DNA from: Nemertoderma westbladi
Lineage: Eukaryota; Animalia; Xenacoelomorpha
NCBI GenBank assembly: GCA_032718475.1
Contig: JAUCBJ010000560.1
Coordinates: 1 to 37,899, forward strand
Reading direction: 5' to 3'
Length of the DNA stretch: 37,899 nucleotides
In this document: positions 1 through 37,899 of the stretch, piece after piece
How the letters are laid out: every line of letters begins with the position of its first letter
Position numbering within the stretch: position 1 is the stretch's first letter
The notes under the pieces: model-generated
What the model was told of the DNA's origin: nothing
The model's input: only the letters and a program-made list of their open reading frames with translations
Databases searched by the model: none
Translations under genes and position numbers: made by a program

Positions 1-240
1 CCAACCTAACCCTTGATGGATGTACCTGTACACTGTACAGTATACGTGAAGTTTATCATGTATTACAATGTATTAAGCCCGTACCGTAACGCTATATTAT
101 ACTGGCTAATAAGTAGTTTCAGTTTGATAATGTACCTACTGGTCAGTACTGCGGTCCCCTATTCTTTACTAGTGCCCACTCCCGGCAGGCATAAGGCTGC
201 ACGATAAATAGGCTACCGGTACCGGTAATAACTCCCAGCA

Positions 241-1136
241 ATGTCGGAATACAATAAATTTATCGAACTATATAGAAAGTCGCATAGCGAGTTATCTAGA
301 GAGAAGCAATTCCGAAAGGGGCAAGAAGAATGGAACTTGCTCAAAAAAGATAAAGCGGCCCTGTTGGCCAAGAAATCACAATTACAAGAATTGGTACACC
401 GCCAATCAGCCGCCAATCGCCGATAAATGCATGGCATATGTTCCAAACTTATTCGATTGGCGCCACAGAGTCCAGCGCATGTGGTGCTGCAGAATCCACA
501 GAGACAGGTCAACCTGCCTCTGCCATACGAGGTGCATTGACAGCATCGCCTCAGATCATGGAGTCTGCCTCCCCCCAGATCATAGAATCTGCCTCCCCTG
601 AGGTCATAGAGTCTGCATTGCCAGGTGAAATAGAGTCTGCAATGCATGTTACCACGTCGGATTCTGAAAAGCCTAGAAACTTGGAAACCCCAGCTCGTGA
701 TAGGATTGAGGGAGAAATTACAATGGATGAGAAAAGACTACTAACTATGTTGGATTGCCGTTCGTCGGGGTTATCCAATGTGACAACGCGCGATATAGAA
801 ACTCAAAAAATTGAAAATAAAGGCTTCAAAAAGGAAACTTAATGCACTCGTAAATGATGCAAAGAGGAAAAAGAAGGCTCGGGATAGAATGAGGGACGCA
901 ATACTACAAATTCGCAAGGAATTACCAGAAAGTAATAAGATATTCAACAAAGTAAGGGAAAAGAAAGGCCGACCTTCACTACAGACTGACCAACCTGAGC
1001 TTCTAAAGGCTATAATTAATATAGTGCTGCAGTCAACCGCTGCAGATGATCGCCGTCGTACAAATACTTTGAGAACAGTTACTACCATAGATGATCTGCA
1101 TGAGGAACTAATGAAGCTAGACTTCAAATTATCTAG
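241..1136 (+). pseudogene. Zator-superfamily DNA transposase, exon 1 (disrupted)
   Basis: Three consecutive frames (241-426, 438-842, 811-1136) read as one protein broken by a stop/frameshift near 424-437 and a frameshift at the A-run near 805-810. It ends in GRPSLQTDQPELLKAII..AADDRRR..TIDDLHEEL..FKLSR at a splice donor AG|GTTAGT. Confidence 0.7.
543..641 (+). repeat. 24-bp coding tandem repeat, 4 copies
   Basis: SPQIMESA/SPQIIESA/SPEVIESA/LPGEIESA in ORF 438-842. Confidence 0.8.
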
Positions 1137-1649
1137 GTTAGTCACAATTACAGTTTTACCATATTACATTTACGCTCATTAGCGGCCTATGGCTGTGGTG
1201 TCCCGCCCCGTTGCACCAAAATAGCCATTTTTTATAGCCTTTTTTTAATTATCTTAATTAATATTAATATTTTAATTAATATTCCATAAATAAACCCCTT
1301 GTTAACTTGTAAAGACCTGGGGTTTAATATACTAAAGAACCTGTCGTTTTTGCAAGTGACAACCCTAGGTTATTTTAGTACTGAAAATTGCCAGTTTCTT
1401 AGAAAAACTTCTGGTTATTTTGTCCCGAGATTAATCCAGAGGTTTAACGAGAAACTGGCAGTTTTTTAAAAAATAACCACAGGTATGTTTTTTCAGTGTA
1501 GGTAAGTCACATTATTCACAGATGACGACGATCCAAGTATTTGATATCCGTCTCTGTCTGTTTTATGGTGTATTAGTGTTACAGTGTAAATGTATATACG
1601 TAGAAAGTATAAAATAATTAGGTATAAAAAAAACTATATGTTTTTACAG
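1137..1649 (+). other. Spliceosomal intron of the Zator transposase
   Basis: GTTAGT donor at 1137 and TTTTTACAG acceptor ending at 1649. Splicing restores LSR-SALYIRLLPR in frame. Confidence 0.75.
1381..1498. repeat. Small imperfect foldback (MITE-like remnant) inside the intron
   Basis: TGCCAGTTTCT/AGAAACTGGCA and AAACTTCTGG/CCAGAGGTTT arms; outer CTGAAAA/TTTTCAG. Confidence 0.5.
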
Positions 1650-1962
1650 ATCTGCCTTATATATCCGCCTACTTCCACGTCGCTGTAATTCAAAGGAAGG
1701 AAAGCGACATGTTTCCACAGTCCCAGTAAAACTGCTGCGTCCCGAGTCAAACCTTCGTAAACGAAATATCGACCGCCAGTTTGCTGCCTCCTTCGTACAA
1801 GATCTCCACGAGGTGTGTTGTTTATTTGGAGGTACAGCAGTGACATTCATGTCCATTGATGATAAGGCCCGAATTCCAATTGGTCTAACTGCAGCCAACT
1901 CTCAAGCTCCACTAGCAATGCATATGGAATATCGGGTGCGCCTTCCTGACCATGATTTTGTC
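1650..1962 (+). pseudogene. Zator transposase exon 2, truncated after the first catalytic Asp region
   Basis: SALYIRLLPRRCNSKEGKRHVSTVPVKL...SIDDKARIPIGLTAANSQAPLAMHMEYRVRLPDHDFV. The DDKA...HDF pattern is that of Zator/TP36 (ISAzo13-related) transposases. The remainder is absent from the window. Confidence 0.75.
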
Positions 1963-4900
1963 CGAATGCCGAATGGGGCGACGAGTTTTCCCAGGTGGTT
2001 CGAGTTCGACTACGACGTCGATTCTGCCGAATGGGGCGACGAGCCTACCGGGCGCCGGCGGTCCCACTATGACGTCGATTCTGCCGAATGGGGCGACGAG
2101 TTTACCCGGTGGTTCGACGTCGCGGTTACCTGGTGTTTCGACGACGTTTCAGCCAAATGGGGCGACGAGTTTACCCGGTGGGTCAACGACGAGTTTACGC
2201 GGTGGGTCAACGACGAGTTTACCCGGTGGTTCGACGACGAGTTTACCCGGCGTTTCGACGACGATTCCGCCAAATGGGGCGACGAGTTTACCCGGCGGTT
2301 CGATGACGAGTTTACCCGGTGGTTCGACGACGAGTTTACCCGGTGGTTCGACGACAAGTTTACCCGGCGGTTCGACGACAATTCTGCCGAATGGGGCGAC
2401 GAGTTTACCCGGCGGTTTGACGACAACTCTGCCAAATGGGGCGACGAGTTTACCCGGTGGTTCGACGACGAGTATTCCAGGTGGTTTGACAACGAGTTTA
2501 CACGACGGTTTGATGACAATACTGCCGAATGGGGCGATGAGTTTACCAGGTGGTTCGTCGACGAGTTCACCTGGCGTTTCGACGACGATTCCGCCGAATG
2601 GGGCGACGAGTCTACCTGGTGGGTCAACGACGAGTTTACCCGGTGGGTCAACGACGAGTTTACCCGTTGGTTCGACGACGAGTTTACCCGGCGTTTCGAC
2701 GACGATTCCGCCAAATGGGGCGACGAGTTTACCCGGTGGTTCGACGACGAGTTTACCCGGTGGTTCGACGACGAGTTTAACCGGTGGTTCGACGACAAGT
2801 TTACCCGGCGGTTCGACGACAATTCTGCCGAATGGGGCGACGAGTTTACCCGGCGGTTTGACGACAACTCTGCCAAATGGGGCGACGAGTTTACCCGGTG
2901 GTTCGACGACGAGTATTCCAGGTGGTTCGACAACGAGTTTACACGACGGTTTGACGACAATACTGCCGAACGGGGCGACGAGTTTACCAGGTGGTTCGTC
3001 GACGAGTTCACCTGACGTTTCGACGACGATTCCGCCGAATGGGGCGACGAGTCTACCTGGTGGTTCGACGACGAGTTTATCCGGTGGTTCGACGACGAGT
3101 TTACCCGGTGGTTCGATGACGAGTATTTCAGGTGGATCGACGACGAGTGTACCCGGTGGTTCGAAGACGAGTTTACCCAGTGGTTCGACGACGAGCTTAC
3201 CCGGTGGTTCGACGACGCGGTTACCCGGTGGTTCAACGACGATTCCACCAAATGGGACTACGAGTTTACCCGGCGGGTCGACGACGATTCCGTCAAATGG
3301 GGCTACGAGTTTACCCGGTGGTTCGACGACGATTCCGCCAAATGAGGTTATGAGTTTACCCGGCGGTTCGACGACGATTCCGCCGAATGGTGCGACGAGT
3401 TTACCCCGCGGTTCGACGACGATTCCGCCAAATGGGACTACGAGATCACCAAGCGGTTCGATAACGATTCCGCCGAATGGGGCGACGAGTTTACCCGGTG
3501 GCTCGACGACGATTCCGCCAAATGGGGTTATGAGTTTACCCGGCGGTTTGACGACGATTCCACCGAATGGTGCGACGAGTTTACCCCGCGGTTCGACGAC
3601 GATTCCGCCAAATGGGACTACGAGATTACCAAGCGGTTCGATAACGATTCCGCCGTATGGGGTTACGAGTTTACCCGGCGGTTCGATGACGATTCCGCCA
3701 AATGGGGTTACGAGTTCACCCGGCGGTTCGACGACGATTCCGCCGAATGGTGCGACGAGCTTACCTGGCGGTTCGACGACGAGTTTACCCGACGGGTCGA
3801 CGATGAGTTTACCCGGCAGTTCGACGACGACTCTGTCGCATGGGGCGACGAGTTTACCCTGTGGATCGACGACGAACTTACCTGGCAGTCTGACGACGAG
3901 TTTACCTGGCGGTTTGACGACATACACCCTCCTGGACCAGGTAGGCCCGGGAAACCAGACAGCCGATGACCTGGTCCAGAGGTGTCTTCCTGAAAACTGG
4001 AACGACAACTTTAATATGATAGTCTCAGGATCTGATCCATCTACGGGTAAGATGACGACTCCAATGTCCCCACCAATCTCGACCACCACAAACTCTGTGA
4101 ATAACGCTATTATGGTTGAGGACCCAGCAGATGGTGGTAGCTGGTGCAATAGGACGACTACTACACCTATCCATATGAAACCACCCCATTCTGGCGGCGT
4201 TTACAATACTGCACACCCAAGCTGGTTAGGCCCGGGTAACCATACAGCCAATGACCCGGCTCGGGTGCGTCAGGAAAGCACAAACAATGGCTCCAAGTTT
4301 GGCGCTGGTACTAGCCCTATCCCAGTTACAAATACAAACTTTTTGGTGCGTATACCTAATAATATTTCTATATTTACTAGTTATAGTAACTGTGTTACCA
4401 CTACTATATCAGCAGCCAAACAACCACTGGTAAGTACAGCTGTTCGCCGAGCTAAGAGGGGTCCTGGTTACTGGCAGCAGCTTGGGAAGAAATGCCAGGC
4501 AACCAGACCGCATACCAGGAGCCAAGGTGCCCTTCCTAAGACAATACCCTACAATCCCAGACAGGTTAATGACTCACCAGACGCAATAGAACCTAATAGA
4601 GCAATAGAGCCGATTGCAGATCAAAATGATGTGAATGCAGATCAAGGTGCAGCCGCAACCAGCGACCCACCTTCTCCAGTGTCTATAACAGTGAGTGATG
4701 GTTTCTCTTTGACGCAGCCTGGTCAGCTGATCCCAGATTGCCCACCATTCATGGATATATCAGAGAGTGGATTAGAGCGACTTAGCGGACAAGGTAAGGT
4801 TGACATACTAAAGGAAGCATTCATCTCTGAGGTGGTCGACAATGATGTTTATCTGGGAGGAAATGAACCTGATGCTGCCTCCTGCAACTGCGTTTCTCAG

Positions 4901-7834
4901 GGGGATGCTAATACATGCTCAGAGGTGGCAAATTTGCAGGGACCAGAGGAGAACTATGGGGACCACATGTGTTCCAATTCTATTCAAGGTGCAGTAACTG
5001 GGCAGGAGACACTGATACACAGAGTGGATGACCTCCAGGATGACCTCACCTGGAAGCCCAGATATATCACCATAAATGCATACCCACGCCCAAAAGAAAA
5101 TGAGACAATGTCCAAGATCACCGACTTCTATCATCCAACAACCAAGGATGTTACATTTATACTCGATCCAGAAGTGGAAGAATTCCAACCTGCCGCACTG
5201 GTGACAAACACATATCCACAGGATGTATCAGAGCTCCCTCTGTCTCAGCAAGAGGAGCTAATGAGTCTGTTTCCTGATAGTGATGATAAGTCCTGTCCCT
5301 TGGCTATCATAAAGGCTATAACGAAACCACGGCGCCCAGGACACAGGATATACATCCCTCCATCTTGGAAGGATCTTCAATCACTTAAAGGGGACAGTTA
5401 TTTGAGCGATACTATTGTGGATGCATTTTTCACATTGTTGGAAAGGCAGATTCATGGTGTAGTAACTATTCCCATAGAATTTGCAAGGAAACTACACCAG
5501 CAAAGCTATGATCTAGCTGCAGCAGTTAGATATGTCACCAGCAATTCAAGTATTCATGAAAATAACATGCTGTTGATACCAGACATTCACAAAAAACACT
5601 TCACACTGCACATTGCTGACCCAAGTAAAAGGGAAGTTTTCACACTAGATTCATTAAATGAGACATCAACAGTACCAGCTACAATAGCAGGTAGCATTGC
5701 AAAAATTTTGAACTTGATAAGTTCTGCCTCGGAGAATGACACCTCAAAGAGATGGGTGCCAACTAATATAAAGCGACCTTTCCCAGGGCAATCCAATCAT
5801 CATGATTGTGGGGTCTATGTCTGCATGTATGGCTTGTCTTTATCAATGAACTGGAACTCTTTATGCCCTTTTCACAAGGACAGCAGTAAAGTACGGAAAT
5901 GGCTAGGAAAGTGTTTAGAGGATGCTTGCATCCATGATTACCAGGGGTCTAGAATATTAGTCCCCATTCCTGCTGAATTAAATTCTCCTTCTGATAAGGA
6001 TAGTCTAAATAAAACACAGTGTGCCCTTGCTCAGCCATACCAATCAGTGAAGATGGCTCTTACATCTAATAGGAGAGAGATCAAGCACCCTTGTAAGCCA
6101 ATTAATAGCCATACAGTGAAACCTGCAGATGCAAATCCATGGATTGAATTTGACAAAATTACCACATCAGATGAATTCCTAGAGGTTGTACGTAAGCTAA
6201 AACTTATCCAAAATCCAAAAGAAGTATTTGCAAAGTCATTGACCTCTCTTGGTCTAGAGGCACTAACAAAATTTCAAAAGCTTCTCTTCAAAGACATAGC
6301 ACATAAAATTTTAGGTGAATCAAGTGGTTTGAACTTTCAGCTGATCAACAGAAGATCGATAGATGAAGCAGCGCTAGATGTTGCGGAATTTGCTATATGT
6401 TATGAAGAAAGGGCCCTATCAAACAGCTTCAAGAAACGAGTAAATGTGTCCAATGTGGACTCTCTTGGCTTTCTTCAACTTCTTGAACTGACAACAAATC
6501 TTCAGATCGAGGTTAAAACCCTCAAAGCAGAGAATAGCAATGCTATTGCTAGGATTGAGTCTCTAGAAGCTGCATTAACTCTAATACTCTCAGACAGTTC
6601 GCGGACAACTATCAAGAATGCATGTACACCCTTACAACTAGCAAAAGATGCCAATATTAAAACACACCCTAAAAAGAAGAAAATATCTCATAAACATGAT
6701 AAACATGCTGGAAGCGGTAGTGGCAATAAAGGGGAAAATAATAAACAAGCAAATAAGGTAGAGCTAAATACAAACAATAAAAATGCCAAAGAACCTTCAC
6801 TGATTTGCAGTAATGCTAGGCAATATAAGAATATTGTAACGGGAAAAGAGGCAAATGAAAAGGAGTATGTATATCCATCTATTGACAACCCTAAATCCAT
6901 AGATCAAGTCTTGACAAGTGATCGGACTTGGAGAACCCCAATAAACCCGAGTCATCCAACAAATGATATAAATACAAAACATGATTACATAAAGACTAGC
7001 AATTTGTATGAGGATCTGGATACCGATGAAAAGCTTGCATTCCTGCTTGAAAATCAAACAAACTTTTTGGAGAAGCTAGATTCTAGTGACTGGTATCAGA
7101 ATCCTGCGAACAGGCATAATACCGACAGAATGTTAGGTAATAATATAAAGGCCGTGTCTCCAAGTGATACATGCAAGGTTAGGGTATATGGGTTGCCAAA
7201 AAACACCTCTCTGGAATCACTTTCATGTTTTTGCTACTCACAAATTGGGTGTACTCCCATAAGTGTCCAAATGGAAGACACAATGCCTGGAGAGAAGTTG
7301 GCTATTCTCACAATTGAACGTAGTACTCTGGAGAACTTTCTGCAACCATCACTTTGGCCTGGAGATAACATTTTTGTTGAACAGGTGGTGGGTACCTCAA
7401 TTAGTAAGGATAGATCTCTAACAAACCTAGCTGCTACTCCATCCCAAATTCATCATCACAGGAGAAAAACCCTCCTTCCTACACAAAAATTATTAGAAGC
7501 TCAAGTCCATGGGAATGCACACAGGCCTAGCTTCATGGATGAAAACGCATTCAAACCATTGAACAGGCCTAGGTTCATGGATGAAACCACATTCAAACCA
7601 TTTCATCCTATAAGGGAGCACGGAAAGTATAAAACTACAACTGCAATGCACTATACCCAATGTGTCCCAAAACAGGAGATTCAATTAGTCGGATATAGAT
7701 CTTCCAAACTTCGAAGTAGGGAGATTGGAAGATTCAATGACTGCTATGCTCTGGCTCAGAAATTTTATGATTCAAATAAATTTAACAAAACACAGACATA
7801 CCAAGGCAATCACCTGCAACATTGTCATTTTTAA
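1952..7834 (+). CDS. LINE ORF1: Ser/Thr/Pro/Gly repeat + Ulp1/SENP (C48) peptidase + coiled coil + RRM
   Basis: 1960-codon open frame. Protease motifs at ~5350-5930; heptads LTTNLQIEVKTLKAENSNAIARIESLEAAL (~6480-6580); RRM-like KVRVYGLP...FLQPSLWPGDNIFV (~7170-7385). The ATG at 1952 lies in Zator sequence, so the true start is uncertain. Confidence 0.85.
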   Translation: MILSECRMGRRVFPGGSSSTTTSILPNGATSLPGAGGPTMTSILPNGATSLPGGSTSRLPGVSTTFQPNGATSLPGGSTTSLRGGSTTSLPGGSTTSLPGVSTTIPPNGATSLPGGSMTSLPGGSTTSLPGGSTTSLPGGSTTILPNGATSLPGGLTTTLPNGATSLPGGSTTSIPGGLTTSLHDGLMTILPNGAMSLPGGSSTSSPGVSTTIPPNGATSLPGGSTTSLPGGSTTSLPVGSTTSLPGVSTTIPPNGATSLPGGSTTSLPGGSTTSLTGGSTTSLPGGSTTILPNGATSLPGGLTTTLPNGATSLPGGSTTSIPGGSTTSLHDGLTTILPNGATSLPGGSSTSSPDVSTTIPPNGATSLPGGSTTSLSGGSTTSLPGGSMTSISGGSTTSVPGGSKTSLPSGSTTSLPGGSTTRLPGGSTTIPPNGTTSLPGGSTTIPSNGATSLPGGSTTIPPNEVMSLPGGSTTIPPNGATSLPRGSTTIPPNGTTRSPSGSITIPPNGATSLPGGSTTIPPNGVMSLPGGLTTIPPNGATSLPRGSTTIPPNGTTRLPSGSITIPPYGVTSLPGGSMTIPPNGVTSSPGGSTTIPPNGATSLPGGSTTSLPDGSTMSLPGSSTTTLSHGATSLPCGSTTNLPGSLTTSLPGGLTTYTLLDQVGPGNQTADDLVQRCLPENWNDNFNMIVSGSDPSTGKMTTPMSPPISTTTNSVNNAIMVEDPADGGSWCNRTTTTPIHMKPPHSGGVYNTAHPSWLGPGNHTANDPARVRQESTNNGSKFGAGTSPIPVTNTNFLVRIPNNISIFTSYSNCVTTTISAAKQPLVSTAVRRAKRGPGYWQQLGKKCQATRPHTRSQGALPKTIPYNPRQVNDSPDAIEPNRAIEPIADQNDVNADQGAAATSDPPSPVSITVSDGFSLTQPGQLIPDCPPFMDISESGLERLSGQGKVDILKEAFISEVVDNDVYLGGNEPDAASCNCVSQGDANTCSEVANLQGPEENYGDHMCSNSIQGAVTGQETLIHRVDDLQDDLTWKPRYITINAYPRPKENETMSKITDFYHPTTKDVTFILDPEVEEFQPAALVTNTYPQDVSELPLSQQEELMSLFPDSDDKSCPLAIIKAITKPRRPGHRIYIPPSWKDLQSLKGDSYLSDTIVDAFFTLLERQIHGVVTIPIEFARKLHQQSYDLAAAVRYVTSNSSIHENNMLLIPDIHKKHFTLHIADPSKREVFTLDSLNETSTVPATIAGSIAKILNLISSASENDTSKRWVPTNIKRPFPGQSNHHDCGVYVCMYGLSLSMNWNSLCPFHKDSSKVRKWLGKCLEDACIHDYQGSRILVPIPAELNSPSDKDSLNKTQCALAQPYQSVKMALTSNRREIKHPCKPINSHTVKPADANPWIEFDKITTSDEFLEVVRKLKLIQNPKEVFAKSLTSLGLEALTKFQKLLFKDIAHKILGESSGLNFQLINRRSIDEAALDVAEFAICYEERALSNSFKKRVNVSNVDSLGFLQLLELTTNLQIEVKTLKAENSNAIARIESLEAALTLILSDSSRTTIKNACTPLQLAKDANIKTHPKKKKISHKHDKHAGSGSGNKGENNKQANKVELNTNNKNAKEPSLICSNARQYKNIVTGKEANEKEYVYPSIDNPKSIDQVLTSDRTWRTPINPSHPTNDINTKHDYIKTSNLYEDLDTDEKLAFLLENQTNFLEKLDSSDWYQNPANRHNTDRMLGNNIKAVSPSDTCKVRVYGLPKNTSLESLSCFCYSQIGCTPISVQMEDTMPGEKLAILTIERSTLENFLQPSLWPGDNIFVEQVVGTSISKDRSLTNLAATPSQIHHHRRKTLLPTQKLLEAQVHGNAHRPSFMDENAFKPLNRPRFMDETTFKPFHPIREHGKYKTTTAMHYTQCVPKQEIQLVGYRSSKLRSREIGRFNDCYALAQKFYDSNKFNKTQTYQGNHLQHCHF
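1967..3922 (+). repeat. CpG-rich coding minisatellite, 24-bp and 45-bp units with higher-order duplications
   Basis: Units ACGACGAGTTTACCCGGTGGTTCG (TTSLPGGS) and TTIPPNGATSLPGGS. A 441-bp block repeat (marker GAGTATTCCAGG at 2470 and 2911) and a 180-bp block repeat (~3434 and ~3614). Confidence 0.95.
5350..5930 (+). other. Ulp1/SENP-type cysteine protease domain within ORF1
   Basis: DLQSLKGDSYLSDTIVDAFF; LLIP...HFTL (His 5597); TLDSL (Asp 5648); QSNHHDCGVYVC (oxyanion Gln, Cys 5807). Confidence 0.85.
7521..7602 (+). repeat. 42-bp tandem duplication in the ORF1 C-terminus
   Basis: HRPSFMDENAFKPL / NRPRFMDETTFKPF. Confidence 0.85.
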
Positions 7835-10800
7835 ATCTCACAATGCAACAAAAGACATATTCACAGTCATGACCTTTAATAGCAATGGATATGTGAGATC
7901 ACAGGAATATATACGGAAACTATTAGCAAATGAGAAACCTGACATACTGGTAATTCAAGAACATTGGCTTTCTGCTAGGGAGGCTATTCACTTCCTAAAG
8001 CAGAAAGATCAGGTGCCAAAGGGGTACAAAGTGTATTACACCATAGCTGACGCCATGATGAGTCCTAAAGCAAGAGTTAGGGGAGAGGGGGGTGTAGCCG
8101 TGATGATAAGGGAGGACATAATGCCTCACACTTCAATGTTGAAATCAGGATCAGACAGAATGGTCGCCATAACTGTTAAAGGTTTATTGGATAAAGACCT
8201 TCTAATTATAGGTGCATATATGCCCTGTAATGGTGGGACAGGGGAGGACAGAGACAACTATATAAAGGTTGCAGCAATGTTGTCCACCATTATAGAAGAT
8301 GCAATTGAGAGTCGCATGGAAGTAATGATCATGGGAGATCTCAATGGTAATGTCATTAAATCAGATAATCCAAGAGAACAGACAAGCTATTCTGATTTTG
8401 GCACTCTATTCAATGAGAACATCACTGACACTTTTGATCTAAACCCAACCACAGTTGAATCACATGCACTGGGGCCACGTGCTACTTATAGATTTAGAAA
8501 TAAACTGGGCAAGGTAATCAGGCAATCTTTTATAGATCATATTGTAGTATCCAAAGACATGTTTGACAGCCTTTTGTTCACCAAAGTCTTCAATACTGAT
8601 GTTGATAATGTATCTGACCATGTCCCAGTATATTCAACCTTCTACACAAACCTTGCCCAAACCGCAGGGAACTTTAGAGGGACCGAGAGTAAATGGGCAA
8701 GACATAAGAGACCTGTATTTTTGTTTGGGAGAGCAACTCAGAGTGATATGGAAAATTATCAAGAGGAGGTATGTCGCTACTTGAAAATATTCTCCGATAG
8801 GACATCTGATGCAACACAGATCTTGAGGGAAGACTTAGAGCTCCGTGCCAAGGGATTGATCAATACTTTGTATGAAGCAGCTAGAAAGAACATCCCTCAT
8901 GTATTTCCAAGACACCATAAGGGACTTAGGAACCGGCAAAATATAAGACCACTGGATCACTATTGGCACTCAATGAAAGGGAAGATAACAATGGTTGATA
9001 GGGATGATGGGAATCCTTATATATCACTGCTAGAAAACAAAAGAATGAGGCACCGAGCAGAGAATCATACATACTGGCAACATATAAGGAATTTGGCCAA
9101 TGACTGTCGTTCGAATCGCAACAGATTTTGGTATAAATTGAAGTCAGAAAACAGGGTTGCTAAGACTGATGTCCATAGGGACCAACTTTACTCGGACTAT
9201 ATGGAAAGATTCAGCATAAAGAGTATTCATAATCAAGATCATCATGACAATTTGCTTATATTGGGAACTGAACATGAACCTTCTGGAAATTTAGTAAATG
9301 CAGCTGATGTGGATACTGCCATAAAATCACTCAATAAAGGCAAAGCGTCAGATAGCAATTCTCTTAAGGCCGAACATCTCCTTTACAGTCGGTCAAATGA
9401 GCTCCATGGGTTCCTAGCAGATTTATATAATGATATAATGGCCACTGGCTACTTTCCCAAATGTTTATGTACAAGCATTCTGATGCCGCTTCTCAAAAGT
9501 GAGGATCGAGACAAGCATCAGACAGGGAGTTATAGAGGTGTCTCGATTATTTCAATCTTGGCTAAAGTGTGGGAGATTCTGGTCTCAGAAAAGGTCCGTA
9601 ACATAAAAACGAGTAACCTACAAATGGGATACAAATCAAAACTAAGTACAGAGATATCATATGCAGTAGCAACAAATCTGATCCGGTACTTCAATGAAGG
9701 GGGTTCAAATGTCTACATGGTTTCACTTGATTTGACAAGCGCATTTGATTCTGTCTCATACGAGAAACTAATGACAAAATTAGCAGAAACTACTCTTGAT
9801 GTAAGAATCATTCGAACACTATGCTCCTACTATAGCCAATCTGTAGCATTGATGAGGATAGGTAACAGTATCTCAAGGAAACCAATACCACTACGACGTG
9901 GAGTAAGACAAGGTGGTGTCTTATCATCAATCCTCTTTAACATATATCTTGATGACTTGTTCAACCTTATTGAATCAGCAGGTTTTGGGCTGCATATAAA
10001 TAGGGAAGCATACTCAATCTTAGGCTATGCCGATGATGTCCTACTCCTAGCTAACATGGGAACTGATATTCAGAAGATGCTATACTTATGTGAACAATAC
10101 TTTAAAGAGCATGACCTGGTCATCAATTTTAAGAAGACACATTATGTAATATGCCCATTCTCAGCACGAGCAGATATGGGCAAATCAGAAAGCATACACA
10201 CTGGGAGTGGTGCAAAGTTACAGGCAGTTTCAAAATGTATATACTTAGGGCTGCCTTTGCCACCATCAAGACAGAACATAAGTGACTACTTTACAAGGAA
10301 GATATGGATGAATACATCCAGGATTAATATACGTGGCTTGGCTAGTGATGATGTGCCGCTGGATATTACTGCTTTGGTGTGGGGTGCCATATCCGCTCCA
10401 TCAATATTATATGGGTCACATATTATTGAGGGGGCACTAGGAGAATGTATTGGTCGGACCTGGCGTAAAGCGCAACGTTCTTTGTTACGCATGGGGAATT
10501 ACATATCAAATGATATCCTGCAGGCGCTCTTTAATGATCGAACATTTTCAACTATGGTAACACTTTCAAAGGCGAGGGTAATTTACTCCTGCATGAACTC
10601 TGGTAATGAGAAGGTTTATGGGTTGTTTAGCCACATTCTAACTCAACATCTTGCAGGTCAAATGTCTGTGCCGCTGTTTTCGGACTATTCCATAGGAGGT
10701 TGGAAGCTTGGTTTGCCACGACTGCAAGCTCTAGTAACCGGACGATACTGCCTTAAGTCAATCATTAAACGGATTGGAGGGACGGAGCTATGCTTTATGG

Positions 10801-10904
10801 ATCAGATGCGCGTCCTATATATCACTAACATGCTCTATAAAACTGGTACGCAATTGTCGGTCAGGAGGGAGTGTATTCAAGAGCTTTATCGACTTCAGGT
10901 GTGA
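7737..10904 (+). CDS. LINE ORF2: apurinic-like endonuclease + reverse transcriptase
   Basis: APE motifs TFNSNG, IQEHW, GGVA, GAYMP, GDLN, IDHI, SDH. RT motifs YRGVS, QMGY, LDLTSAFD, GVRQGGVLS, YADD, YLG. First ATG at 7737; the frame is open from 7725. Confidence 0.95.
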   Translation: MTAMLWLRNFMIQINLTKHRHTKAITCNIVIFKSHNATKDIFTVMTFNSNGYVRSQEYIRKLLANEKPDILVIQEHWLSAREAIHFLKQKDQVPKGYKVYYTIADAMMSPKARVRGEGGVAVMIREDIMPHTSMLKSGSDRMVAITVKGLLDKDLLIIGAYMPCNGGTGEDRDNYIKVAAMLSTIIEDAIESRMEVMIMGDLNGNVIKSDNPREQTSYSDFGTLFNENITDTFDLNPTTVESHALGPRATYRFRNKLGKVIRQSFIDHIVVSKDMFDSLLFTKVFNTDVDNVSDHVPVYSTFYTNLAQTAGNFRGTESKWARHKRPVFLFGRATQSDMENYQEEVCRYLKIFSDRTSDATQILREDLELRAKGLINTLYEAARKNIPHVFPRHHKGLRNRQNIRPLDHYWHSMKGKITMVDRDDGNPYISLLENKRMRHRAENHTYWQHIRNLANDCRSNRNRFWYKLKSENRVAKTDVHRDQLYSDYMERFSIKSIHNQDHHDNLLILGTEHEPSGNLVNAADVDTAIKSLNKGKASDSNSLKAEHLLYSRSNELHGFLADLYNDIMATGYFPKCLCTSILMPLLKSEDRDKHQTGSYRGVSIISILAKVWEILVSEKVRNIKTSNLQMGYKSKLSTEISYAVATNLIRYFNEGGSNVYMVSLDLTSAFDSVSYEKLMTKLAETTLDVRIIRTLCSYYSQSVALMRIGNSISRKPIPLRRGVRQGGVLSSILFNIYLDDLFNLIESAGFGLHINREAYSILGYADDVLLLANMGTDIQKMLYLCEQYFKEHDLVINFKKTHYVICPFSARADMGKSESIHTGSGAKLQAVSKCIYLGLPLPPSRQNISDYFTRKIWMNTSRINIRGLASDDVPLDITALVWGAISAPSILYGSHIIEGALGECIGRTWRKAQRSLLRMGNYISNDILQALFNDRTFSTMVTLSKARVIYSCMNSGNEKVYGLFSHILTQHLAGQMSVPLFSDYSIGGWKLGLPRLQALVTGRYCLKSIIKRIGGTELCFMDQMRVLYITNMLYKTGTQLSVRRECIQELYRLQV

Positions 10905-11181
10905 TAGATCAACCACTTAGCCTTTAGACTGGGGGCTTTCGATGGGGGCTTGTATTTCAGGATGGATGCAAATGGTACTCAAGTGCTTTTTATTATAAGG
11001 GCTTGTAGATTAACTAGATCTTGAAGTAGACTTGATCAGCGTTTTCATTTTACCCAGTGCTGTGTTTAAGTGTTTTGAATTTTTGGGTTTTCAGCGTTTC
11101 CATTTTACTCAGTGCTGTGTTGTTTTGAAATTTAGGTGCATCTAAGATTACCTAATTTTATTGTATATTTTATTTAATTAT

Positions 11182-11226
11182 AATAAAGGGGCCGAGCCCT
11201 ATCTCGGATGATGAAATGAAATGAAT
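11182..11226 (+). other. LINE 3' terminus: AATAAA, hairpin and simple-repeat tail
   Basis: AATAAA 11182-11187; CCGAG-CCCTAT-CTCGG 11192-11207; ATGATGAAATGAAATGAAT 11208-11226. Confidence 0.75.
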
Positions 11227-12220
11227 GCTGGATACTCTTGAAAACAGTGTCGCTACCATGACGACGGCTAACAGCTGATATTGCCACGTCGACGTTTCTT
11301 TGTTTCTTTGTTCTCTCGTTGTTCAGGTTGACCAATCAGAGCGTTTTTTGTCTCTGTGTTGGAGGTGTATACAGAACTCAGTAGTTCAGTGTTATGTTTT
11401 TTGCCTAGAGCCTAAGAACATCGGCCTTTGGCACCTCCGTATATCAGCGTTCTTTAGCTTTACATTAGTAGGCTTAATTATAGAACGTATATCTGTTATC
11501 AACCTATCTACTCCATACAATCTAACCAAACTAATTATATGCAATTCATATCTTACATTACTGCTTTTGCTGTTGGTTATTCGTTATATTTGTTGATGAA
11601 TTATTATATCGGAATACTGATCAATAGTCAGACACCCCACCTTCTTGATATACTAAAGGTTAGAGAGACCGGTTACAGATAAACGATTGCGACCTATGTT
11701 GAGTGGTTTGAAGTGAATCTAATGCTATTTCATATGCCCAACATAAATTGTCTGTTGCTCTCTTTATACGTGACTAAATTTAGTGAAGGTTGGCAGATTA
11801 GTGTGCAGTATTGTGCAGCATTGTGTATGATTGTAACTGATAACAAAGCATCTCCTAAAGAATGCGCCATATACGTTAATCTATAGCCTTTTCGTTGTGA
11901 CTAGTTTAAGTCATAACTCTGTTTACATATTTAGAGCGCCACGTCCTAAAGGAACTGTTAATATTTCCCGAAAGTGAATAATATTTGTCAGAGATTATAT
12001 ATTACGATCAGTCGAATAATACAGTAGGCTTACACCATCAATCATTAAGCTCCGAACTCAGTCTCCCGGGTATATCCAACGGGTGAATGATTGCGCATAG
12101 ACTGGCTTCGGCTAATGTAGTGTGTCAAATACTCGTCATAAAGCTAAAGAATATATATCATCTAAAAGACATTCTAATTTTGGCAGGTTAAACTGTCAAA
12201 GGTCTTCAAAAGCGCAAACA
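11227..12220 (+). repeat. 5' LTR, missing its first 185 bp
   Basis: Matches 30601-31592 with about 4 substitutions and 2 single-base indels seen by eye. Ends AAACA; CCAAT box near 11332. Confidence 0.95.
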
Positions 12221-12234
12221 ATAACAGATATACG
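12221..12234 (+). promoter_or_regulatory. Non-tRNA primer-binding site candidate (complementary to an LTR-internal 14-mer)
   Basis: ATAACAGATATACG is the exact reverse complement of CGTATATCTGTTAT at 11486-11499 (30858-30871 in the 3' LTR). No TGG directly follows the LTR. Confidence 0.7.
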
Positions 12235-12503
12235 CTTCTGGATTGCGGTGTAAGCAATCTAGTAGAAAGTACCGGTCGACCGGTAACCAGTAGGCCTGAC
12301 TGCCTGATCATCCGGACCGGTACCTACTTACGGTACAGGTACAGCAGTATTATTCGATTGTGGTATTGTATACCGGTAGGCTGTTTAAGAGATTAGGGAC
12401 TGTACACCCCTTGTTTCTTTTGGAGCTTACTTATTTCTGTCAGTTTTATTTATTTGTAGGCCAGTATTGAGCAGAAGGCGTGTAAGCCTGTGCAGATTGT
12501 ACG

Positions 12504-13075
12504 GATAATTTGTAGGCTTGACTGTTGGCTAACTGTTGATTAGGTTTGAACGGATTGCAGTGCATGTAGAGTGTATGTCCGATAAAGAACGGTTAGGAAG
12601 TAGGGGCAGCCATTGCTGTAAGGTAAACCCCCATCTAAAGAATAAGTCGTACTACTGGGTTAGAACGCATACTACTTAACCATTTCGGAGTCTGCATGTC
12701 CTGTGGTTTATTTAGGCTTGATAGTAGTTTGCCATCGTTTAGTCTGTACTTTGTTTGTGTAGTCTGTACGGGTAGCGTATAATTTATTTAGATAATTTGT
12801 AGGCTGGATAGTTGTCTGGCTGCTGTTGGGTTTGAGGAGATTTCGGTGTGTGTAAAGCATCTGTCCGATAAAGAACGGTTAGGAAGTAGGGGCAGCCATC
12901 GCTGTAAGGTAAACCCCCATCTAAAGAATAAGTCGTACTACTGGGTTAGAACGCATACTACTTAACCATTTCGGAGTCTACATATACCGTAGTTTGTTTA
13001 GGCTTGATAGTAGTCTGTCAGTGTTTGGTCTGCATTTTGTTTGAATGGTCTGTACGCGTAGCGTAATATTTATTA
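12504..13075 (+). repeat. ~287-bp tandem duplication in the BEL leader, each copy a long stem-loop
   Basis: GATAATTTGTAGGCT at 12504 and 12791. A ~118-nt core (12576-12693 vs 12862-12979) differs at one base; the arms are diverged but still pair. Confidence 0.9.
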
Positions 13076-14398
13076 TTCAGAGTTTATGCGATTATTCGCA
13101 ACATTCATTCCCCAAGTTTGTTCCTACAGTAATTGTGTTTGTTATACATACCGTTATAGTTAAACTAACCCCGGTACTATACGGGCTGCTTGGCGTAGGT
13201 AAAGACTGGTGATTTTGTGCACCGGTCACTCCAGCAGATGCCGTGGTTCTTTTAGCTGTTCAAGTATTTTTAACTACTAATTATTTGTTATACAAGTACT
13301 TGTACCTAATTTAGGGTTTAGTGTACAGTGCTTTCCGAAAGCAATTAGTGTGTAGGCAGTGTATTTGTGTTGTAAAGTGGTTGATAGGCACGTACGTTAG
13401 CTCTATTAACTTCTAGGTAGGGACACTCCGTGATACATAACGTAGTACCTATAGCGATACGGTTATAGGTCGTCAGGCGGTGGTATTTTCCTATCTGGAC
13501 AGCGCAGTATATTTACTACTACTTATTATTTTCAAATACCGTAGTAACCTGTCCGTTGTAATAACCAGATATTCTAACCCTTTGTTAGGCTGGTTAGTAG
13601 ACTTCTTGTAAAATTACCCTAAAAATTTGTATTTGTGTATTTGTAATTAAATTTTTGTGTTTACTTAGAGATTGTAATCTCAACCCGAATTGTACGTAAT
13701 TTGTAGTATTAAGTAACTTAGGTAAATTAGAATTATTTGTTTTAGTGTCCAACAAGTAGTACTCCACTGAGAGCGCACAGCTTCTGTGTAGTGACTCCCC
13801 CAGAAATAATAACATTTATTTCAAACATTGACAAAACCCATTTCAACGGGTATATATATATTATAAATCAACTCAAACGATTTATAAATAGTAGGCCTGC
13901 CATACAACAATTAGGTCTCAATATCAGTTGGACTGCTGCTTAAATAACGGTAATAAAGTAAGTTAAAGTAACCAAGTAACCCTTAAATTTCAGAAATTCA
14001 ATTATTTAAAATAATTGATATACCGGTATTTACAATAGGCTTATTATCTTTATTTTCATAAACTTAAGCTGAAATCATACCGGTATTCTGTAATTAATTT
14101 TAGTTAATAATTATACTTATATATACTATAAGTGTAAACTGCATACCGGTATCCACGATAGGCCTATTATATATTTATATATATTTGTGCTAAAATTATA
14201 TATACCGGTTCTGTGAAAAACCTAGTCTGTAATAATACTTATATATACCATAAGCATACCGGTATTCTAATATTATATATATCACGCTACACTGAGTAGC
14301 AGTATCGGTAATTAATTACTAGGCTAGCAGTTAATACTGAATTACTAGACTTACTTAAACTGTAATATAGCAGTAGGCATTCAACTGCGTAAACAAAC

Positions 14399-16031
14399 AT
14401 GTCTGATACTAAGCAGAACCTGTCAGACAGTTTATTAGATGTAACTATCTGCGACTCAGATAGAGGTGTAGAACCGTCTATTCCTAAGTTCAGTTCACCT
14501 CCCACTGTGAGGAAAGTCATCCCTCCAGTAGTAATAACAGAACCTAGGCTGGTCCAGCACCGTAGGTCTATCATAGGCACTCGAGCCCGGGTCAAGCGGG
14601 ACCAAGAAGCAGCGGAACAGCAACAACCCGTGAGCCAAGAACTTATTTCTCAGCGGCCCGACAGCTCCAGTAGTGAAGATACTGTAGAACTGACACCCGA
14701 GCGCGGAGCAAGGATGACGGATGCAGTTTATTCGGATCCCCTTCTCATCCTTCCTGCAGCCGTACTCACTAGGTTATTGATCGCGGTGGAAGAACACCAG
14801 ATCGATTGGGCGAGAAGTAAGCGCTCAACTAAAGATATTTATGCGGGATACACAAAGGAAGAACTGAAATCTATGGTCGAGTCGCAATGGAACTTCCCCG
14901 GACCCGGACTCCCGTTTGATTTATCAGAAGCTGCCTGGGAAGACATACACCGAATGGGAGTAGCCAAGGAAACCATCGATCCAGCTGTGTGGAAGAGGTC
15001 CGCAGCCGGATACGCACAGGGATTCTTCAGCTCTATGGAGCGAGTAGAAAAACAACTGTTACAACAACCTCAAGGACCTCAAGAGCAGGGACAACTGCTT
15101 TATCAAGTTAGAGAAAGAATTCTGCGAATCAGGCTAATATTATCAGCCTTTGAAGAGGCTTCTAAAAGAAGACAAGACACGTCGTTGCAAGTTGCCGTAA
15201 AGACTTGGTTTCAACGGGTGAGTCGCCAGGTTCAAGGAACAGCTCAGTGGAAAGCTCAGCTGGAGGAGCGCTCAACCCATGGAGAATCAACAGACGCTAC
15301 TTTTTCCCAAGTGGAAGGTGAAGCGACGGCAGAAAAACCGCAAAAGAGGGATGCCATTGACATCTATCTGTCAGACTATCAGCGTTTCGTAGGTGATGAA
15401 GAGTTGCGGAGAAGACTAGAGGGGCTTAGCCCTAATAGTGAAGGAGCCCAGCGTGTGTTGGACGCAATCGATGTGGATAGGTTAGCTGCGAACCAAGCTA
15501 AATTCAATGAAAGCATCCGCATCGCTAAGGTTCAAGAAGAACAAGTAAGGAAAAAACGTATAGAAGATAGAAAGAAAGCGGCAGAGGCAAAAGCGGCAGC
15601 TGCAGCAGTAGAAGCCGAAAGAAAGGCGGTAGAAGCCGAAAGAAAGGCGGCCGAAGCGGAAAGAAAGGTGGCAGCTGCAGCAGTAGAAGCCGAAAGAAAG
15701 GCGGCCGAAGCGGAAAGAAAAATAGCAGTGGCAGAAGCAGAACGAAAGGCATCTGAAGAGATAACCCAACTAGAGTTGGAAAATCTTCAAGAGAAACAAG
15801 ACAACTTTAATAAACAGTTAACAGCTAGTAATATGCAGATGATGAATCGATCTACTCCCAAAAGACAGGGTTATACATCATCTGAGGAAGGCGATACCAC
15901 CGACACTGAAGGCGGAGGAAATCGATCTCGCCTAAGCAGACGTAAAAGAACATCCCACCGTCAGAAATTGCCTGATTTGCCTCCAGCTGTTAGAAGGCAA
16001 CTAAATAACACCAACTTAGGTAGTACAGAAC
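14399..16031 (+). CDS. BEL gag, N-terminal part (interrupted by the P element)
   Basis: ORF from ATG 14399 with a charged helical AEAERKA repeat. Removing the P element and one TSD joins it in frame (GSTE-PTDQIITIERL) to 20700 onward. Confidence 0.85.
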
Positions 16032-16377
16032 CATGGCCTACTTTATAAGAGGCCATGACAACGCACGGGCAAATAGCTGACTTGGAGGCCACTTTGTTTA
16101 TGGGTGTAAGTCGGAATATATGGTAGATACAAACTTCTAACCTTTACCTACCCCCACTAAGTCGATGCTGAGGATCTCAAATATCATATTTAAAATTGTT
16201 TATCTCGAGACCCTGTTGCTATGGCAACATCTAACTTCTAAACGGCTGCAGATACAAACTTCTAACCTTTACCTACCCCCACTAAGTCGATGCTGAGGAT
16301 CTCAAATATCATATTTAAAATTGTTTATCTCGAGGCCCTGTTGCTATGGCAACATCTAATCAGTGGATACCGGTTGA
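16032..16377. repeat. Left TIR of the P element with an internal ~110-bp direct duplication
   Basis: Reverse complement of 20465-20691; block 16125-16234 is repeated at 16250-16359. Confidence 0.9.
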
Positions 16378-16473
16378 ACTTCCATTAAAAAAATGAAAAT
16401 AATACTTAAATCAAATATATAAGTTGCGTATAAGTTACAGTAAAAGTAAATCAAATAAGTAGAAAAATAAGAA

Positions 16474-19033
16474 CTATAGTGACAACTTTAGTTTCTTAGT
16501 AGAAGATTCCTTCGAAGACAATGGTGTAAGGAGTTTCGTTTGATTGTTTAAAAAAATATTAGTTAGCTTCATTAGACACACTTGTGGAATCTCACCATCA
16601 AAATATTGACTTGACACAAAGCTAAAGTAGCTGCAAAGACTTCTCCGGCAAACTGAAAGCACACTGATGTTAAGAAAAAAAATAAAACAAAAAAAGGTAA
16701 ACTGCACTAGTATATCTGATGGTGTAGTAAGGCGACCTCGGTCTAGCTCTTTCAAATAGGTGCTGTACTCTGTATAGACAACTGTAGAAGGGTCTATGTT
16801 AGTATTCTCCGGTAAAGATCGCTGAAGATAACCGGCAATAAAGTACAACGCTTGTTTAGTGTCAACATTTATCTCATCTTCACACATAGGTAGTGTCTCG
16901 ACGAGATCTACAATAAATTCAGTCAATGTGACATTACATTTAGAGCATTTATGTGAGTCGTAATCGCTCTGCGTTGTTGACTGCTCATGTCGGAGAAACT
17001 CGAAATTAATTGAGGCTAACAGTTTTGTTTTTTGTATTTGGTAATACTGAAGGGCTTGCACTGCTGCAATGAAGTATGTTCCTCCCGCTGACTGGCGAAT
17101 CCGACCGAAAGCTTTTTCCAGTGGATCAGTGGTAAAATTACCACACAAAACATAATCGAAATTGCGTTGAAGTAACGATTTCACCAAATCTACAAAACCA
17201 CGAAACGTATGAACAATGGCGCTAGCTGTATCTGTTGTAAATGTCTGATAGCGAGTTTTACCATTTACACACCTCATTTTCTCAACATTAGAAGCTATAT
17301 CGAGCAGTATATCCAACCGTTTATCACCAGGATCTGATATGGGACTCCGCCATTCATCATTTAAATGTATAGCCTCGTTCTTGGACTTCACATTTAATAT
17401 CTTGAATGCCTTCACAAAAACTTCTATGAAATCTGCCGTGTCTTTGTCAGTTTTGTTTGATTTCGTATGAGTACGTAAAGCTGTTACAGTTTCGTCACAA
17501 AATACTCGAAGCATTAAACAAACGTCTTGTCTCTCAATAGGTTTCGGGTATACAGCTTTGTGAATAAGTCGATGACCAATTTTAACAACATTGGACTTCT
17601 CAGACTCGTATAAACTTCTAATACTCGACCAATTGGCTATCTTGCCATCAAGGTTTATTGCCTGGTTCTTTTCAGTGATCCAATTATTGCGAATTGATTT
17701 CATCAAGTGAACAAAATCAAACAAAAGAAATGTTCCCTGAGTGGTTAACCAAGGCTTTCCTACCTCAGTTTCAAATAAAGCAAAAAAGCTTCGATTGACA
17801 GACAGATTGTCACCAAGAATTGCAATAACATTACCATTAGCTGATTGAATGTTTAGATAAACATCTGTTATAACATCATATAGAAAACTTGAATCTAAAT
17901 TTAACACTGGCATCATGTTGTTCAGAAATGTTGGACCACCATGAAGGCATTTTAACATAACACCCAAAATAGTTTTGGCCAAATAGTTGGGATTGTTTTC
18001 AGCTATTCCAAATATGTGACCACCTTGGTAGGCCAATGCCGCCTTTACGTAAATTTCATCAACCAAGAGCACACAGTTCCGTTGCATCACTGATAGGTTT
18101 TTAAAAACTGCGTGTAAAAAGTTATGATCATCTAATTTATTTGCAGTCGAAGTTAGTCGTTGCAATGTACGGATTGATGGAAGAGGATACTCATTTAAAA
18201 TCTTTAAATACAGTTGCATACAGTCGACTAGTTGCATAATATTCAAAAGCACGAACCAAAACATCGGCAGTCCATTTCTGACAACCAACACGAACAGGTT
18301 GAAGTGACTTAATATCCTGAAGTAAAATATCGAGTTTGGAAGGGGTTTCCGCATTTGAAAGAAAATTAACCACATTATCTAATATTGACCAGCGATCAAT
18401 CACTTTTATACGCATGGAGTTTATAACGCAAAAGGGAACCGATATTTTAGCACCATATCTGTAAGACTCAAAAGTTAGATTCTTAAAGATCTTAAGAACA
18501 AACTTCGGAATTCCTGAACCAAACACAAATTCAGCACTTTGAATTATCGTCACCGGAACAGAAGAACCTGAAGATACTATTGCAGTAGCGGTGTAAACAA
18601 TAACATTATCCTTGATAATTTTTTTATCTCTTATCGCACCAACAACGTCTTTGTATTCGAACAAATCTTGTGCATTAAACTCGCCGAGCTGATCAGGTTG
18701 TATTTGGCGTGTACCAAAAGAAATTTTAGATACATCGCGCAGTTTTGGCTGAGATATGGGACAGCAACTTGGAGAAATCTGAGGCCATATCGAGGGGGGT
18801 TCGACAGGAATTAATTTCTGTGAGCGAAAAGCCCTACGTTGGGAAAACCCCTCCGGCCAATGCAGTTCACACACAACTGTGTGCTTGGAGACAATTAAAT
18901 TTTGGCGAACTTTCAATAGAACGCTCATCCATTGAGAATGGTACGGCTCGTCACTAGGAACTCGATAAACGGTTACCGGTGATTCATTTGCATAGTTGGA
19001 GCGACAAAGTGGAACGCAGCACTTTCTAGGCAT
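16474..19033 (-). pseudogene. THAP-domain P-element (THAP9-like) transposase, one frameshift near 18200-18225
   Basis: THAP MPRKCCVPLC..VP..W..VVCELHW..P; LPSIRTLQR; catalytic LVDEIYVK, LGDNLSVN, FDFVHLMKSIRNN, TDPLEKAFGRIRQ. Split over ORFs 19042-18191 and 18375-16474. Confidence 0.92.
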
Positions 19034-19275
19034 CGCATGCAATGCAACTAGAAAACCGCATGTAAATACTGAATGCAGGTAAGTAAGGACTCCGAGGCGA
19101 TGATTACTGCTTCAACTGTTCAATCTGTCGGTCACGGTCAGATCTCAGACGGTAATTACCGAATTAATAGACCACATCAACTGTCAAACATAATAAAACG
19201 AGGTACCGGTATCACAAACAACAATAGGCCCTATGTATTAAGCAAGGAGTATTAAGCCATAAGTGGTCACGGACA

Positions 19276-20319
19276 CAGGGCTGGGAAAAACCATAGGTTT
19301 TTCAGAAAAATTTTTAGGTTTTAGGTTTTTGCAAGGTTTTTGTAGGTTTTTGGAAGGTTTTTGCAGGTTTTTGAAGGTTTTCGCTAGGTTTTTGTAGTAT
19401 TTCGCTAGTTTTTTGTAGTATTTCTGTATTTGTATATTGATTGATTAGATTGACCTGGCTGCCTGGTTGGTAAATGATTAGATAAATTATATGGGGCGAC
19501 ATTTGGTCAACTGGTCAAGATTATATTTTATAGATACACTATCAGACTATGATACAAAATTGTTTGAAAGAATGAGTCCATCAGGTTTCATTGTCATATT
19601 AGTTACATTTATATAAACCTGTACAAAGTCTGAAAGTAGGCTTACAGCAGTACAGACTACAGTCTTAAATTCAGACAGTAGGTGCAACTATTTATTACAC
19701 TATTAGTGTATTAGTTCAGTAGTCTATTAGTATCATTAGCATCATCAATCTGTCAATGCATGCAGAATGCAGGCACGCGATTCAGCGAATGCAGAATGCC
19801 ACCCCATCCCACAGTCCCATTATACTACTAACATAAAAGCATAAGGCAAACCATACTGCCATAACCCGATAACCACCTGACTGCCTCTGTGACCACCAGC
19901 TGACCAGAGCCAGAGCTGCAGAGACCACCCACTGACGCTGACCCAGCCACCTGCAGACCTGGCTGCCTGGACCACTGCTGCACCGTACGTGTACAGTTAT
20001 CAGCAGCAACGTAGGCTGTCAGGTAGTTGAGTTACCGGTCAGCCGGTACCGGACCATCTGACTGCTAACTTACATCAGCTAACTTGCATCAGTCAGCTTG
20101 TCAGAAGTGACAAGACAACTGGACTGGACTGGAACTCATCAGCTGACAATGCAAGTTGACTTGTTCAGTTGTTTTGAGTGTACAAATGAAATTAAAAGGC
20201 AAATTAAAGATGAAAAATCAAAAACCTAAAAACCTAGTTTTAGGCTTTTTTCAAATTTTAGGTTTTTGACAAAAACCTACAAAAACCTAGGTTTACAAAA
20301 ACCTACTTTGCCAGCCCTG
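19276..20319. mobile_element. Non-autonomous hAT element nested in the P element
   Basis: TIR CAGGGCTGG(G/C)AAA; 8-bp TSD CACGGACA at 19268-19275 and 20320-20327; clustered AAAACC(T) subterminal repeats; no transposase. Confidence 0.9.
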
Positions 20320-20464
20320 CACGGACACCGATAAAGGATAAGTACTATATGCTATACATTTGGAAGAAAACAGAATACAGAAGTACACATGAAGTAGGCC
20401 GCCCCACTAGAAACTAGGCATATACAGATATAGGCTACATGCTATACAGACAGACAAATACCGG

Positions 20465-20691
20465 TCAACCGGTATCCACTGATTAGGCCTAGATGTTGCC
20501 ATAGCAACAGGGTCTCGAGATAAACAATTTTAAATATGATATTTGAGATCCTCAGCATCGACTTAGTGGGGGTAGGTAAAGGTTAGAAGTTTGTATCTAC
20601 CATATATTCCGACTTACACCCATAAACAAAGTGGCCTCCAAGTCAGCTATTTGCCCGTGCGTTGTCATGGCCTCTTATAAAGTAGGCCATG
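20465..20691. repeat. Right TIR of the P element (~227 bp)
   Basis: Essentially perfect inverted copy of the left end. Confidence 0.9.
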
Positions 20692-20699
20692 TACAGAAC

Positions 20700-21772
20700 C
20701 CACAGACCAAATAATTACAATAGAGAGACTCCCTACTATAGTAGATGAGCCTGAAATAATTAGGCCTGTTCCCGAAGCCACCCTTTCGGTCGTAGAGACA
20801 CCTGTACTCCCTGAACCTACTTCTCAATTCCCTTTGCACAGCACTAAGCTACCTGTGCCCAGCAGAACAGTCCGTGAGACAGTTCATACCCTGGACTCCG
20901 AGCGAAATATTCATGATTTGTCGCCCGTTGTCCCTCGTCCGCCCGCTACAACGTTGGCGAATCCCGCTTCGGCGGTCGAATGGGTGGATGAGAGACGACG
21001 GGGGATGGATCTCCTGCTCGGACAGATGCAGGAGACTGTTCAACAATTCAAAGGCACAGTAAGGGAAAGTAGGCTAGAGTTGCAAGAAGTGCAGCAAAGT
21101 ATCGCGCTAGAACGCGATAAATTAGTAAATACACAAAGGGGTATACCACCACCCCCTGTAACCATGTGTCAACCTGTTAGGTCTGAAGTATCTCATGCGC
21201 AAGGTGTGGAGCCTACACGCATCTATACTGCTAGCGAAGTAGAAACTCCTATAGTGAACCCTATTAAGGGTAATTATAGACCTGTTGATAATGATATTCC
21301 CTATAGACCGGATCATAATCCGAGAAATTTATATACCGATAACTCGATATTAAATAACACGATGGCCCAAGAAAGTTTTACGCGTCAAATGGCTAGAACC
21401 GAAGCCCTGCAAGCAGTAAAGGTGGGAGAGATCGTCAAGTTCAATGGAGATGAGATGAAATGGTTACCTTTTAATGAATATTACAAAGATAACATACAGA
21501 ACTCTGTGCTATCTAATGGAGAGAAACTTAGATTCCTCATCGAGTGCTTGGAAGGATCTCCCAAGTTAATGGTGTTAAAGTTTATTGGACATCCAGACGG
21601 ATTAAGACAAGTTTGGGATACACTAAACATCAGGTATGGTAATAGGAATAACATAGCTGGGTATTTGTATGCAAAGTTGGTAGCGCCCCGAAAGTTTATT
21701 AGTAGCGGAATTATAGAGTTTTCCGATGAGATTCAGGAGATCTGTAGACAATTAGATTGGCTAGTCTCATGA
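20700..21772 (+). CDS. BEL gag, continuation (DUF1759-like capsid region)
   Basis: KFNGDEMKWLPF...LSNGEKLRFLIECLEG...WDTLNIRYG. Stops at TGA 21770, where the frame shifts +1. Confidence 0.85.
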
Positions 21773-21785
21773 GTATCAGAATGCT

Positions 21786-24700
21786 ATGGTTATTAGAGCA
21801 GTGGCTTCTACTTTACCGAAGGGTGGAGTAGGTACACGCTGGGATAAGAAAGTGTTATATATGATGGAACAACAACGACGAGACCCTACCATGGCTGATC
21901 TCATGTCATTCCTAGATGGAGAAGTGAAATTACAGCTCCTGAAACTGTCCAGAGAGAAGACACCGGAAAACAAGGTAAGTGAAAAACCCGTCTCTAGGAG
22001 AAAGGTAACACCAGTGTGTTATACAGATGATGGCGAAAGCCAGACTTCTCAAGGAGAAGATAGCGGGAAAGACACTGACCGCGCTTATTACGTAAATAAA
22101 ATGCCAAAAGATCAGGTAAGTAAATTCAAGTCTCGAACAAATGACAGGAGAGAACAGGTAAGAAAAACTCCTCCCACGTCTCCCAAGAGAATTCAGGTGA
22201 GAAAGCCAGAAGAAAAAGCAAGTGTACACAATGTGACTCAGAGTAAGGTGAGTAACATCAAACCGAAATGTGCGCTATGTGACGGGACCCATCGCTTAAA
22301 TATGTGTGATGAATTTCTAAAGAAATCATTAACTGAGAGACGTGAAGTCATGTGGGACAAGCGGTTGTGCTATAATTGCCTCAGACAAGGACACCAACGG
22401 CGAACCTGTTACTCTGACACAAGATGTGCCAAGTGCGGTGCGAAACATCATATCTTGTTGCACACTGAATTCGAGCGAAATAGTCCGAGTCAGGTAAGTG
22501 ATTCCGAATTACATGTCCAATTCAGTGATGTGAACGACACTGATCAATCTGAGATGGAAGGATTCTATACGGACGAGTTCTCCGACGAAAACGAATCCTG
22601 TTACATGATAAATACCACAGTGTATCGAGCACTCATTTATGAAAAGGATACATCAGACATTGACCTTGCTTTAACTACTTCTGATCGACAACCATCTTGG
22701 AAAGCGCCAACTTCCAATGTAGGGATTAGAGAATTTCCTGTGGTACAGGTAAGGGTCCACGGACCAAACAGGAGTTATGTAGTGAACGCCCTCCTTGACT
22801 CCGGTAGTACAGGAACATTCATCGACAAAGAGCTAGCCGAAGACATATTCGCTGGACAACCCAAGTTCCGAACTAAGCTAAACATGTCAGGAATTATGCA
22901 AGTTTGGAAATCCACAGTAACCGCGGATTATTATGTAGGTGCGTTGTCCACCCCCCAGGACGAACTAGGAGAACATAGCATAAGGTCAGTGAAAATGGTG
23001 GCTATAAAGAACTTCGCTACTACTCAAGCAGACCTTTATAATTGGGACGAGGATGAGAGCATCCAACATCTTAAGATACCTCGATTCCAGACAGATTATC
23101 CTGGAGTGCAAATACTCATCGGTCAAAATGCGCATGAAGCGCTCGAGACATTAGAGAAACGACCTGCTCAACCGCAACCTCTACAAGTTTATGCGGGAAG
23201 AACTAGAGTAGGTTGGTACTTTACTGGCCCTTCCCGTAGAACTCTAATGGAAAGATTACCGAAAGACCAAGTATATCAAGCACGAGAATGGGAAGTTGAG
23301 AACAGTGAGTTCGACGATCCAACTGAGGGAACTCCATACTCCTCAGACAACGACGATATACATCAACTTTTTGATGAGGAGAATGCCATCGATCTCCTTA
23401 AGGAAAGCGAGACTTGGCAAAATCAAGTGAACTTATGTCAACTCCTTCACCCATCTGAGCGAGACGACTATAACGACGAGCTTAATGACGTCATTGAACG
23501 TTATAATGCCAAGACTCGGGATGAACATGCCGTGAGATTCTTTACTCAAGAGGTCGTAGAGCCCAACTCCTACGATAAGGCCCTATCGGTGGAGGAAGAA
23601 AGAGCCAAGCAGATCCAAGCGACAACTACTCGTTTTCTTAAAGATCAAGGAAGGTATGAGATCGGACTTCCTTTCCGAAAGCGAGAACCAAAGTTTATTA
23701 ACAACAGACCTTTGGCGGAGAAAAGAATTGCTCAACTACATCGACGCCTTACGGCAAATTCTTCAGCTAAAGAAATGTATAAAACACAGTTGAAGAAGTT
23801 TATTAGCAAAGGATATGCGGAGCTAGTACCGGAAGAAACACCCATAACTGAGAGAACGTATTATTTAACTCACCATTACGTTCCCAAACCCGGTAAACCC
23901 CATGAAGTACGAGTGGTGTTTGATGGTTCCGCCCTTTATATGGGCCAATCTCTTAATTCTGAATTGTTACCCGGACCCAACTTACTCCAATCCTTGTTGG
24001 GAATACTACTGCGATTAAGACAATACTCCATTGCTTTCGCCTCAGATATAGAAGGCATGTTCTTACAAGTCAAAGCGCTGGATAGGGATCGAGATAGCCT
24101 ACGATTTTTGTGGTGGCCTGAAGGAGACCTCAACCAGAAACCGGTGGAATACTGGATGACCATCCAGGCTTTTGGGATAATCTCGAGCCCTTCAAACGCC
24201 TGTTCCGTGGTGCGCACTACTGCGGATGACAACCGAGACGCCTTCTCTAAAGAAGTGATCGACAATATCAAACGAGACATCTACATGGATGATAATCTGA
24301 AGTCCCTTCCATCAGTCGAAGAAGCCATTGATGTCGCTAAAGGAACGGTAGAGTGCTTAAGAAGAGGTGGATTTCGATTAACTAAATTCACCAGCAACTC
24401 CCGTGAGTTTCTGGAGTCGATCCCGGTAGAAGATCGAGGAACAAAAGACCTAGATCTTATAAAGGATGATCTCCCAGAAACTAAGACCCTTGGTTTGAAA
24501 TGGGACACAGAAAGAGATGTCCTGTTTTTCCAACTAAAACAGCGAGATAATCCAGTTCGGACTAAACGGATATGTTTAAGTATCCTGAGTACTTATTTCT
24601 ATCCATTGGGATTTATTAGCCCAGTTATATTGATTGCTCGGAGTTTAGTACAACAAATGTGGCTTGAAAACCACTCATGGGACGATCCACTTAAGGGAGA

Positions 24701-27167
24701 ATTATTGAAGAAGTGGATGAAATGGGAAGATTCTCTACCAGCCATCGAAAACTTCATAATTTCCCGTTCATATTTTGGTCATGTTCTCCCTACGTATTCA
24801 TATCAACTCCATGTGTTTGGAGACGCCAGCGATATGGGAATTGGTATAGTAGCCTACCTAAGGGTGGAAACTCCGGACGGAATCAAAGTCGCCTTGGTTA
24901 CCTCTAAGGCATTAATAAACAACAAGTTGAAAGTTCCTCGAGCGGAGTTAAAAGCGGCTCTATACGCTACAGCCATCGGCCGGAATGTAACAGAACAGAT
25001 CGACTATCCTCTGGAAAAAACTGTCTATTGGACCGACGCTTTACTCGTGTTGGAGTACATAACCAATGAAGTCTGTCAGTTCAGCGTCTTCGTTACCAAC
25101 AGAGTAGCTATTATACTCAGTCGCACGACGATGGATCAATGGAGACATTGCCCCGGAACGATTAATCCAGCGGACATCGCTTCCCGGGGAGCAACCCCAC
25201 AAGAACTGGTAGATACTCCAGACTGGTTAGGTGGACCCGACTTCCTCTACAAAGAAGAAGAAGAATGGCCTCCTCATCTTACTACAGCAGAAATTCGACA
25301 GGCCAAGGGAGCGGAGAAAGTCAAACCTAAAACTCAGGCGAGTAAATCGAAGTTATTCAAACCCACAGTAGATCTGTCTGTACTACATACTTCCGGAGAC
25401 GAAGCTTTGGATCAGAAACCCACAGCCACAAATAAACTCGTTGTAGAAATCCGTGATAAGGATTGGAAATCTGGTATACCTGACATCTCGCAAGGACTCT
25501 CACCTCTTCTGCAGAGAGCGATACATCACTACAGTTCTTGGAATCGGCTTTGTAAGGCCATTACATATTTAAAGAGATGTTTTCACCATCACTACTCTCG
25601 GATGAAAACAAAGGGTGATACCGCTCCAATCACCTCAGTGCAGGTCCATGTTATTAAAGACCTCCCGAAATATAAGGTACCCGACAAGTTTCTGAAGGAG
25701 AAGATCAGTTATCAGGAGCATGAAGAAACCAACAAACAGATGCTGAGACTCTTACAATGCTATGAAGATTCCGATAAGTATTTCCTGTTGTTGAGAAATC
25801 CACAGATGCGCTTAAGGGATCGTTTCTCTAGCACAATGATAGATGGGTTGATACGTGTTGGAGGAAGGTTAACGAATGCACCATTATCCTTTGATACTAA
25901 GTTCCGCATACTCATTAGAAATCTTGAAATACAAGTCAAGATGATTGTAGATGTTCACAGCAAACTTTATCATGCTGGTAGAGAACGAGTTCTTAGCGAA
26001 ATTCGAACTCGCTATTATTTTTATAAACCCCGTAGAGCTCTGAACCAAGTTCTTAGGAACTGTATACCCTGTAGGAAAGCATTCAGTAGGCCTTTAACAC
26101 AGAGAGAGGCAGAATTACCTAGGGAACGAGTAAGCTTTTATGAACCACCCTTTACTAATACCGGTGTGGATTTATTTGGCCCTATTGAAGTATATCGTGC
26201 TAGGACTATAGTCAAGAGATGGTGTGTAATCTTTGTTTGTATGACTTGTAGAGCCATCCATCTCGATATGGTGAACGATTTATCTACCAACAGCTTTCTA
26301 TTAAGCTTACGACGACAGATCGCTCGCTTTGGCACTAGTAACACGATGAGATCTGATAAGGGAACAAACTTCATTGGTGCCAATAATGAAATCAAAGCTT
26401 ACGTCAAAGATTGGAACCAAAGACAGGTAGACGACCAACTACGAGTAACAGCTTCTAGTTGGACCTTTAACGCCGCCGACGCCCCTTGGTGGGGAGGAAG
26501 TTGGGAGAGATTAATAAGAAGCGTGAAGACAGCATTTCATTTTATAGTGCCTTGCCGCGCTTATCTCACCGACGAACTTTTGCGGACGTTAATGGAAGAA
26601 ATCGCCGCCTATCTCAACGAGAGACCGCTTATGCCAGTCTCATCGAGTCCCGATTCCCTGGAAGCGCTAACACCCGCGCACTTCCTACTGAAGAAACCTG
26701 TAGCGATGCTCCCACAATCGGAAATAACAGACGGAGACGAATACTGCCGACAAACTTGGCAACTCATGCAGTTGTTATCCCGTCGCTTCACTGACCATTT
26801 CGAAAAACATTATCTGCCCACGCTACAACTTCGAACTAAGTGGTTTGCGCAGCAAGAAAACGTCAGCGCTGGAGACATGGTGCTTATTGTGGATGTGGAT
26901 CTTCCACGTAAGCGGTGGCAGACAGGTCGTATCATCGAGACACACCTCTCGGATGACGGTTTGGTGCGATCGGTAGAACTCGTCGTCATGCGACGTAACT
27001 TCAAGAAACTGGGAATTGTCTTCGAGACGCAGCAGCTCAATCGCCCGGTGGGACGTTTATGTTTACTGGAAAGAGACAGAGAACTCTCCGGAAACTATGG
27101 GAGACAAGATACTCTTCCCACGACCACCTCCCTAATCCAACAAACATCTAGGGACTCCACAACTTAA
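21786..27167 (+). CDS. BEL/Pao gag C-terminus + pol (protease, RT, RNase H, integrase)
   Basis: Zn knuckles CALCDGTHRLNMC, CYNCLRQGHQRRTC, CAKCGAKHHILLH. PR ALLDSGS. RT RVVFDGS, DIEGMFLQV, YMDD. RH FGDAS, PRAEL, WTD, NPAD. IN H..H..C..C, GVDLFGP, SDKGTNF, WERL. Confidence 0.96.
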   Translation: MVIRAVASTLPKGGVGTRWDKKVLYMMEQQRRDPTMADLMSFLDGEVKLQLLKLSREKTPENKVSEKPVSRRKVTPVCYTDDGESQTSQGEDSGKDTDRAYYVNKMPKDQVSKFKSRTNDRREQVRKTPPTSPKRIQVRKPEEKASVHNVTQSKVSNIKPKCALCDGTHRLNMCDEFLKKSLTERREVMWDKRLCYNCLRQGHQRRTCYSDTRCAKCGAKHHILLHTEFERNSPSQVSDSELHVQFSDVNDTDQSEMEGFYTDEFSDENESCYMINTTVYRALIYEKDTSDIDLALTTSDRQPSWKAPTSNVGIREFPVVQVRVHGPNRSYVVNALLDSGSTGTFIDKELAEDIFAGQPKFRTKLNMSGIMQVWKSTVTADYYVGALSTPQDELGEHSIRSVKMVAIKNFATTQADLYNWDEDESIQHLKIPRFQTDYPGVQILIGQNAHEALETLEKRPAQPQPLQVYAGRTRVGWYFTGPSRRTLMERLPKDQVYQAREWEVENSEFDDPTEGTPYSSDNDDIHQLFDEENAIDLLKESETWQNQVNLCQLLHPSERDDYNDELNDVIERYNAKTRDEHAVRFFTQEVVEPNSYDKALSVEEERAKQIQATTTRFLKDQGRYEIGLPFRKREPKFINNRPLAEKRIAQLHRRLTANSSAKEMYKTQLKKFISKGYAELVPEETPITERTYYLTHHYVPKPGKPHEVRVVFDGSALYMGQSLNSELLPGPNLLQSLLGILLRLRQYSIAFASDIEGMFLQVKALDRDRDSLRFLWWPEGDLNQKPVEYWMTIQAFGIISSPSNACSVVRTTADDNRDAFSKEVIDNIKRDIYMDDNLKSLPSVEEAIDVAKGTVECLRRGGFRLTKFTSNSREFLESIPVEDRGTKDLDLIKDDLPETKTLGLKWDTERDVLFFQLKQRDNPVRTKRICLSILSTYFYPLGFISPVILIARSLVQQMWLENHSWDDPLKGELLKKWMKWEDSLPAIENFIISRSYFGHVLPTYSYQLHVFGDASDMGIGIVAYLRVETPDGIKVALVTSKALINNKLKVPRAELKAALYATAIGRNVTEQIDYPLEKTVYWTDALLVLEYITNEVCQFSVFVTNRVAIILSRTTMDQWRHCPGTINPADIASRGATPQELVDTPDWLGGPDFLYKEEEEWPPHLTTAEIRQAKGAEKVKPKTQASKSKLFKPTVDLSVLHTSGDEALDQKPTATNKLVVEIRDKDWKSGIPDISQGLSPLLQRAIHHYSSWNRLCKAITYLKRCFHHHYSRMKTKGDTAPITSVQVHVIKDLPKYKVPDKFLKEKISYQEHEETNKQMLRLLQCYEDSDKYFLLLRNPQMRLRDRFSSTMIDGLIRVGGRLTNAPLSFDTKFRILIRNLEIQVKMIVDVHSKLYHAGRERVLSEIRTRYYFYKPRRALNQVLRNCIPCRKAFSRPLTQREAELPRERVSFYEPPFTNTGVDLFGPIEVYRARTIVKRWCVIFVCMTCRAIHLDMVNDLSTNSFLLSLRRQIARFGTSNTMRSDKGTNFIGANNEIKAYVKDWNQRQVDDQLRVTASSWTFNAADAPWWGGSWERLIRSVKTAFHFIVPCRAYLTDELLRTLMEEIAAYLNERPLMPVSSSPDSLEALTPAHFLLKKPVAMLPQSEITDGDEYCRQTWQLMQLLSRRFTDHFEKHYLPTLQLRTKWFAQQENVSAGDMVLIVDVDLPRKRWQTGRIIETHLSDDGLVRSVELVVMRRNFKKLGIVFETQQLNRPVGRLCLLERDRELSGNYGRQDTLPTTTSLIQQTSRDSTT

Positions 27168-27690
27168 CAACGGCTGGAGTGGGTGTGTGACCATATCACT
27201 TTATATTTGTATTTGTTTTATTTTATATTTATGTATATATTATTATGTAATTTTATTTTAATCGTTTTATTTAATTTTATTTAGTAGTATGGTATTTTAG
27301 AGATTATTTAGTAGATTAGTGCAATATATATTCGCGTTTATTATTTAATTACGTATATTATATATTTAGTGCGACGGCGAGAAATAATTATTTTTCTCTT
27401 TCCTTACTGTCCGTATTATATTATAAATACGTGACTACAGTAAGATGAAATATCCGTACTTTAAAGTACAATAAAGCCACTACTATATTTAAGTATTATT
27501 GGTAGGCAGAGTATTAGGAATGCAAAGTTCAGATCCTCGTGTCTCGGCTAAACCAAGCTCTGGGTAGACCTTGGAAACGACTTGCCTCTTCACACTGACA
27601 TTGCTTCGTGCGATATTGCTCTCATACCGTATATTAAATAATACATATAGTAGCGTGATGTCCCTTTAACAGTAGCGTATAACGCAAAAT

Positions 27691-28020
27691 AAATCTGTTA
27701 AACCCTTTGACCATCTGTAATTCTAGTCGATTAAGATATCGCGGCACCCACCGATATACTTGAAAGACAAATTTCTAGAATCAATGGTTAACGTCCCCAG
27801 ACAAGTTCTGGAATAAACTGGTGCCCATCCTAAATATTAATTATTAATATTTACAAAAATCTGTCAAATATCAGATCCTTTAAAATTCTAGTCGATTAAG
27901 ATATCGTAGCACTTACCGATACTCTTAAAAGGACAAAATTCCTAGAATCAAGGATCCCAGTCCCCAGACACGTTCTGGAATAAAATTGTGTCTATTTAAC
28001 ATTAAATAATAAAATTTACG
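27691..28020 (+). repeat. ~166-bp diverged tandem duplication with a conserved fold, 3' of pol
   Basis: AAATCTGT at 27691 and 27857; shared ATTCTAGTCGATTAAGATATCG and GTCCCCAGACA.GTTCTGGAATAAA. Confidence 0.85.
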
Positions 28021-28816
28021 GGAATAAATTTAAATTCAGATATTTCAATGAATTTAATAAATTGTCATTTTGTACAATTTATAACATTCCCCAAATTCCA
28101 TTAATTAATAGATCATGGGAGCGGAGATTCATTCTATTAAGTGTATTTGTGTGCGAGAATCTCCAATGCATAGTCAATAGCCGATAAAATTCATAGAATC
28201 ATGTATAAAGGGGATATTGACCATTAAAGAATTACTATTAAATAGCATCCCAGATCTGTATGCATGAGAATTACCCTAATTCTACCGCTAGCTTTCCATA
28301 ATGTCACCATGGCAACAACCACGCTAGAATTAGAAGTGAGTTAAAAGAACAATAGAAAGCATGCGTATTGAATAGCATACGGAATAAATAGCACACCGCT
28401 AGTATCCAAGAATACATAATAACAACGTGACATTCTGGAAGGCACTTGACTAACGGACAAATGACCCGAATGTGTGATAGAATGTGTACCATTTGTGACT
28501 GTTACGTGGAATTTGTGCGTTTGTAGGTGAATGTTACTACTAAGGTGTGTTTACAGTAGCGAGTCGCAATTGTGAAAGTAACCCTAACTCTCCAGTAAGA
28601 ACCTGAAGTATATCTAAGCCTTTGGGACGGACGGTGGAGTGGCTCGTGCTGGTTGTTGTAGTCGTTGTGCAGCTACGACGTTGGCGATAGGCACATCGGC
28701 GAAAGTACACCAGCGCTGAGGATCTCGCACTGTCCGGGGGCAGAGAGGGGTAGGCAGCGACGCCCGCTCGCCTAAATATAAACTCATTATAATATGGATA
28801 AACTTATATAGCAGAT

Positions 28817-30389
28817 ATGATTGAGTTGATAGAATATGATCTTGGTATCAGGGAGCGATATACTCTACCTTTACAAGCGTTTGTTGATAGCTTGATACGC
28901 GGCGACGCTGGTCCAACTACTACGGAGGACGATGGTCGTTATATCTAACCGCCAATGTCCCGGGAGCAACTTGCGCGTGGGTTGGACTGTAGAAAATTCA
29001 CCGCTCGCTATACGCATCGTAATGGTATGTATATGGACTTCTTAACTACTGGTCATCCTATCGACCTACACGATACGAACGATATAGACACCAAAGGGAA
29101 ATGGTTTATTTAAATATCATACCCAGCGGAAGCGGAACGATAAACTGAGACTCGAACACGAAAATTCTATTCGAAACCGACTCGAAAGTGCAGATGTCGA
29201 AGAGCCGGATAAACGCAGCGACTTCACCAAATACCTGGAATTCTTGAGAGAAACCTATCTCGATATTACCAGTCAACAGAATCTAGAAACTCGATATCCT
29301 CAAGGTATACATCATGACCGCATGGTAGAACTCAAACGGCTCTATTCCACTATGATGTATCTTACCGCCGATCGATCGCTACCTGTTGTACCGGATAGCT
29401 TCGAACGGATGGAGGAATATTGTAAGCTGGAGAAAGATCACTCGCATTTCCCCTACAAGACGTGCGTTTTTGGTATTATTGCGATGAATGCCCAAGACCC
29501 AACCAACAAACGGAAAGACATAAACATCCGCGGAGACGTTGCTTTAAACACGGTTTTACTCGCTATACTTACGGGAGTTTCGAGCGAAACTTGTTCAATG
29601 TATCACCTACGCTCGTTCGACTCAGACGATCCTTAAATAAACCAATGATCAGAGTTTCGGAATACTCGATCAGAGCTCCTCATTCCCTAGTGAGACATCA
29701 GACTCTTGATCCTATTAGTATGACGGATCCTCCCGAGCTGTACTCACTTCTCAAAGATCTAGTGTTACCTGAACAATTAGTCGGTGGCACCCCAGTTGTG
29801 GGCTTCCTAGATATTAGCCCATTCTACCTAGCCGGATTGGGACGCGGACATTTAATATCGCCGTTTAACCCTTACCATCGTCCCGGCTTAACACGATATA
29901 ACCTGTCAACAAAGTGGCGGAGAACGTTGTACCAAACGAGTAAAACGCTATTCTCCAAAGATCAGAAAGGAAACCTGCGTTTGTTCAGATAAACGTAAGT
30001 TGTAACAGCAAGTCCAAGCGATAAACGAATTGTCTTTATCTCAGTTCGATTGTGAAATCCAGAATCTCTAAGAAGATATCGAACTTAGACAACCCCATTC
30101 TCTGCGAGAGTTTTTGGATGAACGTATCCAGCTACGAGCGGAGGAAAATCAGCTCGAGGAGAAGCATATCGAAACGGCGGATACCCCGACCATAATCCTA
30201 CACCTTCTGATGCAATCATATTGCACCCTTCACCCAGGATTTATAGCCCTCCTAGTAAAGTGGCTCGCCCCAAAGAGAAAAGGACTCTTACTAGCCTCAA
30301 AAAACTGCGTAAACGCTGTCTGCGTAAGAAAGACTAACTGTTTAGAGTATCTTTATATTTTAGAAACTGTGATTTGTTATATTCTATAG
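28817..30389 (+). pseudogene. Decayed accessory ORF of unknown function between pol and the 3' LTR
   Basis: Successive protein-like sense frames (ATG 28817 MIELIEYDLG.., ~29115-29636, ~29630-29992, 30114-30389) separated by stops and frameshifts; TATAAA near 28776. Confidence 0.45.
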
Positions 30390-30406
30390 ACTTAAATCCC
30401 ATTTTC

Positions 30407-30415
30407 TGGGAGCGG
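30407..30415 (+). promoter_or_regulatory. Polypurine tract (short)
   Basis: TGGGAGCGG immediately before the LTR-start TGT. Confidence 0.65.
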
Positions 30416-31592
30416 TGTAAAAGCTTTTGCGTCATTAACCGGTTATTTTCCCTTAAAGTACTCTGTAGTTGGTTTGCCAGGCATAAAAAGGCCGTGTCCT
30501 TGCTGTACTGGTGTTTTAGAGGACATAAAAGTCATTTCTTCTGTATTTGTACTGTATTTGTACTTTAGAGGACATAATCCGCAATCTCGTGACGCGATAA
30601 GCTGGATACTCTTGAAAACAGTGTCGCTACCATGACGACGGCTAACAGCTGATATTGCCACGTCGACGTTTCTTTGTTTCTTTGTTCTCTCGTTGTTCGG
30701 TTGACCAATCAGAGCGTTTTTTGTCTCTGTGTTGGAGGTGTATACAGAACTCAGTAGTTCAGTGTTATGTTTTTGCCCAGAGCCTAAGAACATCGGCCTT
30801 TGGCACCTCCGTATATCAGCGTTCTTTAGCTTTACATTAGTAGGCTTAATTATAGAACGTATATCTGTTATCAACCTATTTACTCCATACAATCTAACCA
30901 AACTAATTATATGCAATTCATATCTTACATTACTGCTTTTGCTGTTGGTTATTCGTTATATTTGTTGATGAATTATTATATCGGAATACTGATCAATAGT
31001 CAGACACCCCACCTTCTTGATATACTAAAGGTTAGAGAGACCGGTTACAGATAAACGATTGCGACCTATGTTGAGTGGTTTGAAGTGAATCTAATGCTAT
31101 TTCATATGCCCAACATAAATTGTCTGTTGCTCTCTTTATACGTGACTAAATTTAGTGAAGGTCGGCAGATTAGTGTGCAGTATTGTGCAGCATTGTGTAT
31201 GATTGTAACTGATAACAAAGCATCTCCTAAAGAATGCGCCATATACGTTAATCTATAGCCTTTTCGTTGTGACTAGTTTAAGTCATAACTCTGTTTACAT
31301 ATTTAGAGCGCCACGTCCTAAAGGAACTGTTAATATTTCCCGAAAGTGAATAATATTTGTCAGAGATTATATATTACGATCAGTCGAATAATACAGTAGG
31401 CTTACACCATCAATCATTAAGCTCCGAACTCAGTCTCCCGGGTATATCCAACGGGTGAATGATTGCGCATAGACTGGCTTCGGCTAATGTAGTGTATCAA
31501 ATACTCGTCATAAAGCTAAAGAATATATATCATCTAAAAGACATTCTAATTTTGGCAGGTTAAACTGTCAAAGGTCTTCAAAAGCGCAAACA
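30416..31592 (+). repeat. 3' LTR, 1177 bp
   Basis: TGTAAAAGCTTTTG...CAAAAGCGCAAACA imperfect terminal inverted repeat; identity with the 5' LTR ends at 31592. Confidence 0.92.
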
Positions 31593-31630
31593 CCCGCAGA
31601 GAAAAGGCGAGAATTAGGTTGTCGGCCAAT

Positions 31631-31661
<31 letters not shown>
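31631..31661 (+). repeat. Poly-G tract (31 nt)
   Basis: Directly visible. Confidence 0.9.
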
Positions 31662-31664
<3 letters not shown>

Positions 31665-33958
31665 CAGGGCATCAGCTGAGTAACACGGCCAAAGGTAGTG
31701 TTGTATATTACCGGTCAGTGTTATTCAGTCACTCAGTTATCTCAGTACAGTCATGGCAGTACGGTGACAGTTTAAGACCGTCACCGCCGTCACCCATATT
31801 ACCGGTCTATTAACATATAACCAGTTGCTATCTGCTATTGTATTTACATCTGTACATCACATATATATCTATATTATTAAGAACGTCGGAACAACAAATT
31901 CCTTTTCCATCACACGGTGCGGCTGACGCGTACATAAACAACACCGGTCGGGATTCTCGGATCCCGTCACAGTTATACGTATTCAGATGAGTTCGATAAA
32001 TCTTCCGACCAATCTCGAACCTCTAGAAATGGAAGACGTTTAGAACGAGCCGAGTGACATCGACCTCCAGAAATGCCACCAGTACATCGTGCTGAATCTG
32101 TCAAAAATGCTCAAAAATCCAAAATGTTAGGACTGATTCTGATAGTGACTTTTTCAAACCAATAAGTGCCCCTTTTACGGCTCCAAATATTGTCCCACCA
32201 ATATTAATAAACCCCCTCAGGCCGAATGTAACATCTGTGGCCACAGAGACCCAAACCAAAATTACATCTATTGGCATTTCTACAACTACAGTAGGCAGTA
32301 ATCAGGCAGATACAGTAGCGTACAGCCTAAATCTTCTACAGTATTTAGGGACAGAATAGTTAGAAACAGTACGCCCAAAACAGGCGCAACAAATCCCAGT
32401 AATTACGTCCAGTACTTCCAAAGCCCACCAATTAAACACTGATACCCTGGGCCCAAGCCTGTCCCCCATTACTGACTCCCATGAAGGACATTATGCCGCC
32501 TCAAGGCCGGTCGTGTCCGGATTGGTCAAGACGGTACGGGACAGCAGGCCCTCCAGGGTGTTGGGCAAGGATGCCCAATTAATTAAATGAGGATTCCCTT
32601 TACAGGGAACGACTGAATGAATCCTCATTGAACCTGGAGGCCATGCAGGGGGCAGTAAATAACAAAATGAAACAATTGGGCAATATCGATTTTTAATTAA
32701 ATCGATTAAATAAACAACGATAGATAGTGAGCGAACAAAATCAGCATGCGTTGGAAAGGCAGCCACAGCAGCGGCAACAACTACAGCAGCACTTAAAACA
32801 GCTACACGACGAAGCCACCAGCAACGAGCAATCACGAATTACGCAGTGCCGACGTTTGCAGGAGTTGCAGGGCGAATCTGTACAAGCCGCCAAGGTTCTG
32901 GAGGAGCTACTGTACACCAAAAGCTGGCTAATTCTCTGGACCTCTTGGCCTCGAACAACGCTAATGTGATCAGAAACCCTGACTCACCTGAGTATCAGAT
33001 CTTAAAGAGAGCCTCTAACATCAACGGCGTTGAAGCTGAGAATATGTCACGCCCTTCTATCTCACACAATGTTAGAAACCCTGACTATAACATGGGTGCA
33101 CAAAATATAATAAGCTTTTTTTTTTCTAGTTTATTTGCTTTTTATGCTTGTAGAATATTATGCTTCCTTATTTTTTGCTTATTAACATTTTATTACCAGT
33201 ACCGGCAGGCCTTTATATTCCATATTATACTGTACTTACTACCAGCCCTACCAAAAAACAAAACAACGAATTAAAATTTGAAATTGCCGCTTAATTTTGT
33301 TATGAGGACGAGTACTGAACATGTAATGGGTGTGTCAGCTATCAGACTGACATGTTTAGGTGGCCATAGAGCTACTAATGTAGTACTTCGTGGCATAACA
33401 CCTAGGCCATTACATAATCAGGTACAGTAGGTGTGACCTAACTGTTATGCCATAGTCTTGAAAGGGTTTTATTAAAGTTTTTCCGCAAATATCATAAATT
33501 CTGTATGGGGTGATAAAATTTTTTTTGTTGTTTGAAATATAAACAAAACAAACAAAAAAACATATCACTCTTACTGCGTGGGGTTAAACTGTCTCCTAAA
33601 GGCTCACATTTTGTTGCTCGCCCAAATGAAATAGCTAAGAATTACATTATCCGTTGATTACATTGTTTGCTAACTTATTCTCATCTATACATTTAAATCA
33701 ACTTATCTGCAGCATGTTAATGAATGTGTGCGCCGTCGCATACAGTAGTTATCAAACATTAGATGCTACTGTAATTGATTGTTTTTGGCGTTTATTCATG
33801 ACTACATTATTCATTAGGCGAACTATACCTTAGGTGGTCTAACAATATAACACATAATAACTCAGTATATTTTTTACATGCTATATATCTCTATAAAGTC
33901 GGGAATAATAAAGAATAACATCAAAGATCTTTTACATGTAATATAATTTATTCCAAAA

Positions 33959-34048
33959 AATGCTTAAATTAATTATTAACGCTTAAATTAATTGTTAATG
34001 CTTAAATTAATTATTAATGCTTAAATTAATTATTAATGCTTAAATTAA
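33959..34048. repeat. 19-bp AT-rich minisatellite, ~4.7 copies
   Basis: Unit AATGCTTAAATTAATTATT. Confidence 0.9.
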
Positions 34049-34787
34049 AGAAAATGAATTATAAAAAATGAAATTCCCTGTCAATAATAAATTGTAACGC
34101 GACAAAGTTTTCTTTTAAGTTGTTAAACTTAGGTGAATATAACGGAACATTAAATGTTACATTCCACTTAGTATCAGCTAAGATCGCCAACAACACAACT
34201 TCTCAAAAATATTTCTCATTTAAACTGGGTCGAGATTGGAAAGTATCCTCTATTAATGAAGAATTAGCCAAGGGTACAGCGATAATTATATATTAGTATC
34301 ATTATTAGGCCTACCGAACCGAAATTTTAGTATCATAAATGACTCTGATACTGTAGGTTATCTATGTCTCCTCTTACCATAGAGAACGAGCAAACAACCG
34401 ACATGCAGCAACCGACTGTAGACAACCGGCAACAGTTAGCCGACAAAAGACAGCCTACAACCGACAGATAGCCATCTAACAGTTTCTGACTAGAGTTTTA
34501 CGTCTGTGACATCATGACCTACTTACTATAACACGATCTGGAATGCTGCTGCAGGCGCAAAATATTAGTTGGGTAACTTTCATCTTTAATAACTTTTTCA
34601 CACTTTATGTGCTGGTTACGAAAATTTCACCAATTATAGTTGGGTAAAATTCTTACCTTTAGAGAAATTTTTTTGGTGCCGATCATCATAGCAACCAGTA
34701 ATATCATCTGAATATAAATATTTACTTTGCGTTTTATACATCTGAAGATTATTCAGCTGTTGTAAATAATCTTAATAAATTCAATGA

Positions 34788-35057
34788 GACACCTCCAATG
34801 TTATATAGTGTCTGGTTGGAGATGGGTGCATTGTACTTGATACAATGAATCCGGCGTAGCATTCTTGTGAATGTGCCATCCAGAGATTTGGTGTCCTCAG
34901 CAGTTAGAGCCCAGCATGGACTCCCATAGAGGAGTACTGGAACTACTGCTGCTCTAAATAATATCTACTGCTGCTTAATTTTCCGATGAATTCGGTCTGA
35001 CTTCCAAATCCTGGAAAGCCTATTCAATGCAGACCATGCCTTTCCCTTGCTGACTTC
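34788..35057 (-). pseudogene. RTE-clade LINE fragment (region C-terminal to the RT core)
   Basis: Minus strand reads KGKAWSALNRLSRIWKS...LFRAAVVPVLLYGSPCWALTAEDTKSLDGTFTRMLRRI...ISNQTLY, with one stop. Confidence 0.8.
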
Positions 35058-35304
35058 CTGTACATACGCCCCTGGCTCGGCTGAACTCAATAGGTAAACC
35101 GAACTACTGTAGATCTTGAATTATTGATTGAATTTATGGGAGGGATATATCGTAAAATTTATACCAAGTACAGTCCCAATCCCAATAAACATTAACTTGG
35201 TCGTTTTGGCGGCCAAAATCACCAAAAAAAATGTAGTGTATTCCTATGGGCTACTTGGTCGTTTTGGCGAAGCGATTTAACTCGAATCAGCTCAATCCAG
35301 ACAG

Positions 35305-36554
35305 GGTAAACGGACAGGTTGTATCCAGACAAGTTGTATCCAATTTCCTATTCTTAGCTTACAAAAGGACATTTTGTATCCCGATTTTCGGACATGTTGT
35401 ATCCAACTTATTTACGTTGTAAATTAACTGTAATTCTATCCTATTGAATAATATAATTAACTAGGCGATCCATAATCATAATACTGTACATTATACGATT
35501 AATTAGCATTGTGTAATGGAGGTCAAACAAATGACACTGCATCATGAATATGTAGAGGAGGTCAAACAAATGACACTGCATCATGAATATCAACTGTAAA
35601 TCCATGTAGTAACAGTTTAATATTTTAGCGATCTCGATTGTATGTTCAATTTGTAAATTACATTTTAATTAATTAATTTTTAGTTATTGTACCAATACAT
35701 TCTTCCTTGTATCAAAAAAACTCCATGGCCGTGTATCAAAAAACTATACACGATAATTCTAAACTTTGCCATGATGGCAAAATGTATTCCAAACGGAAAA
35801 CCAACAAGGATGGGTCTGAAATGTGGGTTTGTTCCAAACGACCCCACTGTATTGGTTCCGTAAAGACATTGACTCCACACTCAACCGAAGTCATTACTAG
35901 TAATCCCCATAACTGTATCGATTCTCCGATTGTGGAATTGTCAGCATTCCGACAGAGAATAGCGGACCAGGCCTCATCATCCCATACCAAACCCACCCAA
36001 ATCTATTGTTCCTCACTTCGGGATCTTGATTCAAAGTTGCACACCAGTTTGCCGCAACGTTCATCACTGCTGCGGCAGATACGTCGTGTAAGATCACGCC
36101 ACCTTCCCCCGGATCCGAAATCACTAAAGGAACTCTCATTCCATGGTGACTCCATCATAGATTTTATAACTTCAGATAATGGAGGAAAGTTCCTCCAATA
36201 TGACAATGGTGTCAATGCTGATGAGAGAATTGTATGAAATGGACAAGGACTTCAAATAACTCCGTGTAACATTTTGGCTAATAACTTTGTGTAACGTTTT
36301 AGTTTAGTTTTAGTAACAATGTTATCATGTATTATTATGTGTATTGTATATTATGTTTATTAACTACAGTATTAATGCAAATTATAAGAATAGTTTATAA
36401 TTCAACTGTGAAATTATTTAGCAATTTTTTTATGCCGGGATACAACTTGTCCTTTTTTTTGGAAGACAAGTTGTATCCAGTAAAATTGGATACAAGATGT
36501 CTGGATACAACTTGTCTGGATACAACTTGTCTGGAGACAACTTGTCCTGTAACC
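35305..36554 (+). mobile_element. Internally deleted Mutator-like element (MULE)
   Basis: Ends GGTAAACGGACA / TGTCCTGTAACC; 8-bp TSD CCAGACAG at 35297-35304 and 36555-36562; inverted arrays of GACAAGTTGTATCC. Confidence 0.85.
35707..36237 (+). pseudogene. FLYWCH zinc finger and N-terminal part of a MULE transposase, truncated before the DDE core
   Basis: LCHDGKMY...WVCSKRPHC...HNC, then RQIRRVR..PPDPKSL..GGKFLQYDNG..RIV-stop. Confidence 0.8.
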
Positions 36555-36764
36555 CCAGACAGTCTGTCTCCTTGGCCATCCATTTGGTGGATCTGACTAA
36601 ATGTCGGCTCGCTTTCATTTTTATTATTGATAGATTGTTAACTTACCCGGCGCTAAGCCTTGCAGTACTGGAGTTCGCCCACTGAGGCATTGATAGAGTA
36701 CACAGTCTTATAAAATGAGTTGAATGGGGCTTCGTTAAAGGAGGAGTATGTATAATAATCTGAA

Positions 36765-36868
36765 CGTCCCGAAATTAACTTATGGACGTCCCGAAATTAA
36801 CTTATGGACGTCCCGAAATTAACTTATGGACGTCCCGAAATTAATTTATGGACGTCCCGAAATTAATC
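36765..36868. repeat. 22-bp minisatellite, 5 copies, with inverted degenerate copies near 36915-36955
   Basis: Unit CGTCCCGAAATTAACTTATGGA. Confidence 0.9.
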
Positions 36869-37015
36869 TATCAACCAATCAGATTCGTAATGAAATAACT
36901 AATTAATGGACGCCCATAAATTAATTCCGGGATGTTAATTTCGGAAATTAATTTCAATAATATTTTTTTTTAATAATAATTTTTTTAAATATTTTTTTAC
37001 AATATAATTCGCGGT

Positions 37016-37516
37016 CACTGCGGGGTGACTACAAAACAAAGACTCAATTATAAAGACCTGCATAATCTTGTTACATGTGTTAACTTTCGTTAATTGTTTT
37101 GAATCCCCCGTCACGCCTCTGTAACTTGCTCCTTTACTAATCTGCTCCTTTAAATAGCAATGGTACATAACGCTCATTGTGACCTGTACAAAACAAAGAG
37201 GTAAAGTCGCGTTACGTCCCAAAGAGCGTTAGGTTCCAAAGAGCTTTAGGTCCCATTGCCAGAGAGCGTGAGGTCACATTGCCATGTAAAGGAGCAGGTT
37301 AGTAAAGAAGCAGGTTACAGAGGCGTGTTGGGGAACCAAAACAATAAACAATTATACAATACAATTATATTATCATTATTATAATCATTATAATTAATTA
37401 TTATTATTATATCAATTATACAATTATACAATAAACAGTTAACACATGTGTTTCGTATTTGTACAGGTCTTTATTATTTGGGTCGTTGGTGTTTCTTTTG
37501 TAGTCACCCGACACTG
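37016..37516. mobile_element. Foldback/palindromic MITE-like element
   Basis: GGGTGACTACAAAA/TTTTGTAGTCACCC, TAAAGACCTG/CAGGTCTTTA, ACGCCTCTGTAAC/GTTACAGAGGCGT, CTGCTCCTTTA/TAAAGGAGCAG. AT-rich insert in the right arm; no clear TSD. Confidence 0.65.
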
Positions 37517-37899
37517 TGGTGTTGCGTGGGGGCCACCAATCCACCCACACTCAACTCCCAACTTCCTGGACACTAGGAGGATACTGAGTGAAAGCGTCTG
37601 AAACTACTACAGGAACTCCATGACAGACTATGGGCTAGCGACTAGGGACTGGCGCCCTTGAACATGTAAACTGTAGTACCTACTGTACCACCTACCTTAA
37701 AGTGACCTGTGGCTGTGGGACCAGCCCATTATTAGTGAGGTCGGCATTTCCCTTTATCCTGCCGCTCTCTTTGTATTACAATAGCATACAGCTAACCAAT
37801 GGCAATGGTCTACCCCCAGTGCGGGAAAGACAAGCTGGCTACCATTGAAATGAATAGGGGAAGGATAATATGGTGTGTTCGTGTTCCCATCCTAATGTC

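Follow-up and report, generated by a model that had tools for sequence, protein, structure and literature searches.

What would a protease of the type that removes SUMO or ubiquitin-like tags do in the first open reading frame of a LINE? The question is raised by a DNA stretch of 37,899 nucleotides from Nemertoderma westbladi (contig JAUCBJ010000560.1 of assembly GCA_032718475.1), hereafter the window, whose positions 1962..11226 hold a non-LTR element of ~9.3 kb; all features below lie on the plus strand. LINE ORF1 proteins are viewed as RNA chaperones or packaging proteins, with esterase, PHD and zinc-knuckle domains as known add-ons. A SUMO/ubiquitin-like deconjugation enzyme carried on an RNA-binding module would let a LINE act directly on host protein modification, and it bears on what Ulp1-type domains do across the many transposon groups carrying them. 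The case has limited weight: it concerns a single copy from a single genome, for which no relatives are known.

The C48 protease domain

A Ulp1/SENP-type C48 cysteine protease domain occupies residues ~1140-1344 of ORF1 (5333..5947), according to Pfam, phmmer, AF2 and Foldseek. The sequence-only reading had placed an intact domain of this type at 5350-5930, coordinates that fit, and had proposed a Peptidase_C48 HMM search and a structure prediction as checks; both bear it out. The Pfam profile (PF02902) matches residues 1188-1309 with an E-value of 7e-6 and 26.5 bits, above its gathering score of 20.7 bits, but low beside the 41-159 bits scored against it by the domain's 105 relatives. A phmmer search of residues 1120-1350 against PDB sequences retrieves yeast Ulp1 (PDB ID 1euv) with an E-value of 2.5e-8 over query residues 28-213 (nucleotides 5354-5911), and SENP1 and SENP2 at ~1e-6.

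The active site is complete. In a 42-row alignment of the 231-residue query segment with the 41 short sequences among the 105 hits, catalytic His1228 (5597..5599), oxyanion-hole Gln1292 (5789..5791) and catalytic Cys1298 (5807..5809) fall in the invariant columns H109, Q173 and C179. Catalytic Asp1245 (5648..5650) falls in column D126, conserved at 90% or more, and pairs with the Asp of the Ulp1 VDSL motif. The phmmer alignment to 1euv likewise matches all four residues to their Ulp1 counterparts H, D, Q and C. Two aromatic positions depart from this picture: the codon after His1228 encodes Phe1229, where the Trp of the relatives (column W110) is conserved at 90% or more, and the Trp of the Ulp1 WLND motif is replaced by Tyr1162. 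In Ulp1, the Gly-Gly tail is held between these two Trp, so that their replacement near the active site may alter specificity or activity.

The AF2 model of the domain has the papain-like clan CE fold of the SENPs, with a mean pLDDT of 85.7 and a pTM of 0.85; since its input alignment consisted of C48 domains, it leans towards that fold. Compared with the PDB by Foldseek, it is closest to SENP5 (9gnv_A, E-value 2e-10, rmsd 2.5, TM-score of 0.83 on the target); SENP2, SENP1 and Ulp1 come next (2e-10 to 1e-9, SENP5 included). Further down are NEDP1 (2e-7), XopD (3e-6) and the poxvirus processing protease I7L (1e-4). The C48 domain is intact but very divergent.

The carrier element and its ORF1

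The element is an APE-type LINE with an ORF1 and an ORF2. The ORF2 frame (7689..10904, first ATG at 7737) differs from that of ORF1 and overlaps its end. It encodes an APE endonuclease (residues 61-311, nucleotides 7869-8621; Pfam Exo_endo_phos, E-value 5.3e-12) and a reverse transcriptase (residues 609-855, nucleotides 9513-10253; RVT_1, E-value 2.4e-30), while Pfam detects no restriction-like endonuclease (RLE) in it. Among PDB sequences ORF2 matches the R2 protein (9.4e-23) and human L1 ORF2p (2.6e-19); its closest relatives are 24% identical. The same stop-free frame that holds the protease overlaps this ORF2, so that the assignment of the domain to a LINE ORF1, made earlier from sequence, holds.

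ORF1 is a stop-free frame of 1972 codons (1916..7834, stop codon at 7832-7834), with candidate start codons at 1973, 4016, 4052, 4064 and 5108. The first of these ATGs lies in frame within a tandem array, rich in GC and CpG, with which the LINE begins (1962..3929, of which TRF rows cover 2070-3929). The array units of 24, 45 and 441 nucleotides are all multiples of 3, and their translation in the ORF1 frame gives repeats of the TTSLPGGS type. GC content is 0.56-0.59 and the CpG observed/expected ratio 1.7-1.9 in the array, versus a CpG ratio of 0-0.7 in the ORF1 body. The remaining frames and the minus strand are mostly free of stops there too, and the array may be either coding sequence or a 5'UTR/promoter. 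From 3930 onwards, in the non-repeat part, the ORF1 frame is the only open one: between 4000 and 7600 it contains no stop, versus 2-12 and 4-17 per 300 nucleotides in the other two plus frames. Even without the array, ORF1 counts at least 1300 codons, which is unusually long for a LINE ORF1.

The N-terminal part of the ORF1 product is long and disordered, and Pfam finds no SENP N-terminal domain in it or elsewhere in ORF1. Downstream of the protease, the sequence-only reading had announced a coiled coil and an RRM. The latter stands as a fold: residues 1749-1827 (7160..7396), the only confident part of a single-sequence model (pLDDT 67-83), adopt an RRM-like, ferredoxin-like β-α-β-β-α-β arrangement, with a top VIA-align Z-score of 9.5 to the TRMT2A RRM and top rows that are mostly RRMs with some ACT domains. 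The coiled coil is a possible one only: the evidence for the helical, heptad-like stretch at residues ~1516-1560 (6461..6595), low-confidence AF2 helices and a crude heptad count, is weak (in 28-residue windows starting at residues 1527-1533, hydrophobic residues fill at least 7 of the 8 a/d positions, and Pro and Gly are absent). ORF1 matches no Pfam ORF1 family at E-values up to 0.1, and neither a CTD nor a CCHC knuckle was found in it.

Comparison with known elements

The sequence-only reading had set LINEs apart from the DNA transposons as carriers of C48 domains, which is incomplete. Ulp1-like cysteine proteases are known at the N-terminus of the NeSL and Utopia-1_TSP non-LTR elements (PMC4640811). 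What they share with the present LINE is a Ulp1-like C48 protease encoded ahead of the other functions of a non-LTR element. However, these elements combine protease, RT and a C-terminal restriction-like endonuclease in a single ORF, whereas here the protease and an RRM-like fold belong to an ORF1 of their own, and the APE is N-terminal in ORF2. The separate ORF1 protease, the N-terminal APE and the absence of a Pfam RLE set the element apart from the NeSL/Utopia group. Kinship with the NeSL protease is not apparent either, as none of the 105 sequence relatives of the C48 domain carries an RT domain. Dualen non-LTR elements encode a Josephin-like cysteine protease, suggested to interfere with protein degradation (cited in PMC8557442). 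They resemble the present LINE in carrying a protease of a ubiquitin-like-deconjugating type and differ in that it is Josephin and not C48 and in their element architecture.

The L1-type (type II) ORF1p comprises a coiled coil, an RRM and a CTD, in the classes of Khazina and Weichenrieder as presented by Metcalfe and Casane 2014 (PMC4120745). In both, a single RRM-like fold comes after a helical stretch, here heptad-like and only a possible coiled coil, and an overlapping ORF2 with APE and RT lies downstream. The ORF1 described here is nevertheless unlike the L1 type, having no detected CTD and no sequence match to a Pfam ORF1 family. It carries a C48 domain and a long disordered N-terminus and counts at least 1300 codons, versus the few hundred of L1-type ORF1s. 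In the text of that survey, which covers 448 Jockey-superfamily ORF1s, the words "protease" and "peptidase" occur 0 times.

Among DNA transposons, Ulp1 (C48) domains are reported for Mutator elements of hydra, lancelet and plants and for Ginger1 (Bao et al. 2010, PMC2836005). These are also transposable elements with the catalytic domain of the Ulp1 C-terminus, and the best hits of the present domain include C48 proteins linked to a transposase. In contrast, they move by cut and paste, and their domain is joined to a transposase or lies beside one, while the carrier here is a LINE ORF1. In the tree, the query does not group with support with DNA-transposon C48 proteins. With the cellular SENP/Ulp1 enzymes the domain shares its fold, the catalytic H-D-Q-C set and its best structural matches, but it is only 17-24% identical to the solved structures, has Phe for Trp after the catalytic His, and is embedded in a retrotransposon protein. 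C48 proteases are already known in other retrotransposon groups; what sets this one apart is its position in the ORF1 of an APE-LINE, where a literature search found no report of a SUMO-protease-type domain.

Relatives and other copies

A search of 1.84 billion representative sequences returned 105 hits, each confined to the C48 part; the best is 30% identical (E-value 9.6e-9), none is more so, and none touches ORF1 residues 1346-1972. Five of the 105 possess a SENP3_5_N domain, two a hAT dimerisation domain (P0011 and P0059), one a MADF domain and one a weak DDE_3 match. For the rest of ORF1, neither these representatives nor metagenome contigs contain a relative.

Two contigs bridge the region. 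One from X1 matches 5066-8650 with 5 mismatches and 1 gap, from the C48 domain through the RRM region into the APE, and one from X2 matches 5072-7544, joining the C48 domain to the RRM region. One of the two runs, X1 or X2, may be the source of the window itself. Of the ten listed differences between the window and X1/X2 contigs, none lies in the C48 domain and nine lie in ORF1, eight of them changing the residue; they give no sign of purifying selection, the numbers being tiny. Contigs break at 5066-5095, 220 nucleotides upstream of the C48 domain, and the summed contig depth, a weak measure, is higher upstream of the break (65.6 in X1 and 64.5 in X2) than downstream (23.2 and 28).

Possible role of the protease

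The preferred reading, to which a probability of about 0.4 is given, is that the protease stays with the RNA-binding part of ORF1p and removes SUMO-like tags from host proteins. The divergent C48 domain would form part of the ORF1 product, N-terminal to the RRM-like fold, and is predicted to remain attached to it: ORF1 residues 982-1972 contain no Gly-Gly, and therefore no canonical C48 cut site lies between the protease and the RNA-binding part. The enzyme would be active, probably on SUMO and not on NEDD8 or ubiquitin, a view supported by the nearest structures being those of the SUMO-specific SENP5, SENP2, SENP1 and Ulp1. While tethered to ORF1p, it would act in trans on host factors near the element RNP, for instance the SUMO-dependent silencing or restriction machinery, and deSUMOylation would benefit the element. 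The low profile score, the Phe and Tyr at the two Trp positions, the single ORF1 copy without a relative in the searches and the mostly residue-changing differences in ORF1, few as they are, count against this explanation. A bolder version, rather doubtful, would have each ORF1p on the element RNA deliver a tethered, working deSUMOylase to the site of transcription or integration and take SUMO off the SUMO-dependent silencing or restriction machinery of the host, as a counter-defence delivered in cis; the [LIVF]xGG motifs of the array (roughly 36), if translated, could then serve as a substrate or decoy restraining the protease.

The same Gly-Gly dipeptides can be read as cut sites. Like the clan CE proteases of large DNA viruses, the C48 domain might act on the long protein that carries it: cleavage at Gly-Gly, whether in cis or trans, would detach the N-terminal region from the C48-RRM part. 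All 43 Gly-Gly of the frame do lie upstream of the protease; 40 belong to the repeat array, 26 of them within LPGGS, and the others are at residues 740, 760 and 981, the last one (VYLGG/NEP) ~155 residues ahead of the C48 domain. The great length of ORF1, array excluded, suits such processing, and no 2A-type (NPGP) skipping site offers an alternative. However, the array is only possibly translated and its tandemly repeated motif counts as one event, while a Gly-Gly-free downstream region means that the RNA-binding part could not be released. The fold is also closer to SENPs than to viral processing proteases. SENPs recognise the folded SUMO body, and Pfam finds no ubiquitin-like domain in ORF1. 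Self-processing is quite unlikely. A domain that binds SUMO or a ubiquitin-like protein with little or no hydrolysis, docking the RNP for example to SUMOylated chromatin or nuclear bodies, would account for the low score and the replaced Trp near the active site, but four catalytic residues all in the right columns are not expected of a pure binder, and this option is very improbable.

The domain might also be a passenger or chimera that does nothing for retrotransposition: one LINE copy, the single full-length one observed, would have gained a C48 segment by in-frame fusion from a different mobile element or a gene, and the segment would be intact only because that copy is young. The contig break and the depth step could mark a recombination joint, and the hAT-, DDE_3- and MADF-carrying proteins among the hits place transposon-borne C48 genes among its kin. 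The absence of any ORF1 relative and the single bridging contig each in X1 and X2 fit this view as well. Yet the break leaves the C48 domain on the side of the LINE body, in the same contig as the RRM region and the APE, and no X1 or X2 contig other than these matches 5141-7457 at 80% identity or more, hence no recent donor is seen. At most 30% identical to anything known, the domain has kept its catalytic tetrad, a sign of long-lasting selection somewhere that supports a long residence in the LINE; so does its GC and CpG depletion, the same as in the rest of the element. A passenger origin is rather unlikely.

Ends of the element

The 5' junction is set at 1961/1962, where X1 and X2 contigs that cover 1500-1961 continue into 1362 and 999 letters of sequence that differ from the window; an X4 contig spans position 1961 by 31 letters. 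The 3'UTR (10905..11226) terminates in GATGAAATGAAATGAA, and its predicted terminal hairpin is no better than shuffles (z of -1.86; 10 of 200 shuffles fold equally well). A different repeat of very high depth begins at 11227, abutting the 3' end of the LINE, and no clear target-site duplication is seen at the two ends. As both ORFs are intact over 9 kb, the copy is young. The TGAAA-type short repeat that closes the element at 11226 is presumably reminiscent of L2/CR1-type tails.

A SENP-like protease domain in ORF1

ORF1 of the LINE (window 1962-11226, forward strand, about 9.3 kb) lies in a frame of 1972 codons without a stop (1916-7834, +), from which its residues are numbered here. This frame carries a Ulp1/SENP-type SUMO-protease domain (Peptidase_C48, PF02902) at window positions 5333-5947. 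Pfam analysis detects it at residues 1188-1309 (E-value 7e-6, 26.5 bits, gathering score 20.7). The 231-residue segment 1120-1350 (nt 5273-5965) matches yeast Ulp1 (1euv) with an E-value of 2.5e-8, spanning nearly the whole catalytic domain, and the sequences of SENP1 and SENP2 with E-values of about 1e-6. In an alignment of this segment with 41 of the 105 hits of the homology search described below, those of about 300 residues or fewer, H1228, Q1292 and C1298 occupy the invariant His, Gln and Cys columns, and D1245 falls in the Asp column kept in at least 90% of the domains. Two neighbouring positions differ: directly after the catalytic His comes Phe1229, where at least 90% of the aligned domains have Trp, and Tyr1162 stands at the position of the Trp in the Ulp1 'WLND' motif.

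The AF2 model of the domain, built from the C48-domain alignment, has a mean pLDDT of 85.7 and a pTM of 0.85. Its best Foldseek match in the PDB is SENP5 (E-value 2e-10, target TM 0.83, rmsd 2.5), followed by SENP2, SENP1 and Ulp1, then by NEDP1 (2e-7), XopD (3e-6) and poxvirus I7L (1e-4). The sequence-only reading had located such a protease at 5350-5930, with a His-Asp-Gln-Cys set in frame, and had proposed an HMM search and a structure prediction as checks. Both the coordinates and the catalytic set are correct, since Pfam, the Ulp1/SENP matches, the conserved columns and the SENP-like model all agree. The C48 domain in this LINE ORF1 is genuine and well supported; its location is unusual. 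It is known from a single copy, for which no relatives were found, and the surroundings of its active site are divergent.

The LINE body

The ORF2 frame (7689-10904, +, first ATG at 7737) opens before ORF1 has ended and is read in a different register. Its product contains an Exo_endo_phos domain (residues 61-311, 5.3e-12) and a reverse transcriptase domain, RVT_1 (residues 609-855, 2.4e-30), and its closest solved structures by sequence are the R2 protein (9.4e-23) and human L1 ORF2p (2.6e-19). Judged by these domains, the element is an APE-type non-LTR retrotransposon. Its clade cannot be named, because just eight proteins are related to ORF2 at an E-value of 1e-10 or below, the top one being 24% identical.

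The C-terminal 573 residues of ORF1 give a poor model in an alignment-free prediction (mean pLDDT 40.8), in which a single stretch, residues 1749-1825, is confident (pLDDT 67-83), with a β-α-β-β-α-β order. Its top matches among 48,161 PDB representatives are RRM domains, the best being that of TRMT2A (Z 9.5), together with a few ACT domains, which have the same general fold. Further upstream, a crude count finds a heptad-like pattern in a helical stretch at about residues 1516-1560. Motif searches found neither a CCHC knuckle nor a 2A site (NPGP). The tail of ORF1 contains two copies of a 42-nt unit (window 7521-7602), RPSFMDENAFKPLN and RPRFMDETTFKPF.

Relatives of the domain and comparison with known elements

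An exhaustive phmmer search of 1.84 billion representatives with ORF1 residues 1100-1972 returned 105 hits, all to the C48 part of the query (its residues 14-246). The top relative has an E-value of 9.6e-9 and 30% identity, and the longest is at most 801 amino acids long. Peptidase_C48 is present in all 105 and RVT_1 or Exo_endo_phos in none; the other domains found are SENP3_5_N (5), hAT dimerisation (2), MADF (1) and a weak DDE_3 (1). A tree was built from 103 C48 domains, after three of 106 rows with short profile cover had been left out. It places the query on a long branch (1.19) and in no supported clade. Searching metagenome contigs gave 51 pattern matches and no confirmed relative. The non-repeat N-terminal part, residues 672-1064, has no Pfam family and no homologue at an E-value of 0.001 or below among 3515 candidates of 216-688 amino acids, and residues 1400-1972 reach a top score of 0.81 in the ESM Atlas, within chance range.

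The sequence-only reading had assigned C48 domains to DNA transposons as opposed to LINEs, which is too strong. Mutator and Ginger1 elements are indeed listed with Ulp1 domains in PMC2836005, but Kojima and Jurka 2015 (PMC4640811) describe N-terminal Ulp1-like cysteine proteases in the NeSL elements of nematodes and in Utopia-1_TSP, and PMC8557442 reports a Josephin-like protease in Dualen elements. These protease-bearing non-LTR elements have a single ORF and a restriction-like endonuclease, whereas here the domain belongs to ORF1 of an APE-type LINE with two ORFs. Membership of the NeSL/Utopia clade was considered and rejected, as the defining architecture is absent. Judged by titles and abstracts, PMC4640811 is the only one among the open-access papers and bioRxiv preprints retrieved that describes a non-LTR-borne Ulp1 domain; some others use Ulp1 as a reagent to remove tags. 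Within the same literature, no report of a Ulp1/C48 domain in an APE-type LINE ORF1 was found. A survey covering 448 ORF1s of the Jockey superfamily (PMC4120745) nowhere uses the words protease or peptidase in its text.

Possible roles of the protease

The SENP-like domain is intact and placed in ORF1 of an intact LINE, and what it does we infer from sequence and fold. Our preferred reading, held tentatively with a probability of roughly 0.4, is that the protease would travel with the ORF1 RNP and, so carried, process host proteins conjugated to SUMO-like modifiers. This mode is chosen on two grounds: the fold is nearer to the SUMO-specific SENPs than to the clan's viral processing proteases, and the Gly-Gly dipeptides of the ORF1 frame (see below) lie where cleavage would not separate the RNA-binding part from the protease. 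SUMO is required for piRNA- and KAP1/SETDB1-type silencing, which makes counter-silencing an attractive putative target.

The same nearness to SENPs argues against N-terminal self-trimming of the ORF1 product at Gly-Gly sites, which we regard as unlikely. Such sites do exist: the ORF1 frame has 43 Gly-Gly dipeptides, 40 in the 5' tandem array and three at residues 740, 760 and 981, all upstream of the protease, and residues 982-1972 have none. Cleavage of the C48 type could thus shorten the ORF1 product at its N-terminal end, yet would leave the RNA-binding part joined to the protease. That the domain is a passenger without function, in a single young chimeric copy, is doubtful but credible. 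The domain might also serve as a non-catalytic Ubl-binding module, a reading that has the divergent Phe1229 and Tyr1162 beside it on one side and the retained His, Asp, Gln and Cys on the other, and that we hold to be quite improbable.

Ends of the element and the 5' tandem array

Contigs from two of the four sequencing runs compared with the window, X1 and X2, span 1500-1961 and extend beyond it by 1362 and 999 letters that do not resemble the window. An X4 contig crosses 1961 by 31 letters; the insertion therefore starts at 1962. The LINE cuts at 1961 a coding-looking fragment of multi-copy sequence (1618-1961, …MSIDDKARIPIGLTAANSQAPLAMHMEYRVRLPDHDF…), which has no Pfam match. The 3' end lies at 11226, after GATGAAATGAAATGAA, and its hairpin folds no better than shuffled sequences. 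A different repeat begins exactly there (11227-11400), with a summed contig depth of 2,100 to 196,000 over the four runs. It recurs at 30601-30773 (99.4% identity over 174 nt), and every run has loose contig ends at 11227, the sign of a repeat boundary.

The element opens directly at its 5' end with a tandem array of 24-, 45- and 441-nt units (1962-3929, +). Its GC content is 0.56-0.59. With a CpG observed/expected ratio of 1.7-1.9, the array is a strong CpG island; the ORF1 body that adjoins it has a ratio of 0-0.7 and is CpG-depleted. Each repeat period is divisible by 3. Read in the ORF1 frame, with an in-frame ATG at 1973, it gives TTSLPGGS-type repeats, but most of the array is open in other frames and on the minus strand too, so that it may be translated or may be a 5'UTR/promoter. 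From about 4000 on, the ORF1 frame is clearly coding: it is free of stops, of which the two alternative frames contain 2-12 and 4-17 per 300 nt. ORF1 thus has at least 1300 codons. Within the array, 36 of the 40 Gly-Gly occur as [LIVF]xGG, including 26 LPGGS. This motif resembles C-terminal tails at which ubiquitin-like proteases cut, a likeness that may be coincidental because repetition in tandem amounts to a single event.

Copies in the sequencing runs

One X1 contig spans 5066-8650 with five other letters and one gap, and one X2 contig spans 5072-7544. Both link the C48 domain with the RRM region, the former reaching the APE as well; either run may be where the window itself comes from. 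No RNA run is among those listed. Apart from these two contigs, nothing in X1 or X2 matches 5141-7457 at a likeness of 80% or above, which gives no sign of a second copy or of a source for the C48 segment, and X3 and X4 have no contig there; blastn and tblastn found no further ORF1 or ORF2 copies within the window. X2 contigs break at 7545, within an A4 run of the 42-nt ORF1-tail repeat. The gap of the X1 contig, at some point in 5066-8650, is 1 nt long, so that copies or alleles may differ by a frameshift.

Summed contig depths, which are not copy numbers, climb from 8450 onward, starting at 23-28 and reaching about 140-200 toward the 3' end. The contigs there include diverged pieces of ORF2 with a likeness of about 85% (55 differences between 10128 and 10507), a pattern that 5'-truncated older copies would give. 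X1 and X2 contigs also break at 5066-5095 (residues 1051-1060), 13 nt upstream of Met1065 (nt 5108). The 5' part may be a module common to other repeats, because depth on 3899-5095 (65.6 in X1, 64.5 in X2) is about 2.3-2.8 times that on the 3' side, and 5066-5095 may be the joint between a recruited module and the LINE body. The C48 domain falls on the LINE-body side.

Neighbouring features

Downstream of the LINE, a 551-codon open frame (14393-16048, +) carries an Ala/Glu/Lys repeat of the AEAERKA type and matches no Pfam family. An open frame at 35677-36237 (+) has a FLYWCH zinc finger barely over the cut-off (5.6e-5). Two adjoining frames at 16477-19111 (-) encode a P-element/THAP9-like transposase by Pfam, with THAP (6.8e-7), TNP-like RNase H N-terminal and GTP-binding insertion domains. 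A BEL/Pao-type LTR retrotransposon (20681-27167, +) combines an open 1800-codon pol, bearing Peptidase_A17 (6e-34), Integrase_H2C2 and DUF5641, with a gag-like ORF bearing DUF1759.

Follow-up and report, generated by a model that had tools for sequence, protein, structure and literature searches.

The LTR retrotransposon at 11227-31592 of the stretch analysed here (the window, 37,899 nucleotides of Nemertoderma westbladi DNA) is predicted from its sequence to prime reverse transcription with RNA of its own LTR, by whichever route that RNA is supplied (probability about 0.85). The primer-binding site (PBS) behind its 5' LTR is complementary to a segment inside that LTR, and the corresponding sites of related BEL/Pao elements covary with their own LTRs, mostly across the junction of an intron.

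Structure and identity of the element

The element is bounded by a complete 3' LTR of 1,177 nt (30416-31592, forward strand, TGT...ACA) and by a 5' LTR (11227-12220, forward strand) whose first 185 nt are missing at the junction with a neighbouring LINE. Alignment of 11227-12220 with 30601-31592 (994 nt) gave 99.4% identity, with four substitutions and two one-base indels. The true start of the LTR was placed at 30416, where a purine tract is followed by TGT and an imperfect terminal inverted repeat. Unrelated flanks meet the LTR at 30415/30416 in four contigs of run X5, and one contig of that run continues upstream of the 5' copy as the 3' LTR does. Neither AATAAA nor ATTAAA was found anywhere in the window's LTR. 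The LINE (1916-11226, forward strand), whose tail replaces the LTR start, encodes an endonuclease-RT in ORF2 and, in an ORF1 of 1,972 aa with long tandem repeats, a peptidase domain of the Ulp1 family (Peptidase_C48, E 7e-6). Fragmented frames at 240-1960, which we take to resemble a DNA transposase, are cut off by the LINE. Beyond the element, a FLYWCH frame (35677-36237) amid inverted and 22-nt tandem repeats at 35296-37516 probably belongs to a further DNA transposon.

The coding region was assigned to BEL/Pao in the original prediction, and the assignment held. A profile search identified the Pfam domains DUF1759, Peptidase_A17, Integrase_H2C2, and DUF5641 in BEL/Pao order, and the motifs DSG and YMDD and three Cys-His boxes were present in the translated gag and pol. 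PF05380 was present in all of the at least 120 RT-RNase H protein matches listed, at 34-44% identity; the RT-RNase H region was closest to BEL/Pao proteins, and trees concur. On the forward strand, a long gag start lacking a Pfam match (14399-16031) is broken off at 16032, gag continues with DUF1759 at 20700-21772 until a frame change near 21770, and 21765-27167 encodes the gag end with the Cys-His boxes, protease (DSG), RT (YMDD), RNase H (Peptidase_A17), and integrase (H2C2, DUF5641). This copy has been disrupted by the frame change and by a THAP/P-element-like DNA transposon inserted in gag (16032-20691, reverse strand) with 202-nt terminal inverted repeats and an 8-bp target duplication. 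The inverted repeats of this transposon are perfect, and the repeat is partly duplicated internally. Behind pol lies a 3.2-kb 3' region (27168-30407, forward strand) whose short frames (29088-29636, 29426-29992, and 30072-30389) belong to no known family. The overlapping frames at 29088-29992 and the frame at 30072-30389 gave no Pfam match, and the region may be a decayed extra gene. It is followed by a polypurine-tract-like GGGAGCGG (30408-30415, forward strand); a G-rich tract likewise precedes TGT in the relatives described below.

The TG...CA ends of the LTRs and the purine tract ahead of the 3' LTR are those of BEL/Pao elements. Such elements have been described as tRNA-primed, as the original prediction stated: the ICTV profile of the Belpaoviridae lists a PBS of 18 nt, for tRNA-Arg or tRNA-Gly, together with a size of 4.2-10 kb, and calls replication poorly understood (PMC8742986). 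The window's element has no tRNA-Arg or tRNA-Gly PBS and measures about 15.9 kb after subtraction of the inserted transposon, which exceeds the ICTV range because of a 2.2-kb leader, the long gag start, and the 3.2-kb 3' region. Since membership in BEL/Pao rests on the proteins, the missing tRNA site was read as a gap in the family description; Sinbad, which is accepted as a member, has no such site either. No chromodomain match was found and the proteins are of BEL/Pao type, so the element is not a Ty3/gypsy chromovirus of the Tf1/sushi group.

Complementarity between the PBS and the LTR

The sequence was re-read at the 5' LTR's end and bore out the original description: the LTR ends in AAACA at 12220 and is followed not by TGG but by ATAACAGATATACG (12221-12234, forward strand), the candidate PBS, which adjoins the LTR end. 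This 14-mer is the exact reverse complement of 11486-11499 and likewise of the second copy of that segment at 30858-30871 (both forward strand). The predicted self-primer segment is contiguous and corresponds to nt 443-456 of the 1,177-nt LTR, with the LTR end 721 nt further on. Pairing was also confirmed beyond a one-nucleotide bulge, where after an unpaired C at 12235 positions 12236-12240 pair with 11485-11481 (the last pair being G-U), and on the other side it halts exactly at the LTR edge. The chance of such a match, put at about 1e-5 beforehand, came to 1.8e-5 by analytic recalculation and to 7e-5 with four offsets allowed. When the LTR was shuffled 20,000 times with its dinucleotides preserved, no shuffle gave a 14-nt match at any of the four offsets, the best being 13 nt, obtained twice, and a complement of 12 nt or more was found at none of 18,130 internal positions. 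Among the 40 of 53 variants listed, none fell within 30858-30871, and 30813-30833 and 30884-30904 were variable.

Searched with ARAGORN and Rfam, neither the window nor either of its LTRs yielded a tRNA or a credible RNA family. A putative consensus splice donor, GTAAGC, was recognized by motif match 15 nt behind the PBS (12250-12255, forward strand), and it lies in the loop of a local hairpin directly behind the PBS (12240-12259). A second helix between the LTR (30579-30586) and the leader (12240-12247), of eight pairs found by eye, was rejected as near chance and in competition with this local hairpin. In a diverged copy represented by one contig of run X4 (organism B), compared over 30855-30884, two of the 14 positions of the primer segment are changed. 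In diverged subfamilies the sequence is common up to just past the primer segment and then differs (30872-30930 and 11500-11566).

Covariation and intron-split primers in related elements

A scan of metagenome contigs kept 80 loci, which formed 60 families at 80% identity. Repeats resembling LTR ends were present at 16 loci; L053 and L064 were excluded because their repeats did not end where the LTR does (L053 showed the junction later), and L054 because its LTR was only partly resolved and without the signature, though other loci of its family show the junction. This left 13 relatives with a fixed LTR end, including L018, for which the LTR end was shifted back by hand after its complement had been seen. 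TGG was found within 8 nt of the LTR in 0/13. The covariation of PBS and LTR expected from the original prediction was observed at all 13 loci, each of which pairs over 10-15 nt with its own LTR, starting 0-5 nt from the LTR end, by means of 12 distinct 11-mers; with the window's element included, 14 elements carry 13 different 11-mers. When partners were swapped among 13 elements (including the window's, with L060 omitted as a twin of L057), one of 156 pairs reached 10 nt, and junction matches did not exceed 7 nt.

Contiguous complements of 10-12 nt, like the 14-nt one of the window, were present in three of the 13 relatives (L029, L045, and L066). The other ten pair only across the junction of a GT-AG intron with the donor GTAAG (nine loci) or GTACGT (one locus). 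At these ten loci the direct match is 5-7 nt long and always lies right behind a pyrimidine-rich AG, and the remaining match consists of the bases just ahead of an upstream GT donor, giving a total of 10-15 nt. In L040, exon 1 ends in AATCG, exon 2 starts with TTTGAC, and the PBS is GTCAAACGATT. No intron was found in the LTR of the window's element: strong donors (GTAAG/GTGAG and GTAYGT) are absent from it, the best donor score is 5.5 against a median of 10.6 in the relatives, and the pyrimidine tract that goes with the AG at 30854 is weak.

The upstream regions were also scanned with no LTR end given, using rules derived from the first locus set. Matches were obtained in 13 of 63 regions and in 0/63 in each of six control sets; each lies just past an LTR-like end (ACA or ATA at a distance of 0-5 nt) and about 1.5-2 kb ahead of the protein match. 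Four of these matches are loci of the first set, six belong to their families, and three are new families (L003, L011, and L052). Exon 2 of L052 starts with GTTAT, the letters with which the window's primer segment closes (11495-11499), and these shared letters hint at where a lost intron may have stood. A still wider scan returned many chance hairpins and served for leads only.

Over all 60 families, 18 were classed as intron-split, seven as contiguous only, and 35 as without the signature, a tally that includes hand-picked leads and, among the seven contiguous families, four in which the LTR end is not independently fixed. Most of the 35 are represented by contigs without an LTR, and L002, L027, and L056 have no signature despite long upstream DNA. 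Pairing extends over 10-12 nt in 16 of the 18 intron-split families, and AATAAA or ATTAAA stands behind the primer end in 15. The loop, which measures 51-193 nt in the 16 intron-split relatives for which it was determined, bears out the earlier remark that the loop of the window's element, at 721 nt, is unusually long. An initiator-like motif ahead of the relatives' donors was not enriched (9/18 against 6.8 expected). L059 has two acceptors, 75 and 305 nt beyond a single donor, and identical runs of five primer letters come after both. No relative was found in a scan of viral contigs.

That the intron is real was seen by comparison of L026 with L040, which are 90% identical over 7 kb except that L026 lacks exactly the predicted 168-nt GT-AG intron; its junction is the predicted one, whether L026 stems from DNA or from RNA. 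Two loci, L042 and L048, represent integrated copies flanked by 5-bp target duplications. Their LTRs carry the intron, which was observed in the 3' copies of both loci and in the 5' copy of L042; the two LTRs of L048 are 96.5% alike across their whole length. The published sequence of Sinbad, inspected by eye (PMC554778, supplement 1), has no TGG behind its 386-nt LTR; after four spacer bases, its nt 391-401 (11 bases) are complementary to the junction formed across a GT-AG stretch of 35 nt (199-233). The main text of that paper makes no mention of a PBS, tRNA, or priming (PMC554778).

Place of the element in the clade

For a tree computed by fast search, 53 RT-RNase H pieces were used, with a single outgroup set of seven moth elements as the root; the moth elements came from a search with Tamy, which gave none of the named references BEL, Tas, Suzu, or Sinbad. 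The window's element fell inside the node (SH-aLRT 97.7) to which all signature loci belong; its branch is long and basal, with unsupported neighbours, and its exact position within the clade is likewise unsupported. At three points of the tree, contiguous forms sat within intron-split groups, a pattern consistent with repeated intron loss, and the window's family is likely an intron-less descendant of an intron-bearing lineage. Its element would fall within the Sinbad clade of the Sailor lineage, Sinbad itself standing outside the trees. The original prediction had proposed an independent origin of tRNA-free priming within the Belpaoviridae; the covariation in relatives speaks for tRNA-free priming in this family, but the signature is not special to the window's element and is widespread in the clade, so that the intron-less form of this copy looks like a lineage trait and not like a one-off origin.

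Proposed priming route and alternatives

For the supply of the LTR RNA we lean towards a route in cis from the 5' LTR, as in Tf1. Transcription would start at 11486 or slightly upstream, 11486-11499 would fold back and pair with 12221-12234, and the element's RNase H, whose domain is present and whose activity is predicted, would cleave behind 11499. RT would then extend the cut end across about 721 nt of R-U5, and the DNA would transfer to the 3' LTR copy, the source of everything upstream of the cut. Plus-strand synthesis would copy the primer into the PBS and so keep the pair in step during drift. Copying of the primer back into the PBS by plus-strand DNA has been described (excerpts of PMC7175516 and, for Tf1, of PMC11042837), and Tf1 cDNA carries the copied PBS (excerpts of PMC11042837); here it would explain both the covariation and a PBS that reads like a spliced junction.

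Folding was computed over 24 segments of the window. The LTR-PBS duplex prevailed (P 0.87-1.0) in five, each of which begins between 11467 and 11486 and extends no further than 12300; among the others, P was 0.17 in one and 0.0 in 18, with the duplex 3.5-11.9 kcal/mol worse than local folds. Folding thus gives the advantage to the 721-nt loop only where the start of the RNA is near 11486. This result counts against the cis route, as do the length of the loop compared with that in relatives and the absence of a canonical polyadenylation hexamer from the window's LTR.

In a large animal BEL/Pao lineage that includes Sinbad, we consider it probable that the host spliceosome builds the RT primer, that the intron is kept by way of an unspliced LTR copy, and that repeated loss has given rise to Tf1-like forms such as the window's. 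The 5' copy in intron-bearing relatives would be spliced to make the primer, and the unspliced 3' copy would pass the intron on; splicing of the 3' copy as well would lose it. Because the primer would exist only after removal of the LTR intron, replication would depend on splicing. The claim makes exact predictions family by family, namely a junction, a cut site, and the end of the cDNA.

The LTR RNA could also come from elsewhere, either as a short separate LTR transcript acting in trans (from a solo LTR, through early polyadenylation, or by joining of a 5' donor to a 3' acceptor) or from the 3' LTR copy of the same RNA, a supply that we regard as possible but rather unlikely. Intron retention would then be explained without unequal splicing of two copies, the weak 721-nt cis fold would be avoided, and the element family is very abundant in organism A, as judged from contig matches. 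The acceptor with a nearby polyadenylation signal also resembles a terminal exon in 15/18 families, but these signals lie downstream of the primer end, which is therefore not a natural RNA end; a precise cut 4-8 nt into exon 2 would still be required, and Tf1 is a precedent for the cis route.

Long-range pairings between LTR and leader with other roles are known in retroelements, and the duplex might accordingly be selected for its structure (in control of translation, packaging, or dimer formation) while another primer is used. We hold this to be improbable, since the pairing always sets in 0-5 nt from the LTR end, the place at which minus-strand DNA must begin, no TGG site takes its place in any of the 14 elements, and the duplex length is near the 11 nt of Tf1. 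Slightly less credible still is priming by a host tRNA half or another host small RNA of which the LTR match would be a captured copy. Half-tRNA priming is known in Ty1/copia lineages (excerpts of PMC6317226); in the window, however, the lack of TGG means that there is no pairing with a CCA end, neither a tRNA in the window nor a tRNA-like match in either LTR was found, and the 13 primer sequences of the 14 elements each fit their own LTR, mostly across a splice junction. A functionless chance match or local inversion, for which the AT-rich sequence and an 8-nt partial match at 30810 might be cited, is already largely refuted by the shuffles (0/20,000), the internal positions (0/18,130), and the same geometry in relatives, and we give it next to no weight.

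Significance and comparison with known systems

If own-LTR priming applies, PBS finders based on tRNAs would fail on such elements, and the elements would escape control by tRNA fragments. With a splice-made primer, if true, the replication of these retrotransposons would be linked to host splicing and to use of the correct start site. A literature search that mostly left aside subscription papers, Repbase Reports, and GyDB found no report of BEL/Pao self-priming or of a primer made by splicing. Cer7 of C. elegans is said to encode its own tRNA-like primer, a proposal that the search did not confirm. The available excerpts of two BEL/Pao surveys (PMC3118150, PMC6238403) are silent on primers, and those of PMC11117352, PMC8220671, PMC2774666, and PMC13524379 contain nothing further on BEL/Pao priming.

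Self-priming has been described for Tf1/sushi (excerpts of PMC4600332, PMC6317226, and PMC5341516), as the original prediction stated; Tf1/sushi does not, however, belong to the only superfamily concerned, for in the TAR lineage of Ty1/copia (Houba, Osr-1) self-priming was predicted from sequence (excerpts of PMC6317226). As that prediction precedes ours, BEL/Pao would be the third superfamily. If a large part of the family self-primes, none of the three LTR superfamilies would be without self-priming. This has a bearing on the order in which tRNA priming and hairpin priming arose, a question that PMC3601003 raises (excerpts). The TAR elements resemble the window's in being non-chromoviruses with predicted self-priming; they differ in being plant Ty1/copia elements, and the excerpts at hand describe no intron-split primer for them (PMC6317226).

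The fungal GalEa copia elements, with their Conserved Hairpin Site, likewise have a conserved pairing in place of a tRNA PBS, but the excerpts available place the pairing partner downstream in the leader, whereas that of the window's element lies in the LTR (PMC5445492). With the Belpaoviridae of the ICTV profile the element shares domain order, LTRs, and purine tract (PMC8742986). With Sinbad of Schistosoma mansoni (Sinbad clade, Sailor lineage) it shares BEL/Pao identity, the lack of TGG, and an LTR-complementary PBS, and it is set apart by the intron-split primer, short LTR, and 6.3-kb length of Sinbad.

The closest likeness in mechanism is to Tf1. According to the excerpts consulted, the first 11 bases of Tf1 form a duplex with its PBS, and the cut made by RNase H follows base 11 (PMC7175516). 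The start given for the Tf1 PBS in the original prediction, ATAAC, is correct (PMC11042837), so that its first five letters are identical to those of the window's PBS. Tf1, Tf2, and Tj1 of the Tf1/sushi group also share, in the sources as available, a PBS adjoining the 5' LTR, an LTR-encoded partner of about 11 nt, and the absence of a tRNA. They differ in being Ty3/gypsy chromoviruses, whereas the window's element has BEL/Pao domains, a 14-nt duplex, and a 721-nt loop; the intron-split primer of its relatives is not described for Tf1 in these excerpts, and start site and cleavage have been demonstrated in Tf1, whereas those of the window's element are predicted from sequence. The element would thus work like Tf1 without being a member of the Tf1/sushi group.

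Follow-up and report, generated by a model that had tools for sequence, protein, structure and literature searches.

The window (the whole 37,899-nt stretch of DNA analysed) carries a 15.4-kb element that is, judged by its sequence, a BEL/Pao LTR retrotransposon, with Pao peptidase A17, DUF1759, DUF5641 and paired LTRs as hallmarks (Table 1). Relatives of its pol share at most 42% identity among the matches listed. That the family is large and varied is indicated by thousands of short contigs of one organism (A) that match the region; contigs of two further organisms (B and C) cover parts of it. The window consists of eukaryotic repeats, and the kinds of element in it point to an animal host. 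The 5' LTR remnant lacks its first part, and its truncated end adjoins the tail of a LINE (1952-11226), the first ORF of which (1960 aa) contains tandem repeats as well as a protease domain of Ulp1 type (E 7e-6). The leader (12221-14398) is unusually long (2.2 kb) and contains a 285-nt direct repeat (12504-13074, 86% identical). The probable gag region is split by a THAP/P-like DNA transposon (16032-20691) with 202-nt inverted ends, an 8-nt target duplication and, inside it, a duplicated end segment (16125-16359). Directly past the 3' LTR is a run of about 30 G (31632-31661), possibly an assembly artefact; farther downstream, 35296-37516 holds an ORF with a FLYWCH domain between inverted repeats and, at 37016-37516, a second inverted-repeat pair, and these are probably small DNA transposons.

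Table 1 Features of the retrotransposon and of the two RNA units in its 3' region, with positions in the window.
Feature	Position	Strand	Details
5' LTR remnant	11227-12220	+	99.4% identity to 30601-31592
Primer-site position	12221-12234	+	No TGG; 14-nt complement to LTR 11486-11499 (30858-30871)
Probable gag region	14399-21772	+	DUF1759 in 3' piece; split by THAP/P-like DNA transposon
BEL/Pao pol frame	21765-27167	+	Pao peptidase A17, integrase zinc finger, DUF5641
5' flank AATCTGT(T/C)AAA, conserved	27692-27702; unit B 27858-27868	+	
Unit A	27707-27827	+	Basal stem 27707-27714/27784-27791; stem 27720-27725/27776-27781
Unit A, possible GTC/GAC	27726-27728/27766-27768	+	
Unit A, upper parts		+	Upper stem 27731-27741/27752-27763; hairpin 27797-27811; pseudoknot tail 27820-27827
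Unit A, apical loop	27742-27751	+	First 6-7 nt predicted to pair with 27820-27827; duplex -12.1 kcal/mol
AAGACA	27764-27769	+	3' strand of unit A internal loop
AATAAA linker	27812-27817; unit B 27979-27984	+	From small hairpin to pseudoknot tail
Unit B	27874-27994	+	Same architecture as A; basal stem 27874-27880/27950-27956; hairpin 27964-27978; pseudoknot tail 27988-27994
Unit B, apical loop	27907-27916	+	First 6 nt predicted to pair with 27988-27994, one bulged base; duplex -4.5 kcal/mol
Acceptor-like AG and short ORFs, frames changing	28813-30389	+	28817-28948, 28956-29114, 29088-29636, 29645-29992, 30072-30389
3' LTR (TG...CA)	30416-31592	+	Purine tract 30407-30415 just before

Behind the pol stop, 1.65 kb of AT-rich noncoding DNA (27168-28816) leads to a run of short ORFs, with an acceptor-like AG (28813-28814) 2 nt ahead of the first ATG. 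The run (28817-30389) is probably a single broken extra gene. Homologues of its pieces were looked for and none was found, and a Pfam search gave nothing under E 0.1; weak and disagreeing Atlas leads pointed to tyrosine-recombinase-related families for 29088-29633 and to PP2C for another piece. A purine tract and then TG (27173-27187) stand straight behind the pol stop and resemble the true tract at the 3' LTR. We infer that a 3.2-kb block, comprising the extra gene and the RNA units described below, may have been added behind an older purine tract; the pattern count made for this was loose and had no control. Hairpins between pol and the first unit (27330-27489) also folded better than shuffled sequences (z -2.3 and -3.7).

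The noncoding region contains two tandem copies of a 120-nt unit, A and B. Unit A starts 540 nt past the pol stop, both lie 2.4 kb from the 3' LTR, and they are about 80% identical over 138 nt (E 1e-25) at a spacing of 165-167 nt. A duplicated motif downstream of pol had been claimed here in the original prediction, and it is borne out: every helix named there is present in the sequence. Each unit begins with a long interrupted hairpin, capped by an apical loop of 10 nt. A short linker joins it to a 5-bp hairpin, which an A-rich linker separates from a tail complementary to the apical loop. The conserved flank occurs twice in the element, once ahead of each unit. AATAAA is found eight times in the AT-rich noncoding region, and AAGACA only once there, yet 16 times in the element as a whole. 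The unit B counterpart of AAGACA (27930-27935) is AGGACA; family copies with 27931 G>A read AAGACA, and they make up roughly one third of the depth that the family has over unit B.

Changes between the units keep the predicted pairs. A model of 33 pairs leaves 65 of 66 cells paired across the two sequences. Three double changes occur, of which two are in the basal stem and one is in the pseudoknot, and two single changes also preserve pairing; slid controls reached 29-46% paired. Shuffling of partners gave values as high in 62 of 500 trials and is not significant, a test that cannot reach significance because the alignment has only two rows. Under random placement, at most one broken pair arose in about 1 in 1000 trials, a null biased towards the model because the model was drawn on the same two sequences. 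The basal stem had been described as swapped in sequence and kept in pairing; pairing is indeed kept, and the swap is not wholesale, since in register the units share six pairs and differ by two double changes (C-G/U-A and A-U/C-G) and one G-U/G-C change. Likewise, the helices ATTCTAG/CTAGAAT and GTC/GAC are both in the sequence and share one G, so that just one of them can use it at a time. GTC/GAC is invariant, and covariation therefore gives no proof of it; a family change, 27942 C>A, is compatible with its register.

Folding is biased to the plus strand, on which both units were more stable than shuffled sequences (z -2.5 for A and -2.7 for B, with 3 and 1 of 200 shuffles as good), compared with weaker values on the minus strand (z -0.45 and -1.6); the G-U pairs of the model form on the plus strand only. 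When the 3' noncoding region was scanned in 41 segments, z fell below -2 in seven, four of which overlap the units, two lie at 27330-27489 and one at 28010-28129. Each unit probably contains a pseudoknot, predicted in one bulged register for both (27742-27747 with 27821-27827; 27907-27912 with 27988-27994). The loop and tail change together, as had been claimed, by a G-C/A-U double change between the units, and T at 27742, common in the family, makes the first pseudoknot pair of unit A complete. By its calculated energy (-4.5 kcal/mol), the predicted pseudoknot of unit B is weak.

Other copies of the family vary mostly where the model leaves bases unpaired. For unit B, 15 of 19 listed changes fall at unpaired sites and 4 at paired sites, with 72 of 121 positions paired (p 2.7e-4), a value that rests largely on one divergent contig, as the family changes come from 40 of 106 rows and are weighted to those in set X5. 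One X5 contig carries a C-G to U-A replacement in the unit B pseudoknot, its two changes being linked by a shared depth value. Among the changes listed, those of the X5 contig at 27977 and 27993 would each disrupt a pair if the partner base stayed the same, and its 27982 A>C alters the AATAAA of unit B. Unit A has eight listed changes, two of which (27749 and 27762) may stem from B-type contigs placed on A; three are at paired sites, where each either preserves a pair or completes one. One entire unit is missing from three contigs, so that such copies, active or not, can do without the second unit.

Searches for relatives identified the motif in its own family only. An Rfam search returned chance-level matches (3 and 4) and nothing at gathering score. 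The original prediction had called for a covariance model; the two-sequence model that we built (R2) recovers units A and B alone in the window and hits none of the 81 distant BEL/Pao loci searched, which are 34-41% identical, a weak negative because the model comprises two sequences and just 28 of the 81 loci extend at least 1000 nt past the integrase match. Exact motif patterns found nothing in viral contigs, metagenome contigs or prokaryote genomes, and a loose gapped pattern gave 44 viral stretches, none of which fits the model. The motif is thus absent outside its family in these searches, all of them weak negatives. Searches of the open literature, a coverage with most subscription journals outside it, showed no structured 3' RNA element for BEL/Pao. 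Resemblances to H/ACA snoRNA, SECIS and coremin were dropped (wrong box spacing, absent UGA/GA core and no exact word, respectively). Complements of the motif to the leader, gag-pol and 3' region were 9-11 nt long and are read as chance, with no control. Together with the paired cells and the pair-keeping family changes, the Rfam result supports an undescribed structured RNA, as first suggested: duplicated, covarying and probably pseudoknotted. It would be of the retroelement cis-acting type. With natural compensatory changes in a compact fold repeated twice, it is small enough for probing, crystallography and reporter tests.

In LTR retroelements, structured RNA located here is best known for exporting or packaging unspliced RNA, a role that was not among the functions initially considered. 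We tentatively propose, by analogy with the MusD MTE and retroviral CTEs, that the units work as a cis-acting handle for export, perhaps packaging, of the unspliced genomic RNA. The hairpin would bend at its asymmetric internal loop and bring the tail to the apical loop, with the A-rich linker running beside the helix. NXF1, the export receptor of the host, or a factor like it would be recruited by the internal loop, which is rich in purines and contains AAGACA, and two units together would raise avidity. If, as we infer, transcripts are spliced to 28813, the mRNA of the extra gene would lose the units, which lie upstream of this acceptor-like site, and genome-length or gag-pol RNA alone would keep them. 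In CTEs, the word that NXF1 binds is AAGACA placed in an internal loop (PMC4330393, PMC4174252), and its position makes the AAGACA of unit A a candidate for such a word. Against this, the word is 6 nt long, was noticed after the fact and is frequent in the element, and its GAC may be paired. Repetition is usual in such elements: RSV direct repeats, two-fold CTE loops and tandem gamma-CTE copies (PMC12789967, PMC4174252, PMC7551171, PMC4330393). A pair of loops in two-fold symmetry, which the MPMV CTE has, is missing within a unit; each unit has one such loop and the units are tandem, and for this reason we say that they would work like a CTE, not that they are one.

Export, selection and priming of genomic RNA have so far been poorly described in BEL/Pao elements, and priming suggests an alternative role. 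No tRNA-type primer site (no TGG) follows the 5' LTR. Instead, the 14 nt after it are perfectly complementary to a segment of the LTR, a length reached by 1 of 2000 shuffles, and four more pairs form past one bulge (12221-12239 with 11482-11499, or 30854-30871). A complement of this kind is what PMC6317226 uses to recognize self-priming, and on sequence grounds this is a Tf1-like self-priming signature, contiguous and without a splice, in a BEL/Pao element. The units could aid reverse transcription or dimerisation, an unlikely reading, if the flank paired with the primer site and the folded units presented or released it, either linking the 3' region with the 5' leader or providing a second primer, encoded by the element. 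Eight nucleotides of the unit A flank (27693-27700) are complementary to primer-site bases 12222-12229, the 11-nt flank word, found solely ahead of the units, contains the last 8 bases of the putative primer, and B-type copies have T at the 27865 position, matching unit A. The duplex of 27672-27703 with the primer site (-14.9 kcal/mol) was reached by 1 of 60 shuffles. Against this, 94 of 2000 shuffled versions of the region contain an 8-nt complement, a marginal chance level; the better, 14-nt complement is already in the LTR and ends exactly at the LTR border; the unit A flank can be sequestered in a local hairpin with 27665-27672; and 27865 C>A is also seen in the family.

A rather unlikely explanation, one that the original prediction had included, is that the units are exoribonuclease-resistant RNAs in tandem, at which Xrn1 would stall and a subgenomic RNA with its start near 27707 or 27874 would be left. 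The tandem layout past a stop codon and the predicted apical loop-to-3' tail pseudoknot do agree with it, as viral xrRNAs (Flaviviridae; Tombusviridae/Luteoviridae) have this outline downstream of the coding region. The size fits less well: in PMC8374639, xrRNA rings are pseudoknot-dependent and measure 15-16 nt, whereas more than 70 nt separate loop and tail in the much larger units, in which such a ring is not evident at the level of secondary structure. In addition, no xrRNA family of Rfam scores, the protected RNA would hold 14 AUGs ahead of the next ORF, and our literature search found no xrRNA in a retrotransposon by title or abstract start.

Distinctly unlikely, too, is a switch of 3'-end formation or RNA stability after the pol stop, in which the pseudoknot would mask or expose the AAUAAA of each unit or, in an alternative form, the apical loops would pair immediately past the stop codon, with 27179-27186. 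Both units have retained AATAAA, and downstream of it come CA and a U-rich sequence; the 3' LTR is without AATAAA; and across the element no site pairs better with the two loops jointly than 27175-27187. The hexamer is nevertheless common in this AT-rich region and altered by the 27982 change of the X5 contig, the long-range loop score was matched by 4 of 60 shuffles, and that pairing shows no double change.

That the units are processing RNAs of a new class, which cleave themselves or block nucleases in connection with tRNA-free priming, is quite improbable. In this reading, each unit would make or expose an RNA end at the 8-base primer copy and so yield an element-encoded primer or a defined subgenomic RNA. 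If the units did cleave or block nucleases, they would be a new RNA class.

Self-cleavage by an undescribed class of ribozyme, one of the functions first suggested, we regard as very improbable. In size, and in having invariant bases in the internal loop and the linker, the units resemble HDV-like ribozymes, a kind known from retrotransposons. In these ribozymes, a pseudoknot strand inside the first stem is followed by a hairpin, a linker and the closing strand, an order of helices (P1, P2, P4) resembling that of the units. The units differ in having no P3 or P1.1, the 10-nt loop being too small for the HDV P3 hairpin, and no conserved linker C, the unit B linker in the window being without C. 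The earlier failure to match hammerhead, HDV, twister or pistol is confirmed and extended, as a search of Rfam to E 10 yielded no ribozyme family (the covariance models covered hammerhead, HDV-like, twister, twister-sister, pistol, hatchet and hairpin). Core words of hammerhead, twister and hairpin loop-B are absent from the units, and the patterns for pistol and HDV are too loose to decide. Cleavage between pol and the purine tract would, moreover, sever the genomic RNA that is the template of reverse transcription. Least credible is an IRES for the downstream ORF, the remaining function suggested at the outset: the units share an outline with domain 3 of the dicistrovirus IGR IRES (a long hairpin whose loop pairs with a tail past an A-rich linker) and a 64-codon open frame starts inside the unit B tail, but family indels at 27994, 28038 and 28067 break this frame, the other five of six frames tested, including those right after full pseudoknot tails, run for 1-6 codons, and 820 nt with 14 AUGs separate unit B from ORF 28817, which has its own acceptor-like AG.

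The export handle that we tentatively favour has its nearest counterparts in other retroelement RNAs. The units share with the MPMV/SRV CTE, the gamma-CTE and the RSV direct repeats a long stem-loop with internal loops, AAGACA in a predicted loop of unit A, and repetition; they differ from the CTE in a very asymmetric loop, the added hairpin and predicted pseudoknot, AGGACA in the window's unit B and the absence of two-fold loop symmetry. The MTE of MusD, a mouse LTR retrotransposon, is likewise a noncoding, structured RNA that lies behind the coding region and ahead of the 3' LTR, and its function needs long-range tertiary pairing (a kissing loop plus a pseudoknot). Both traits recur here, in the position of the units and in a predicted tertiary pairing (the pseudoknot, with two double changes), and the likeness is one of position and predicted pairing, not of sequence comparison. 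The MTE is a single element of about 400 nt that adjoins the LTR of a retrovirus-like host, whereas the units are two of 120 nt, 2.4 kb from the LTR of a BEL/Pao element. If they do serve export, CTE/MTE-type elements would extend to an invertebrate retrotransposon lineage.
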